Source: Gammaproteobacteria bacterium
GTDB lineage: Bacteria; Pseudomonadota; Gammaproteobacteria; Eutrophobiales; Eutrophobiaceae
Assembly: GCA_965116495.1 (NCBI GenBank)
Contig: OZ220696.1
Span: forward strand, 2,880,001 to 2,944,000
Reading direction: 5' to 3'
DNA length: 64,000 nucleotides
Shown here one piece after another: positions 1 to 64,000 of the stretch. Positions within the stretch are counted from its first letter, which is position 1; each line of letters opens with the position of its first letter. The notes beneath the pieces were generated by a model. That model was not told where the DNA came from, searched no databases, and saw only the letters and a program-made list of their open reading frames with translations. The position numbers and the translations under genes are program-made.

Positions 1-1192
1 TCATCATCCTGACTTTGCCGTGCGCGGACGCGCGCAAAATTGCACGCAGTTGCGGCCTGAATAATGCCGGCTCTTTCAGGCATAACCGTACGGCCCGCAA
101 CCCCAGCGCCGGGTTTGATTGAACAGGGCCGACCTGCCTGCCGCCATCCACCTGCTTGTCGGCGCCCAGGTCCATGGTGCGGATAGTCAGCGGCAAACCC
201 GCCATCGTGTCAAGCACCGACAGGTAAGTTTCGTAGTGTTCCTCTTCTTCAGGCGGAGATTCCCGGTTCATATACAAAAATTCCGTTCGATACAGTCCGA
301 CCCCGCTGGCGCCGACCTGCCCTACAATTTCAAAATCTTGGGGGAGTTCGACATTGGCCTGTAACCGAACCGGAACATCATCCAGGGTTTTCGCGGGCGT
401 CTCTTTCAACCGTATCAGGCCGGCGTAATATTTCCTGTCTTCCTGTTGCCGTTCCCGGTAATAGCGCAGGCTGTGTTCGTCGGGATCGACCAGCATAACG
501 CCGGCATTGCCGTCGACTATGACCAGATCTTCTTCGCGGGTGAAGCGCCCCGCCTCATGCATTCCGACGATTGCCGGAATGACCAGGCTGCGGGCAAGTA
601 TCGCGGTATGGGAAGTGGGCCCGCCGTATTCGGTAACAAACGCGACAATACTGTGATGCTGCATCAGGACCGTATCGGCAGGCGCAAGATCATCGGCAAT
701 CAATATATATCCGCTCAAACGGCTGTCCGGTTCCTCATGCCGCAGCGGTTTCTGTTTTAACAGTATTCTTTGAATACGATTGACGACATGATCTATGTCG
801 TTCTTACGGGTGCGCAGGTAAGCATCTTCCATTTCATCGAATACGTGTACCAGGGCATCCCGTTGCAGTTGCAGGGCCCACTCCGCGTTATAGCGCGCAC
901 TACGGATCAAGCGCAACGGTTCCTGGGTCAGGACCGCATCATCAAGCATCAACAAATGTGTATCTATGAACGGGGTGATGTCCGGGGACGTTGCTGCCGG
1001 AATATGGTCGCGGATGGCGCGTAATTGTTGTTTGGCCAGGGCGATGGCTTCAAGCAGACGCCCGGTTTCAACGCCGACCTGACCCGGTTCTATGTGGTAT
1101 TCGGGGATATCAAGCCGATCGCGTTCGATGATATGCGCGTGACCGATGGCTATCCCGCGAGACACTCCCATACCGTGTAAAGACAGGGTCAT
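1..1192 (-). CDS. ptsI: PEP-protein phosphotransferase, PTS enzyme I (5' part; runs off the window start)
   Basis: Manual translation starts MTLSLHGMGVSRGIAIGHA and contains the phospho-His motif VTEYGGPTSHTAILAR; no N-terminal GAF domain; ATGA overlap with the HPr stop. Confidence 0.9.
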   Translation of the reverse strand, partial: MTLSLHGMGVSRGIAIGHAHIIERDRLDIPEYHIEPGQVGVETGRLLEAIALAKQQLRAIRDHIPAATSPDITPFIDTHLLMLDDAVLTQEPLRLIRSARYNAEWALQLQRDALVHVFDEMEDAYLRTRKNDIDHVVNRIQRILLKQKPLRHEEPDSRLSGYILIADDLAPADTVLMQHHSIVAFVTEYGGPTSHTAILARSLVIPAIVGMHEAGRFTREEDLVIVDGNAGVMLVDPDEHSLRYYRERQQEDRKYYAGLIRLKETPAKTLDDVPVRLQANVELPQDFEIVGQVGASGVGLYRTEFLYMNRESPPEEEEHYETYLSVLDTMAGLPLTIRTMDLGADKQVDGGRQVGPVQSNPALGLRAVRLCLKEPALFRPQLRAILRASAHGKVRMM

Positions 1193-1458
1193 ATTCCCTC
1201 ACCAAATCGATCTTCGATCAGCTTCACCAGAGCCATAAGTGCCTTTTCCTCATCCCTGCCCCGAACAGTTAACTCCATAGTCGCGCCTCTTGCCGCGGCC
1301 AGCATCATCAGCCCCATTATGCTTTTCCCATTGACGGTCTTGTCACCTGAATAAACCTCAATCTCTGATTCATAAGCAGTTGCCGTTTCCACAAAGCGTG
1401 CAGCAGCGCGGGCATGCAAACCCAGTTTGTTGATAATCACAACGGTCTCCTTCTGCAA
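1189..1458 (-). CDS. ptsH: HPr/NPr phosphocarrier protein
   Basis: GLHARAA (His15) and NGKSIMGLMML (Ser46) motifs. Confidence 0.9.
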   Translation of the reverse strand: MQKETVVIINKLGLHARAAARFVETATAYESEIEVYSGDKTVNGKSIMGLMMLAAARGATMELTVRGRDEEKALMALVKLIEDRFGEGI

Positions 1459-1464
1459 ACCCGC

Positions 1465-1911
1465 TCAACCGGTCAGCAGACTGTGAATCGCTTCATTGGA
1501 CTCTTCCTTCCTGAGTCGCGCCAGGAATTCCGGTTTGTTGAACATTTCTGCAAGTTGCGCCAGAACCTGTAAATGTTCTTCTGTTGATTGTTCCGGCACC
1601 AGTAGGGCAAATATCAAATCAACCGGTTGATGGTCGACAGCATCGTAGTCCACACCCCGTTTCAACTTGATAAACGCGGCAATGGTGGACAGGCCGTTCT
1701 TCAATCGACCATGGGGCAGGGCGATGCCGTTACCCAGTCCGGTACCACCCAGGCGCTCCCGGGATAACAGGCTGTTAAAAACTGCCTGTCCGGTCAGGCC
1801 GGAACTGGCGCCGGCAATCAATCCGGACAGGGTCTCCAGCACGGCTTTCTTACTGGAAAGATCGACGTTACATAAGATACGGTCACTCGTCAGTATTTCT
1901 GATATATGCAT
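1465..1911 (-). CDS. ptsN: PTS EIIA-Ntr
   Basis: RERLGGTGLGNGIALPHGR motif; position in the rpoN operon. Confidence 0.93.
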   Translation of the reverse strand: MHISEILTSDRILCNVDLSSKKAVLETLSGLIAGASSGLTGQAVFNSLLSRERLGGTGLGNGIALPHGRLKNGLSTIAAFIKLKRGVDYDAVDHQPVDLIFALLVPEQSTEEHLQVLAQLAEMFNKPEFLARLRKEESNEAIHSLLTG

Positions 1912-1940
1912 CTGTGGAACAGGTCCTGCAGGGGGAGAAG

Positions 1941-2234
1941 TCAGACGCGGTGGTTCGATAATTTTTCCTTGTGCTTTTTCACTTGTCTGTCGAGCTTGTC
2001 TATCAACCTGTCAATGGCTGCATACATGTCATTGTGTTCCGCTTCAGCGAACAGGTTACCACGATTTACGCGCAGGGTTCCTTCCGCTTTTTTCCGCTCT
2101 TTTTCAACCGACAGGACGATGTGTACAGTGATGACATGATCAAAATGGCGCTCTATGCGTTGCAGTTTGTTTGCAACATAGGAGCGTAACGCGGGGGTGA
2201 TATCCAGGTGGTGGCCAGACAAGTTGATTTGCAT
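1941..2234 (-). CDS. hpf: Ribosome hibernation promoting factor (short HPF)
   Basis: MQINLSGHHLDITPALR...DMYAAID; follows rpoN. Confidence 0.95.
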   Translation of the reverse strand: MQINLSGHHLDITPALRSYVANKLQRIERHFDHVITVHIVLSVEKERKKAEGTLRVNRGNLFAEAEHNDMYAAIDRLIDKLDRQVKKHKEKLSNHRV

Positions 2235-2269
2235 GTTATCCTCATTATGGTTGGTGGCGGATAGTCGGC

Positions 2270-2294
2270 TCGCATGTATGCGACCTGACCCCGT
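2270..2294. repeat. Half copy of GGGGTCAG-type repeat with small hairpin
   Basis: TGCGACCTGACCCCGT (2279-2294) is identical to part of the right arm at 38865-38880; TCGCAT-gt-ATGCGA hairpin. Confidence 0.6.
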
Positions 2295-2327
2295 TCATAC
2301 GGCACCGGTTGTTCCGGGGGTATGTAA

Positions 2328-3791
2328 TCAGAGCTTGCACATATTGGTTCTTTTTCTTTCACTTGATGACGGAATTGACAGCGATTCACGATATTTCGCA
2401 ACCGTTCTGCGGGCAACCTGAATGCCCTGCCCCGACAGCAGTTCGGCAATCTTACTATCGCTCAGGGGTTTTTCAGGCTTCTCCGCCTGTATATGTTTTT
2501 TAATCAGCGCGCGTATTGCCGTCGATGAACAGGTCCCACCCTGGTCCGTACCCACATGACTGGAAAAAAAATATTTTAATTCAAACACGCCCCTGGGCGT
2601 GTGCATGTATTTTCTGGTCGTGACCCGGGAAACTGTCGAATCGTGCAATCCCAGGGTGCCTGCAATGTCGTGCAGTACCAGCGGTTTCATTGCCTCCTCG
2701 CCGTGCTCCAGGAACGCGCGTTGCCTCTCGACAATACAGGCGGCAACCCGCAACAGGGTTTCGCTGCGGCTCTGGAGGCTTTTTATAAACCAGCGGGCTT
2801 CCTGCAGGTGATTTTTAAGCGAGACGTTATCCGCGCTGTTGTCCGCACGGCGAATCATGCCGGCGTAGTCCGAATTAATACGTAAGCGGGGCAACGCGTC
2901 CGTGTTGAGTTCCACTTTCCAGGCGCCGCCGGACTTTTTAACCTGTACGTCCGGCACCACGTATTCGGTATGGGCTTCCTGTACCTGGCTGCCCGGACGC
3001 GGGTACAGGGACTGTATCAGTTCGACCACTTGTTCCAGTTCTTCCCGGCTGAGTTTCATCTGTTTCATCAACGTTTTGTAATCATGCTCAGCCAGTAACT
3101 GAATGTGCCGGCTGACCAGTTTTCGGGCTTCATCCAGCCACCGGGTGCCGGGGTCCAGTTGGGTCAGTTGCAGATTCAGGCATTCGGCCAGGTCGCGGGC
3201 GCCGACACCCTGCGGTTCAAACGTTTGAATCAAATGTAATACCACCTCTATTTCTTCCGGTTTGGCATCCAGGTCGGCAGACAAGGTCGCGCGAATCTCT
3301 CCCAGGCTCGCCGCCAGGTAGCCATCGTCGTTGATCGCGTCAATCAAGGCAATGGCAATGGCCTTGTCGGTTACCGATAGTGTGACCAGTTCAAGTTGCG
3401 AGAGCAGGTGGTGCCGAAGATTGCGATCCCCATTATCCCGGTATTCGTGGCCGTAATATTCTGTCTGGTCGCCGCTGCGGGAGTAATAGGTCGAGGCATC
3501 ATAAATATCTTCCCACGCCGTATCCACCGGCAAATCTTCAGGGATACTGTCATGAGCAAATGTTTCCGGATATTCTGATCCGTTCAACTCCGTTTCGTCC
3601 GGTTCCGGTGCGCCGGTTTGCAGTTCAATCGCATTATCCTCGTCCAGTTCCAGCATCATGTTGGAATCCAGCGCTCCCTGGATCTCCAGGTTCAATTCCA
3701 CGCTGGACAACTGCAGCAGCCTGATGGCCTGCTGCAGTTGCGGCGTCATGGTCAGGCCCTGGCTTAACCTCAGTTCTAGTGATTGCTTCAT
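2328..3791 (-). CDS. rpoN: RNA polymerase sigma-54 factor
   Basis: [15 protein letters not shown]-terminus; RpoN box [10 protein letters not shown]. Confidence 0.98.
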
Positions 3792-3826
3792 ATCCTGAAG
3801 TGTAGCGCAAAAAACCCGGGTTTGAG

Positions 3827-4552
3827 CTACAGCCTGAAGTCGAAACCCAGGTAAACGTCTCTTACCGTTTCATTTGCCAGGATTTCATCAGGCGTGCCCT
3901 CGGCCAGGATCCTGCCTTCATTGACGATATATACCCGGTCGCAAGCACCCAGAGCCTCCCAGACATTGTGGTCGGTGATCAGGATACCTATGCCCTTTTC
4001 CCGCAGGTAGCCGGTTATTCGTTGAATATCGTTTATGGAAATGGGGTCAATACCGGCAAACGGTTCGTCCAGCAACAGGAATTGCGGTTCGGTGGCCAGG
4101 GCCCGTGCGATCTCCACGCGCCGGCGCTCGCCACCGGACAGGCTCATGCCCAGGCTGTCGCGCAGGTGAGATACATGAAATTCGTGTAACAGTGCCTCCG
4201 TTCGCCGTTTGGCCTCAGTGCGGCTCAGGTTCTTGCGTAACTCCAGTACAGCCAGGATATTTTCTTCCACGGTAAGTTTGCGAAAGATAGATGACTCCTG
4301 GGGCAGGTAGCCCAATCCCAGCCGTGCCCGTTTTTCCATCGGCAACAAGCTGATATCCCTGTCATCCAGGTATATCTCACCGTTGTCACAGGGGAGCAAA
4401 CCGACGATCATGTGAAAGCTGGTTGTCTTGCCCGCCCCGTTAGGTCCCAACAGCCCGACGATTTCGCTGCTGTTGATGGTCAGGCTGATATCGCTTACCA
4501 CCTGGCGCGAACGGAACGACTTAGATATGCGTTGGACGGATAAAACGCTCAT
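3827..4552 (-). CDS. lptB: LPS export ABC transporter ATPase
   Basis: Walker [34 protein letters not shown]; synteny. Confidence 0.97.
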
Positions 4553-4569
4553 GCAACATTGCTACAGGA

Positions 4570-5133
4570 TTACGAACCGGCTTCCTTTTTCTTCTTGATG
4601 ATCAGTTTCACCCGGCTCTTTTTCTCCGCCGCGGGTTTTGTTTGCACATCTCCGCCCCCGGGTTGACTCCAGGCCTTCACCTGGCTCAGTACCGTATTGT
4701 ATTCTATCCTTTCCCCGACCAGGGTCGAAGTATCCTGTTTTACCCAGGCATCGCGAATCAGCACAACGAGATTTTTCAACTCATAGTATTCCATACGCAT
4801 GGCTTTCGCCTGATCATGCACATCACCGTTGTCCGGCAACTGCTTATAGGTGGCGGGGTTACCTTCGATGATAATGTGATCCAGTTCATCCCCGCCCTTG
4901 CTGTAAACCGTCATAACGTCGCCCGTCATGTGTATGGAACCCTGTCTGACAATCACGTTGCCCCGGTAGATACTGACGTTATTTCGATCATCGAGTTCCG
5001 CTTCATCAGCCTCGACTTCTATCGGCTGGTCCTTGTCCGTCGACAACGGGAATGCCGTCAGGCTTCCGAGCAGGCAGAACAACCCGATAACAGCGTTAAC
5101 TGTCCGGTGCAGGGTTAATCGTCGTTTTTTCAT
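4570..5133 (-). CDS. lptA: LPS transport periplasmic protein
   Basis: LSTDKDQPIEVEAD...YRGNVIVRQGS; start chosen at MKKRR. Confidence 0.92.
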   Translation of the reverse strand: MKKRRLTLHRTVNAVIGLFCLLGSLTAFPLSTDKDQPIEVEADEAELDDRNNVSIYRGNVIVRQGSIHMTGDVMTVYSKGGDELDHIIIEGNPATYKQLPDNGDVHDQAKAMRMEYYELKNLVVLIRDAWVKQDTSTLVGERIEYNTVLSQVKAWSQPGGGDVQTKPAAEKKSRVKLIIKKKKEAGS

Positions 5134-5668
5134 GTTTGATGACTTCCAACCGGTTCTCGGGTAAATATGCACGCATGCCCGTTCCGGTAATTACCGCAGT
5201 ATTGGTTACGATGGTTGCATGGCGGTCAGTCTCCGCATATTCATCTTCAAGCGACACATTTACATGGGTTGTACTGACTTCCAGCGTAGGACTGCCCGTA
5301 TCATCGTATTCCAGCATTTTCACAATACCGTATAGCAGAATAGTATCATTATCTCCCTCCAGGCGACCTTTTTCTGCGTTAATATACAAGGGAAACCTGT
5401 CTTCCCGGAAAATTTCCATCCGAGGCATGACCAGTTCGGTGCTGTTATTGTACGGGTAATGCGCCAGATAATCCGCCGACAATTTGTTTTTCGGCTTACC
5501 GTCCTGATTCATCGTCAAGGTGGTAAAGTCCTCCATATAATAATCCGGCGCGCGCGCATCGGCGCGCAGAGCGCCCCTGCCGGTGGACTCGGACAACCAT
5601 TGCAACAGCCATGCACTGCCAGCGGCGGCGCCGATCAGTAATGCGAGAATAAACAGGCGTTGGATCAT
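5096..5668 (-). CDS. lptC: LPS export protein LptC
   Basis: N-terminal TM helix, PDYYMEDF motif, upstream of lptA. Confidence 0.9.
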   Translation of the reverse strand: MIQRLFILALLIGAAAGSAWLLQWLSESTGRGALRADARAPDYYMEDFTTLTMNQDGKPKNKLSADYLAHYPYNNSTELVMPRMEIFREDRFPLYINAEKGRLEGDNDTILLYGIVKMLEYDDTGSPTLEVSTTHVNVSLEDEYAETDRHATIVTNTAVITGTGMRAYLPENRLEVIKHEKTTINPAPDS

Positions 5669-5673
5669 GACAG

Positions 5674-6666
5674 TCAGACCACTTGCGCGCGCAGCAGATC
5701 GTGCATGTTCAGGACACCGGTCAATTGCCGGTCCTCATCCAGCACCAGCAAGGCGTTAATCCTGTGTTCTTCCATCATCCGCAGGGCCTTGGCCGCAAGG
5801 CAGTTCGCGGCGATGGTCCTGGCGTTTTTCGTCATGACCTCTGCGGTAGTGGTGGTATGCAAGTCGAACCCGGCATCCAGGGTCCTGCGCAGGTCACCAT
5901 CGGTGAATATGCCCGATACTTCGCCTCGCTCGTTGATCACCGCGGTCATACCCAGCCCCTTGGCACTCATTTCCAGTAATGTTTGACTCAGTATGGTCTT
6001 CTCATTCACCCGGGGGATTTCAGCACCGCTATGCATCACGTCAGTTACGCATAACAAACGCCTTCCCAAAGACCCGACGGGGTGGGACCGGGCAAAATCC
6101 TCAGCATCAAAACCCCTGGCCTCAAGCAGGGCAACAGCCAGGGCATCACCCAGGACCAGGCACGCTGTGGTGCTGGCCGTGGGCGCCAGGCCCAACGGGC
6201 AGGCCTCCCTGGTGACACTGACGTCCAGGCAGACCGTGGCGGTTTTGCCCAGCGTGGACGCGGGATTTCCCGTCAGTGCGATGAGCGGGATGTTCAACCG
6301 TTTAATCACCGGCAGCAAGGTGATGATCTCGCCGGTCTCCCCGGAATTGGACAAGGCAATCACCACATCATCCGGGGTAATCATGCCCAGGTCGCCGTGG
6401 CCGGCTTCGCCCGGGTGGACAAAAAAAGACGGTGTGCCTGTGCTGGCCAGGGTGGCGGCGATCTTGTGGCCGATATGGCCTGATTTCCCCATGCCCAGGA
6501 CCACGACCCTGCCCCCGCATTCCAGGACCAGCCGGCAAGCGCTGACAAAATTGCTGTCAATACGCTGTTTCAGGTCATTGACTGCCTGCTGTTCCGTTTC
6601 AATAACAGCACGAGCCGCCCCCATGAGTTTTTCAGGGTCTGGGTGATTGTCTGAACTACCCCGCAT
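5674..6666 (-). CDS. kdsD: Arabinose-5-phosphate isomerase (SIS + CBS domains)
   Basis: GMGKSGHIGHKIAATLASTGTP, HPGEAGHGDLG, C-terminal CBS pair. Confidence 0.95.
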   Translation of the reverse strand: MRGSSDNHPDPEKLMGAARAVIETEQQAVNDLKQRIDSNFVSACRLVLECGGRVVVLGMGKSGHIGHKIAATLASTGTPSFFVHPGEAGHGDLGMITPDDVVIALSNSGETGEIITLLPVIKRLNIPLIALTGNPASTLGKTATVCLDVSVTREACPLGLAPTASTTACLVLGDALAVALLEARGFDAEDFARSHPVGSLGRRLLCVTDVMHSGAEIPRVNEKTILSQTLLEMSAKGLGMTAVINERGEVSGIFTDGDLRRTLDAGFDLHTTTTAEVMTKNARTIAANCLAAKALRMMEEHRINALLVLDEDRQLTGVLNMHDLLRAQVV

Positions 6667-6792
6667 AAGCCACCATGATCCGCGCTGCGGGAGGCAGCGC
6701 CCAAGTGTCGTTCGTTGTCAATATATATTCAGGATCTAACACTTGTTTCTCCCGGTACTGGTCCGGCGTCGTGCCGGGCGGGCATCCCGCAC

Positions 6793-7737
6793 TTACCCCA
6801 GAAACAACCAGAACTGGTAACCGGCAAAGCAACACAGCAACCCAGCGCCTTCCCAGCGGCTGAAACTGTTTTTGCCGGCATAAAACACCATCCACCCCAT
6901 CAACAGGGTCAAGCCGATCATTACGGGAAAATCCCGCAGCAGGACTTCCTTGCCGAAACTATCCGGGTAAATAATACACGGTATGCCCAATACCATCAGC
7001 ATATTAAACATATTAGAACCGATTACATTGCCTATGGCGATATCCATTTGTTTTTTGGCAACACTCATGAGGGAAGCGGCAAGTTCCGGTAAACTGGTCC
7101 CGACCGCAATCACGGTCAGGCCGATTACCAGGTCATCAACGCCAATTTCCCTGGCAATATAGACCGCCCCGCGCACCAACAGTTCAGCGCCGGCCAGCAG
7201 CACCAGCAGCCCGACCAGCATCAGAACGGCGGATTTCAGGAGACTCGGCGTATTCTTCGCCTCCTCTGCCCCATGCAAGATCTGGTTCTCGCGTTTTGCC
7301 TGTTTCACGATCCACAGGAGCATCACCCCCAGCGCGGCCAGTAACAACAGGCCATCGATGCGTCCCAGATACAAGTCGAGCAGCACCAGCAACGCAATCA
7401 GCATAGCCACACACATCAGTATGAATTCGCGACGCAGGGACTGCGATTGAACCACCAGCGGAGAACACAACGCGGTCGCACCCAATACCAGACCGATGTT
7501 GGCAATATTGGAGCCCAGGGCATTGCCGATAGCGATACGGGTTTTCTCCTCCCACGCAGCGACGCCACCCACAAACACTTCCGGCATTGAGGTCGCGATA
7601 CCGACCACGGTTAGACCGATAATAAACGGCGACACCCCCAGTGCGCGGGCGCTGCCGGCAGCGCCTGACACAAACCGGTCCGCTCCCAGCACCAGCAAGG
7701 CTATACCGCCGAGCATAGCAAGCGACGCAATCAACAT
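6793..7737 (-). CDS. Ca2+/Na+ antiporter, YrbG family
   Basis: Two alpha repeats (ATSMPE/GSNIAN and GTSLPE/GSNMFN); next to kdsD. Confidence 0.92.
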   Translation of the reverse strand: MLIASLAMLGGIALLVLGADRFVSGAAGSARALGVSPFIIGLTVVGIATSMPEVFVGGVAAWEEKTRIAIGNALGSNIANIGLVLGATALCSPLVVQSQSLRREFILMCVAMLIALLVLLDLYLGRIDGLLLLAALGVMLLWIVKQAKRENQILHGAEEAKNTPSLLKSAVLMLVGLLVLLAGAELLVRGAVYIAREIGVDDLVIGLTVIAVGTSLPELAASLMSVAKKQMDIAIGNVIGSNMFNMLMVLGIPCIIYPDSFGKEVLLRDFPVMIGLTLLMGWMVFYAGKNSFSRWEGAGLLCCFAGYQFWLFLG

Positions 7738-7982
7738 ATTAACGTACCCGGGAAGCCAGGCTGCTTCACGGCATGTTTATACGGGGTTGTAACCCATCCA
7801 GGCGGGTATGCCAAAACAGACATCCATTCCCCTGTCTTGTAATCAGCGGCAAATCCGGCCTTGTCTTGCCGCCCGTTTGCAGCGGTGAAATTCGTCGGGG
7901 ACAGTGGTAATCATCGGCAACAGGATACCATGAATTGACGTGGTACAATGTACTTTTACCATACCTGACCCGGGTGGATACT

Positions 7983-8315
7983 ATGCTTTACTGGTTCTTT
8001 CTTGCCGTTGCAATCCTGCTGGAAGTTGCGGGCACCATGTGCATGAAACTGTCCGACGGGTTTACCCGGCTGATCCCCTCGATCATGTTGTTCGTCTTCT
8101 ATGCCATCTCATTTATCGCACTGACTATTTCCCTGAAAAGGATTGATCTCAGCATCGCCTATTCGGTCTGGGCAGGCGTTGGGACCGCCCTGGTAGCCCT
8201 GGTGGGCATAATCTATTTTCGCGAGCCTTTGACCGTGGTCAAATCCGTCAGTATCTGCCTGATCATCATCGGTGTTGTCGGTTTGTACCTGGACAAGACG
8301 GTCCCCTCGGCCTGA
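7983..8315 (+). CDS. SMR family small multidrug efflux transporter
   Basis: AILLEVAGTMCMKLS (conserved Glu), AYSVWAGVG; four TM helices. Confidence 0.9.
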   Translation: MLYWFFLAVAILLEVAGTMCMKLSDGFTRLIPSIMLFVFYAISFIALTISLKRIDLSIAYSVWAGVGTALVALVGIIYFREPLTVVKSVSICLIIIGVVGLYLDKTVPSA

Positions 8316-8333
8316 TAGCAACTGACACAACTG

Positions 8334-8999
8334 ATGCGGGCGATGATACTGGCAGCGGGGCGAGGCGAAAGAATGCGCCCCCTGACCGATAACCTGCCCA
8401 AGCCCCTGTTGCCTGTGGCCGGCAAACCGTTGTTGCAATATCATGTGGAAGCCCTGGCGCAGGCGGGTTTTACCGACCTGGTGGTCAATCATTCCCGCTT
8501 CGGCGAACGCATAGAGGCATTCCTTGCCGACGGCGCCGACTTCGGTGTGACAATCCGGTATTCAGCCGAGGGGGACATCCCCCTGGAGACCGGAGGCGGC
8601 ATTAAACGGGCATTGCCCCTGTTGGGTGACGACCCGTTTCTGGTCATCAACGGCGATATCTGGTCCGATTTTCCTCTTGCTTCGCTGAACCGGCTAATTC
8701 CCGGTCTGGCCCACCTGGTCCTGGTCCCTAACCCGGCACACCATGCCGGTGGAGATTTTGTCCTTGAGGATGGAGAGGTATCCTGCGCCGGGCAACCCAG
8801 ACACACATTCAGCGGCATCGGTATCTACCGGCCCGCGCTGTTTCATTCAATAGAACAACAGGTGTTTCCCCTGGCGCCGCTATTGCGCCGGGCAATGCAG
8901 GACCGGCAGGTCACGGGAGAACTCCATAACGGTCGCTGGTTCGATGCCGGCACGCCCGCGCGGCTTACAGAATTAGAGGATTACCTTGCCGGGATGTAA
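8334..8999 (+). CDS. murU: MurNAc-1-phosphate uridylyltransferase
   Basis: MRAMILAAGRGERMRPLT..PKPLL, LETGGGI. Confidence 0.85.
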   Translation: MRAMILAAGRGERMRPLTDNLPKPLLPVAGKPLLQYHVEALAQAGFTDLVVNHSRFGERIEAFLADGADFGVTIRYSAEGDIPLETGGGIKRALPLLGDDPFLVINGDIWSDFPLASLNRLIPGLAHLVLVPNPAHHAGGDFVLEDGEVSCAGQPRHTFSGIGIYRPALFHSIEQQVFPLAPLLRRAMQDRQVTGELHNGRWFDAGTPARLTELEDYLAGM

Positions 9000-9006
9000 T
9001 TGTGAA

Positions 9007-9042
9007 AATCAATGGGGAATAATGGGGACAGACCCATTGATT
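9007..9042. repeat. Hairpin enclosing GGAATAATGGGGACAG, between convergent murU and cpoB
   Basis: AATCAATGGG (9007-9016) / CCCATTGATT (9033-9042) inverted pair; core matches 27174-27189 at 15/16. Confidence 0.6.
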
Positions 9043-9047
9043 CTTGA

Positions 9048-10064
9048 TCAGTTGACCGGAGTCATGTCCGCGGGAACAGGCGCCGTTGCGATTTTTTTCA
9101 ACCGGTCCTGTGCCAGGCGGGCTGCTGTGGTGCCGGGATAGTGTTGAATCAGGTCCTCGAGTTGTTGTTTTGCCGGTTCAATCTGCCCCAGTTCAAGCTG
9201 GCAGAAACCTGCTTTTAATTGTGCCTGGGCCAGCTTCCGGCTGTCCGGGTAATTCTGCAGCAAGACGTTGTATTCAACCAGCGCCTGCTCGAAGAGACGG
9301 TTCACATAAAATGTCTCACCCAGCCAGAACTGGGCTTTATCGGCGTATTCACTGTCGGGATAGCTCGCCAGGAAATCACGAAACGCAATGATGGACCGCT
9401 CGTACCGGGACTGCTTCAACAGGTTGAAGGCATTCTGGTAATCCGCCGCGATTCGTCCCGGATCCACGCTATCAGGCAGCGCGGCACCAGCTTCATTCGG
9501 CGCTTCGGATGGGGTCATGCCCTGTGCGGGGTCTGCCGCTGACCCGGCCCCTTCCAGTGCGGCAACCGGTTCCTGCGGGGCGGCCAGGGGAACGGTATTC
9601 TCACCTGTTTCCCCCGCCTCCGGTCGCCGTTCGACCAGTTCCAGCGTCAAGGGAATTTCAACCTCCTGCTCCGTGCCGGTTACCTCCGTCCCGGTCAAGG
9701 GAGACAGGGTCTGTAACGGCGGTTCAGCTACACCGGACGCATCCCCGACTGTAGCCGTCAACGGGGTTTCGAACCGCTGCAGACGTCTGTCTATATCCCT
9801 GTATAAGTCGCGTTGCCGTTTTTTTACCTGTTCGAGCACATGATTTTGTACTTCCAACTCGCCGCGTAGGCGACTGATTTCCTCTTCCAGGGCTTCCACC
9901 TGCTGCAACATCTCCAGCAAACCCTGGTTTGACAATATTTGCTCGATACTTTCCAGACGCGCCAGGATAACCGCTTCAGTGTCCACAGTATCCTGGGCGG
10001 CCACTTCGATAACGGCTGCCTGTACGGCGATAAGCAGGACAAGTGCCTGTCTTTTAACCCACAT
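9048..10064 (-). CDS. cpoB: Tol-Pal protein CpoB/YbgF with long linker
   Basis: N-terminal coiled coil (LRGELEVQNH..QRDLYRDID), C-terminal TPRs (AQFWLGE); follows pal. Confidence 0.93.
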   Translation of the reverse strand: MWVKRQALVLLIAVQAAVIEVAAQDTVDTEAVILARLESIEQILSNQGLLEMLQQVEALEEEISRLRGELEVQNHVLEQVKKRQRDLYRDIDRRLQRFETPLTATVGDASGVAEPPLQTLSPLTGTEVTGTEQEVEIPLTLELVERRPEAGETGENTVPLAAPQEPVAALEGAGSAADPAQGMTPSEAPNEAGAALPDSVDPGRIAADYQNAFNLLKQSRYERSIIAFRDFLASYPDSEYADKAQFWLGETFYVNRLFEQALVEYNVLLQNYPDSRKLAQAQLKAGFCQLELGQIEPAKQQLEDLIQHYPGTTAARLAQDRLKKIATAPVPADMTPVN

Positions 10065-10075
10065 CGTTTATCGGC

Positions 10076-10627
10076 TCAGTATACAAACTCCACCCGCCGG
10101 TTCAGTGACCAGGCCTGTTCATCATGGCCGGGGTCCGCAGGCCGTTCCTCTCCGTAACTTACGGTCCTGATCTGGTTCGGGGATGCCCCCAGCACAACCA
10201 GTTGTTTTTTAACCGCATTTGCGCGCCGCTCACTCAGCGCGAGATTGTATTCGCGGGAGCCACGTTCATCGCCATGGCCTTCCAGTGTCGTAGTCACGTC
10301 CGGGTTGGCTTGAAGAAAACCGGCATGGGCCTGGATGATCTCCTCGAACTGCGGCAGCACGTTACTGCTGTCGTACTCAAAATAAATGATGCGGACGGAC
10401 AACAGGCTATCCGGGTCCTCAAGCTGCTGCAGGGCGCTGGCTTGATCATCCCCAGTGCCGAAAGCCTGTGCTTCGCTGCCTGCTCCACCATCAGCGGCGT
10501 CATCACCCGTCATTTCAGCGCTTTCCGATTTGTCTACGACCTCGGGAGCCGGGTCTTTTTCAGGGGTTGTGGTACAGGCCGTGATAAACGAACCCAGGAT
10601 AAGCAACAGCAGAAATTTTTTGGTCAT
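10076..10627 (-). CDS. pal: Peptidoglycan-associated lipoprotein
   Basis: Lipobox ITAC; OmpA-like EGHGDERGSREYNLAL. Confidence 0.96.
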   Translation of the reverse strand: MTKKFLLLLILGSFITACTTTPEKDPAPEVVDKSESAEMTGDDAADGGAGSEAQAFGTGDDQASALQQLEDPDSLLSVRIIYFEYDSSNVLPQFEEIIQAHAGFLQANPDVTTTLEGHGDERGSREYNLALSERRANAVKKQLVVLGASPNQIRTVSYGEERPADPGHDEQAWSLNRRVEFVY

Positions 10628-10688
10628 GGTGGTTCTCCGGTTTCCAGGTCAAAGGATAGCATTCATTGGAAAATAAGTTGATTCATAT

Positions 10689-11993
10689 TCAGTCGGACGG
10701 GAACGGTCCCCAGGCAGGCTCCCTGACCTCGCCGTCCTGCAGGGCCAGCCGCTGGTGCACGCTCCCATCGGCGGAGACCGCTGCGAGCTCGGAGCCGAGC
10801 CGGCCATTGGTAGCGTAGATGATCATGCTGCCGTTAGGCGAAAAACTGGGAGATTCGTCCAGCCGGTTGTTTGTCAGGATACTCATATAACCGTTGTCAA
10901 GGTCGAGATAGCCAATCCGGAAATTGCCGTTATTCCCGTGCACCATGGTGATGCCGGTACCGTCCGGAGAATAACGCGGCCGTGCGAAATAAGGTCCCTC
11001 GAAAGTAAGCCGCGTCGGTGTGCCGCCCTGCAGGCTGACCTCGTAAATCTGCGGTGTGCCGCCCCGGTCGGAAGTAAAAATAAGCCTGCTGCCGTCAGGC
11101 GACCAGTTCGGCTCCGTATCAATGGCGCGGTTATGGGTTATGCGCTGTAACGAATCAGTGGAAAGGTGCAGCACATAGATTTCCGTATTGCCATCCTTGG
11201 ACAATGTCAGCGCCAGTCTTCCGCCGTCAGGGGAAAACGCCGGCGCGCTGTTGATGCCTCTGTGAGAGGCAACCTCATTTCTCTCTCCGGTACGGATATT
11301 CTGCACGAATACCGATGAGTTGTTCCCTTCGAAAGACACGTAGGCGAGGTGTTGTCCGTCCGGCGACCAGGCCGGTGACATCAGGGCCTGATCAGATTCA
11401 AGCAGCAATTGCGGGTTAAAGCCGTCGGCATCAGCGATTAGCAGGTTATGACGGTCCCTGCCTGCCGCATCCTGCTTGACCGTAACGTAGGCAATGCGCG
11501 TATCGAATGCGCCGCGCACGCCCGTCAGTTTTTCGAATATGATGTCGCTGATCCGGTGCGCGGTACGACGCAGTTGTTTGCGCGCAGCCTTGATATGGAA
11601 GCCTGTGAGCTGAGCACCCTTATAGACGTCAAGCAACCTGAATTCAATCTCATAGTCACCCTCCACAGCCTGTTTCAGGTTGCCGATGACAATGTTCTCC
11701 ATGCGCAATATTTGCCAGTCCCTGAAATTGACATGCCCGAATTCCACCGGCCGCTGCGGCATGTCATCCTCGTTCATGGTGGCGAAACGTCCGCTTCTTG
11801 CCAGGTTGTTGGCAATGGTCATATGCAGATCAATCGGCTGCTCACCAGGGACGCCGTTCCATCCGAATGGAACAATAGCGACGGGTAGTGCACTTTCAAC
11901 ACCTCTATCGATAATAATCTCCAGTTCGCCCTGGGCACGGACCTGGGGCATGACCAGCACCAAAACCAGCAACAAGCGGATTATGCATTTCAC
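10689..11993 (-). CDS. tolB: Tol-Pal beta-propeller protein
   Basis: SPAWSPDG-type repeats, GAFDTRIAYV. Confidence 0.97.
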   Translation of the reverse strand: MKCIIRLLLVLVLVMPQVRAQGELEIIIDRGVESALPVAIVPFGWNGVPGEQPIDLHMTIANNLARSGRFATMNEDDMPQRPVEFGHVNFRDWQILRMENIVIGNLKQAVEGDYEIEFRLLDVYKGAQLTGFHIKAARKQLRRTAHRISDIIFEKLTGVRGAFDTRIAYVTVKQDAAGRDRHNLLIADADGFNPQLLLESDQALMSPAWSPDGQHLAYVSFEGNNSSVFVQNIRTGERNEVASHRGINSAPAFSPDGGRLALTLSKDGNTEIYVLHLSTDSLQRITHNRAIDTEPNWSPDGSRLIFTSDRGGTPQIYEVSLQGGTPTRLTFEGPYFARPRYSPDGTGITMVHGNNGNFRIGYLDLDNGYMSILTNNRLDESPSFSPNGSMIIYATNGRLGSELAAVSADGSVHQRLALQDGEVREPAWGPFPSD

Positions 11994-11997
11994 GTCA

Positions 11998-12882
11998 TCA
12001 GTCCTCGGGTTTGAATATGAAATTGAATTTCCTGAGCCGCAGACGCTCGAATGTCGCCGGGTCCGCGGGCAGCGGCAACGGGGATGCCTTCTCGACCGCG
12101 GTGACGGCCCTCCGGTCGAATACTTCGTTGCCGCTTGATTTATTTACGGCCACGCTGATTACCTCACCGCCAGGCACAGTCTGTACCGATAATACGCATT
12201 CCAATCCTCTGGACAGGCCGGTTTTATTAAAATTGCCGGCGACCATCTGATATATCTCCGCAACAATATTCTGCAGGGTTATTTTATCCTGTGCCCGCTG
12301 TTCCTGTGCAAGCTGTTTACGCCGTGCCTCCTCGGCTGCTTTCTTTTTCTTTTCCTCTTCTTTCCTTTGCCGTTCGGCCTCAGCCTTGCGCTTCTCCGCT
12401 TCAATGCGTTCCTGCTCCATTCTCGCCCTGCGGTTCTCTTCCTCGATGCGTTTCAATTCCGCTTCTGCCCTGACCTTTTCCTGTTTGATACGTTCGCGCT
12501 CCGTCGCGGTCCTGCGTTCCTCCTCCTTGCGCTTTCGTTCCGCTTCGGACTTCCGTTTTTCCTCTTCCTTGCGTTTTCGCTCGGCTGCCAGTTTCCTTTT
12601 CTCTTCCTCTTTACGTTTTTTCTCCACCGCACTGGCCTGCTGTTCAAGGTCTTCCAGCTTTTTCTCCATGGCACGCTGTTTTTCCAGTTCCTGCTCCCTG
12701 AGCCGCTGCAACTCTTCTTCAACGGCTTTCTCATCCACAGTGACCGCCTCGACTATGTTTTCCTGGGGCCGCGGTTTGAATACCGGCTGCCGCTCGGCAT
12801 CGAAATTAACGACCAGCGCCGTGATAACGACCACATGCAGTGCCAGTGAATAGACAAACGCTCTCAGGGTCAGAAAAGGCAT
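11998..12882 (-). CDS. tolA: Cell envelope integrity protein TolA
   Basis: TM helix with SLALH, E/K/R-rich helix, C-terminal SSGNEVFDR..ASPLPLP. Confidence 0.93.
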   Translation of the reverse strand: MPFLTLRAFVYSLALHVVVITALVVNFDAERQPVFKPRPQENIVEAVTVDEKAVEEELQRLREQELEKQRAMEKKLEDLEQQASAVEKKRKEEEKRKLAAERKRKEEEKRKSEAERKRKEEERRTATERERIKQEKVRAEAELKRIEEENRRARMEQERIEAEKRKAEAERQRKEEEKKKKAAEEARRKQLAQEQRAQDKITLQNIVAEIYQMVAGNFNKTGLSRGLECVLSVQTVPGGEVISVAVNKSSGNEVFDRRAVTAVEKASPLPLPADPATFERLRLRKFNFIFKPED

Positions 12883-12888
12883 GGCGCA

Positions 12889-13311
12889 TCACCGTTCCGG
12901 CGGCTCAGTGATCAAGCCGATACCTTTCACTCCGGCGCCCTGCAGCAGGGCCATGGCCTGCACGACCCGTCCGTAGTTGACGCCGGCGTCCCCTTTTACC
13001 AGCACCGGAAGTTTGGGGCGATACTTGACCAGTGCGCCAACCCGGTTGACCAGTACTTCAGGAGAAACCGGCTGGTCCGGGTCCTCCCCGTAGTTGATAA
13101 AAAAATTCCCTGCCGCATCCACACTGACGATCACAGGGTCGTTATCAGTAGCCGGCAGTGGTTCAGAAGGCACCTGCGGCAGGTCGATTTTTACTCCCTG
13201 GCTGAGCAGCGGCGCGGTAATCATGAATATGATCAACAATACCAGCATGACGTCGATATAGGGAACGACGTTAATCTCCGACATGGGGCGCTTTCGGTTC
13301 CGGTGTCGCAT
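12889..13311 (-). CDS. tolR: TolR
   Basis: EINVVPYIDVMLVLLIIFMITAP. Confidence 0.97.
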   Translation of the reverse strand: MRHRNRKRPMSEINVVPYIDVMLVLLIIFMITAPLLSQGVKIDLPQVPSEPLPATDNDPVIVSVDAAGNFFINYGEDPDQPVSPEVLVNRVGALVKYRPKLPVLVKGDAGVNYGRVVQAMALLQGAGVKGIGLITEPPER

Positions 13312-13321
13312 GGGGGCGGCC

Positions 13322-13996
13322 TCAGCCGTGTGCCTGCCGGTGCAGGATGGCAGAAAATTCTTCGATGAACGTATCGTAGCGATTGATCAGCCGTTCCACG
13401 TCGTTGGAAAACCGATTATAGGCAATCACCGCGGGGATGGCGGCAAACAACCCCATCGCCGTGGCAACGAGGGCCTCCGCAATGCCTGGCGCGACCATTG
13501 AAATGGACGCCTGCTGGACGTTCCCCAATGCGCGGAAGCTGTTCATGATACCCCATACCGTACCGAACAAGCCGACATACGGGCTGGTGGAACCCACCGT
13601 GGCAAGGAACGACAGGTGTACCTCCAGTTCCTCAAGCTCCCTGTTAAACGCCACGCGCATGGCCCGTTGCGATCCCTCCATGACTGCCTCAGCCTCGACG
13701 CTGCCCTGCTTCTGCAAACGGACGAATTCCCTGAACCCGGCCTCAAACAGGAGTTCCATGCCGCTTGCCTCGTTACGTTGTTTGTTGATCCGGTTATACA
13801 GGGGCGTCAACTCTTCCAGTGACCAGAAGCGTTCCTCGAACAAATCGGCTTCATGCTTGGCGCGGTTCAGCCAGATGCGCTTCTTGAATATCATCGTCCA
13901 GGACATGACGGAAGCAACAACCAGCATAATCATGACCGCCTGTACCGGTATACTGGCATTGGTGATCAAGTGAAAAAATGACATGTCAGGAGTCAT
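13322..13996 (-). CDS. tolQ: TolQ
   Basis: FLATVGSTSPYVGLFGTVWGIM; start chosen at MTPDMS. Confidence 0.97.
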   Translation of the reverse strand: MTPDMSFFHLITNASIPVQAVMIMLVVASVMSWTMIFKKRIWLNRAKHEADLFEERFWSLEELTPLYNRINKQRNEASGMELLFEAGFREFVRLQKQGSVEAEAVMEGSQRAMRVAFNRELEELEVHLSFLATVGSTSPYVGLFGTVWGIMNSFRALGNVQQASISMVAPGIAEALVATAMGLFAAIPAVIAYNRFSNDVERLINRYDTFIEEFSAILHRQAHG

Positions 13997-14390
13997 GGGC
14001 AAAATCCGCAAGTAGTGAAGTTGGCATGCGTTTTGGTTTGTAACGGTCGGCGCTGAGGCAGGCGATAGCGATATCGGCCTCACACAGTTGTTCCTCATCC
14101 CGGCAGATAGTCTGGTGAAACACCAGGCTGGCGCGGGAGGTTTTGCCGGGTGCTGCCGTCACTGTCAATTCATCGTCAAACACGGCAGGTCTCCTGAAGT
14201 TGATGTCAATCCGGTTGACGACGAACAAGATACCCTGCTCAGCGCGTAATTGTGTCTGGTTATAGCCCACGGCGCGCAGGTATTCAGTCCTTGCGCGCTC
14301 CATGTACTTCAGGTAGCTGGTGTGGTAAACAATGCCGCCAGCATCGGTATCTTCATAATATACGCGTACAAGCCACTTGAATTCTTTCAT
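13986..14390 (-). CDS. ybgC: Tol-Pal-associated acyl-CoA thioesterase
   Basis: RVYYEDTDAGGIVYH..YLKYMERARTE. Confidence 0.95.
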   Translation of the reverse strand: MKEFKWLVRVYYEDTDAGGIVYHTSYLKYMERARTEYLRAVGYNQTQLRAEQGILFVVNRIDINFRRPAVFDDELTVTAAPGKTSRASLVFHQTICRDEEQLCEADIAIACLSADRYKPKRMPTSLLADFAHDS

Positions 14391-14423
14391 CTCAAGAGAT
14401 CCGGTTGTTTTTTTCCGGCAAGG

Positions 14424-15476
14424 TTATCCGTCCGCGCCGGATTGATCAAATAAATCCGTCTCCAGTGCGTGCTGTTTCGGCATAGGCAGGCCGAAGTATG
14501 CCCAGGCCTGTTTCGTCGCCACCCGGCCCCGGGCAGTGCGCATCATGAAACCCTGCTGAATCAGGTACGGTTCGATTACGTCTTCTATCGTGTCTTTTAC
14601 TTCGCCCAGCGCCGCGGCAATACTGTCAATCCCTACGGGGCCGCCGTCAAATTTCTGCATGATGGCAAGCAGCAATTTGCGGTCCATCATATCGAACCCG
14701 GAACCGTCCACGTTCAGCATGTCCAATGCGCGGGAGGCGGTGGCTTCACTGATGTTGCCGTCCCCCTTGACCTCGCTGTAGTCACGCACGCGACGCAGCA
14801 ACCGGTTGGCGATGCGCGGGGTGCCGCGGGCGCGGGCGGCGATCTCGCGGGCGCCGGCAGCAGCAATCGGCACTTCCAGGATATTCGCCGAACGCATGAC
14901 TATATCGGCCAGGTCCGCGCTGGAATAAAACTCCAGACGTTGCACGATGCCGAACCGGTCCCGCAGCGGTGAAGTCAGCAGGCCGGCCCGGGTCGTGGCG
15001 CCGACCAGGGTAAACTGGGGGACATCCAGCTTGATGGCCCGCGCCGCGGGTCCTTCACCGATCATGATGTCGATCTGGTAATCCTCCATTGCCGGGTACA
15101 GGATCTCTTCCACTACCGGGCTCAGCCGATGTATCTCATCGATGAACAACACATCCCTGGGTTCCAGGTTGGTCAGCAAGGCAGCCAGGTCGCCGGGGCG
15201 TTCCAGTACCGGGCCCGAGGTTTGTCTCAGGTTCACCCCCATTTCATTGGCGATAATATGCGCCAGGGTCGTTTTGCCGAGGCCGGGCGGGCCGAAAATC
15301 AGGACGTGGTCCAGTGCCTCGGATCGTTGCCTGGCGGCACTGACGAAAATTTCCATCTGCTCCTGCACGACAGGCTGGCCCCGGTAATCATTCAGGGAGC
15401 GCGGCCTCAGGGTGTTTTCCATCGCCGCCTCATCCGCCGAACTGCGGGCGGAGATAACCGGATTGGGTTCGCTCAT
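14424..15476 (-). CDS. ruvB: Holliday junction branch migration helicase
   Basis: [35 protein letters not shown]. Confidence 0.98.
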
Positions 15477-15494
15477 ATCAGTCCGCCGGTCCTG

Positions 15495-16097
15495 TTACGC
15501 CAGTGCAGCCTTCAAGGCGGCGCGGATCAGGTCTTCGCTGTCCATGTCATCAGCAGCCGCGCCGTGTACGAGGCGGCTGGCCTCCTGGGGCCTGTAGCCC
15601 AGGGATATCAGGGCGTTTATTGCCTCGTTGACCGGTTCTGCACTCCCGGCATGCGGCGCAGAGCTGTCCGGCCCGGCCTGGTTTCCAACCTGCAAGCCAT
15701 CCAGACGGTCGCGCATCTCAACGATGAGACGCTGGGCCGTTTTTGTCCCTACACCCGGCACGCGGGTAAGACGCGTGGTATCGCCCGTTTCTATGCAGTG
15801 CCTGAATTCCAGCGAACTGATTCCCGACAATATGCCCAGCGCCATTTTTGCGCCGACCCCGTTAACCCGGATCAACGCGCGAAATACGTAGCGCTCATCC
15901 TCACTACCGAAACCGTACAGCGTGTGGGCATCTTCACGCACCACCAGGTGGGTCAGGAGTTCGACTTCCTCCCCCGCGCCCGGCAACTGGTAGAAGGTGT
16001 TCATGGACGCCTCCAGTTCGTAGCCCACGCCGTGTACGTCCAGGGTCAATCCCGGCGCTTGTTTTTTTACTATCCTGCCGCGCAAAAAACCGATCAC
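15495..16097 (-). CDS. ruvA: Holliday junction DNA-binding subunit
   Basis: MIGFLRG..VHGVGYE, HLVVRED, PGVGTKTAQR. Confidence 0.97.
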   Translation of the reverse strand: MIGFLRGRIVKKQAPGLTLDVHGVGYELEASMNTFYQLPGAGEEVELLTHLVVREDAHTLYGFGSEDERYVFRALIRVNGVGAKMALGILSGISSLEFRHCIETGDTTRLTRVPGVGTKTAQRLIVEMRDRLDGLQVGNQAGPDSSAPHAGSAEPVNEAINALISLGYRPQEASRLVHGAAADDMDSEDLIRAALKAALA

Positions 16098-16651
16098 GGG
16101 GCGTGTCCCTTACGTATCCCGCAAATTTCCTTCCGGCGCAGCAATCCCTCGCGCGAATGGCCGTGGCACAAGGCAACCCCAAGGGCGTCCGCGGCATCCG
16201 CCTGGGGCACGCCGGCCAGGCACAACAACACCTTGATCATGTATTGTACCTGTGACTTTTGCGCATGGCCCTTGCCGACAACGGCCTGTTTTACCTGGTT
16301 TGCAGTATATTCAAACACTGCCAGGTCCCGCTCTGCACAAGCGGTCACGGCGGCTCCCTTGGATTGCCCAAGTTTCAATGCGGAATCGGCGTTGCGGTAC
16401 ATGAATACTTTTTCCACGGCGCATTCATCCGGCCGGTACTCGCTGATCACTGCACTCAGCCCGCGGAAAATCTGGCGCAGTTTATCGGACAACTGCGCGC
16501 CCTGGGTCGTAATGTGGCCGTGGGCGACATGGACCGCGCGGTTGCCGTCCATATCGATCACACCGTAACCCGTATGCTGGGACCCCGGGTCAATCCCGAG
16601 AATTCGAATGCCCCGCTTGCGACCTGCGTCGTTGTTATCCGGATTAGTCAC
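16094..16651 (-). CDS. ruvC: Holliday junction resolvase
   Basis: ILGIDPGSQHTGYG, DAADAL. Confidence 0.97.
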   Translation of the reverse strand: MTNPDNNDAGRKRGIRILGIDPGSQHTGYGVIDMDGNRAVHVAHGHITTQGAQLSDKLRQIFRGLSAVISEYRPDECAVEKVFMYRNADSALKLGQSKGAAVTACAERDLAVFEYTANQVKQAVVGKGHAQKSQVQYMIKVLLCLAGVPQADAADALGVALCHGHSREGLLRRKEICGIRKGHAP

Positions 16652-16701
16652 GATCGATGATCGGTTTCCTACGCTCGATGGTTCGTTTTCCGCTCACGGC
16701 A

Positions 16702-17448
16702 TTAATCGAGTTGCGCCAGGATTTCATCGGGGATCTCCGCATTGGAATACACCTTTTGCACATCGTTCAGGTCTTCCAGGGTATCCAGCAGGCGTATCAT
16801 GGTCTGTGCACCCTGCAGGTCCAGCGTATTACCGGTTGCGGCTCGCATCGTAACCTCCGCCACTTCGGGCGGGTAGCCGGCTCCAACCAACCCGCCTTTT
16901 ACATCGAGGAAGTCGTCCGGCGTCGTTAATACGTCAATGGAACCGTCATCATTGCCGGCAACGTCGTCGGCGCCGGTTTCCAGCGCGGCTTCCAGCAACG
17001 CGTCCTCGTTGGTCCCGGGCGGGTAGGAGAGCAGGCCGATCTTGGAAAACAGGTACGCGACCGAACCGTCGGTTCCCAGGTTGCCGCCGCACTTGGCAAA
17101 CACATGACGCACCTCCGCAACGGTGCGGTTGCGGTTGTCGGTCATGCAGTCGACCATTACGGCAACGCCGCCCGGGCCGTAACCTTCGTAACGTACTTCC
17201 TCCAGGCTGTCGCCCTCAGCGCCGCCCGCGCCACGCTTTACAGCCCGTTCAATGGTGTCCTTGGGCATGTTGCCCGCCAGGGCATTGTCTATGGCTGCGC
17301 GCAGTCTGGGGTTCCCGTCTGGATCGCCGCCGCCGAGTCTGGCCGACACCGTGATTTCGCGGATCAGTTTGCTGAATAATTTACCCCGTTTTGCATCCTG
17401 GCGTCCCTTGCGGTGCTGGATGTTTGCCCACTTGCTGTGTCCGGCCAT
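16702..17448 (-). CDS. yebC: YebC/PmpR family protein
   Basis: [22 protein letters not shown]. Confidence 0.96.
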
Positions 17449-17578
17449 GCCTCTTTATCCTGTATTCTGTTCCCTGAAATTTTACCACTTGCTTTGTACA
17501 CAACAAAGTTAATCCTCAGGTGATACAAACCAGCGCAGCTAAATATAGTGAAAATACGTTGAATTCTTTCCTGACCTG

Positions 17579-18652
17579 TCAGGCGTCACTGTTTCCGTAA
17601 ATAACCTGTTTACGTTGCGCAGCAAAATTCAGCAGGCGCCCGATGGGGATGCAGGCGCGTTCGATGATGTTCTCATCGACAACAATCTCATTAGCGCCCG
17701 ATCTGAGCGTTGCCAGCAGTTTTGTCAGGCTGTTCATGGCCATCCACGGGCAATGTCCGCAGCTTTTACAGGTGGCGCCCCGGCCGGCCGTAGGCGCCTC
17801 GATGAACGTCTTATCCGGGGCGGCCTGCTGCATCTTGTAAAATATACCCCGATCGGTCGCTACGATGAACGTATCCGAATCCAACTCCCTGGACGCGTTG
17901 ATTATCCCCGTGGTGGAGCTGACCACGTCGGCCTGCGCAATAACCGGGGCCGGCGACTCCGGGTGTACCAGTACCTTGGCGCGGGGGTGTTGCAGCTTCA
18001 ATTCCGCCAGTTCCCGGCCCTTGAATTCCTCATGGACGATGCAACTGCCCTGCCACAATACCATGTCGGCCCCGGATTGAGCCTGAACGTATTCACCCAG
18101 GTACTTGTCCGGCGCCCAGATGATTTTCTCCCCTTTCTCCGCCAGGTGTCTGACCACGTCCACCGCGCTGCCGGAGGTGACCATCCAGTCGGCGCGGGCC
18201 TTGACCGCGGCGCTGGTGTTGGCATAGACCACGACAGTGTGGTCGGGATAGGAATCACAAAAAGCGCTGAACGCATCAATGGGGCAACCCAGGTCCAGGG
18301 AACAATCCGCGTGCAGGTCCGGCACCAGTACCCGCTTTTCCGGGTTCAGGATCTTCGCGGTTTCGCCCATGAAGCGCACACCGCAAACGACCAGGGTATC
18401 CGCATCGGCTTCGTGGCCGAAGCGCGCCATGTCCAGAGAATCGGATACATGGCCGCCGGTTTCATCTGCCAGCAACTGCAAATCCGGATCGGTGTAGTAA
18501 TGGGCAACCAGCACGGCATTCCGTTCCGCCAGCAACCGTTTAATCTGCTGAATGCACTCGTCCCGTTCATCCCGGCTGAGTGTTTCAACCAGAGTTTCCG
18601 GCACCTGCTCAGGCGGTAATCGATAATCCTGGGTAGTGATGACAGTATGCAT
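17579..18652 (-). CDS. nadA: Quinolinate synthase
   Basis: [40 protein letters not shown]. Confidence 0.97.
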
Positions 18653-18768
18653 ATCCTCGGAACCTCGGCCCCCTGGTGGCAGCGCGTCATGCAGCAGTCA
18701 TGACGCAATCGAAGGCGAGTGTGTTAATAACAGTAAAATCCTAGTGCATCAATTACCTTTAATCAAGA

Positions 18769-18897
18769 CAATTTGGGACAGCCATAAATTTGGATTTTAT
18801 GGGTGTCCTGAATTGCCCCTTTCGGGGTCAGAGTAAAAATGTGAGACACGTTGTCACGTGGTTCTGGTACATTGCCGACAATTTTTACTCTGACCCC
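18769..18897. repeat. Composite inverted-repeat element (GGGACAG hairpin plus GGGGTCAGAGTAAAAAT doublet)
   Basis: Imperfect 20-bp IR at 18769-18815; perfect 17-bp IR at 18824-18840 / 18881-18897 with 40-bp spacer. Confidence 0.85.
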
Positions 18898-20924
18898 AAA
18901 TTTCCCATGCCGCAATCGTTGGCCAGAAAATCCAGCAACGTCCGGTAGAACTCCAGATAGTGCCGGTAGCCCAGGGTGTCAACGGTGTGCGCGGCATCCA
19001 CCAGCTTCAGGTATTTATAGGGCTTGCCCCGTTTATCCAGTTCCCGGGCGAACAGGTCGCTGTGCTTGATGGGAACGATCAGGTCGCGGTCGCCGTGCAC
19101 CAGTAATACGGGCACGTTGACGGCATCCATGTTGCGCAGTGGCGATAACCCGCCGCGCCATTTCTGGATAACGTCCCGGAACCGGTAATGCCATGTATCC
19201 TTCTCAATCAAGTCCATGCTGCTCACCCCGGCTCCCGCGATCGCGCAACGGTAGATATTGGGATTGCGCATCGATCCCACCATCGCCGAATAGCCACCGT
19301 AACTCCAGCCGAAGATGGCCATCCTGTCCGGATCGGCAATGCCCTGTTCCACCAGGTAGCGCATGCCGTCATCCACGTCGTCCTGCATCTTGTAGCCCCA
19401 CTGTTTGTTGCCGGCGCTGTAATAGTCGAATCCGAAGCCCGTGGAACCGCGGAAGTTGGGCTGCAGCACGGCGTAACCGCGGGTCGCCAGCAATTGCGGC
19501 CACTCGTCCCAGAAGGATGAGTTCCAGTACAGCGAATCGCGGCTGCGCGGACCGCCGTGGGGATGTGCAACGGCCGGATACGGCGGCTCGCCGGTAGTGG
19601 GAAGCGTCAGCACCGCGTTGATCTTCATACCGTCGCGGGCCTCGTACCAGATGGATTTGCGTTCGCCCAGTTGTTCCGGTTCGATGGCGGATGCCTTGCC
19701 CAGGAGTTGGATACGGGATTTGTCCCACAGCAGGTAATAACGGCCCGGCTCCTTCGGCCCCATGGAATGGACGATGATGTATTTGTCCTGCGCCGCCCGG
19801 TCATGGATCCTGTTGAAGTTGCCCGGCGGCAGGGCCGCGTCGATGGACTGTTGCAGTGCCGCGGCGGACTCGTCGATATAATGAATGGTGTATGAGTCGC
19901 CCACGTACGAGAATCCCACCAGTTGCGGATCCTCATCACCGTCCACGCACTCCTGCGAGATACAGGCCCTGACAATGTCCCTGGCATCATAGCGGTTGAT
20001 CGCGAACAACAGTTCGGGGTCGGTCTGCGGGCGCTCCATATCGAACAGGTAAATACCTTCCGTGTCGCGATCTTTTGCCCACAATACATACGCCTGGTTG
20101 TAGTCCGGTGGTTCGAAGCCCAGTATTTCCACGTAACGGTCCTCGTCCACGTCCCAGGTCAACCAGTCGGTCCAAGCACTCCAGTCGCCGTCTTTTCCAG
20201 TCCGGATTTGCATGGTGATGGTGTTGTCGTGACGGTTGGCGCGGCTGCGCACTCGTGCGTTCCCGTCCTTGTCGAACTCGTAGCCGAAATAGTTTGCCGA
20301 GAACTTGAAGACCGGTTGCGGCTGACCGTTGTTGACGTTCACCTTGAACACCTCGGTGCCGCTCTCCTCGGAATTCAACCACTCGATCAACACCCATTCA
20401 TCCTCTGCGGGAAGGCGCGAAACCACCCTCGGGCTGAACAGGCGCTGCACATAGGTCTCGAATGCGAAGCGGGTGATGTTATTCTTGCTGGGCAGTTCCA
20501 CCCAGCGCCCACCGTCAACTCCCACGGAGAGCAGTTTCCAGGCATAGGTCTTTACCTTGCCGGCCGCGCCGATCCCCGCCCGATTGTAACCGATGCGCCG
20601 TCCCGGCACCTCCACCGGCTGGCGCGTGCGGATCAACAGGCGTTCGTCATTGGCCCAGTTCACCCCGACGATGTCCATGTGTTCCGCGCCCAGAGTGTAC
20701 GGCTCCTTATCCAGGCGCGCGGTCTCATAGATGTCCACCACGTAATTCTGTCTCGGGCCGGGCAGGCGCATGATCGCTAGGTGATCGCCGGAAGGGGACA
20801 GGTCAACGTCGCGCAGCAGGGGCCGCATGGCAAACTCTTCCAGAGTCGGCGGCTCGAGCGCGGCGCCGGTGGCCGCATAAAGTAGCAACGTCAGAACAAC
20901 AGAGGAGGCAACCCCGCGCATCAT
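18885..20924 (-). CDS. Exported S9 family (prolyl oligopeptidase/aminoacyl peptidase-like) serine peptidase
   Basis: Signal peptide, HGGP, QPNFRGSTGFG, GWSYGG nucleophile, HGDRD and AAH triad residues. Confidence 0.9.
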   Translation of the reverse strand: MMRGVASSVVLTLLLYAATGAALEPPTLEEFAMRPLLRDVDLSPSGDHLAIMRLPGPRQNYVVDIYETARLDKEPYTLGAEHMDIVGVNWANDERLLIRTRQPVEVPGRRIGYNRAGIGAAGKVKTYAWKLLSVGVDGGRWVELPSKNNITRFAFETYVQRLFSPRVVSRLPAEDEWVLIEWLNSEESGTEVFKVNVNNGQPQPVFKFSANYFGYEFDKDGNARVRSRANRHDNTITMQIRTGKDGDWSAWTDWLTWDVDEDRYVEILGFEPPDYNQAYVLWAKDRDTEGIYLFDMERPQTDPELLFAINRYDARDIVRACISQECVDGDEDPQLVGFSYVGDSYTIHYIDESAAALQQSIDAALPPGNFNRIHDRAAQDKYIIVHSMGPKEPGRYYLLWDKSRIQLLGKASAIEPEQLGERKSIWYEARDGMKINAVLTLPTTGEPPYPAVAHPHGGPRSRDSLYWNSSFWDEWPQLLATRGYAVLQPNFRGSTGFGFDYYSAGNKQWGYKMQDDVDDGMRYLVEQGIADPDRMAIFGWSYGGYSAMVGSMRNPNIYRCAIAGAGVSSMDLIEKDTWHYRFRDVIQKWRGGLSPLRNMDAVNVPVLLVHGDRDLIVPIKHSDLFARELDKRGKPYKYLKLVDAAHTVDTLGYRHYLEFYRTLLDFLANDCGMGNLGSE

Positions 20925-20975
20925 CACGCCTGACAACCGTAACCCTACATCTTCAGAACAGCGTTGGAGGTGAGA

Positions 20976-21027
20976 GGGGACAGATTTCAAGCATGCCCCC
21001 GCATGTTGTAGGCGGGGGCCTGTCCCC
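20976..21027. repeat. GGGGACAG...CTGTCCCC element with inner GC hairpin
   Basis: 8-bp terminal IR; inner GCCCCCGC/GCGGGGGC stem. Confidence 0.7.
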
Positions 21028-21039
21028 GATGTGCCGGGA

Positions 21040-24000
21040 TCAGAACAGCGAGGAGAGGTCATAACTGAAGGAGGCGAAAATCCTGCGGTCAAACAGGCTG
21101 TAGCCGGCGCCCAGGGGGATATTATAGCCGACAACCGTTCCGGTGGACGGGCTGAATCCACTCCATCCCACTACCGGCGGTGACACGTCGAAGACGTTGC
21201 GCACGCCGACGATCACCTGGAAGCGCCGGTTCGGGTCGCGGTAACGGATCGACAGGTTGTGGAAGAACTTATCGTCGGCTTCAGCGAGATTGGTGACGGA
21301 TTCATCTTCCGGCAATGCGTATACGGGTTCCTCATCGGTGGAGCCGACGTAGTCCGTGGTCCAGATGAAAGTGAAGTCCCGCCATTGAAAGCGCACGTCG
21401 GACTCGCCGCGCCAGTTCGCGTAGGAATGACGGCCCGCGTAATTGGTCGGTTTCTCATCGCCCAACCCATACTGGTACGCCAGCAGGCGCGTGGCCAGGA
21501 TATCCACGCTGAGGTCGCCGAACGAGAACTCGCGGTCCGCGCGCACGGTGATGTCATACCCCAGTGAGCGTTCGACCGCGACGTTGATGTACGAGGAGTT
21601 GACGCCGGTAAGCTCTCCATTCGGATTGCGTCCGCCTACCAGGTCGCATTCCTCGGCGCTGAAGTTCAGGGAATTGTAACAGCGCGACAGGATATTGCTG
21701 GCGCCGAGTCGGGAGATGGAGTTCTTGAGGTCGATATCGTAGTAATCGAAGGCAACGCTCAAGTTGAGGCCGAGGGCCGGAAAGCGGCCGGCCAGGTCCG
21801 GCGTCACGATAAATCCAAGGGTCCAGGAGTCCGAGGTTTCCGCCTCCAGATCGGGATTCCCTCCCGATGCGACCCTGATGCTGGAGGAGGGAGCATAATC
21901 GGGAGGGATGATGCCCTGGTTCTCCAGCGCCTCACAGTTGCGGTACTGGTTGCTGGTCGGGTCAAGGTCCTGGGACGGGTCGCGGAACCGGTCACAGGGG
22001 TCTGCCCTGGAGGCGACAAAACTGGTTACCGGCGCTAGGTTCAGGTGGTACAGTGCCGGCGCGCGAAACGAGGTACCCACCGACGTGCGCATGCGCAACA
22101 CGGGATTGACCGCGTAATTGAACAGCAGGCGCCAGGTGGTATCGCTGCCGTAGGAACTGTAGTGGGTGTATCGAAGGGAGCCGTTCACCGTGAGTTCCTC
22201 CGCCACGCTGACTCCGCCACGCTTGACGCCGGAGAGCAGCGGCACCTCCACTTCCGTATAGCCTTCTATCACCCGGTCATCCCCGGTGGTGACCCCCGCC
22301 GAGGTGAACCCCCACTGGTTGTCTTCCACCGCCGCCGGGGGAGGACGGTCATTGAGACTGCGGTTACGCCAGTCCATCCCCACTACCGCGCGGGCCTCGC
22401 CAGCGGGCACATCAAACAGGCGACCCTCCATGGAAAACCCCGCGGTCCAGAGATCGTAAGCGGTCTTGAGTTTCTGCCGGTCACCGACATAACCCGCTGC
22501 CTCCGGCGGGATCTCGCCGCGCCGCAGGGCATCTTTGCTGAACAGGTTCAGGGGAACGCAATCCGGATCGGGGCCCTCGGCCAGGATGCGGCTCACTATG
22601 GCGCCTTCGAAATTGGCGCCGAACAGGAGCTGGCCCGGGTCCAGGACGCAGTGAAGATTCCCGTCCGGCCCGATCGCGGAGGACATGGCCCGCGCTACCT
22701 TGTCCTTCAGCCAGACATCGTAGGTCCACTCGCCCCGGCTCCAGGAATAGCCGCCGTCAATCTTCCAGGTGAACTCGCCCAGGTCCCCTTCCAGGCCCAG
22801 GCGCAGCGCGCCCACGTCGTTCTGCACTTCCGTGACCGGGTCCAGCAGGTCATAGCTCATCACTACCGGCTGGGCGATGCCTCCGATTATGCCGAACGGG
22901 TTGGTCGGGTTGGCAGGGTGGACAAAAGGAAAGAGTTGCCGGTACCCGCTGTTGTAGCTTTCATCGCGGTGCGTAAAATAAAATTCGTAGTTGGCGCTGA
23001 CCGTCCCCAACATACCGCCCAGGTCGAGATCCAGCAGTCCGTCACTGTACACCTGGATGCGCCGGCGGTCCGGTATCAGGTGCTCTGCGCCCCAGTTGCG
23101 GTCGTCCCGGTATCCTTCTTCCGGCACTCTCTCGCCGTCCCTGTCGCCAAGCTCCCGCCAGGGAAGGCCGGTCCCGGCAAAATCGGCGCCCGGATCGCGT
23201 ACCAGGGAGGTCGCCGGGCCGAGCCCGTACACGTCCACGAAACCGAATACCGAGCCGAAGCAACGGCCGCGCGTGGGCGCAAAAATGGAAGGATGGATTC
23301 CCCCGTCGGTCAGCGGGCGCTCATCGCAGAAACTGTAATCCTGTTCGTCCCGCCCCACTGGCCCCAGGCTTGAGAATTCGACCGCGGCGTCGATGTAGCC
23401 GCGATCCCAGGTCTTGCCGAACAGTCCGCTCACCGAACCATAATCGAGTTCATCCTGGTAGTAACCTTCCAGGATAACGTCATCGAAACGTTTTCTGGTG
23501 ATAATGTTCACCACTCCGGCGATGGCATCGGCGCCGTAGATGGAAGAAGCGCCGTCCTTGAGGATTTCGATCCGGTCAATGGCGACGTCCGGGATCGAGT
23601 TCAGGTCAACGCTATTGACCCGGCCGCGGGTGCCCGCCGGCGTGAAGCGCCGGCCGTTCACCAGGATCAGGGTGCGGCCCGGGTCGAGGCTGCGCAGGCC
23701 GAACGTGTTGACGCCGGGGCCGCCGGAGACCACGAATCCCCCAAAAGTGTTGTCGATCTGTGTGCCGGAAGCCAGGGCGCTGGTTTGCAGGATCTCCGAG
23801 GTATTGGCCATGCCCGCCAAGGTAGCGCTCTCGCTGGTGATGACCGTTACCGGCAAGGCCGATGTGAACGCATCGCGACGGATGCGTGAGCCTGTCACTA
23901 TGATCTCTTCGGTCGCGCCCCCTGGTGGAGTAAGTTCCGCCGCCCGTTTTTCATCAACCTCCGGGGCTGCTTCCCCAGCGTCAGAAGTCCGGTTGCCGAC

Positions 24001-24156
24001 CTGCCGGGACTCTTCCGTTTCATCATTCGTCCCCTTATCCGGTTCGGGCGCCCCCGGCGGAGGTGGTTCAGCCGTATCCTGCGCCGCCGCTGCAGGCCCC
24101 GACAGCCACAACAGGCCAAGGAAGAACAGGATAGGCAAGGATACTTCTCGCCGCAT
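21040..24156 (-). CDS. TonB-dependent receptor (about 1040 aa)
   Basis: Signal peptide, EEIIVTGSRI, RTLILVNGRR, RIEILKDGASSIYGADAIAGVVNIIT, terminal Phe. Confidence 0.95.
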   Translation of the reverse strand: MRREVSLPILFFLGLLWLSGPAAAAQDTAEPPPPGAPEPDKGTNDETEESRQVGNRTSDAGEAAPEVDEKRAAELTPPGGATEEIIVTGSRIRRDAFTSALPVTVITSESATLAGMANTSEILQTSALASGTQIDNTFGGFVVSGGPGVNTFGLRSLDPGRTLILVNGRRFTPAGTRGRVNSVDLNSIPDVAIDRIEILKDGASSIYGADAIAGVVNIITRKRFDDVILEGYYQDELDYGSVSGLFGKTWDRGYIDAAVEFSSLGPVGRDEQDYSFCDERPLTDGGIHPSIFAPTRGRCFGSVFGFVDVYGLGPATSLVRDPGADFAGTGLPWRELGDRDGERVPEEGYRDDRNWGAEHLIPDRRRIQVYSDGLLDLDLGGMLGTVSANYEFYFTHRDESYNSGYRQLFPFVHPANPTNPFGIIGGIAQPVVMSYDLLDPVTEVQNDVGALRLGLEGDLGEFTWKIDGGYSWSRGEWTYDVWLKDKVARAMSSAIGPDGNLHCVLDPGQLLFGANFEGAIVSRILAEGPDPDCVPLNLFSKDALRRGEIPPEAAGYVGDRQKLKTAYDLWTAGFSMEGRLFDVPAGEARAVVGMDWRNRSLNDRPPPAAVEDNQWGFTSAGVTTGDDRVIEGYTEVEVPLLSGVKRGGVSVAEELTVNGSLRYTHYSSYGSDTTWRLLFNYAVNPVLRMRTSVGTSFRAPALYHLNLAPVTSFVASRADPCDRFRDPSQDLDPTSNQYRNCEALENQGIIPPDYAPSSSIRVASGGNPDLEAETSDSWTLGFIVTPDLAGRFPALGLNLSVAFDYYDIDLKNSISRLGASNILSRCYNSLNFSAEECDLVGGRNPNGELTGVNSSYINVAVERSLGYDITVRADREFSFGDLSVDILATRLLAYQYGLGDEKPTNYAGRHSYANWRGESDVRFQWRDFTFIWTTDYVGSTDEEPVYALPEDESVTNLAEADDKFFHNLSIRYRDPNRRFQVIVGVRNVFDVSPPVVGWSGFSPSTGTVVGYNIPLGAGYSLFDRRIFASFSYDLSSLF

Positions 24157-24204
24157 GATGGTTGCCGGTTTTCGGGTTAAATTCACCAATAGTAATTCAG
24201 AAGT

Positions 24205-25956
24205 TTAAATGAGTTTGACACCCAGTTCACGCAATTGTTCCGGAGATGCGCCCGCAGGGGCGGACGTGAGCAGGCAACTGGCGGTCTGGGTCTTGGGAAA
24301 CGCGATGACGTCCCGGATCCCCTTCGCCCCGGCCATGATCATGACAATGCGGTCCAAACCGAAGGCGATACCGCCGTGGGGCGGACACCCGTATGACAGG
24401 GCGTCGATCAGGAAACCGAACTTCTCCCGGGCCTGTTCCTCGTCAATACCAAGCAGGTCCAGCACCTTCAATTGCATTTCCGGCTCATGGATACGGATCG
24501 AACCGCCGCCCAGTTCCATGCCGTTCAGGACCAGGTCATAGGCGCGCGACAGGCTCTCATGCAGGTCGCCGTCATGCTCCGACACTTGCGGCGCGGTAAA
24601 AGGATGGTGCAGCGAGTCCCAGCGCTGCTCAGTATCGTTATATTCGAATAACGGGAAATCCACTACCCAGAGTGGCGCCCAGTCTCCCTGCAGCAAACCC
24701 AGGTCTTCGGCCAGCGCCGCACGCAGGGCGCCGAGTGAGTCGTTGACGGTACGCGCCTTGTCGGCGCCGAAAAAAACAATATCGCCGGTCTGCGCCCCGG
24801 TACGCTGCAACACGGCCTGCACTGTTTCCCCCGGCAGGAATTTCAGGATGGGCGATTGCAGTCCGGCATCGCCCTTTTCCATATCATTGATCTTGATATA
24901 GGCGAGCCCCCTGGCGCCGTGCTTGCCGACATAAGCGGTATAGTCATCGATTTCCTTGCGCGTGAGCGCATTGCCGCCCGGCAGGCACAGCGCGGCAACG
25001 CGTCCGTGCGCCTGGTTTGCCGGGCCGGAAAATACCTTGAATTCCACCTCCTTCATCAGGTCGCCGATTTCGACCAGTTCCAGCGGGTTGCGCAAGTCAG
25101 GCCGGTCCGTGCCGTAGCGCAGCATGGCCTCATGGTAAGTCATGCGCGGGAACGGGTCGGCCAGATCAATACCTTTTACCTGTTTGAACACGGTACGCAT
25201 CATATCTTCTACCAAGCCGATCACGTCATTCTCATCGACAAACGACATTTCCATGTCAAGCTGGGTAAATTCCGGCTGCCGGTCCGCGCGCAGGTCCTCG
25301 TCGCGAAAACAGCGGACAATCTGGTAGTAGCGATCCATCCCGGACATCATCAGCAGTTGCTTGAACAGTTGCGGTGACTGCGGCAGGGCGAAGAAGCTGC
25401 CGCGCTGGGTCCGGCTCGGCACCAGGTAATCCCGCGCGCCCTCGGGGGTTGCCCTGGTCAGGACGGGGGTTTCGATATCAAGAAAGCCGCTCCCGTCAAG
25501 GTAGTCACGGATGGCCCGGGTGACCCGGCTGCGCAGTTTGATATTTTCCTGCATGGTTTCCCGGCGCAGGTCCACGTAGCGGTAGCGCAGGCGGACATCG
25601 TCCTGCACGTTTTCGTCATCCAGTTGGAACGGCGGCGTTTTGGCCTTGTTCAGTATTTCCAGGGTATGCCCCAGCACTTCAACTTCACCGGTCGGCAGGT
25701 TGGGGTTGACCGTGCCTTGCGGACGCCTGCGAACACGGCCGGTTATACGGATCACAAATTCATTCCTGAGTGATTCGGCAATTGCAAAAGAATCGGCCCG
25801 GTCGGGATCGTAGACAACCTGGGCCAGACCTTCCCGGTCCCTCAGGTCGATAAAGATCACACCGCCGTGATCGCGGCGCCGGTGCACCCAGCCGCACAAC
25901 GCGACATCCTCACCGATCATATCGGCGGTCAACTGTCCACAACAATGACTGCGCAT
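24205..25956 (-). CDS. aspS: Aspartate-tRNA ligase, probably non-discriminating Asp/Asn type
   Basis: [37 protein letters not shown]. Confidence 0.98.
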
Positions 25957-25995
25957 GGGTTGATCCTGGTTGTCGTACCGGTCAGGCAGGACGGT

Positions 25996-26640
25996 TCAGC
26001 CGTCAACTGCGGCGTTACTGTCCTGCACCAGTTGCCTGACTTTCCCATCGGGCACGATGACACCCATGGAGATAATGAACTTGAACCCGTCTTCAACCGA
26101 CATGTCCAGTTCTATTATGTCGCGTTTGGGGATCAGCAGGTTAAATCCCGAAGTGGGGTTGGGTGTGGTCGGCAGGTAAATTGACTGAAGCTGAAGATCA
26201 GTAATGCCGTGGTCCGTGTCAACCCGTTCATTACTGAGAAAACCGATGCACCAACTGTCCTTGCGCGGATATTCAATCAGCACCACCTTGCGGAACGAGT
26301 TGTTCTGTGAAGCCAGTAAGGTGGTGGATATCTGTTTGACGCTGCTGTAGATGTTCCGCACCAGGGGGATTTTCCCAAGCGCCGCTTCCCAGAACAGCAC
26401 CAGGCGTCGTCCTAGCAGGTTTGCCGCAAACATCCCGGTGAGAACCAGGACGCCGACAGCCAGGACAATGCCGAATCCCGGTATACTGAACCCCAGCAAC
26501 GCTTCGGGCCGATAATCCGCCGGCAGCAGCAGGATGGTACCGTCCAGGAGATCGATGACGAACTTGATAATGGCCACGGTAATGACCAGCGGCAGCCACA
26601 CCAGCAGGCCGGCAATAATATATTTTCGCAAGGCAGTCAT
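25996..26640 (-). CDS. DUF502 membrane protein
   Basis: GLLVWLPL, IPLVRNIYSSVKQ, PTTPNPTSG; usual aspS neighbour. Confidence 0.9.
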   Translation of the reverse strand: MTALRKYIIAGLLVWLPLVITVAIIKFVIDLLDGTILLLPADYRPEALLGFSIPGFGIVLAVGVLVLTGMFAANLLGRRLVLFWEAALGKIPLVRNIYSSVKQISTTLLASQNNSFRKVVLIEYPRKDSWCIGFLSNERVDTDHGITDLQLQSIYLPTTPNPTSGFNLLIPKRDIIELDMSVEDGFKFIISMGVIVPDGKVRQLVQDSNAAVDG

Positions 26641-26734
26641 TTATCTGTAAATCCTGGGCAACGGGTGGCGCTCCAGCATAAAAATCCGGTGCAGCATATC
26701 ATATTCCGGAGTCATTCGTCCGGGAAAAGGTGGG

Positions 26735-27106
26735 TCACCCGGCGGGTGGAGAAGCAGCCGCGCTCCCGCCTGACGATTGCGTACCGGGCTTCGTTTCCTT
26801 GTCAGCGCCGCCGCTATCCGTTTCTGTGTCCTTGTCCTTATTCCCGTCTTCACCTCCTGTGGTTTTGGCGCTGTCGGAATCCCCGGGTTTGTCATCTTGC
26901 TTGGCCAGGTTCCTGCGCGATTTCTCATCCTTGAAATCCGTTTCGTACCATCCGCTACCCTTGAGCCGGAAGGCGACCGGAGACACAAGCTTGCGCAGGG
27001 CAGGTTCCTCACAGGCGGGACAATCCGTCAGCCGCTGATCGGAGATCTTCTGCAATTTCTCCAGCCTGTGGCCGCAGGCATGACATTCATATTCGTAAAT
27101 CGGCAA
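26735..27106 (-). CDS. FmdB family zinc-ribbon protein
   Basis: MPIYEYECHAC..CPAC..FRLKGSGWYETDF; low-complexity tail; TTG start. Confidence 0.92.
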   Translation of the reverse strand: MPIYEYECHACGHRLEKLQKISDQRLTDCPACEEPALRKLVSPVAFRLKGSGWYETDFKDEKSRRNLAKQDDKPGDSDSAKTTGGEDGNKDKDTETDSGGADKETKPGTQSSGGSAAASPPAG

Positions 27107-27140
27107 GACGTTAACCCTCTAATGTTACGGGACAGGAGGA

Positions 27141-27169
27141 AGATAGTGACGGCTCAGCGGAATTTCAAG
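27141..27169 (-). promoter_or_regulatory. Possible sigma-32-type promoter for fmdB-DUF502-aspS
   Basis: Minus strand CTTGAAA-N14-CACTATCT resembles CTTGAAA-N13/14-CCCCATNT. Confidence 0.3.
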
Positions 27170-27173
27170 TCTT

Positions 27174-27190
27174 GGAATAATGGGGTCAGG
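27174..27190. repeat. Single GGAATAATGGGGTCAGG repeat arm abutting the TBDR stop codon
   Basis: 15/16 match to 9016-9031; directly adjacent to the stop at 27191-27193. Confidence 0.6.
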
Positions 27191-29689
27191 TCAGAAACGG
27201 TAAGATGCTTCCACACCCCAGACGCGCGGCGCCCCGACGACGCAACGCTGCATGCCTCCGCCGTTAGCGGGATCAACCAAACTCAGCGTGGTAGCCAGGG
27301 CCTGGATAAATATCACCTGGCAGTAATCCTGGCCGAACACGTTATGTACGAAGCCCGAAAATTCCCAGCCATCGTCCGCGCCGCGCAACCCCAGGCGGGC
27401 ATTGACGATGTCATAGCCCGGCTGCATTGTCTGCGGCGCCTGGTTGGTATCCGCGCCGACGTTCTGGTCGGAAATATACTGGTATTCACCCCGCACGAAC
27501 CAACCCAGGCCGTGAACCGGTACCCGGTCGGACCACTCGGCCACGAGCGACAGTTGCCATTTCGGCGAGAAGTGGTTCCTCTCTCCCGTCAGGTTCCGGG
27601 CCGGCACCTGCCCCGGAGGGAATCCCAGGAACCTGCTCAACTGGACGGATGTCCGGTATTCGGCAATCTCGGCGGGCAGGCTGGTTGCGTTGGTGAAGTT
27701 TCCGAAACTGGAATGCAGGTAACTCACACCCAGAACGGTATAGAGCCGGTTCAGGGGACGCGCCTGGATATCCAGTTCCATGCCCTGCTGGGTAAGTTCC
27801 TCGACGTTCTGCATAAGGAAATTCACGCCGTCGAACCTGCGGTCCTGGAGATCGTCGATCTCCGTATGAAAATAGTTCAGGCTGACCACTGCCCGGTTAT
27901 CGAATAACCCGCCCTTGACGCCTATCTCGATATTGTCCACGGTCTCCGTCTCGTACACCCGGTCCGCCCCGGCGGCCTCGGCAACGGAGTCGAAACCTTC
28001 GGGGTTGAAACCTCCCGACCTGAAGCCGGTCGCATAGGTGGCGAACAGCATCAGGTTTTCGACGGGAGAATAACTGATATTCGCCAACCAGGTGATCTCT
28101 TCCTCATCGTACTCAAGGTCAGGATGTTGTTCCGGTATGCGCAAATCGATAGTGAAGGGATTCTCCGGCGAAGGCGGCGCGGAAATCGGGTTGTTGACCA
28201 AGCTGAGAAAGCTGCCGTCCTTGTTGCTGTCGGTCCAGCGCACCCCGCCGGTCACGCGCAGTTGCTCCGTGACATTGAGCGTTAACTGGCCGTACAGCGC
28301 GTAGTTGCTGACATCCTGCCTGAAGCGGGTGGCGACGGCATCTCTTTGCGCTGCTTTCTCACAATCTCTAGCCACGCCGCCGGCAATGGCGTTGGCTGCC
28401 TGGGGACTGAAGTTGAAACTGGCAAGATAACTCGCGAACAGGTTGCCGACAAAGGGGGAACAGAAGTCCCGCCCATGGTCGAAAGACTGGTTGATACCGT
28501 AATCTTCCTGGTAGAAATACGCGCCGGCAACGTATTCGATGAGACCGCCGGTCGGGGATAGCAACTGTAATTCCTGGGAGATGGTTTCCACGTCAAAGAA
28601 AGTGACGCGCCGTATCAGGTCCATGGGCAGCCGTATGACGGATTCATTCAGGGTATCGTTGGACCATTTCCGATAGCCGGTCAGGGAACGGACGGTATGA
28701 TCGCCGATGCGCCAGTTGATGTCGCCGGCAATGCCCCACTGTTCGTCCTCTGCAAAGTCCCGGTGGTCCTGGTGGACCTTATTATCAAAGCCGTTCGCGG
28801 CATCCGGCACTTCCCCTGAAGGCATCGTGAGGGGGTCCGTGTGAGACAGGAAACTGCGCAGCGCTAGCAGGTATTCAGGTTGCACAGTCCCGGACAGTAC
28901 TTCGATCACGCCGCCGCCGTTAATTATCCTGGAGAAATCGGCAGTCAGGGTAATATTAAGGTCCGGGGCAGGTTCAAAAAAGAGCTTGCCGCGCACGCTT
29001 CCATCTTCCCAGTTGCCCACGTCATTATCACTGCCGTTTTCGGTGAAACTGTTCTCGCCGAAGCCATCCCGGTCGGAATACTGAAATGCCACGCGGCCGG
29101 CAATCCCGGGCGAGAAGGCGCCGCTCAAGGCGCCAGCCACCTGCACGTTGTCATAATTTCCGTATCTGGCCCTGATATTTCCGGAAAATTCTCCCTCGGG
29201 CTTCCTGGTGCGTATATTCAAGGCCCCCATGGAGGCGTTACGCCCGAACAGGGTGCCCTGGGGGCCGCGCAGGACTTCGACAATTTCCAGATCCGTGAGG
29301 GTGCCTATGACCGAGGACGGCCTCGGGATATAGATCCCGTCGACGAACACCGCCACGCCCGGCTCAATGGCGCTGTTGCCCACCGATCCGACTCCGCGCA
29401 GGATGATGCGGTTGTTCGCCAGCTGGCTGGAGAAGGCAAGGCTCAGGTTGGGTGTGTATTGACCGAGCTGTTGCAAGGTGTCTATACCGGAGTCCTCCAG
29501 AAACTCCCCGGTGAAGGTGGAGATGGAAATAGGGACATCCTGCAGGGATTGCTCCCGTTTCTGCGCGGTGACAATGATTTCCTCAATAGCCTGTGCGCCG
29601 GCGGCGCTGCTTGCCGCGGCCAGGAGTCCGAACACTGTCAGCAGCAATACCAGCGAATTATTGAACGACCTCCGCGAAAAATTAAACAT
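27191..29689 (-). CDS. TonB-dependent receptor (832 aa)
   Basis: IEEIIVTAQKREQSLQDVPIS, VEVLRGPQGTLFGRNA, C-terminal PRVWGVEASYRF. Confidence 0.95.
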   Translation of the reverse strand: MFNFSRRSFNNSLVLLLTVFGLLAAASSAAGAQAIEEIIVTAQKREQSLQDVPISISTFTGEFLEDSGIDTLQQLGQYTPNLSLAFSSQLANNRIILRGVGSVGNSAIEPGVAVFVDGIYIPRPSSVIGTLTDLEIVEVLRGPQGTLFGRNASMGALNIRTRKPEGEFSGNIRARYGNYDNVQVAGALSGAFSPGIAGRVAFQYSDRDGFGENSFTENGSDNDVGNWEDGSVRGKLFFEPAPDLNITLTADFSRIINGGGVIEVLSGTVQPEYLLALRSFLSHTDPLTMPSGEVPDAANGFDNKVHQDHRDFAEDEQWGIAGDINWRIGDHTVRSLTGYRKWSNDTLNESVIRLPMDLIRRVTFFDVETISQELQLLSPTGGLIEYVAGAYFYQEDYGINQSFDHGRDFCSPFVGNLFASYLASFNFSPQAANAIAGGVARDCEKAAQRDAVATRFRQDVSNYALYGQLTLNVTEQLRVTGGVRWTDSNKDGSFLSLVNNPISAPPSPENPFTIDLRIPEQHPDLEYDEEEITWLANISYSPVENLMLFATYATGFRSGGFNPEGFDSVAEAAGADRVYETETVDNIEIGVKGGLFDNRAVVSLNYFHTEIDDLQDRRFDGVNFLMQNVEELTQQGMELDIQARPLNRLYTVLGVSYLHSSFGNFTNATSLPAEIAEYRTSVQLSRFLGFPPGQVPARNLTGERNHFSPKWQLSLVAEWSDRVPVHGLGWFVRGEYQYISDQNVGADTNQAPQTMQPGYDIVNARLGLRGADDGWEFSGFVHNVFGQDYCQVIFIQALATTLSLVDPANGGGMQRCVVGAPRVWGVEASYRF

Positions 29690-29882
29690 CTCGATTTTTC
29701 CCCAGGGTAACGGTCCAGTGCTTCAGACATACGAAGGCGCATATTTTACCACAGATCGGCCCAAATTCCTTGTAGGAAACCCTGTTTAAGTCATAGTTTT
29801 CTGCGCCATAGGGATATATCGCCAAAATCTAAAGACAATAAGCCCTTGATTTTGGGCGCTTTTCGGAGTTAACCGTTTACTC

Positions 29883-30434
29883 TTATGTCTTCAGACCGGA
29901 GGTCATACGTCGCAAGGTATCGTCCTTCAACCAGAAGTGGTGATACAGGGCAGCCAGGATGTGTATTCCCAGCAATACCAGGATCACGATTGGAAATATT
30001 CCATGCAAATCCCCGATCAGTTCATTCAATGCCTCGTCCTTGTCCATCGGGAACCCCACCTCGAACAGCCCGAAGAACGGTACTTTATAGCCGGCCGTTG
30101 CGAACCTGGCCATGCCGTTGAATATCTGGACAAACAACATGATGTACAGTCCGTAGTGAACGGTTCTTGATACTACATGCTGCCAGATAGGAATATGCGG
30201 CATCTTTGCGGGAGTGATGTTCAGCCAGCGCCAGATCAGGCGCGCGCTGAGTATGAGCAGCAGCAGCAGGCCGAACGAGGCGTGCAGGAGAATCAACTCA
30301 AGTTTTTCCTGGCCCTGCGGCAGATCGGTTGATTGCGAGGCAATTGCCAGCATCACGATAACAAGCACCAGCACCGTCCAGTGAAAAATCTTACTTATCG
30401 TTCCATACTCTTTTCCGGTATTTTTAACAGCCAT
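29883..30434 (-). CDS. Cytochrome b561 (CybB/YceJ-like)
   Basis: YGTISKIFHW, LHASFG, VHYGLY, LHG..GIHILAALYHH..DDTLRRM. Confidence 0.92.
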   Translation of the reverse strand: MAVKNTGKEYGTISKIFHWTVLVLVIVMLAIASQSTDLPQGQEKLELILLHASFGLLLLLILSARLIWRWLNITPAKMPHIPIWQHVVSRTVHYGLYIMLFVQIFNGMARFATAGYKVPFFGLFEVGFPMDKDEALNELIGDLHGIFPIVILVLLGIHILAALYHHFWLKDDTLRRMTSGLKT

Positions 30435-30452
30435 TGCATTTCTCCCGTTCAG

Positions 30453-30528
30453 TGGTGGGTCGTGCAGGAATCGAACCTGCGACCAACTGATTAAAAGTCA
30501 GCTGCTCTACCAACTGAGCTAACGACCC
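30453..30528 (-). tRNA. tRNA-Lys (anticodon TTT)
   Basis: GGGTCGTTAGCTCAGTTGGTAGAGCAGCTGACTTTTAATCAGTTGGTCGCAGGTTCGATTCCTGCACGACCCACCA: cloverleaf with encoded CCA. Confidence 0.97.
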
Positions 30529-30675
30529 GGAACCAATTCAAGAATTTCGGATTACCCGGACAGCTCCGCGTTGCTGCCCGCCATGCGGGTTTCCGTGTTC
30601 AAGACAAACAGAGCAGGAATGATAATACCGGAGATTTCGCCCACGGTAAAATGGGCAACGACCTCCCGGCATCGT

Positions 30676-31425
30676 TCAGCCTTGTTTGAAAGAGGTGAGT
30701 ACCTGGGTGTATTCGCTCGGATAAAGGTTCGGGATGGCATACTCCCTGCGTGTCATCTTAATCAGGCCGACCTCCGGCGCATACCATTGTGTCTGCTCAA
30801 CCTTGATGAGCCGGATCCCAAGCAAGAGGCGCTGCGGCAGGTCGAGGAAACCGACTGCATCAATGCGCAGGCACCGGGAAAAATGGCCTGCGGGCACTTT
30901 CACGGATTCATCCATGCTGGTAATGGTATAGTCCATGGTCATGTGCCGGCTGAGCCCGTCCCAGCCGTCTTCCAGTTTTTTCGGCAGATCGAACAACTGC
31001 AGCCTTGCCGTGTTGCTCCACTCGGTGCCCACGCGCAACGGATACCCGATGACCCGTTCGACACGCTCGTCACCAGGAGAGGTACGGCTGATGCCCTCCG
31101 TTGATTTGGTAAAGAAATATTTCCTGCCGTTTGCGTATATTTTCGGGTAGTACCTGTTTGCGCCCACAGTCCGGGGCCGGAGATTACGCACAATGGATTT
31201 CTGTGTGACCACTCCCTGAATAACCGGCATCGTTCTGCTGATATCATAATTCCATTCATATCCGGGCGTCACCGGGAAGTAACCTGCAGCAGGCCTGTCG
31301 CAGGCGCAGAGCAGCAACGTCCCAAACAGGCAGAAGCTGATATATACGGTTGCAGGTCCGCGTTGATTTGCTTTTTGGTCCGCAGTCGGGGACATACTGC
31401 CCGGTCCGCAGACTGTCCCGATCAT
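30676..31425 (-). CDS. Hypothetical lipoprotein (start uncertain)
   Basis: Lipobox-like LLCAC; YFP..PG..W.Y, PLRVGTEW, VKVPAGHF, WYAPEVGLIK beta-rich pattern. Confidence 0.7.
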   Translation of the reverse strand: MIGTVCGPGSMSPTADQKANQRGPATVYISFCLFGTLLLCACDRPAAGYFPVTPGYEWNYDISRTMPVIQGVVTQKSIVRNLRPRTVGANRYYPKIYANGRKYFFTKSTEGISRTSPGDERVERVIGYPLRVGTEWSNTARLQLFDLPKKLEDGWDGLSRHMTMDYTITSMDESVKVPAGHFSRCLRIDAVGFLDLPQRLLLGIRLIKVEQTQWYAPEVGLIKMTRREYAIPNLYPSEYTQVLTSFKQG

Positions 31426-32885
31426 TTTCTCAACTTCATATCCCGTTCCAGTTGCAGCTCCTGCTCCAGGAATGCCATCCGCGCCTTGATACGTTCCGTC
31501 TGATAATAATCCGGGCGGGGCGCCTGCTGGCGCAACAGGTGTTTGAGTTGTTCAATTGCCACCTGGGTCTCGCCGGTAAGAAAATAGTATTCTGCATTGG
31601 CTATACTGGATTCGACCTCGTTGCCTGCTTCGGCCTCGGCCCGGGTCAGGTAATCGAAATAGGTGATATCGGGGGCCTGGAACTTGCCGTATTCGCGCAG
31701 CTTTTCACGGGCGGGATAAGGTTGCCCGGCTTTCAGCAAGGCATTGGTATAGTTCAGCACCAGCGGGCGGTAGTCCGGGTAGAGTCGTTCTGCTTTTGAG
31801 AAAATCCGGAATGCTACGTCATAGTTCCCTTGGTTAACCTCAACATCTGCCGCGGCAAGCAGGTAAGCGATGTTTTCCGGGTCGCCGGACAGCAACAGGC
31901 GCGCCTGTTCCCGCGCCAGTGTATATTGGCCGTCCGCGGTCAATGCAATGATGTAGCCGTACCGATCAGCGTCCCTGTCGCGCCCCGGTTCTGCAGCGGC
32001 AAGCCGGCGGGCAAAAATCTCGACGGCGCGGCGCGGCGTTTTCTGGGACCTGGCAACCAGTTTGGCCCTGACCAGGGGAAAGCTCCGGCTTTCATCCTGG
32101 GCGCGCGTGCCCGCATAGGCTGCCGACCGCGCGGCGGCATCGGCAATCCGCCGCGTCGTCAGGGGATGGGTGCGAAGGAACTCCGGCGCCTGGGCGGAAT
32201 AACGTGAACTCTGTTGCAGTTTTCTGAAGAATCCCGACATCCCCCGGGGATCGAATCCCGAGCGCGCCAGCAACTGGATCCCGATGCGGTCCGCTTCCTG
32301 CTCGTTGGTCCGGGTGAAATTGATCCGTGCCTGCGCCGAAGCGCCCTGCACCGCCATGAGCGCGGCCTGCCCTGCTTCGGGGTTCTGGGTGGCGACCAGG
32401 ATGGCACCCAGCATGGCAGCCAGCGTCGGTATGCTCATTTTTTTTGAGATTTCCACGGACCTTGCCATGTGCTTCTGGGTCACGTGGGCGATTTCATGGG
32501 CCATGACGCCGGCGAGCTCGCTTTCCGAGTCGGAATTCAGTATCACGCCGCTGTTGATCCCGACAATGCCGCCGGGTGCGGCAAACGCGTTGATCAACGG
32601 ATCGTTAATGACAAAAAAGGTGAACTGCTGTTCGTTGTTGTCGCTCTGGGAAACCAGCCGGTAGCCGATTGACTCTATATAGGTGTTGATTTCAGGATCG
32701 GAGATGATATCCGCCTGTTTTCTTACCTGGCTGAGAAACGCCTGTCCCAGGCGTCTTTCAAACTCAGGGCTCAGCAGACCCCCGGTTGAATCGCCGATAT
32801 CCGGTAAGTCCAGGGTCGTCACCTCGGCCACGGCCGGGGCGCACAGGAAAAAAGCAAGCAGGAGGCTGATTCCTGTTTGTTTCAT
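31422..32885 (-). CDS. bepA: M48 metalloprotease with TPRs (BepA/YfgC)
   Basis: INAFAAPGG, HEIAH, EQEADRIG, FLRTHP. Confidence 0.92.
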   Translation of the reverse strand: MKQTGISLLLAFFLCAPAVAEVTTLDLPDIGDSTGGLLSPEFERRLGQAFLSQVRKQADIISDPEINTYIESIGYRLVSQSDNNEQQFTFFVINDPLINAFAAPGGIVGINSGVILNSDSESELAGVMAHEIAHVTQKHMARSVEISKKMSIPTLAAMLGAILVATQNPEAGQAALMAVQGASAQARINFTRTNEQEADRIGIQLLARSGFDPRGMSGFFRKLQQSSRYSAQAPEFLRTHPLTTRRIADAAARSAAYAGTRAQDESRSFPLVRAKLVARSQKTPRRAVEIFARRLAAAEPGRDRDADRYGYIIALTADGQYTLAREQARLLLSGDPENIAYLLAAADVEVNQGNYDVAFRIFSKAERLYPDYRPLVLNYTNALLKAGQPYPAREKLREYGKFQAPDITYFDYLTRAEAEAGNEVESSIANAEYYFLTGETQVAIEQLKHLLRQQAPRPDYYQTERIKARMAFLEQELQLERDMKLRK

Positions 32886-33009
32886 CAGGCTGATTTATCC
32901 GTTATGATGTTGTATTAGAGTTTCCCAAACTGACAGGGTTCACGTCAGCGCGGCTACGCAAACGGGCGCTTCATTACAATGCAAACTCATACTTTTGAAT
33001 CCAGGCTAT

Positions 33010-33107
33010 CGTCATTCCGGCGCAAGCCGGAATCCAGTCAAATAAATGTCTCCTTATAACAATAAAGATGGTTTGTCCACTGGATTCCGGCATTCGCCGG
33101 AATGGCG
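33010..33107. repeat. CGTC-tagged REP doublet
   Basis: CGTCATTCCGGCGCAAGCCGGAATCCAGT (33010-33038) and an inverted copy (33079-33107), 26/29 match; each arm is itself palindromic. Confidence 0.85.
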
Positions 33108-33160
33108 GCTTGATGGTGTAACATAGCGCATTTTCAACGCCAGACATAGAGGAACATTCA

Positions 33161-34432
33161 ATGGCCGCGGCTAAAAACGCTTTTTATGCTCAATCGGGCG
33201 GGGTGACCGCCGTCATCAATGCCAGCGCCTGCGCCGTGATAGAAACCGCGCGCCGGCATCCCGACAAAATCGCCAACGTCTACGCCGGACGTAACGGCAT
33301 CATCGGCGCGTTGACTGAGGATATGATTGACACGGGAAAGGAGCCCGCCGCGGCCATCGGCGCGTTACGCCATACACCCTCGGGCGCTTTCGGATCGTGC
33401 CGCTACAAGCTGAAGGGGCAGGAAGACAGCCGGGCTGAATATGAACGCTTGATCGAGGTCTTCAAGGCCCATGACATCGGTTACTTTTTCTATAACGGCG
33501 GCGGGGACTCAGCCGACACCTGTCACAAGGTCTCGCAACTGTCGGCACAATGGGGTTTCCCGATACAGGCAATACATATTCCCAAGACGATAGATAATGA
33601 CCTGCCCGTCACCGACAACTGCCCCGGGTTTGGTTCGGTAGCCAAGTATGTCGCGGTGTCGGTACGCGAGGCGTCCTACGACGTGCGGTCAATGGCGAAG
33701 ACGTCCACCAAGGTATTCATTATGGAAGTCATGGGCCGGCATGCCGGCTGGATTGCCGCCGCGGGCGGCCTGGCGGCAGACCGGGAGAATGATATCCCGG
33801 TGGTGGTCCTGTTTCCCGAAATCCCGTTCGACCAGGATGGCTTTCTTGCCAGGGTACGGGATTGTGTTGCGCACTATGACTACTGTTCCGTTGTGGTTTC
33901 GGAAGGCGCGCGCTGGCCTGACGGCCGCTTTCTCGCGGAACAGGGCACGACGGACGCCTTCGGTCATGCCCAACTGGGCGGCGCAGCGCCCCTGGTGGCA
34001 AACCTGGTCAAGCAGCAACTGGGATACAAATATCACTGGGCTGTCGCCGATTACCTGCAACGCGCGGCGCGCCACATCGCCTCGAAGACCGATGTTGAAC
34101 AGGCTTATTCCCTGGGCAGGGCTGCCGTGGAGCTGGTCCTGGCCGGGCACAACGCGATCATGCCTGTAATTGTGCGTACATCCGACAACCCGTATCGCTG
34201 GGAAATCGGTCAGGCGGACCTGGCGCACGTGGCCAACGCCGAGAAATTCATGCCCAGGGAATTCATCAGTGATGACGGTTTCGGCATCACTCAAGCGTGC
34301 CGAAGCTACCTGGAACCCCTGATCCAGGGAGAAGACTATCCTCCCTACCGGAACGGCATGCCCGATTATGTGCGCCTGCAAAACGCGCCGGTTGCAAAAA
34401 AAATACGCGCCGGGTTTGAACTTCGCCGCTAA
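33161..34432 (+). CDS. pfp: Pyrophosphate-dependent 6-phosphofructokinase
   Basis: AQSGGVTAVIN, GGGDS (Asp at the PPi-specificity position), PKTIDND, MEVMGRHAGW. Confidence 0.9.
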   Translation: MAAAKNAFYAQSGGVTAVINASACAVIETARRHPDKIANVYAGRNGIIGALTEDMIDTGKEPAAAIGALRHTPSGAFGSCRYKLKGQEDSRAEYERLIEVFKAHDIGYFFYNGGGDSADTCHKVSQLSAQWGFPIQAIHIPKTIDNDLPVTDNCPGFGSVAKYVAVSVREASYDVRSMAKTSTKVFIMEVMGRHAGWIAAAGGLAADRENDIPVVVLFPEIPFDQDGFLARVRDCVAHYDYCSVVVSEGARWPDGRFLAEQGTTDAFGHAQLGGAAPLVANLVKQQLGYKYHWAVADYLQRAARHIASKTDVEQAYSLGRAAVELVLAGHNAIMPVIVRTSDNPYRWEIGQADLAHVANAEKFMPREFISDDGFGITQACRSYLEPLIQGEDYPPYRNGMPDYVRLQNAPVAKKIRAGFELRR

Positions 34433-34460
34433 ATCTATAAACTGTCTGGCTTTGATGTTC

Positions 34461-34533
34461 GGGGTCAGAGTAAAAATACGTGACTGTAGAGCAACACATT
34501 CTGCCGGATTGACCGTATTTTTACTCTGACCCC
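34461..34533. repeat. GGGGTCAGAGTAAAAATACG inverted doublet
   Basis: Perfect 20-bp IR at 34461-34480 / 34514-34533 with 33-bp spacer; shares a 17-bp arm with 18824-18897. Confidence 0.9.
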
Positions 34534-34603
34534 TGGTATCATCCGTGTAGCGCGCACCTGAACGCGCATCAACCACAAAACTTATCACTTAAAGGAGCAC
34601 ACA

Positions 34604-36616
34604 ATGTCGTCATTGGACATCGCCTTGATATGCAGTGTCATCGCCATCCTGTATGGCATCTTTTCCGTACGCTGGATACTTGCACAGCCCGAAGGAAACG
34701 AACGTATGCGGGAGATCGCAACGGCCATACAGCAGGGCGCATCCGCCTACCTTAACAGGCAGTACACCACCATCGGCGGGGTCGGCGTTATCCTGTTTAT
34801 CGTGCTGGGTCTGGTGCTCGACTGGTACACGGGATTCGGATTTCTAATCGGCGCCCTGTTCTCCGGCGCCGCGGGCTATATCGGCATGAACATTTCCGTG
34901 CGCGCCAACCTGCGTACTGCCGAGGCGGCCAACACAGGTATGGATGCAGCATTGAAGGTTGCCTTCCGGGGCGGCGCGATTACCGGCCTGCTGGTCGTCG
35001 GTCTGGGCCTGCTGGGCGTGGCCGGCTACTACGCCGTGCTGCAGAAAATGGGCGTCGACAGCGACACCATCCTCCATGCCCTGATCGGACTCGGTTTCGG
35101 CGGTTCCCTGATTTCCATTTTTGCCCGGCTGGGCGGCGGCATCTTCACCAAGGGCGCCGATGTCGGCGCGGACCTGGTGGGGAAGGTGGAAGCCGGTATC
35201 CCGGAAGACGACCCGCGCAACCCCGCGGTGATTGCGGACAACGTCGGCGACAACGTCGGCGATTGCGCCGGGATGGCGGCCGACCTGTTTGAAACCTATG
35301 CAGTTACCGTAATAGCTACCATGTTGCTGGGCAGCCTGGTGGTCCCGGGGAATGAAAACATCGTGCTCTATCCGCTGGTGCTGGGCGGCGTTTCCATCAT
35401 CGCCTCGGTCGTTGGTTGTTTCTTTGTCAAGGCCGGTGAGAACGGCAGTATTATGGGCGCCCTGTATAAAGGACTGATCGTTGCCGGCATTCTGGCCGCC
35501 ATCCTGTTTTATCCCGTCACGAACTGGATGATGGCAGGCGTCGGCGGCATGTCGGCCGGATCCCTCTACGGCTGTGCGCTGATCGGCCTGGCGCTGACCG
35601 CAGCCCTGGTCTGGATTACGGAATATTACACCGGCACCGAGTACGGGCCGGTAAAACACATTGCTGCCGCATCGGAAACCGGCCATGCCACCAATATCAT
35701 CGCCGGTCTCGGCGTATCCATGAAAGCGACCGCGCTGCCGGTGCTGGCAGTCTGCGCCAGTATCTGGGGCGCCTACGAACTGGCCGAACTGTACGGCATT
35801 GCCATTGCCGCGACGGCGATGCTGTCAATGACCGGCATCATCGTCGCCCTGGACGCGTTCGGACCCATTACCGATAACGCCGGTGGCATCGCCGAGATGG
35901 CCGACCTGGATGAAAAAATCCGCAATATCACCGATCCCCTGGACGCAGTGGGCAATACCACCAAGGCCGTTACCAAGGGTTATGCCATCGGATCAGCCGG
36001 CCTGGCTGCCCTGGTATTGTTCGGTGACTACACCCACGCCCTCGAGCAGGCCGGTATCCACGTTGAATTTTCCCTGTCTGATCCGATGGTGATCATCGGC
36101 CTGTTTATCGGCGGCCTGGTGCCATTCCTGTTCGGCGCCATGGCCATGGAAGCGGTCGGCCGCGCGGCCGGTTCGGTGGTGCTGGAAGTCCGCCGCCAGT
36201 TTCGCGAGATCCCTGGAATCATGGACGGCACAGGCAAGCCGGATTATTCACGCGCCGTGGACCTGCTGACCAAGTCGGCCATCAAGGAAATGATTATTCC
36301 CTCCCTGTTACCGGTGCTGGTGCCGATCGTCGTCGGCAAGGTGTTGGGACCCGTGGCGCTGGGCGGCCTGTTGCTTGGAACGATAGTGACCGGCCTGTTT
36401 GTCGCCATATCCATGACCGCGGGCGGCGGCGCCTGGGATAACGCCAAGAAATATATTGAAGACGGCAATCTCGGCGGCAAGGGCTCGGAAGCACACAAGG
36501 CCGCGGTCACCGGCGATACCGTCGGTGATCCCTACAAGGACACCGCCGGCCCGGCAGTCAACCCGCTTATCAAGATCATCAATATCGTCGCCTTGCTGAT
36601 CGTGCCGTTGCTATAG
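34604..36616 (+). CDS. hppA: Membrane H+-translocating pyrophosphatase, K+-independent type
   Basis: [26 protein letters not shown] (Lys form), [10 protein letters not shown]. Confidence 0.96.
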
Positions 36617-36640
36617 GAGCAGGGCACAGGAACCGGCATC

Positions 36641-37114
36641 ATGTTTGTCACTGCGTTCCTGGTATTCGTTGTCCTGAATGAGCCGCACCATTTTTCCATG
36701 CTCGATTTATGGGAGAAGAAATGCAACGGCGGTGACGTCGTTGCCTGTCAGCGGTTCGAGGACGCCCAGGCCGGAGCCAGGAAGCTCGAGCGGCTGGATA
36801 GCCTGGCACTGCGTTATGGAGAGAACGCGAACCGGGATGCACTGGAAGAAGACGGCAGACCCCTGCTGAACCTTGCCTACATGGAGGTGATGGAAGACTT
36901 TATCGAAGCCGAACACGAGGCGGGTGACACGGAACTGGACTATGACGACGACGACGTCAGTTACTGCGCCGACCATTTTCATAATTACTGGGTAAACAGA
37001 AAATTATGGTGGCCTACCGACGTCAACGGCGATCCGAGCTGGACGGATATCTATTATTACATCGTCGACCACTATTACGGGATCTGCCTGCGGCGCCATT
37101 TCAACCGGCGTTAA
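36641..37114 (+). CDS. Hypothetical membrane-anchored or exported protein
   Basis: 157-aa ORF with hydrophobic N-terminus, 4 Cys, acidic tract and aromatic-rich C-terminus; AGGA upstream; no competing gene. Confidence 0.7.
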   Translation: MFVTAFLVFVVLNEPHHFSMLDLWEKKCNGGDVVACQRFEDAQAGARKLERLDSLALRYGENANRDALEEDGRPLLNLAYMEVMEDFIEAEHEAGDTELDYDDDDVSYCADHFHNYWVNRKLWWPTDVNGDPSWTDIYYYIVDHYYGICLRRHFNRR

Positions 37115-37219
37115 CCCACATGTTCCACAGGCTGCAGGTTAACAACCTGCTGAGCCGCGACCGCATATAACATGCGGCGATGGCGGGTTTTTGTTCGGCC
37201 TGCGGGGCAGTCGGCAGGC

Positions 37220-37807
37220 TCAGGAAGGCGCTGGCATCACGCCGTGTTTTGACAACAGTTGCGCAGTTTCATACAGGGGCAGCCCCATGATCCCGGAGTA
37301 GCTTCCCTCTATTCTTGATATAAATATCGCTGCCCTGTCCTGGATACCGTACCCTCCCGCCTTGTCATAGGGCATATCACTGTCGCAATAGGCTTCACAT
37401 TCCCGCACAGTAAGCGATTTGAACCAGACCCTGCTCTCGCTCAACCTGTATTCGGGCCGGTCATGCAGGAGCACCACGGCGCTGAGCACCCGGTGTGCCC
37501 TGCCGGACAGCGACATGAGCATCTCGATCGCTGCACCCCGGTCCGGTGGTTTTCCCAGAATACGGTTATCCAGGATAACTTCGGTATCGGCTGCGAGAAT
37601 CGGCAACCGTTGCAGTCTGGCCGGTGCCGCCGCTTCAGCTTTTGCCGCGGCTACCCGTGCAACATAGCCCTCGGCAGATTCATCCTCACCCCTGAGTTCC
37701 TGCACGTCTACGTGCATGACTTCATAAGCAATACCTATCTGATCGAGAAGCTGCTTCCGCCGCGGCGACCTGGAAGCCAGGTAGATTTGCCTGTGCGGAC
37801 TGGTCAC
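37220..37807 (-). CDS. maf: Maf/YhdE nucleotide pyrophosphatase
   Basis: IYLASRSPRRKQLL, AADTEV, DKAGGYGIQ, GSYSGIMGLPL; GTG start overlapping the rsfS stop. Confidence 0.92.
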   Translation of the reverse strand: MTSPHRQIYLASRSPRRKQLLDQIGIAYEVMHVDVQELRGEDESAEGYVARVAAAKAEAAAPARLQRLPILAADTEVILDNRILGKPPDRGAAIEMLMSLSGRAHRVLSAVVLLHDRPEYRLSESRVWFKSLTVRECEAYCDSDMPYDKAGGYGIQDRAAIFISRIEGSYSGIMGLPLYETAQLLSKHGVMPAPS

Positions 37808-38142
37808 GAGTGGCCGCTGGCCCGATCGGTCACGGACCAGAGTTTTTCCAGTTGGTAATATTCCCGGGAAGTCGGGTGCATGATATGGGCAATCACGTCG
37901 CCGAAATCGATCAATATCCATTCTGCCTGGCTTTGCCCTTCCACTCCCAGCGGCCGGATGCGCCGTGTTTTCATCGTTTCGATTACCTTATCAGCAATGG
38001 CCTTCACCTGGCGGTTCGATCGGCCGCTGGCAATGATCATGAAATCCGTCATGGTCGTCAATGTACGCACATCAAACGTTTGCACGTCCTCAGCCTTCAC
38101 ATCATTCATCGTATCGGTAATCAGTTGGGCGATGCTGTTCAT
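37804..38142 (-). CDS. rsfS: Ribosome silencing factor
   Basis: DVKAEDV, IASGRSNRQV, WILIDFGDVIAH..REYYQLEKLW. Confidence 0.96.
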   Translation of the reverse strand: MNSIAQLITDTMNDVKAEDVQTFDVRTLTTMTDFMIIASGRSNRQVKAIADKVIETMKTRRIRPLGVEGQSQAEWILIDFGDVIAHIMHPTSREYYQLEKLWSVTDRASGHS

Positions 38143-38780
38143 AGGTATAACCTGTTCTCCTTGATATAGTTGTGGACGCCGGGCGGCAGGAAATCCCCTG
38201 TATCGTCACGGCTGCGCAAACGCGTGCGCATTTGTGCAGAGGAGACTTCCGGGATGGACACAGCCACGTTATGGATAAAACCGCTGGGGTTTGCGTGCAG
38301 GGCGGCCGCAGAGGAGCAGCCCCGTCCGGCACAAAATGCCCGCATTCTCTCATCCCGGGGACCGTCGCTGCGCGGCTTCCTGTCGATCACCACCAGGTGC
38401 GCATAATCCGTCAATTCCTGCCAGCGGCGCCAGGCAGGCAGCGCGTCGAACGCGTCCTTGCCCATGATGAAACACAGGGGTTGCTGCCCATACCTGCCAC
38501 GCAGGTCGATCAGGGTATCGATAGTATAGGATGTGCCGCCGCGTTTAAGCTCTGCATCGTTGACGACCAGTTGCGGATAGGGTTGTAGTGCCTGCTCCAG
38601 CATGGCCAACCGGTGTTGCCCTGTTGCTGCAGTAGCTTTATGCGGGGGGATATGCGCGGGCACGAAATTGACTTCCTGCAGATCCAGGGCCTGCATACAC
38701 TCCAGCCCCATGCGGACATGGCCCACGTGAACCGGATCAAATGCGCCGCCGAGCAAGCCGATGGGTTTTCCCTTACTCAC
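38139..38780 (-). CDS. nadD: Nicotinate-nucleotide adenylyltransferase
   Basis: GGAFDPVHVGH, SYTIDTL, FIMGKDA. Confidence 0.95.
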   Translation of the reverse strand: MSKGKPIGLLGGAFDPVHVGHVRMGLECMQALDLQEVNFVPAHIPPHKATAATGQHRLAMLEQALQPYPQLVVNDAELKRGGTSYTIDTLIDLRGRYGQQPLCFIMGKDAFDALPAWRRWQELTDYAHLVVIDRKPRSDGPRDERMRAFCAGRGCSSAAALHANPSGFIHNVAVSIPEVSSAQMRTRLRSRDDTGDFLPPGVHNYIKENRLYL

Positions 38781-38793
38781 TCGTTCATGCTAT

Positions 38794-38884
38794 GTGTACG
38801 GGGTCAGGTCGCACATTGCACACTCAAAGGCACGAACTCCATTGATAACTTAATGTGTGCAATGTGCGACCTGACCCCGTACAC
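38794..38884. repeat. Perfect 30-bp inverted doublet with GGGGTCAG core
   Basis: GTGTACGGGGTCAGGTCGCACATTGCACAC (38794-38823) and its exact reverse complement (38855-38884); 31-bp spacer. Confidence 0.92.
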
Positions 38885-40140
38885 TATTTTCTGATATGGC
38901 CATCACCGATGACAATAAACTTCTGTGAGGTCAGTCCCTCAAGCCCGACCGGCCCGCGCGCGTGAAATTTATCCGTGCTGATGCCGATTTCGGCGCCCAG
39001 GCCGTATTCATATCCGTCTGCAAACCGGGTCGAGGCATTCACCATGACCGAACTCGAATCGACCTCGGCCAGGAAGCGCCTGGCGTGACTCATGTTTTCC
39101 GTCACTATTGCGTCGGTATGCCTGGAACCGTAGTGTTCGATGTGCCCCATTGCTTCGTCCAGGCCGCTGACTATCTTCAGCGACATCACCGGCGCCAGGT
39201 ACTCCGTATAATAGTCAGCATCCGCCGCCAGTTTTATGCCGGGAAGAAATTGCCGGGAATGTTCGTCACCCCGGATTTCCACGCCGGCCTCTTCATACAT
39301 GGGTCCGAGACGCGCAAGTACCGTCTCAGCGACAGGTTCTGCCAGTAACAGACATTCCATCGTGCAGCAGGTACCGTAGCGCTGGGTCTTGGCATTATAG
39401 GCGATGGTCACCGCCTTCTCCACGTCCGCATCGGCGTCCACGTACACATGGCAAACCCCGTCCAGGTGTTTTATGACCGGCATCCTGGCCTCATTGCTGA
39501 TGCGCTCAATCAATCCCTTGCCGCCGCGCGGGATGATCACGTCAATATATTCCCTGAGGGCCAGCAGTTCTCCCACGGCAGCCCGGTCGGTGGTTTCAAC
39601 CACCTGTACTGCGGTGCCGGGCAATCCTGCGTCCCACAGGCCGGCTTCGATGCACCCGGCAATGGCCTTGTTCGAATGGATTGCCTCCGATCCGCCCCTC
39701 AGGATCACCGCGTTGCCCGATTTTATACACAGGCCTGCGGCATCTGCCGTGACATTGGGTCTGGACTCGTAAATGATCCCCACTACCCCCAGTGGAACCC
39801 GCATACGTCCCACCTGGATCCCGGTCGGGCGATAGTTCATCGCCGAAATCTCTCCGATGGGATCGGCCAGCCCGGCAACCTGCAACAAGCCGTCGGCCAG
39901 GGCGTCCAGTCGCGCCGGGGTCAATTCGAGACGATCCAGAAGCGGCGCCGCCAAGTGATTCTTGTGCGCCGCGTCGAGGTCGGCGCCGTTAGCCTCGAAT
40001 AATTGTGCGCGCCGTTCCGAAACGGTCTCAGCGATGGCAATGAGCGCAGCGTCTTTCAACCCGGTGTCGGCGCGCGCCATGGCCCGCGCCGCGTCCCGCG
40101 CGGTCCGGCCCATGGTGTGGATATAATCACGGATATTCAT
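38884..40140 (-). CDS. proA: Gamma-glutamyl phosphate reductase
   Basis: [34 protein letters not shown]. Confidence 0.97.
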
Positions 40141-40144
40141 ATTG

Positions 40145-41170
40145 TTATTGTGCTTTTTCCAGCCTGTAACCGGCCAGGGCAAACATAAATTTCTCCAGCA
40201 TCTGCCAACTGTCTTTCACAACGGCGCCCTTCAGGGCCTTATCAATTTCCAGCGCCTCTGCCAGCAGGGCGGTCAACCGGCCGGGACTGAAACGGCGCAT
40301 CAGTGTGTTGATCCCCTTGCTGTGCTGTTCCAGGACCCTGTGTTCCTTAAACGCCTGCTGTCGTGGTTTTCCCCGGGCGATTTCATGGGAAATGGAACTG
40401 GCCCGGCGAAAACCCCACATCAGGGCGCCGTAGACATGGAGCGGCTCTATGCCTTCATTCTTCAGGCCCCGCAACATCCTCAGGGTGCGTTCCGGATTGC
40501 CCAGGAACACGTTCTCAATGAGGTCGAACACCTCATAGCGGGCGCTGTCTACCACCATATTCAGCACATCGCTGCTGTCAATGTCCGCCCGATCCACAAG
40601 CAACGCCAGTTTTTCTATTTCCTGCCTTGCCGCAAGCAGGTTTCCCTCAACCTTTTGCGCTATCAGGACGGCAGCCTCCCTGTCAATCCGTTTATTCCGT
40701 TGCCGGCAACGCGCCATGATCCAGCCCGGCAACTGCGCCGGCACGACCGGCCAGACCTGTATGCAACAGCCGCTTTTTTCCACGGCCCTGAACCATTTTG
40801 CCTGCTGGGTCTTCCTGTCGATACGATCCGAGGTCAGCAACAGGAGGTTGTCCGGCGAGCACGCGTTCGCATAATCGGTTAAGGCTGCGCCGCCTTCCCT
40901 GCCGGGTTTCTGACTGCCCAGCCTCAGTTCGATAATGCGTTTGCTGGAAAACAGGGACAGGCTGGCGCCGGCCTCATGCAACCGGCCCCAGTCAAACCCG
41001 GTATCGACATCCAGGACAGTCCGCTCCTCGTAGCCCAGGGCGCGCGCCCGTTTGCGTATCAAATCACTCGCTTCTTGCAGTTGCAGGGGTTCGTCTCCGC
41101 TGATGCAATAGAGCGGCAGAAGTTCAGGCTTGATCAGGTGCGCCGTGAGTTGCTCTGCCTTCAGACGCAT
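40145..41170 (-). CDS. holA: DNA polymerase III delta subunit
   Basis: [33 protein letters not shown]; follows lptE. Confidence 0.95.
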
Positions 41171-41177
41171 GTGCCGG

Positions 41178-41708
41178 TTATTCAGTCAGCGTATTCAAGC
41201 GGCGTATGATCTGGGTCGCAGCCTGTTGGATCAGTTCTTCCTTGATTATCTCCTCCTCGGCAAATTTCCCCAGCGCCGCGTCTTCATCAAAGGCATAGTC
41301 CCCCCTGACCCGGATGACCTGATTCAACACCAGCAGTTCCCCGCCGGCTTGGCTGATGCTGATGCGGGTGGAGAAAACAACCTGGTATTCCTCAACCTTG
41401 CCGGTATCGGGAGAGACGCTCAATACCTGGCGGACGAATTCCTCACCACCCAGGGTCAACGCATAGTCGGCCCCCTCCAGGCTGTCCATGACAATTACGC
41501 CAGCATCCGACAACTGTGATTTCACCGCGGCGCCAAGCTCGCTGGCGGCAGTTGCCACGACATGGATGTGATACCCGCTATCCGCTTTAACCTGCGGGCT
41601 CTGGCCGCGCAAATGGTAACCACAACCCTGCGCCAGAATCGAGACAAAGAGAACAACGTGCAAAAGTGGGATTCTCATGCGCGCAAAGGATACGGCTTTC
41701 CGCGGCAT
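41178..41708 (-). CDS. lptE: LPS assembly lipoprotein
   Basis: GCGYHLRG; lies between leuS and holA. Confidence 0.92.
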   Translation of the reverse strand: MPRKAVSFARMRIPLLHVVLFVSILAQGCGYHLRGQSPQVKADSGYHIHVVATAASELGAAVKSQLSDAGVIVMDSLEGADYALTLGGEEFVRQVLSVSPDTGKVEEYQVVFSTRISISQAGGELLVLNQVIRVRGDYAFDEDAALGKFAEEEIIKEELIQQAATQIIRRLNTLTE

Positions 41709-41761
41709 GATACAAGGAAAACCCGGGCATGGCCGGCTTGGCGCGTCAGCGGCCGGTTCTG

Positions 41762-44341
41762 CTATCCCACGACGATGTTGACCAGGCGTTGCGGCACAAC
41801 GATGACTTTCTTTACCTGTTTCCCGCTGATATGCCGTTGTACGTTCTCATTGTCCAGTGCGGCCGCCTGGATCAGCTCTTCAGAGGCGTCCGGCAGGGTA
41901 ACGATCTGTGCCCGCTTTTTTCCGTTTACCTGCACCACCAGCTGACATTCATCTTCGATCAGGGCCGCGGCATCCGCGCGGGGCCAGGCGGCATCGATCA
42001 GGGCCGTCTGCTGGTCCATGGCGCGCCAGATTGCATCGGTGATATGCGGAATGATGGGTGACAGGAGCAGGACCATGACCTCCAGCCCTTCCCGCCGGAC
42101 TGCCCTGGCATTGCCGGATTCATCGTTCATGCGGTTCAGCGCGTTCAACAGTTCCATTACCGCGGCAATGGCGGTGTTGAAGGTATAGCGCCGGCCGATG
42201 TCATCATTGACCTTGACGATGGTCCGGTGGATCTTGCGGCGTACATCGCGCTGCTCACTGGTATAGGGGACCAGCTCTGCGCGGGGACTGTTCCGGTAAT
42301 TCTGCAAGGCGAATTTCCACAGCCGTTTGAGAAACCGGTGGGCGCCCTCAATCCCCGAATCCGACCACTCCAGGCTCTGATCCGGCGGCGCGGTAAACAT
42401 GACGAACAGGCGTACGGTATCGGCGCCGTATTTATCGATCATGTCCTGCGGGTCGACGCCGTTATTCTTTGATTTGGACATCTTTTCCATTTTGCCGATG
42501 ATCACCGGCAGGCCGTCCTCCCTGAGGCGGGCCGCGCTGATCCTGCCCCGGGCGTCACGCTCGAACTCCAGGTCGTTTCGGTTGTAATAGGTCCTGCGCC
42601 CCTGCTCTTCCCGGTAAAAGGTTTCTGCGACGACCATCCCCTGGGTCAACAGGTTCGTGAACGGCTCCCCGTAGCGGGTCAAACCCTGGTCTCGCATGAG
42701 TTTCAGGAAAAAGCGCGCGTACAGCAAATGTAACACCGCGTGTTCTATGCCTCCCACGTACTGGTCCACCGGCAGCCAGTAATCGGCCCGGGCATCCACC
42801 ATGGCTTCGTTATTATCGGCGCTGCAGAAGCGCGCAAAATACCAGGAGGATTCGAAAAACGTATCGAAGGTATCGGTTTCCCGGCGCACCAAACGGCCGG
42901 TTTCCGGATGGCGCGCATGCAAAAACTCATCTATGTCCCTGAGCGGCGAGCGCACGCCCGAGAACTCAATCTGTTCCGGCAATACCACGGGTAGTTCAGC
43001 CGCAGTAACGGGATCTGAATTCCCGTCCTCATCGGTGATGATGGGAATCGGACAGCCCCAGTAACGCTGCCTGGCTATCCCCCAATCGCGCAACCGGTAG
43101 TTGACCTTGCGCGCGCCGCGCCCGCATTCCTCCAGCCTCCCGGCAATGGCAGCAAATGCCTGTTCGGAAGTCAGGCCGTCAAAATCCCCGGAATTTTTCA
43201 ATACACCCTTAACCTCGCAGGCACCGCCATCCAGGTTCAACTCACTGCCGTCAGCAGGGTATACGACCGGCCTGATGGCAAGATCATATTTTTTTGCGAA
43301 TTCCCAGTCTCGCTGATCATGCCCCGGGACGCCCATCACGGCACCGGTGCCATAACCCATCAGGATAAAATTGGCCGTCCATACGGGCAACGCTTCCCCG
43401 GTAAGCGGATGCAGCGCGTACAGCCCCAGCGGCACCCCTTCTTTTTCCATGGTTTCCAGTTCGGCTTCCGTCGACCCGGCGCGACGGTGCCTGTGCAGAA
43501 AGTCGGCAACACCTGCGTTTTCCGCGGCAACGGCAACGGCCAGAGGATGCTCCGCAGCCAGCGCCAGGTAACTGACGCCGAACAAGGTGTCGGGTCGTGT
43601 GGTAAACACAGCGAGAGTGTCGGCGTTCCCTGACAGCTGGAACTCGACCTCCACCCCTTCCGAACGGCCTATCCAGTTCTTTTGCATGGTTCGCACCGAC
43701 TCGGGCCAGCCGGGCAGGTTGTCAAGCTCCCCCAGCAGTTCCTCTCCGTATTCAGTAATTTTCAAAAACCACTGAGGTATTTCCTTCCTTTCCACAACCG
43801 CGCCGGAACGCCAGCCCCGGCCGTCGATCACCTGTTCATTGGCCAGGACGGTCTGGTCAACGGGGTCCCAGTTGACGGGCGTAGTCTTTTTGTAGACCAG
43901 GCCTTTTTTATATAACTCGGTAAAAAACCATTGTTCCCAGCGGTAATAGTCCGGTTTACAAGTCGCGATCTCCCGGTCCCAGTCGTAGGCAAAGCCCAAC
44001 CGTTTTAACTGGGTGCGCATGTAATCGATGTTCCGGTACGTCCATTCCGCCGGCGCTACCCGGTTCTCTATTGCCGCATTCTCCGCGGGCAGGCCAAAAG
44101 CATCCCAACCCATGGGCTGGAGCACGTTCTTGCCCTGCAGGCGCTGGTAACGGGCTATCACGTCGCCGATGGTGTAATTACGTACGTGGCCGATATGCAG
44201 TTTCCCGCTGGGATAAGGAAACATGGACAGACAATAAAACTTTTCCCTGTCGGGGTCTTCCGTCACCTTGAAGGAGCTGTTTTGCTCCCACGCTGCCTGG
44301 ACTTCGAGTTCAATTTTCCGGGGTTGGTATGCTACATCCAT
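41762..44341 (-). CDS. leuS: Leucine-tRNA ligase
   Basis: [18 protein letters not shown]. Confidence 0.98.
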
Positions 44342-44510
44342 CTCGTATGATCTTGTCTGCATCAAACGGCAAAGCATACAGTAGAGGGATTGTGATGAAC
44401 AAGTGCAAAAGTTATCAGCGACCGTCCCCGCCTGCCGGGAACTGCTAAACAGGGGCGGCCTTGAACCCCGCCCCCGATCGCACTTTGTAATACCTTTTCC
44501 TGACGGTTTG

Positions 44511-44783
44511 TTATTCGGCAGGCTCGCCGACCGTCAGGAGGGCCCTGTTTTTTTCAACCAGGGTCTGGCCTATGCCCCTGATATGGGTCAATTCCTGTAC
44601 TGAATTGAAGCCGCCGTTTTGTTCCCTGTAGTTGATAATCCTTTCGGCGTAGCTTTCACCGATACCGCTCAGGGTCATCAGCGTTTCCTTATCCGCCGTA
44701 TTGATGTCAACCGCATCCCTGGCAAGAAGTAATGCCGGCAGGCAGAGTAACATGAGGACAGCAAGTCTCCTTAGTAATTGCAT
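44511..44783 (-). CDS. comEA: ComEA family helix-hairpin-helix DNA-binding protein
   Basis: Signal peptide; [26 protein letters not shown]. Confidence 0.88.
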
Positions 44784-44839
44784 AATGGTCTCCTTCTGTT
44801 TGAAAGTTTGTATTCCGTGATCCTTGACCACACAGGGAA

Positions 44840-45316
44840 GTTTAACAATCGCACCGGTACGGACAAGAAAAAGATTGCCCGGTTTGTGGGAAAAATCACA
44901 AATCGTGTCAGAATTACTTACGCTGCGTCACGCCGCCACACCCTGTCAAGGCCATGTTATAATCATTAATATCTTTGATTTTCAATAAGTTATGTTTAAA
45001 TAATCCGTCAGACCAAGCATTTTTCTGGGCGTGTCCGGCTTCTCGAAGGACAGTCTGTATACCCTTAAAGAGATTCTGGTTTATACTACACACATATGCC
45101 GGGCGAACGTAGCCGGGCCCTGTTATTAACGGGCAAAACAACCTGTGAGCAACCTATAGAAAAATGAGTCCAGTCACCAGGCAAACAAGTTGTCCACAGA
45201 CAATAAAGTGGAAAGGAGCATTAAGGAGGATCAAAAAAATGCGATACTCTTTTGATTTTAATGGAATAAATAAGTTTTCCAGAAACAAAGACGCTTAATA
45301 ACAACAAGATGGTACT
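44840..45316. other. Candidate replication origin (oriC-like region)
   Basis: AT-rich gap upstream of dnaN; near-consensus DnaA boxes at 44885-44893, 45190-45198 and 45275-45283; TAA-TAA-CAA-CAA run at 45296-45307; gene-strand switch; parS sites nearby. Confidence 0.6.
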
Positions 45317-46417
45317 ATGAATCTAACTATTACTAGAGAACAACTCCTGCCAGCGCTGAACAGCGTCTGCGGGGTTGTCGACAGCCGACCGACCCTTACC
45401 ATCCTTGCAAATCTCCTTGTCAGTATTTCCCCTCAGCAGATCCGACTGACATCTACAGACATGGAGGTGGAACTTTCCGCATCCATTTCAGGCGAGTTCG
45501 GTTCCTCCGGGGACATAACCATACCTGCGCGGAAGCTCTTGGATATTTGCCGAGCGCTGCCGGAAGATGCGCAAATGACGCTTGCAATTGAGAATGACCG
45601 GGTGAACCTGACATCAGGCCGGAGCCGGTTTTCCTTACTGTCTTTACCTGCACAGGAATTTCCCCTGGTCGAACCGGGCGAAACAGATGCCAGCTTCACT
45701 ATTGCCCAACAGTTGTTTAAATCGTTGCTGGACAGGACTGCTTTTGCCATGGCCAGGCAGGATGTCCGCTATTACCTTAATGGCGTTTTACTTGAGGCGC
45801 AGCACAATAGCCTGCGCGCGGTTGCAACAGACGGTCACAGGCTCGCCCTGAGTGATGTTGACGCTGTTATTCCTACAGAAGAAAAAAAGCAACTAATCGT
45901 TCCGAGAAAGGGGGTGCAGGAACTGCTGCGGCTGTTGGGGGAAACAGGTGACGAAACGGAAATCGTCATGAGTAAAAACCATGTCCGTATCGCGTTGGAC
46001 AACCTGGTTTTTACCAGCAAACTGATTGACGGCAAATACCCGGACTATAACCGGGTGATCCCTGAACCGTCAGTGCATCCGGTACTGGCACAGCGGGAAC
46101 AGCTCAGACAGAGCTTAAGCCGGGCCTCGATCCTCTCCAGCGACAAATACCGGGGTGTGAAAATCACGCTGGAGCAGAATAAACTGCGGGCGCTTGTTCA
46201 TAACCCGGAACACGAACAGGCGGAAGACGAGATTGACGTGGAATATACGGGAGAGAATCAGGAAGTCGGGTTTAACGTTTCCTACCTGCTCGATGCTGTC
46301 AGCATCATTCCAACCGACCGGGTCAGGCTTTCCGTGTCATCCCCGAAAAGCGGTTGTCTTGTGTTGCCGGAGGAAGGGGAAGGGAGCAAATATATCGTCA
46401 TGCCGCTGCTGCTGTAA
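45317..46417 (+). CDS. dnaN: DNA polymerase III beta clamp
   Basis: AMARQDVRYYLNG, VATDGHRLA, SKLIDGKYPDY. Confidence 0.98.
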   Translation: MNLTITREQLLPALNSVCGVVDSRPTLTILANLLVSISPQQIRLTSTDMEVELSASISGEFGSSGDITIPARKLLDICRALPEDAQMTLAIENDRVNLTSGRSRFSLLSLPAQEFPLVEPGETDASFTIAQQLFKSLLDRTAFAMARQDVRYYLNGVLLEAQHNSLRAVATDGHRLALSDVDAVIPTEEKKQLIVPRKGVQELLRLLGETGDETEIVMSKNHVRIALDNLVFTSKLIDGKYPDYNRVIPEPSVHPVLAQREQLRQSLSRASILSSDKYRGVKITLEQNKLRALVHNPEHEQAEDEIDVEYTGENQEVGFNVSYLLDAVSIIPTDRVRLSVSSPKSGCLVLPEEGEGSKYIVMPLLL

Positions 46418-46458
46418 GCGTCTGAACAACCCATGCAATACCTGCATCTGTGCTGCCA

Positions 46459-47520
46459 ATGCATATAGAATGGCTGCAGGTCAGAAATGTTCGTAATTTG
46501 TCCAATCTGAGGATTGAGCCGGGTCCTGGGCTTAATATCGTTTATGGCCCAAACGGCAGTGGTAAAACAGCGCTGCTGGAAGCCATCTACTTTCTGGGGC
46601 GATGCCGTTCTTTCCGCACGCCGGGGATAAACCGTGTTATTCGTCACCACCAAAAAGAATTACAGGTCAGCGCCGGCATGCGCATGCCGGATCGCTCCCT
46701 GGTTGTAACCGGGGTAGAACGCAGCAGGTCAGCGATAACCATTCGTTACAACAACCGGACTGTTCGCAGGGTATCGGAACAGGCGGCACAAATCCCTGTT
46801 ATCACGATAACACCGGACAGCCACGGGCTGGTTTCCGGAAGCCCCGTGTACCGCAGGCGCTGGCTGGATTGGGCGATGTTTCACGTGGAACCAAACTATA
46901 TTGAGGCCTGGCGGGATTACTATAAGGCACTGAAAAACCGAAACAGTTTGTTGCGCAGAAAGAAAGTAGAACAACTGGAAGCGTGGGAACAGGCCATGTG
47001 CCGGGCTGCCGGGATTATAAACAAGCAGAGGGACGCTTTTATTACTGACTTATCTGAAGAACTGGCAGGGACCGCACAGCAGCTTGATATACCACTGGTT
47101 GCGCTTGAGTATGACCGGGGCTGGGCGCCCGGTGATGACCTGGCGAAATTTCTCGCGACACAGCGCATGGGGGACCTGGAAAGAGGGGTGACCCGCTACG
47201 GTATCCACAGGAGTGAAGTGGTGATACGCCAGGACGGAAGAGACATCGGACACTTTTATTCCCGCGGCCAGATCAAGCTGTGTATCATAGCATTGTCTCT
47301 GGCCCAGGAGAGGGTATTCAGGCACAGGATGAGGCGCGCGCCTATTATCCTTTTGGACGATTATGGGGCAGAGTTGGACGTGGCCGGACAGCATCGTGTT
47401 ATTGACGTGCTGGCGGGTCTGGGGGGCCAGACTTTCATTACGACTACGGGAAAAATCCCGGCATGTGCGCACGGTAAACAGAAAATGTTTCACGTGGAAC
47501 AAGGCGTCCTCGTAACGTGA
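46459..47520 (+). CDS. recF: DNA replication/repair protein RecF
   Basis: GPNGSGKTALLEAI, SRGQIKL, LLDD; lies between dnaN and gyrB. Confidence 0.96.
   Translation: MHIEWLQVRNVRNLSNLRIEPGPGLNIVYGPNGSGKTALLEAIYFLGRCRSFRTPGINRVIRHHQKELQVSAGMRMPDRSLVVTGVERSRSAITIRYNNRTVRRVSEQAAQIPVITITPDSHGLVSGSPVYRRRWLDWAMFHVEPNYIEAWRDYYKALKNRNSLLRRKKVEQLEAWEQAMCRAAGIINKQRDAFITDLSEELAGTAQQLDIPLVALEYDRGWAPGDDLAKFLATQRMGDLERGVTRYGIHRSEVVIRQDGRDIGHFYSRGQIKLCIIALSLAQERVFRHRMRRAPIILLDDYGAELDVAGQHRVIDVLAGLGGQTFITTTGKIPACAHGKQKMFHVEQGVLVT
46877..46892. promoter_or_regulatory. parS centromere-like site in recF
   Basis: TGTTTCACGTGGAACC versus consensus TGTTTCACGTGAAACA. Confidence 0.8.
47486..47501. promoter_or_regulatory. 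parS centromere-like site in recF
   Basis: TGTTTCACGTGGAACA, 15/16 to consensus. Confidence 0.88.
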
Positions 47521-47601
47521 CGGGAGGCCTTGTGCTGCCGCTGATTATGTTGCGGTGAACAATGGGAATATGCTAAAATGCCTTTTTTGTTACGGGGCTA
47601 A

Positions 47602-50007
<2,406 letters not shown>

Positions 50008-50016
50008 GATTGTAAA

Positions 50017-50718
50017 TCAGCGGGTCGTTAATTCTGATCGGCGCGGCAACGGTACCGCGCGGGCCAGGCACCAAACCTGCACCTGTTCGCTGCCGTTGCG
50101 TTTCAAAAACCGGGCCAGTTCATTCGCAGTTGCACCTGTCGTCAGAACATCGTCTACGATAGCAATTCTATTGTAATCATTTGTTTTAGTTAGAGAAAAA
50201 GCACGTTTCACGTTGTTTTCCCGTTGCTCTGGGCGCAGGTCATACTGCTGTGCCGTGGCCTTGTGTCTGCACACCAGGCGATCATCAACAGGCAGGGATA
50301 AACTGTGTGCGAGGACACGCGCAATTTCCCTGGCCTGGTTGAAACCCCGGCTGCGCTGGCGAGAACTGTGTAATGGTACCGGCACGAGACACTCCGGCGG
50401 TTCGGAGCACTCAAGTCTGATCCGTTCGATCAAGGACCGGGACAGTGTGCGTACCGTATCCAGTCGCGCCTGGTATTTCAGCCGTTTTATCATCAGGTCG
50501 ACAGGATATCGGTACATATTCCCGGCAATACAGCAATCAAATGCCGGCGCGCGCGCAAAACAACGGACACAGGCGCCGGAGTCAGGTATCGGAACGCCGC
50601 AACAAAGGCACATTCCTGCAGGACGGGTTGGCAGGTCGGCATCACAATTCCGACACATTTGATCTTGCGCCGGGCTGAGGACTGCGCCGCAGAGAAGGCA
50701 CCGGTTAGTGATCAACAT
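50017..50718 (-). CDS. comF: ComF family competence protein
   Basis: N-terminal Cys pairs, [23 protein letters not shown]; divergent from bioB. Confidence 0.92.
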
Positions 50719-50801
50719 CCTGGTTCATACTTGAAGAAGTAGTCAGCCTGTACGATAGTGAACAGTTGACAACTTTCGATTCCTCGATAACATACCGATC
50801 C

Positions 50802-51824
50802 ATGTTCACCGACAAAACAATTCGCGCGCGTGATGCGCTTCCTGCTCCAAGACATGACTGGAGCCTGACAGAAATCATAGCACTTTACCGGCAACCGTTT
50901 AACGATTTATTGCACAGGGCACAGACGGTCCACCGCAGTTGTTTCGACCCAAATAAAATCCAGTTAAGCACCCTGCTGAATATCAAAAGCGGCGGTTGCC
51001 CGGAAGACTGCGCCTATTGCCCGCAGAGCGCGCGTTACCGGACCGGTGTGGAAAACGAAGGCCTGATGTCCTGTGAGCAGGTTCTGGAAGCGGCGCGGCG
51101 CGCCAAAACATCCGGCGCAGGCCGGTTTTGCATGGGTGCTGCCTGGCGCAGTCCGAAAGACAGGGATATCGACAACGTCGCCGGGATGATCGCGGGGGTC
51201 AAGCGTCTCGGGCTTGAAACCTGTGTTACTCTCGGGATGTTGAAGCCCGGGCAAGCGGAACGTCTGAAACACGCCGGCCTGGATTATTACAACCATAATC
51301 TTGACACGTCCGAGAGTTTTTACGACACGATTATCAGCACCCGGACCTACCAGGACCGGCTGGATACGCTGCAACGCGTACGGGACGCCGGGATCAATGT
51401 CTGCTGTGGCGGCATAATCGGGATGGGAGAGTCTGTTGACGATCGGGCGGCGCTGCTGCAGACCCTGGCCTGTCTGTCCCAACATCCGGAGAGCGTGCCC
51501 ATCAACACCCTGGTCCGGGTAACGGGCACACCCTTGGCGGGAGAACAAGAAACGGACCCCATAGAACTGGTAAGAACCGTCGCCACGGCGCGTATCCTGA
51601 TGCCCCGCGCGTATGTTCGCTTGTCCGCGGGCCGCACTGAGATGAGTGATGCGACCCAGGCTCTTTGCTTTTATGCCGGCGCGAATTCCATTTTCTTCGG
51701 TGAGAAACTGCTGACGACCGACAACCCGCAATTTTCCAGAGATCAATCCCTGTTTAAACGATTGGGGCTGACAGCCAGCACGGATATTGCATCCGGAGAA
51801 GCGCCGGCTGCGCAGAACTTTTGA
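50802..51824 (+). CDS. bioB: Biotin synthase
   Basis: CPEDCAYC radical SAM motif, YNHNLDT; ATG 50802 preferred over the upstream TTG. Confidence 0.97.
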
Positions 51825-53005
51825 TGTCCGTCTCCGCGCCGGCCGATCCTTTTTCATTGGCAAGGGGGCTGGATGGGATCAAGTCTGCCGGCCTGTTCCG
51901 CACAAGACCAACCATAGCTTCTGCACAGGGGGCGGTTATCCGTGCCGACGGGCAGCAGTTCATCAATTTTTCCAGCAATGACTACCTCGGTTTGGCCAAT
52001 GACGCCAGGCTGGTGGAAGCCGTCCAGTCCGCTGCTGCGATCTACGGAGTGGGCAGCGGCTCGTCACAACTGATCTGCGGCAGAAGCCGCGCCCACGAAC
52101 AGCTTGAAGAGATGCTGGCAACACATCTGGACCGTTCCCGGGCCGTGCTTTTTTCAAGCGGCTACCTGGCCAATCTTGCCGTAATAACCACCTTCGCCGC
52201 GCGCAGGGAAGACTGCGTCGTGATGGACAGGGAAAACCATGCTTCGTTGATCGACGGCGCAACGCTGGCCCGGGCAAGCCTGCGGCGCTATGCCCACAAT
52301 GACGTGCCGGCACTGGAACACCTTTGTTCGCAAGGCCGCACCCTGGTCGCGACGGAAGGCGTGTTCAGTATGAGCGGCACCATGGCTGCGCTGCCGGACA
52401 TCGCATCGGTTTGTGCAAGACGCCAGGCCCTGCTTGCTGTGGATGACGCGCACGGGTTCGGTATCCTGGGGAAAACCGGCGCCGGCGCACTGGAGCATTT
52501 TTCTTTGGACCAGGCGCAAGTGCCTGTTTTGATGGGGACTTTTTCCAAGGCCTGCGGCGTGATGGGGGCTTTCGTGGCCGGACCGGATGACGTGATAGAA
52601 ACCATTATCCAGGCCGGACGGTCGTATATTTACACAACGGCTATGGCGCCCGTCCTTGCGGCTGCGGCCGCCAGGGCGTTGGTCATTGTTGCCCGGGAAT
52701 CCTGGCGCCGGGACAAGCTGCGGGCACTGGTGGACAGGTTTGTCCGGGGCGCGCAGCAACTGGATTTGCCGCTACTGGCGTCCTCTACCCCCATACAGGG
52801 GTTTCACGTCGGCAGCGCGGCGGCCGCGGTAACCGGCAGGGACTTCGCCCGGGCCAGGGGGATCTGGGTAAGCGCCATTCGCACTCCCACCGTAGCGAAA
52901 AACACCGAGCGGCTCAGGATAACGTTGACGGCCGGCCATAACGATGAGCAGGTGGACCGGCTCCTCGACATGCTGGCGCAACTGAAAAAGAAGTTGTGGC
53001 CGTGA
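51821..53005 (+). CDS. bioF: 8-amino-7-oxononanoate synthase
   Basis: [24 protein letters not shown]. Confidence 0.96.
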
Positions 53006-53880
53006 TCGACGCGCCCTTCCACAGGGAAAAGGCCGCGATAAGACGGAATTTCGACGGCGCAGCCGGCAGCTATGACCGGGTTGCCGTACTGCAACAAGCT
53101 GTAGGGGAGCGCCTGTTGCAACGGCTGGAAGCGATTAAACTCAAGCCGGCATACATACTGGACCTGGGGTCGGGTACCGGCAGCTTATCCATGCTGTTGG
53201 CCAGGCGTTATGACACAGCCCATGTTTTACAATTGGATCTTGCTGTTAACATGTTGTTGACAGCCAGGCGAAAGAACCGGCGGGCCGGTCGGCAATACCT
53301 GCTCTGCGGCGATGCCGAAAACCTGCCGTTGGCCGTTAACAGCATGGATTTCGCCTTCTCCAACCTCACGCTGCAATGGATCGCCCGGCTGGACCAGGTG
53401 TTTGCCGAGATTTATCGGTCATTGCGCCCAGGCGGGTTACTGCTGTTTTCCACATTCGGCCCGGACTCCCTGGTGGAATTGCGCAACAGCTGGGCCCGCG
53501 TGGACGATTACGTGCATGTCAATGCATTCACGGATATGCACGATGCAGGCGATGCGCTGGTGCGGGCCGGGTTCGTCGATCCGGTCATGGAAACGGAGAC
53601 ATTTACCCTGGTGTATGACAACGGCCGGTCACTGATGCGGGAATTGAAGACCCTGGGGGCCGGCAACGTGAATGCTGGCCGGCGCCGCTCTCTGACCGGC
53701 AAACACAAACTCCGGGCCATGCTGGAGGAATATGCGAACAGGTACGGGAACGGCGGTCTTCCGGCAACCTTTGAGGTAGTCTATGGACATGCCTGGGTGC
53801 CGGAGACGAAACAGGTACCACAGGAATTGACGGAACCTGGCGTTTACCCGCTCGCGTTCCGCGCCCGCGGCGCTACATGA
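52996..53880 (+). CDS. bioC: Malonyl-ACP O-methyltransferase
   Basis: LDLGSGTG, FSTFGPDSL.ELR, LPATFEVVYGHAW. Confidence 0.94.
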   Translation: MAVIDAPFHREKAAIRRNFDGAAGSYDRVAVLQQAVGERLLQRLEAIKLKPAYILDLGSGTGSLSMLLARRYDTAHVLQLDLAVNMLLTARRKNRRAGRQYLLCGDAENLPLAVNSMDFAFSNLTLQWIARLDQVFAEIYRSLRPGGLLLFSTFGPDSLVELRNSWARVDDYVHVNAFTDMHDAGDALVRAGFVDPVMETETFTLVYDNGRSLMRELKTLGAGNVNAGRRRSLTGKHKLRAMLEEYANRYGNGGLPATFEVVYGHAWVPETKQVPQELTEPGVYPLAFRARGAT

Positions 53881-53898
53881 GGGTGACAGACAACACCT

Positions 53899-53921
53899 GG
53901 GACGGAATTCAATTCCGTCCC
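53899..53921. repeat. Short near-perfect palindrome between bioC and bioD
   Basis: GGGACGGAATT-C-AATTCCGTCCC; possibly a relative of the GGGGWCAG family. Confidence 0.65.
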
Positions 53922-53976
53922 CATGCCCGGCCGCTGCGCGCCGGCGCTGAAAAGACGGCATAACAGTTTGTTTAAT

Positions 53977-54669
53977 ATGAGTAATTTATTTATCACCGGC
54001 ACTGATACAGGGGTCGGCAAGACCTGGGTAACCCTGGGGTTGATGATGCGCTTACAGGCCAGCGGCCTGGTTGTAAACGGCATGAAACCGGTCGCCAGCG
54101 GCAGCGAACGGCAGCAGGGGCAGCTGAGAAACGCCGATGCTTTGCTAATCTGGAACCAGTGCAGCCGCCCTGTCACCTATCACAAGGTGAACCCGTATGC
54201 ATTCGAAGAGCCGATCGCGCCCCACGTCGCCGCGCACAAGGAGCGGGTCAGTGTGGGCCTCGAAGCACTGGTCCCCGCGTACCAGGCCCTGGCCGCTACG
54301 GCTGACCGGGTTATCGTGGAAGGGGTCGGCGGCTGGCGGGTCCCGCTGTCGGACACGCTGCAAACCGAAGACCTGGTGCGGCAGTTGAATCTGGCCGTTG
54401 TCCTCGTGGTCGGGCTGCGTCTGGGCTGTATCAACCACGCGTTGCTTACCGGTGAATCCATTCACGCGGCGGGACTTGACTTTGCCGGCTGGGTCGACAA
54501 CGGCATCTGCCGTGATTACAGGGAAAAGCAGGCAACCCTGGATTATCTGTCCCGACATATACCCGCGCCGCATCTGGGAAGCATCCCCTGGCTGGACCGG
54601 TTGGAGCCGGCGCGGGTCGGCGCGGCGATCAGGGTTGAGCAGTTGTTCCCCGGAACCGGACCGGAATGA
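53977..54669 (+). CDS. bioD: Dethiobiotin synthetase
   Basis: FITGTDTGVGKT, KPVASG, VEGVGGW, LGCINHA. Confidence 0.97.
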   Translation: MSNLFITGTDTGVGKTWVTLGLMMRLQASGLVVNGMKPVASGSERQQGQLRNADALLIWNQCSRPVTYHKVNPYAFEEPIAPHVAAHKERVSVGLEALVPAYQALAATADRVIVEGVGGWRVPLSDTLQTEDLVRQLNLAVVLVVGLRLGCINHALLTGESIHAAGLDFAGWVDNGICRDYREKQATLDYLSRHIPAPHLGSIPWLDRLEPARVGAAIRVEQLFPGTGPE

Positions 54670-54849
54670 AAACGATCCGGACAGTTGGGCAGCAATCATC
54701 GAAACAGCCGGCGCGGCCTGGTATCAGTGCCGGCAAAGGGCGGGACGAAGCAGGAATATCCAGCTACGCGCTTGAATAATCGTGGTACTCCTATTATCCT
54801 TTTGCAACGTTTGCATTGTCAGTACGTGAAATAGTAGTTGCGGTGGGGC

Positions 54850-55020
54850 AGGGCTGTCTCAAAGTCGGTATACGCCCCGCTGTCATTCCGGGCTTGATCC
54901 GGAAACCAATGAAAACGTAATTTTTTATGCACAATGAATGATTGTTTGACGGGATTCCTGCTTGTGCAGGAATGACGGGTGGGAGATTTGAAAGCGGGTA
55001 ATGACTTTAAAGATGACCCT
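54850..55020. mobile_element. Degenerate MITE-like element enclosing a CGTC-type REP doublet
   Basis: Imperfect outer IR AGGGCTGTCTCAAAGTC / GACTTTAAAGATGACCCT; inner TGTCATTCCGGGCTTGATCCGGAAACC (54881-54907) and GGATTCCTGCTTGTGCAGGAATGACG (54952-54977). Confidence 0.6.
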
Positions 55021-55062
55021 GTGCGGTGGGGCTAACAGGTTGACATCGACGGATATAAGTGC

Positions 55063-55545
55063 ATGATCCGTGAACTGAAAGCCTCGCAGGATCAAGGGCG
55101 TACATTTGTGATTGCGCCGAACCAGTCAATGTCGTGGAAGGAATTGCTCTGGGCATACTGCGGTATAGCGGGAGTTTCCCTCGCTATTGCGGGTTACTTC
55201 TGGGTCCATGGACTGACCCTGGTATTGCCGTTTTCAGGCCTGGAATTGCTGGCCCTGGGCGCGGCGCTCTATATAACCGCCTGGCGCGGCGGCGCGCGGG
55301 AGGTTATCACGATTACTGACGATTCCGTATACGTGGAGACGGGCCGCACCAGCCCGGAGCAGCGTCATGACTTCCAGAGATACTGGACGAAAGTCGTGTT
55401 GCGGTGCTCCTGGGTTGCCTGGCATCCGAGTAAGCTGCTGTTATGTTCCCGCGGCCGCGAAATCGAGGTGGGCCGGTTTCTCAATGAACAGGAGCGCAGG
55501 GGGTTGGCACAGGTTTTACGATCTGCAATTAAACACTATGCTTGA
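55063..55545 (+). CDS. DUF2244 membrane protein
   Basis: PNQSMSW, VLPFSGLE, EVGRFLNEQER; common upstream of cox genes. Confidence 0.85.
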   Translation: MIRELKASQDQGRTFVIAPNQSMSWKELLWAYCGIAGVSLAIAGYFWVHGLTLVLPFSGLELLALGAALYITAWRGGAREVITITDDSVYVETGRTSPEQRHDFQRYWTKVVLRCSWVAWHPSKLLLCSRGREIEVGRFLNEQERRGLAQVLRSAIKHYA

Positions 55546-55590
55546 TGGTACGGAGCATCAGATGAAAACAATGACGCTGAGGAAAACAGC

Positions 55591-56730
55591 ATGTCTGCTA
55601 GAAAATTGAAACTTTTTGCGGGGGGGGTTATTTCCCTGCTGTTATTGGCAATACAGCCGGCCTGGGCCGAGTACGGTCTGAACCTGCCGGAGGGCGTGAC
55701 CCCGATCAGCCGTAACATATACGACCTGCACATGACGATCTTCTATATCTGCTGCGTCATAGCAGCAGTGGTCTTCGGCGTCATGTTCTGGTCTATCTTC
55801 TACCACAGGAAATCACGGGGCGCCAAGGCTGCCCAGTTTCACCACAACACCACCGTGGAGATCGTCTGGACGGCCATCCCGATGCTCATCCTCATCCTTA
55901 TGGCCATTCCCGCCACCAAGTCCCTGATCCTGATTGAATCCACCGGCGATTCAGACATTACCATCAAGATCACCGGCCACCAGTGGCGCTGGCAATACGA
56001 GTATATAGAAGAAGATTTCAGTTTTTTCAGTTCGCTGGCGCCGGACAGCAACGAGGCCAGACAGCTCAGGTCGGGAGTAGACCCCGCCACCATAGACAAT
56101 TATCTGCTTGAGGTGGACAATCCCGTGGTCGTTCCGGTCGGGTATAAAATCCGTTTCATGACCACGGCCGCTGACGTCATCCACTCCTGGTGGGTGCCGG
56201 CCCTGGGCTGGAAGCGCGATTCCATCCCGGGGTTTATCAACGAATCCTGGGCCATCATCGAAGAGGAAGGCACTTACCGCGGGCAATGTGCGGAACTGTG
56301 CGGGCGCGACCACGCCTTCATGCCGATCGTCCTGAAAGCCGTCAGCGAAGATGAATACTATGATTGGGCGGGAAACATGATGGTGGCGGCCATGGATGCT
56401 GAAGCCGGCGCCGACCGCGAGTGGGGGATGGATGAATTACTGGAGCGCGGCGAGCAGGTGTACAGTACGTTTTGCGTCGCCTGTCACCAGGTTAACGGGA
56501 TGGGTATCCCGGGCGCATTCAAACCCCTGGTCGGCAGTCCCGTCACCACGGGGCCGGTGGAAGCACATATCGACACGGTAATGAACGGGGTGCCGGGCAC
56601 GGCAATGGCGCCGTTCGGCATGCAACTGAATGATGTGGATATCGCTGCGGTCATCACCTACGAGCGCAACTCCTGGGGCAATGACATGGGAGATGTGGTC
56701 CAGCCGTCAACGATTGCGGCCAAACGTTAA
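55591..56730 (+). CDS. coxB: Cytochrome c oxidase subunit II with fused cytochrome c
   Basis: DVIHSW, CuA motif CAELCGRDHAFM, C-terminal CVACH. Confidence 0.97.
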   Translation: MSARKLKLFAGGVISLLLLAIQPAWAEYGLNLPEGVTPISRNIYDLHMTIFYICCVIAAVVFGVMFWSIFYHRKSRGAKAAQFHHNTTVEIVWTAIPMLILILMAIPATKSLILIESTGDSDITIKITGHQWRWQYEYIEEDFSFFSSLAPDSNEARQLRSGVDPATIDNYLLEVDNPVVVPVGYKIRFMTTAADVIHSWWVPALGWKRDSIPGFINESWAIIEEEGTYRGQCAELCGRDHAFMPIVLKAVSEDEYYDWAGNMMVAAMDAEAGADREWGMDELLERGEQVYSTFCVACHQVNGMGIPGAFKPLVGSPVTTGPVEAHIDTVMNGVPGTAMAPFGMQLNDVDIAAVITYERNSWGNDMGDVVQPSTIAAKR

Positions 56731-56772
56731 GACAGTGCGAACCGAGAACAGAGAGTAACCGAGGGTAACAGT

Positions 56773-58374
56773 ATGAGCTACGGAACAACCCATGAAGATC
56801 ACCATGATGATCACGATCACAAGCCGACCGGCCTGGGCCGCTGGCTTTTTTCAACCAACCATAAGGACATCGGCACCATGTACCTGGTATTTGCCCTGAT
56901 CATGTTCTTTGTGGGCGGCGCCATGGCCATGGTGATACGCGCGGAGCTGTTCCAGCCGGGCCTGCAATACGTGGACCCGCAGTTTTTCAACGCCATGACG
57001 ACCATGCACGCCCTGGTCATGATATTCGGCGTGGTGATGCCCGCCGGGGTGGGGCTGGCCAACTGGATGGTGCCCATGATGATCGGCGCGCCGGACATGG
57101 CCTTGCCGCGCATGAACAACATGAGCTTCTGGATCCTGCCGTTTGCCTTTACCATGCTGCTGGCGACTTTCTTCATGGAAGGCGGCGCGCCGGCGGGCGG
57201 CTGGACCATGTACCCGCCCCTTATCACGCAGCTTGGCGACGGCTTCCCGTTCCTGATTTTTACCGTACATTTCCTCGGCATCTCTTCCATCATGGGCGCG
57301 ATTAATATCATCGCTACCGTGTTCAACATGCGCGCCCCGGGCATGGGTTTCATGCAGTTGCCGCTGTTCGTATGGACCTGGATTGTCACCGCGTTCCTGC
57401 TCATTGCGTCCATGCCGGTGCTGGCCGGCGCGGTGACCATGTTGTTGACGGACAAGTATTTCGGCACCAGCTTTTTCGTTGCGGCCGGTGGCGGCGACCC
57501 GGTTATGTTCCAGCATATTTTCTGGTTCTTCGGCCATCCCGAAGTGTATATCCTGATCCTGCCGGCGTTTGGCATCGTCTCGCAGATCATCCCGACGTTT
57601 TCCCGCAAGCCCCTGTTCGGATATGAATCCATGGTTTATGCCACCGCGGCCATCGCTTTCCTGTCGTTTTTCGTGTGGGCGCACCACATGTTCACTGTGG
57701 GCATGCCCCTGGCCGGCGAGTTGTTTTTCATGTATGCGACCATGTCTATAGCGGTGCCGACCGGGGTCAAGGTTTTCAACTGGATTGCCACCATGTGGCG
57801 CGGCTCAATGACGTTCGAAACCCCGATGCTGTTCGCGCTGGCATTCGTGATCCTGTTCTCGATCGGCGGGTTTTCCGGGCTCATGCTGGGCATTACCCCC
57901 GCCGACTTCCAGTACCATGACACCTATTTTGTGGTTGCCCACTTTCATTACGTGCTGGTCACCGGCGCCATCTTTGCCCTGATGGCGGGCGCGTATTTCT
58001 GGATTCCCAAGTGGACCGGCCACATGTATGACGAGAAACTGGGGCAGCTCCATTTCTGGCTCTCCACCATCTCGGTCAACGTGCTGTTTTTCCCGCAGCA
58101 TTTCGTAGGACTGGCCGGCATGCCGCGCCGCATCCCGGATTACGCGGTCCAGTTTACCGAATGGAACATGATTTCCAGCATCGGCGGGTTTGCTTTCGGT
58201 CTCAGCCAGTTGTTGTTCGTCTGGGTTGTCATCAAGTGCGTACGCGAGGGCAAGGCCGCGAGCGAGCAGGTATGGGAAGGCGCGCGCGGGCTGGAGTGGA
58301 CCCTGCCCTCACCGCCGCCGTTCCACACGTTTACCGTCCCGCCGAAAGTGGATGCGGCGACCGCCCATTCGTAG
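56773..58374 (+). CDS. coxA: Cytochrome c oxidase subunit I (type A1)
   Basis: WFFGHPEVY, WAHHM, VVAHFHY. Confidence 0.98.
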   Translation: MSYGTTHEDHHDDHDHKPTGLGRWLFSTNHKDIGTMYLVFALIMFFVGGAMAMVIRAELFQPGLQYVDPQFFNAMTTMHALVMIFGVVMPAGVGLANWMVPMMIGAPDMALPRMNNMSFWILPFAFTMLLATFFMEGGAPAGGWTMYPPLITQLGDGFPFLIFTVHFLGISSIMGAINIIATVFNMRAPGMGFMQLPLFVWTWIVTAFLLIASMPVLAGAVTMLLTDKYFGTSFFVAAGGGDPVMFQHIFWFFGHPEVYILILPAFGIVSQIIPTFSRKPLFGYESMVYATAAIAFLSFFVWAHHMFTVGMPLAGELFFMYATMSIAVPTGVKVFNWIATMWRGSMTFETPMLFALAFVILFSIGGFSGLMLGITPADFQYHDTYFVVAHFHYVLVTGAIFALMAGAYFWIPKWTGHMYDEKLGQLHFWLSTISVNVLFFPQHFVGLAGMPRRIPDYAVQFTEWNMISSIGGFAFGLSQLLFVWVVIKCVREGKAASEQVWEGARGLEWTLPSPPPFHTFTVPPKVDAATAHS

Positions 58375-58383
58375 CACACGCGT

Positions 58384-58515
58384 GTGGACAGGGAACCGGA
58401 AACAGATGAGCGCGAGTTTATCGCCCGCCGCCGCAAGGCCAATATCCGTCTGGCCATATGCCTGGCGCTGGCCGCGGTCGCGGTCTATTTCGGCTTCATA
58501 CTGAGCTATCTATAG
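58384..58515 (+). CDS. Small membrane protein of the cox operon (43 aa; not in the ORF track)
   Basis: GTG start; MDREPETDEREFIARRRKANIRLAICLALAAVAVYFGFILSYL fills the coxA-ctaG gap. Confidence 0.7.
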   Translation: MDREPETDEREFIARRRKANIRLAICLALAAVAVYFGFILSYL

Positions 58516-58519
58516 CCCG

Positions 58520-59080
58520 ATGATAGATAAAAACGTTAACAGGACCGTGTACAAGCTGCTGCTGGTGACGGCGGGGATGTTCGCCTTCGGCTATGCCCTG
58601 GTGCCGCTCTACCGGGTTTACTGCGACCTTACCGGGCGCGGCAGCACCACCGCCGCGAGCGAGAGCGTGATACGGGCGGGTGACGTCGATGAGGAACGGC
58701 TGGTGACGGTCGTTTTCGATACCAATACCCGGGACATTCCCTGGAACTTCAAGGCGGAACAGCACAAGACCAGGATTCGCCCCGGGGAGTTGTCCGAGGC
58801 CGTGTTCCTGGTTGAAAACCGCTCCGGCAGGACCGTAACGGGGCGCGCGATCCCCAGTGTGTCGCCGGTACAGGCGGGCATCTATGTGAGCAAGATGGAT
58901 TGTTTCTGCTTTTCCGAACAGGTCCTGGCCCCCGGTGAGACCAGGGAGATGCCGGTGCGGTTCATTGTCGATACCGATCTGCCGGAACGGTTCTCCTCGT
59001 TGACGCTGTCATATACCTTCTTTGACATCGGGGACAACGGGGCAGGCGCCCCGAAGCAGACGCAAAAAGCCAACTCCTGA
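58520..59080 (+). CDS. ctaG: Cytochrome c oxidase copper chaperone CtaG/Cox11
   Basis: FGYALVPLYRVYC, KMDCFCF, LTLSYTFF. Confidence 0.95.
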   Translation: MIDKNVNRTVYKLLLVTAGMFAFGYALVPLYRVYCDLTGRGSTTAASESVIRAGDVDEERLVTVVFDTNTRDIPWNFKAEQHKTRIRPGELSEAVFLVENRSGRTVTGRAIPSVSPVQAGIYVSKMDCFCFSEQVLAPGETREMPVRFIVDTDLPERFSSLTLSYTFFDIGDNGAGAPKQTQKANS

Positions 59081-59116
59081 TAACGAATAATGGTGAAATA
59101 ATTTCGAGGAATACTC

Positions 59117-60031
59117 ATGTCAAATTCGCAAGACACGTATTTTATCCCTGAGCCGAGCAGGTGGCCGGTATTGTTTTCCCTGGCCCTGTTTATTGCCTTT
59201 TGCGGCACGGCATTCATGTTTAACCAGTACCTTGCCACCGGCGCGATGCCCGGCTTCGGTTCGCACCTGTTGCTGCTGGGGTTTGTCGGTGTTTTCGTCA
59301 TGTTTTTCGTCTGGTTCAGGGATGTGATAGATGAAAGCATCAGCGGCGCCTACAACACCCAGGTGGATATCAGTTTCCGCTGGGGCATGGCCTGGTTCAT
59401 ATTTTCCGAAGTAATGTTCTTCGCCGCGTTCTTCGGCGCCCTGTTCTATGCCCGCATCTATTCCGTGCCCTGGCTCGGCGGGGAAGGCGCCGGCGCGGCC
59501 ACCAACGAATTTCTCTGGCCGTCTTTTGACAACGTCTGGCCGCTGCTGGTGACCCCGGACATGACGGTAGAGGGGCTGTCCAGTAAATTCACGGAAATCA
59601 GGGAGATCATTCCCGCGTTCGGCATCCCCGCCCTCAATACCGTGATCCTGCTTTCCAGCGGCGCGACCGTTACCTTTGCCCACTGGGCGCTGAAGAAAAA
59701 CCAGCGTTCCGGGTTGTGCTGGTGGCTGTTTGCCACCGTGTTCCTGGGGTTCCTGTTCGTGGCATTACAGGCCGCCGAGTACATCCACGCCTACAATGAC
59801 CTGGGGCTGACCCTGAACTCCGGCATATACGGCTCGACGTTTTTCATGCTGACCGGCTTCCATGGATTTCACGTGACCATGGGCGCTACCATGTTGACCG
59901 TTATCCTGTTGCGCTCCATCAAGGGGCATTTCACCAAAGAAAATCACTTCGCCTTCGAGGCGGTTGCCTGGTACTGGCATTTTGTCGACGTGGTCTGGCT
60001 GGGCCTGTTCATTTTCGTGTACTGGTTGTAA
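59117..60031 (+). CDS. coxC: Cytochrome c oxidase subunit III
   Basis: WFIFSEVMFF, TGFHGFHV, WYWHFVDVVW. Confidence 0.97.
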   Translation: MSNSQDTYFIPEPSRWPVLFSLALFIAFCGTAFMFNQYLATGAMPGFGSHLLLLGFVGVFVMFFVWFRDVIDESISGAYNTQVDISFRWGMAWFIFSEVMFFAAFFGALFYARIYSVPWLGGEGAGAATNEFLWPSFDNVWPLLVTPDMTVEGLSSKFTEIREIIPAFGIPALNTVILLSSGATVTFAHWALKKNQRSGLCWWLFATVFLGFLFVALQAAEYIHAYNDLGLTLNSGIYGSTFFMLTGFHGFHVTMGATMLTVILLRSIKGHFTKENHFAFEAVAWYWHFVDVVWLGLFIFVYWL

Positions 60032-60097
60032 CGCCTGCACCCGGGTACAGGTACGGCCGCGGCCGGGCCGGGCGCGCCGGCGAGCAGTCATCGAAGC

Positions 60098-60343
60098 TCA
60101 GGGTAATGTTCCGGAAGGGGCCGTCGGATTAATGCCGTGGGGCGTGATCAGCCCGGCCGAGAAACCGATAAACAGGAGGATAAACAGGGCGATGGACAAA
60201 ACGATCCTGAGCGTAAGTGATTTTACCGTTCGGTCACTTTTCCCCTTGTCCCGGATCAGGAAAATCAGGCCTGACGCCAGTGAGATCAGGATGATTACCA
60301 GGAGTATGACGACAACTATTTTAAATATGGCCGGGCCGCTCAT
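60098..60343 (-). CDS. Twin-transmembrane small protein (DUF2909-like)
   Basis: SLASGLIFL..KSLTLRIVLS..GLITPH; usual antisense position between coxC and SURF1. Confidence 0.85.
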   Translation of the reverse strand: MSGPAIFKIVVVILLVIILISLASGLIFLIRDKGKSDRTVKSLTLRIVLSIALFILLFIGFSAGLITPHGINPTAPSGTLP

Positions 60344-60418
60344 GTGCGTGTGTTCGTGGTTGACCGCCAGTATATCCTGTTTTCACGGCCTGCGGTCACC
60401 GATTTCCCCGCCTGACTG

Positions 60419-61156
60419 ATGCCTCGTCAATTCAAGCCCGGGCTGTGGCCCACCCTGGCGACCGTCGCGATGCTGGCGCTGCTCATCAGGCTGGGTTTCT
60501 GGCAACTGCAGCGCGCTGATGAAAAACAGGCATTACAGCAGCGTTACCAGGCACAGGTGAATGCGCATCCCGTAGACCTGGGACAGGTTCCCGGTCTGCG
60601 CGGCCAGGCGCAGCAGATGCACTGGAGGAGATGCCGGCTGGCAGGGGCCTATGACCCCCGGACCACCTACTTGCTGGACAACCAGGTAATGCGCGGGGTC
60701 GTCGGCTACCAGGTGTTCACCCGCTTCGTGCTTGAAGACGGCGCATCCGTGCTGGTGGACCGCGGCTGGATTGCGGCGCCCGGGACCAGGGACGAGGCGC
60801 CGCTGATAAACACGGGCAGCGAACCGGCGGCCCTGACGGGCGTGGCAAAACCCGAGCCGGTCACCGGGATACAACTGGCGGATGACGTTGCCGAAAGCCT
60901 GGGAGACAACATCACGCGAGTGCAGCGCATCGACCTGGCGCAAATCGCCGCGCAGAACGGATGGTCCTTGCTGCCCTACATAGTGCGCCTGGATGCGGAT
61001 GCTGCGGGCGTGCTGACCTGGAACGGCTCAGCGCCCGGCTTCCGCAGGGAGCGGCACCTGGGCTACGCCTTTCAGTGGTTTGCCCTGGCAGCCACATTGC
61101 TGGTAATTTACCTGGTGGTAAACCTGAGAAAACGAACGGGTGCGGGGAACGACTGA
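60419..61156 (+). CDS. SURF1 family protein
   Basis: LGFWQLQRA, LVDRGW, HLGYAFQWF. Confidence 0.93.
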   Translation: MPRQFKPGLWPTLATVAMLALLIRLGFWQLQRADEKQALQQRYQAQVNAHPVDLGQVPGLRGQAQQMHWRRCRLAGAYDPRTTYLLDNQVMRGVVGYQVFTRFVLEDGASVLVDRGWIAAPGTRDEAPLINTGSEPAALTGVAKPEPVTGIQLADDVAESLGDNITRVQRIDLAQIAAQNGWSLLPYIVRLDADAAGVLTWNGSAPGFRRERHLGYAFQWFALAATLLVIYLVVNLRKRTGAGND

Positions 61157-61162
61157 AACGCA

Positions 61163-61762
61163 ATGACAAGAAAACAGGCAATGTTGATCCTGTTGCTGGC
61201 GGCGTTTGCGCTGCCGCCGCTGTTGTCCTGGGTACTGTTCAATTACACGGAACTGGGCAGGGGAGCGGCCAGCGGCGAACACGGAACCCTGATCGTCCCG
61301 CCCCGGCCCGTACCCGACTGGACCGTAATTGACATGACCGGAGCAACCCGGGCGGAAAAACCCTTGCACGGCAAGTGGACCCTGGTCTACCTGTTGCGCG
61401 GACAGTGCCGGGAAACCTGTCTCGGCAACCTCTACAGGATGCGTCAACTGCGGCTCGCAACAGGCAAATACGCCCAGCGCGTACAACGCCTCGTGCTGGT
61501 CGTCGACAACGACCGGCAAGCACTGACGCCAGAACAGTTGCTGGACTATCCCGGCCAGCTGGTACGCTTCCCGGAGTCCATGGGTAACGGCACGCTGGAG
61601 TCCTTGTTCAGACTCGGGGCTGACGACCACCCGTTCAATCAGGAACGCCTGTACCTTATCGATCCACTGGGCAACCTGATGATGAGCTATGCCGCGGACA
61701 CGGCGCCAAGCGGGATTATCAAGGATTTAAAACGGTTACTGAAGTACTCACGGATTGGATGA
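61163..61762 (+). CDS. SCO/thioredoxin-like oxidase assembly protein
   Basis: TM anchor, CRETC (CxxxC), YLIDPLGNLMM, DLKRLLKYSRIG. Confidence 0.8.
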   Translation: MTRKQAMLILLLAAFALPPLLSWVLFNYTELGRGAASGEHGTLIVPPRPVPDWTVIDMTGATRAEKPLHGKWTLVYLLRGQCRETCLGNLYRMRQLRLATGKYAQRVQRLVLVVDNDRQALTPEQLLDYPGQLVRFPESMGNGTLESLFRLGADDHPFNQERLYLIDPLGNLMMSYAADTAPSGIIKDLKRLLKYSRIG

Positions 61763-62754
61763 AAAGCATTCCCCGCGCGTTCCTGACGCTCACCGTCGTC
61801 TCCTTTCTGCTGGCATTTTGCGTGGTTATCCTGGGTGCTTATGTGCGCCTGTCTGATGCCGGTTTGGGCTGCCCGGACTGGCCCGGTTGTTACGGGAAAC
61901 TGTTTGTTACGGCAGATATACAGGTTACTGCTGTGGAGCAGGCGCAACAGGTGCGGCCGTTTAACAGGGATAAAGCCGTGAAGGAAATGGTTCACCGTTA
62001 TAGCGCCGGGATATTGGGCATGCTGGTGTTACTGTTAACCTTAGTTGCCTGGCGTCAAGGGCACAGGGAAAAAACCACCTGCAGTATATTGCTCGGCCTT
62101 GTTGCAGTGCAGGCGTTACTGGGGATGTGGACGGTAACCGAGTTGCTCAAACCCCTTATCGTTGCCGCGCATCTGCTGGGGGGAATATTGATCCTGGGCC
62201 TGCTTTACTGGCTCATACTCAGGCAATTGCCGCGCCCCGCCGCGCGCGCCGGGCAACGATCCCGGCTGGACCGGCTGGTGCTTGCAGGACTGGTCGTTGT
62301 CGCCCTGCAGATATTCTCCGGCGGCTGGACCAGCGCTAATTATGCCGCGCTGGCGTGTCCGGAATTTCCTTCCTGCCGGGACGGGCTGTGGTGGCCCGAG
62401 ACGGATTTCAGGGAGGCGTTTGTTATCTGGCGTGAAGGCCGGCTTGATTATGAAGGCGGAATACTGGACGCGCCGGCGCGCACGGCGATACACCTGACTC
62501 ACAGGCTGGGGGCCGGGCTGACTTTTCTGGTTCTGCTGTACGTGGCGATCAATGCCCTGGGCCGTACCGAACCGGCTGTGCGCCTGACTGCAATCGTCCT
62601 GTTGTGTATCCTGTGCTTACAGGTTTCCCTGGGAATTACCAATGTGCTGTTGCGCCTGCCCCTGCCCGTTGCCGTGGCGCATAATTCCGTTGCCGCGCTG
62701 TTGGTGTTATCATTATTGACCTTGTACCGGCACGCACAGGACCGGCTGAATTGA
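61759..62754 (+). CDS. ctaA: Heme A synthase COX15/CtaA
   Basis: GLGCPDWPGC, EMVHRY, HLLGG, HRLGA, AHN. Confidence 0.93.
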   Translation: MKSIPRAFLTLTVVSFLLAFCVVILGAYVRLSDAGLGCPDWPGCYGKLFVTADIQVTAVEQAQQVRPFNRDKAVKEMVHRYSAGILGMLVLLLTLVAWRQGHREKTTCSILLGLVAVQALLGMWTVTELLKPLIVAAHLLGGILILGLLYWLILRQLPRPAARAGQRSRLDRLVLAGLVVVALQIFSGGWTSANYAALACPEFPSCRDGLWWPETDFREAFVIWREGRLDYEGGILDAPARTAIHLTHRLGAGLTFLVLLYVAINALGRTEPAVRLTAIVLLCILCLQVSLGITNVLLRLPLPVAVAHNSVAALLVLSLLTLYRHAQDRLN

Positions 62755-62920
62755 GGCGACACTTCCACCGCGCTGACCCATGCACCTGATAGCAAAGATC
62801 CTTCGATGTTGATTAGTTATAGATATTTTCACGGGAAACATTGGTGCCCGACGGCTGTTTCGTACGGAGCGCGGGCAGGGGTGGAGCAGTCTGCGTATGG
62901 ACTGGTGAGACCGGGATAAC

Positions 62921-63814
62921 ATGACCGCGGTGTCGACTTCATGGCGGGATTACGCCGCATTATGCAAACCGAAAATAGTCAGTTTGATCATGTTCACCGC
63001 GCTGGTGGGTATGTTGCTGGCAACGCCAGGCCCGGTAGCGCTGCCCCTGCTTGTTTGCGCATTACTGGGTATCGGACTGGCTGCCGCATCCGCCGCGGCG
63101 ATAAATCATATCGTTGACCGGAAGGTCGATGCGATCATGGCGCGTACGTTGAAACGCCCGTTGCCGCGGGGCAATCTTTCCGCGCGCCAGGCGATCCTGT
63201 TCGCTGCCGCCCTCTGTGTAATCTCCATGGTGATCCTCGGTGTTTACGTGAATGCCTTGACGGCGCTGCTGACCTTTGTCTCGCTGATAGGTTACGGGGT
63301 GATCTACTCCATGTTTTTAAAGCGCGCAACCCCGCAGAATATCGTGATCGGCGGTGCTGCCGGCGCCGCTCCGCCGGTGCTTGGCTGGACTGCCGTAAGC
63401 AACAGCCTGGAGCCCCATGCATTGCTGCTGTTCCTGATTATCTTTGCCTGGACGCCGCCGCATTTCTGGGCGTTGGCCATAGTCAGACGCAAGGACTACC
63501 AGGATGCGGACATCCCCATGCTGCCGGTTACCCATGGCCTCGATTTCACGCGCTTGCATATATTGTTATATACGCTGCTCCTGTTCATTGTCACCCTGTT
63601 GCCGTATCTCACCGGCATGAGCGGCATCACCTACCTGTTCGGCGCACTGGCCCTGGGCGGCGGATTTCTCTACTTCACGGTGAAACTGCTGCGAACGGAG
63701 GAAGAGGCTACCGCGCTGCACACCTTCAGCTATTCCATCTGGTATTTAATGGGACTCTTTGCCGTGTTGCTGGCAGACCACTACCTGCCCGTGATGGTAC
63801 GCCTGGCCTGGTAG
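62921..63814 (+). CDS. cyoE: Protoheme IX farnesyltransferase (heme O synthase)
   Basis: DRKVDAIMART..RPLP, NIVIGGAAGA, WTPPHFWAL. Confidence 0.96.
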   Translation: MTAVSTSWRDYAALCKPKIVSLIMFTALVGMLLATPGPVALPLLVCALLGIGLAAASAAAINHIVDRKVDAIMARTLKRPLPRGNLSARQAILFAAALCVISMVILGVYVNALTALLTFVSLIGYGVIYSMFLKRATPQNIVIGGAAGAAPPVLGWTAVSNSLEPHALLLFLIIFAWTPPHFWALAIVRRKDYQDADIPMLPVTHGLDFTRLHILLYTLLLFIVTLLPYLTGMSGITYLFGALALGGGFLYFTVKLLRTEEEATALHTFSYSIWYLMGLFAVLLADHYLPVMVRLAW

Positions 63815-63846
63815 GCCGGGCGCAGCCGTACGGCCATGGGGCCGGC

Positions 63847-64000
63847 TCAATCGGCGAAGGCGAGGCGCATTTTTTGCATTGCATTCAACTCAAGCTGGCG
63901 GATACGCTCCGCGGAGACGCCGTAGTCCGCCGCCAGGCTGTGCAGGGTGGCCTTGTCCTCATTTAACCAGCGTTGCCGGATAATTTCCTGGCTGCGTTTA
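63847..64000 (-). CDS. rpoH: RNA polymerase sigma-32 factor (3' end only)
   Basis: Manual translation [44 protein letters not shown], matching RpoH region 4. Confidence 0.85.

Follow-up and report, generated by a model that had tools for sequence, protein, structure and literature searches.

The window that we analysed, a stretch of 64,000 nucleotides, contains leuS (41762..44377, minus strand; TIGR00396, 1132.6 bits) and comEA (44511..44783, minus strand; TIGR00426 and PF12836), followed by a non-coding comEA-dnaN gap of 533 bp and, on the plus strand, by dnaN (45317..46417; TIGR00663), recF (46450..47520; TIGR00611) and gyrB (47605..50007; TIGR01059). The order given in the initial annotation, with no dnaA in the gap, was thus verified, and its view of the locus as origin-like agrees with the position of dnaN, which contains the raw GC-skew minimum of the whole genome (45710). 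Also dnaA, rpmH, yidC, mnmE, mnmG and parB, noted earlier as missing from the window, were each mapped outside it in the genome, which is a single contig of 4.34 Mb and 99.5% complete.

A profile search found one ORF matched by both PF00308 and PF08299, at genome positions 2,854,102-2,855,418 on the minus strand. This dnaA is 70 kb to the left of dnaN and divergent from it, and is thus not directly upstream of dnaN as in the canonical dnaA-oriC-dnaN cluster. Its product of 438 amino acids scores 587.7 bits on TIGR00362 (cut-off 343.9) and retains the Walker A, Walker B, arginine-finger and domain IV signature motifs. The genes rpmH, yidC and mnmE adjoin dnaA divergently (rnpA and yidD beside it were named by position alone), gspJ-K-L are directly 3' of it, and mnmG is found with parB at 3,135-3,140 kb, 210 kb from the skew minimum. 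A dnaA was matched in all 41 genomes searched, partially in two drafts. The suggestion that this lineage has lost dnaA and starts replication at the dnaN gap by a DnaA-independent route had been drawn from the gene content of the window and the imperfect boxes and from nothing more; given the full-length gene with all motifs kept, the Hda-like AAA+ gene also encoded in the genome and the DARS-like element described below, it is refuted, and the genome does not represent a dnaA-less lineage. Altered DnaA specificity was rejected as well, the domain IV signature being canonical. Within domain IV, HACRK is changed to HAHRK in 18 of the 19 split genomes screened (not in G017) and in no unsplit genome. 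We gave no weight to this change because it is a single event on one branch and because the DnaA of B. subtilis has His at the same position.

The separation of dnaA from dnaN was seen directly in 18 of the 22 genomes sampled from the same genus: the two genes are divergent and 69-100 kb apart in ten, 320-602 kb apart in three, and on separate contigs, with other DNA 5' of dnaN, in five. G021 and G007 were counted as split only by inference from the sequence 3' of dnaA. The genes are adjacent in G010 and G013 of the same genus and in the genera g2 and g3. Among 140 other genomes of the class, dnaA and dnaN were adjacent (less than 1 kb apart on the same strand) in 127, 2.7 kb apart in one and apparently split in three, while seven were undecided at contig breaks and two had no dnaA match (one of the 127, G063, is marked unpublished and belongs also to the 401 class genomes of the DARS scan below). 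Splits are uncommon in the class, with three clear cases in 140, yet precedented. A tree of RpoB (26 rows, quick search) grouped the 19 split genomes included in it with an SH-aLRT of 92, apart from G010 and G013, and an unfinished tree of RpoB, DnaA and DnaN (24 rows, without support values) had the same shape, with G010 as sister to the split genomes; the placement of G017 is unsure because of its long branch in both trees. A literature search of partial coverage returned no description of the arrangement of this clade, which is a weak negative, and published lists of predicted DARS or origins could bear on it.

Comparison of gene order in the relatives suggests how the split came about. In unsplit G010 the order is gspM-L-K-J-I...C on the minus strand, comEA-leuS...polA... 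on the plus strand, mnmE-yidC-rpmH on the minus strand and dnaA-spacer-dnaN on the plus strand, and the part shared with G024, from another genus, is oriented alike there, which gives the order before the inversion. If the 86 kb of G010 between gspI and the dnaA stop (206-292 kb) are flipped, two new junctions are expected, and both were found. One, gspC-I directly 5' of the spacer and dnaN, is present in G012, and the other, dnaA immediately followed by gspJ, in G000, G015, G018 and G017. leuS of our window lies inside the inverted block, its strand relative to dnaN being the opposite of that in G010, and comEA is here the terminal gene of the block. As judged from the relatives, one breakpoint would be placed just past the dnaA stop and the other between gspI and gspJ, and it is likely that the split is the product of a single, old inversion of about 86 kb common to most of the genus. 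The gspC-I block, which lies between comEA and oriC in G012, would later have left the origin side, and comEA would have come to stand beside the spacer. The inverted block carries left-arm skew both here (z -2.3) and in the opposite orientation in G010 (z -3.5), and therefore both states are old enough for the skew to have been reset. The idea that a rearrangement split dnaA from oriC is thus supported by the intact dnaA 70 kb away and by the relatives that show both junctions of the inversion. In this genome 76% of the genes in the inverted block are on the leading strand (52 of 70 called genes), compared to 35% in G010. Selection for co-directional genes was considered and is not shown: the value of 76% is also attained by three of the 28 other windows on the left arm, and the inversion turned rpmH-yidC head-on.

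As both junctions are preserved in relatives, the split is not an assembly error. A chimeric join of comEA and dnaN, in favour of which nothing was found, was rejected, since the order comEA-spacer-dnaN is repeated in many separately assembled genomes and contigs from sequencing runs span the join, one of them from a different study. Contigs of runs X1 and X3, which may be the source of the assembly, cover 43500-47500 without difference, and a contig of run X6 from another study, of about 96% identity, covers 43973-47500.

Over approximately the last 200 bp 5' of dnaN, the sequence can be aligned to the spacer between dnaA and dnaN in unsplit relatives (22-row alignment) and shares with it a layout of two DnaA boxes, an IHF-like site, a third box and trios. 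Box 1 (45144..45152, minus strand) has two mismatches here and is aligned to perfect boxes in G010 and G013; it is conserved across the alignment with zero to two mismatches, several of its columns being invariant or nearly so. Next to it is a putative, degenerate tandem partner (45154..45163, minus strand), which is weakly conserved. Box 2 (45190..45198, plus strand; TTGTCCACA) has one mismatch, and this genome is among four with a mismatch at a site that is a perfect TTWTNCACA in the other 15 of 19 split genomes. The IHF-like site (45245..45257, minus strand) departs from the IHF consensus at no more than one position in 17 of 19 split genomes and in all three unsplit ones. Box 3, the trio-proximal one (45275..45283, plus strand; TTTTCCAGA), also has one mismatch here. 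It is perfect in unsplit G010 and G013 and in the basal split genome G003 and in none of the 17 core-clade genomes, where three rows (this genome included) have one mismatch and 14 have two to four; the erosion of box 3 therefore postdates the inversion. The spacer ends in a DnaA-trio-like run TAA-TAA-CAA-CAA (45296..45307, plus strand) at the 3' end of an AT-rich (72%) stretch, the predicted unwinding site. The run is looser in some relatives, the IHF-like site and the trios are kept at a fixed spacing 5' of dnaN, and the 90-bp window around the run is in the top 0.14% of the genome by AT.

On rescan the gap was again without a perfect TTWTNCACA, and the tandem (45144-45163), the trio-like run and the 87% AT tract described earlier were all present. 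So were the one-mismatch boxes at 45190, 45275 and 44885, with a fourth at 44887. Four such boxes are not above chance (mean 1.7, sd 1.3 in 500 dinucleotide shuffles of the gap, at least four in 46 of 500), and the sites other than 44885 are taken as real because of their conservation in relatives, not because of their count. The site at 44885 did not hold up as a DnaA box: it is half of a CRP-type palindrome TGTGG-N6-TCACA (44885..44900) that accompanies comEA, on its 5' side. By the CRP-site consensus, such a palindrome is present in 12 of 18 relatives' dnaN loci, several with a perfect TGTGA-N6-TCACA, and a Crp-family HTH gene is encoded in the genome. The site at 44885..44900 is probably regulatory and not a DnaA site. 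The AT tract (44958..45004) is not conserved; it was matched in none of 25 relatives' dnaN loci and nowhere else in this genome, and therefore falls outside the conserved origin.

Several lines of evidence point to this spacer as the likely origin. The raw cumulative GC skew has its minimum at 2,925,710, 0.4-0.6 kb from the spacer, and its maximum at 912,943, with a dif-like site close by (925,131). Between dnaA and the gap the codon-corrected skew is negative (z -2.3), and between the gap and the DARS-like site it is positive (z +5.9). A perfect parS (47486..47501, plus strand), the only one in the genome, is at the 3' end of recF, 2.2 kb from the gap, and a parS-like site with one mismatch lies inside recF (46877..46892, plus strand); a site with at most one mismatch was found in 23 of 25 relatives' dnaN loci. 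With the skew minimum and the only perfect parS within 2.3 kb, oriC likely stayed, though parS inside recF moves with dnaN wherever the origin goes. An intact DnaA, conserved spacer boxes, a replichore switch, an AT-rich element and a nearby parS, as expected of a dnaN-proximal oriC, are thus all found. An E. coli-type origin at mnmG was rejected, as no box cluster is found there and the gene is 210 kb from the skew minimum.

The raw minimum is at dnaN, and the corrected minima fall 4 kb to the left for four-fold sites (2,921,340) and 26 kb to the left for all codons (2,899,402). When unsplit G010 and G023 are corrected for codons in this way, their minimum is found at the dnaA-dnaN spacer. 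In split relatives, for which 120-200 kb around each gene were sampled, dnaN is separated from the local corrected minimum by 17 kb in G005, 26 kb in G019 and 43 kb in G006, and to the right of dnaN G011 has a negative skew (z -2.7). G006 and G011 are relatives whose dnaA is 450-600 kb away from dnaN. The point opposite dif does not discriminate as an origin marker: among eight complete split genomes it is nearest to dnaN in two, to the DARS-like site in four and to dnaA in two. The origin could accordingly be sought elsewhere in the flat-skew zone of 2,899-2,925 kb, where the codon-corrected minimum lies, or with dnaA, where, and not at dnaN, the local raw skew turns in G011, and the dnaN spacer would then be a promoter with DnaA regulatory boxes. 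We find this very unlikely, as neither the surroundings of dnaA nor the zone at 2,899-2,925 kb contain a box cluster, in this genome the corrected skew is negative to the left as well as to the right of dnaA, the dnaA signal of G011 is non-significant after codon correction, and relatives retain the IHF-like site and trios at a constant spacing 5' of dnaN. In addition, no one-mismatch box was found in the 400 bp 3' of dnaA in any of the 19 split genomes screened.

Genome-wide clustering of DnaA boxes, proposed as a check, did return one canonical cluster, the only cluster of perfect boxes in the genome. This three-box element occupies genome positions 3,000,597-3,000,632 in the engB-rpmE interval, 75 kb to the right, with the opposed boxes I and II 5 bp apart and box III 3 bp further, all with at most one mismatch, a fourth box about 170 bp away, and an AT-rich flank with an IHF-like site. 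Box orientation and the gaps of 5 and 3 bp are the same as in E. coli DARS1 and DARS2, which we scanned likewise (L251 and L252; PMC6868365, PMC11724364); the engB-rpmE element differs from them in gene context, near-perfect boxes and the fourth box. It directly follows rpmE in 19 of 22 same-genus relatives (two contigs end there, and in G010 it is 1 kb on), and the three-box pattern occurs in 225 of 401 class genomes, with none for a reversed-pattern control among the matches listed. As the sole perfect-box cluster, far better conserved than the dnaN spacer, and nearer than dnaN to the point opposite dif in four of eight complete split genomes, the element might be where the origin has moved to or is shared with, the dnaN spacer being a decaying relic. 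This is unlikely, however, given the geometry of E. coli DARS1 and DARS2 (PMC6868365) and the presence of the element in the unsplit G010, G013, G023 and G024, whose dnaA-dnaN spacer is normal, and in so much of the class. Moreover, the skew is positive on either side of the element (z +5.9 and +3.9), with no switch, and the skew minimum of G023 is at dnaA-dnaN, 111 kb from it. By this comparison the element is most likely a DnaA-recharging, DARS-like site and not an origin. Of what the initial annotation named as refuting evidence, an intact dnaA and a canonical box cluster coinciding with the skew minimum elsewhere, the gene and a cluster both exist, yet this cluster resembles DARS and stands 75 kb away from the minimum.

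One cost of the split would be in transcription: with dnaA gone from the head of the operon, dnaN-recF-gyrB need a promoter of their own. An extended -10 motif, TG-n-TA(C/T/G)A(A/C)T, is found at about -235 in 14 of the 19 genomes with the split. The corresponding alignment column holds TATACT in G001, G019 and this genome, here a predicted -10 hexamer at the former dnaA 3' end (45082..45087, plus strand), and neither motif in G006 and G011. A sigma-70 scan did not call TATACT at 45082, and found one site where 1.5 were expected. It is likely, as read from the alignment, that the split clade gained a new promoter for dnaN-recF-gyrB.

Taken together, we consider that the approximately 200 bp before dnaN are an ordinary DnaA-dependent origin, left behind when a likely single, old inversion of about 86 kb removed an intact dnaA, with a probability of roughly 0.8 on the sequence data. 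Counted against this reading are that the boxes here are not by themselves above chance, that the all-codon minimum is 26 kb to the left, the skew and dif data of the relatives, that parS in recF moves with dnaN, and that box 3 is eroded although its counterparts are essential in B. subtilis. In such an origin, DnaA made 70 kb away would act in trans and bind boxes 1 and 2, IHF would bend the spacer DNA, and DnaA-ATP would spread to box 3 and the trios, so that the AT-rich stretch 5' of dnaN opens. The parS in recF would serve as the loading site of ParB, the dnaN-recF-gyrB genes would be transcribed from the new promoter at about -235 in place of read-through from dnaA, and DnaA would be recharged at the DARS-like element located 75 kb to the right. 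The erosion of box 3 would have come later, in the core clade only, and there box 3 may either still bind cooperatively or the origins may depend on the IHF loop. As DnaA is diffusible and oriC of E. coli is already apart from dnaA, the split needs no new initiation route.

The locus is a well-resolved case of a broken dnaA-dnaN operon with the origin apparently remaining at dnaN. Here, origin finders that use dnaA adjacency would put the origin in the wrong place, and those that rely on the best box cluster would put it on the DARS-like site. A more tentative possibility, which we hold to be rather doubtful, is that the clade forms a natural series of origin remodelling, in which dnaA was freed and a dnaN promoter was gained, and box 3 then decayed in 17 sampled genomes, while one distal box, the IHF site and the trios were kept with their spacing unchanged. 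The outcome would be a minimal two-box origin, intermediate between the basal system and the loop mechanism of E. coli, to which an IHF loop would deliver DnaA from a distal box and which a strong DARS would back up. If box 3 is dispensable, G010 and G003 versus G001 and G008 would be matched natural origins from before and after its erosion, and would bear on the transition from box-trio loading to loop-based opening that is proposed in PMC6669920.

Known systems provide points of comparison for an origin of this kind. The canonical cluster is described as rnpA-rpmH-dnaA-oriC-dnaN-recF-gyrB (PMC4285127), and in the incC of B. subtilis the trio-proximal boxes are essential (PMC6669920) and the distal ones act by looping (PMC6669920, PMC10721633). 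The spacer before dnaN, with distal boxes, a proximal box and trios, resembles both (PMC4285127, PMC6669920, PMC10721633). Unlike in these systems, dnaA does not head the operon here and is 70 kb away, there is only one proximal box, which has eroded in the core clade, and the distal boxes are separated from it by an IHF-like site. With respect to the basal unwinding system, the trio run is present and the box adjacent to it has one mismatch. The parS inside recF is shared with P. aeruginosa, in which parS1 and parS2 are inside recF (PMC5521831). In E. coli, oriC is not beside dnaA (PMC6669920, PMC4285127), and the present origin is similar in that the initiator gene and origin are unlinked, DnaA would act in trans and an IHF site (IHF-like here) is found. 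The origin before dnaN differs from E. coli oriC in having one GATC only between box 1 and dnaN and in its distance from mnmG. In E. coli it was the origin that left, with dnaA and dnaN remaining together, whereas here the origin seems to have stayed with dnaN and dnaA left.

In the genome under study (G000), dnaA is followed by a block of ~19 kb (contig positions 2834000-2854100; positions 1-14100 of the dnaA locus L010 and further leftward). It carries a type II secretion gene set divided into two halves that face each other tail to tail, a TonB-type receptor and a PIN/Phd pair. We observed 94-98% identity of this block to the relatives G015, G016 and G005, whereas dnaA reaches only about 74-89% identity to G015 and G016 per 150-bp bin. 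No match to gspI or gspJ was detected in G001 or G019, the closest kin of G000, and a short piece of the dnaA 3' end precedes gspJ in G016 and G006. Taken together, these sequence comparisons suggest that the block was acquired by recent horizontal transfer, anchored on the 3' end of dnaA.

The dnaA gene (L010:14103-15419) encodes the domain IV residues HAHRK, which were found in all 19 screened genomes with dnaA apart from dnaN except G017. HACRK or HACRR occurs in the genomes where the two genes are adjacent, and also in G017. In the subclade of G005, G006 and G011 (loci L125-L178), dnaA has been relocated 320-602 kb from dnaN and the skew is weak or mixed; in G006, gyrB has also been lost from its position behind recF. 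Elsewhere in the class, dnaA is apparently apart from dnaN in three further genomes (G044, G046 and G094), and no dnaA match was obtained in G048 (0.4 Mb) or G133.

If the origin is placed at dnaN, with dif lying at 925 kb, one replichore arm of G000 measures 2.00 Mb and the other 2.34 Mb, a difference of ~340 kb. Before comEA lies a CRP-type palindrome (window 44885-44900), which 12 of the 18 loci from relatives also carry; the genome search found only one Crp-family HTH gene in G000.

Between engB and rpmE, a three-box core with a fourth box (contig positions 3000417-3000632; L012:10418-10633), surrounded by IHF-like, AT-rich flanks, resembles the DnaA-recharging DARS sites of E. coli, and its core pattern has a match in 225 of 401 class genomes.
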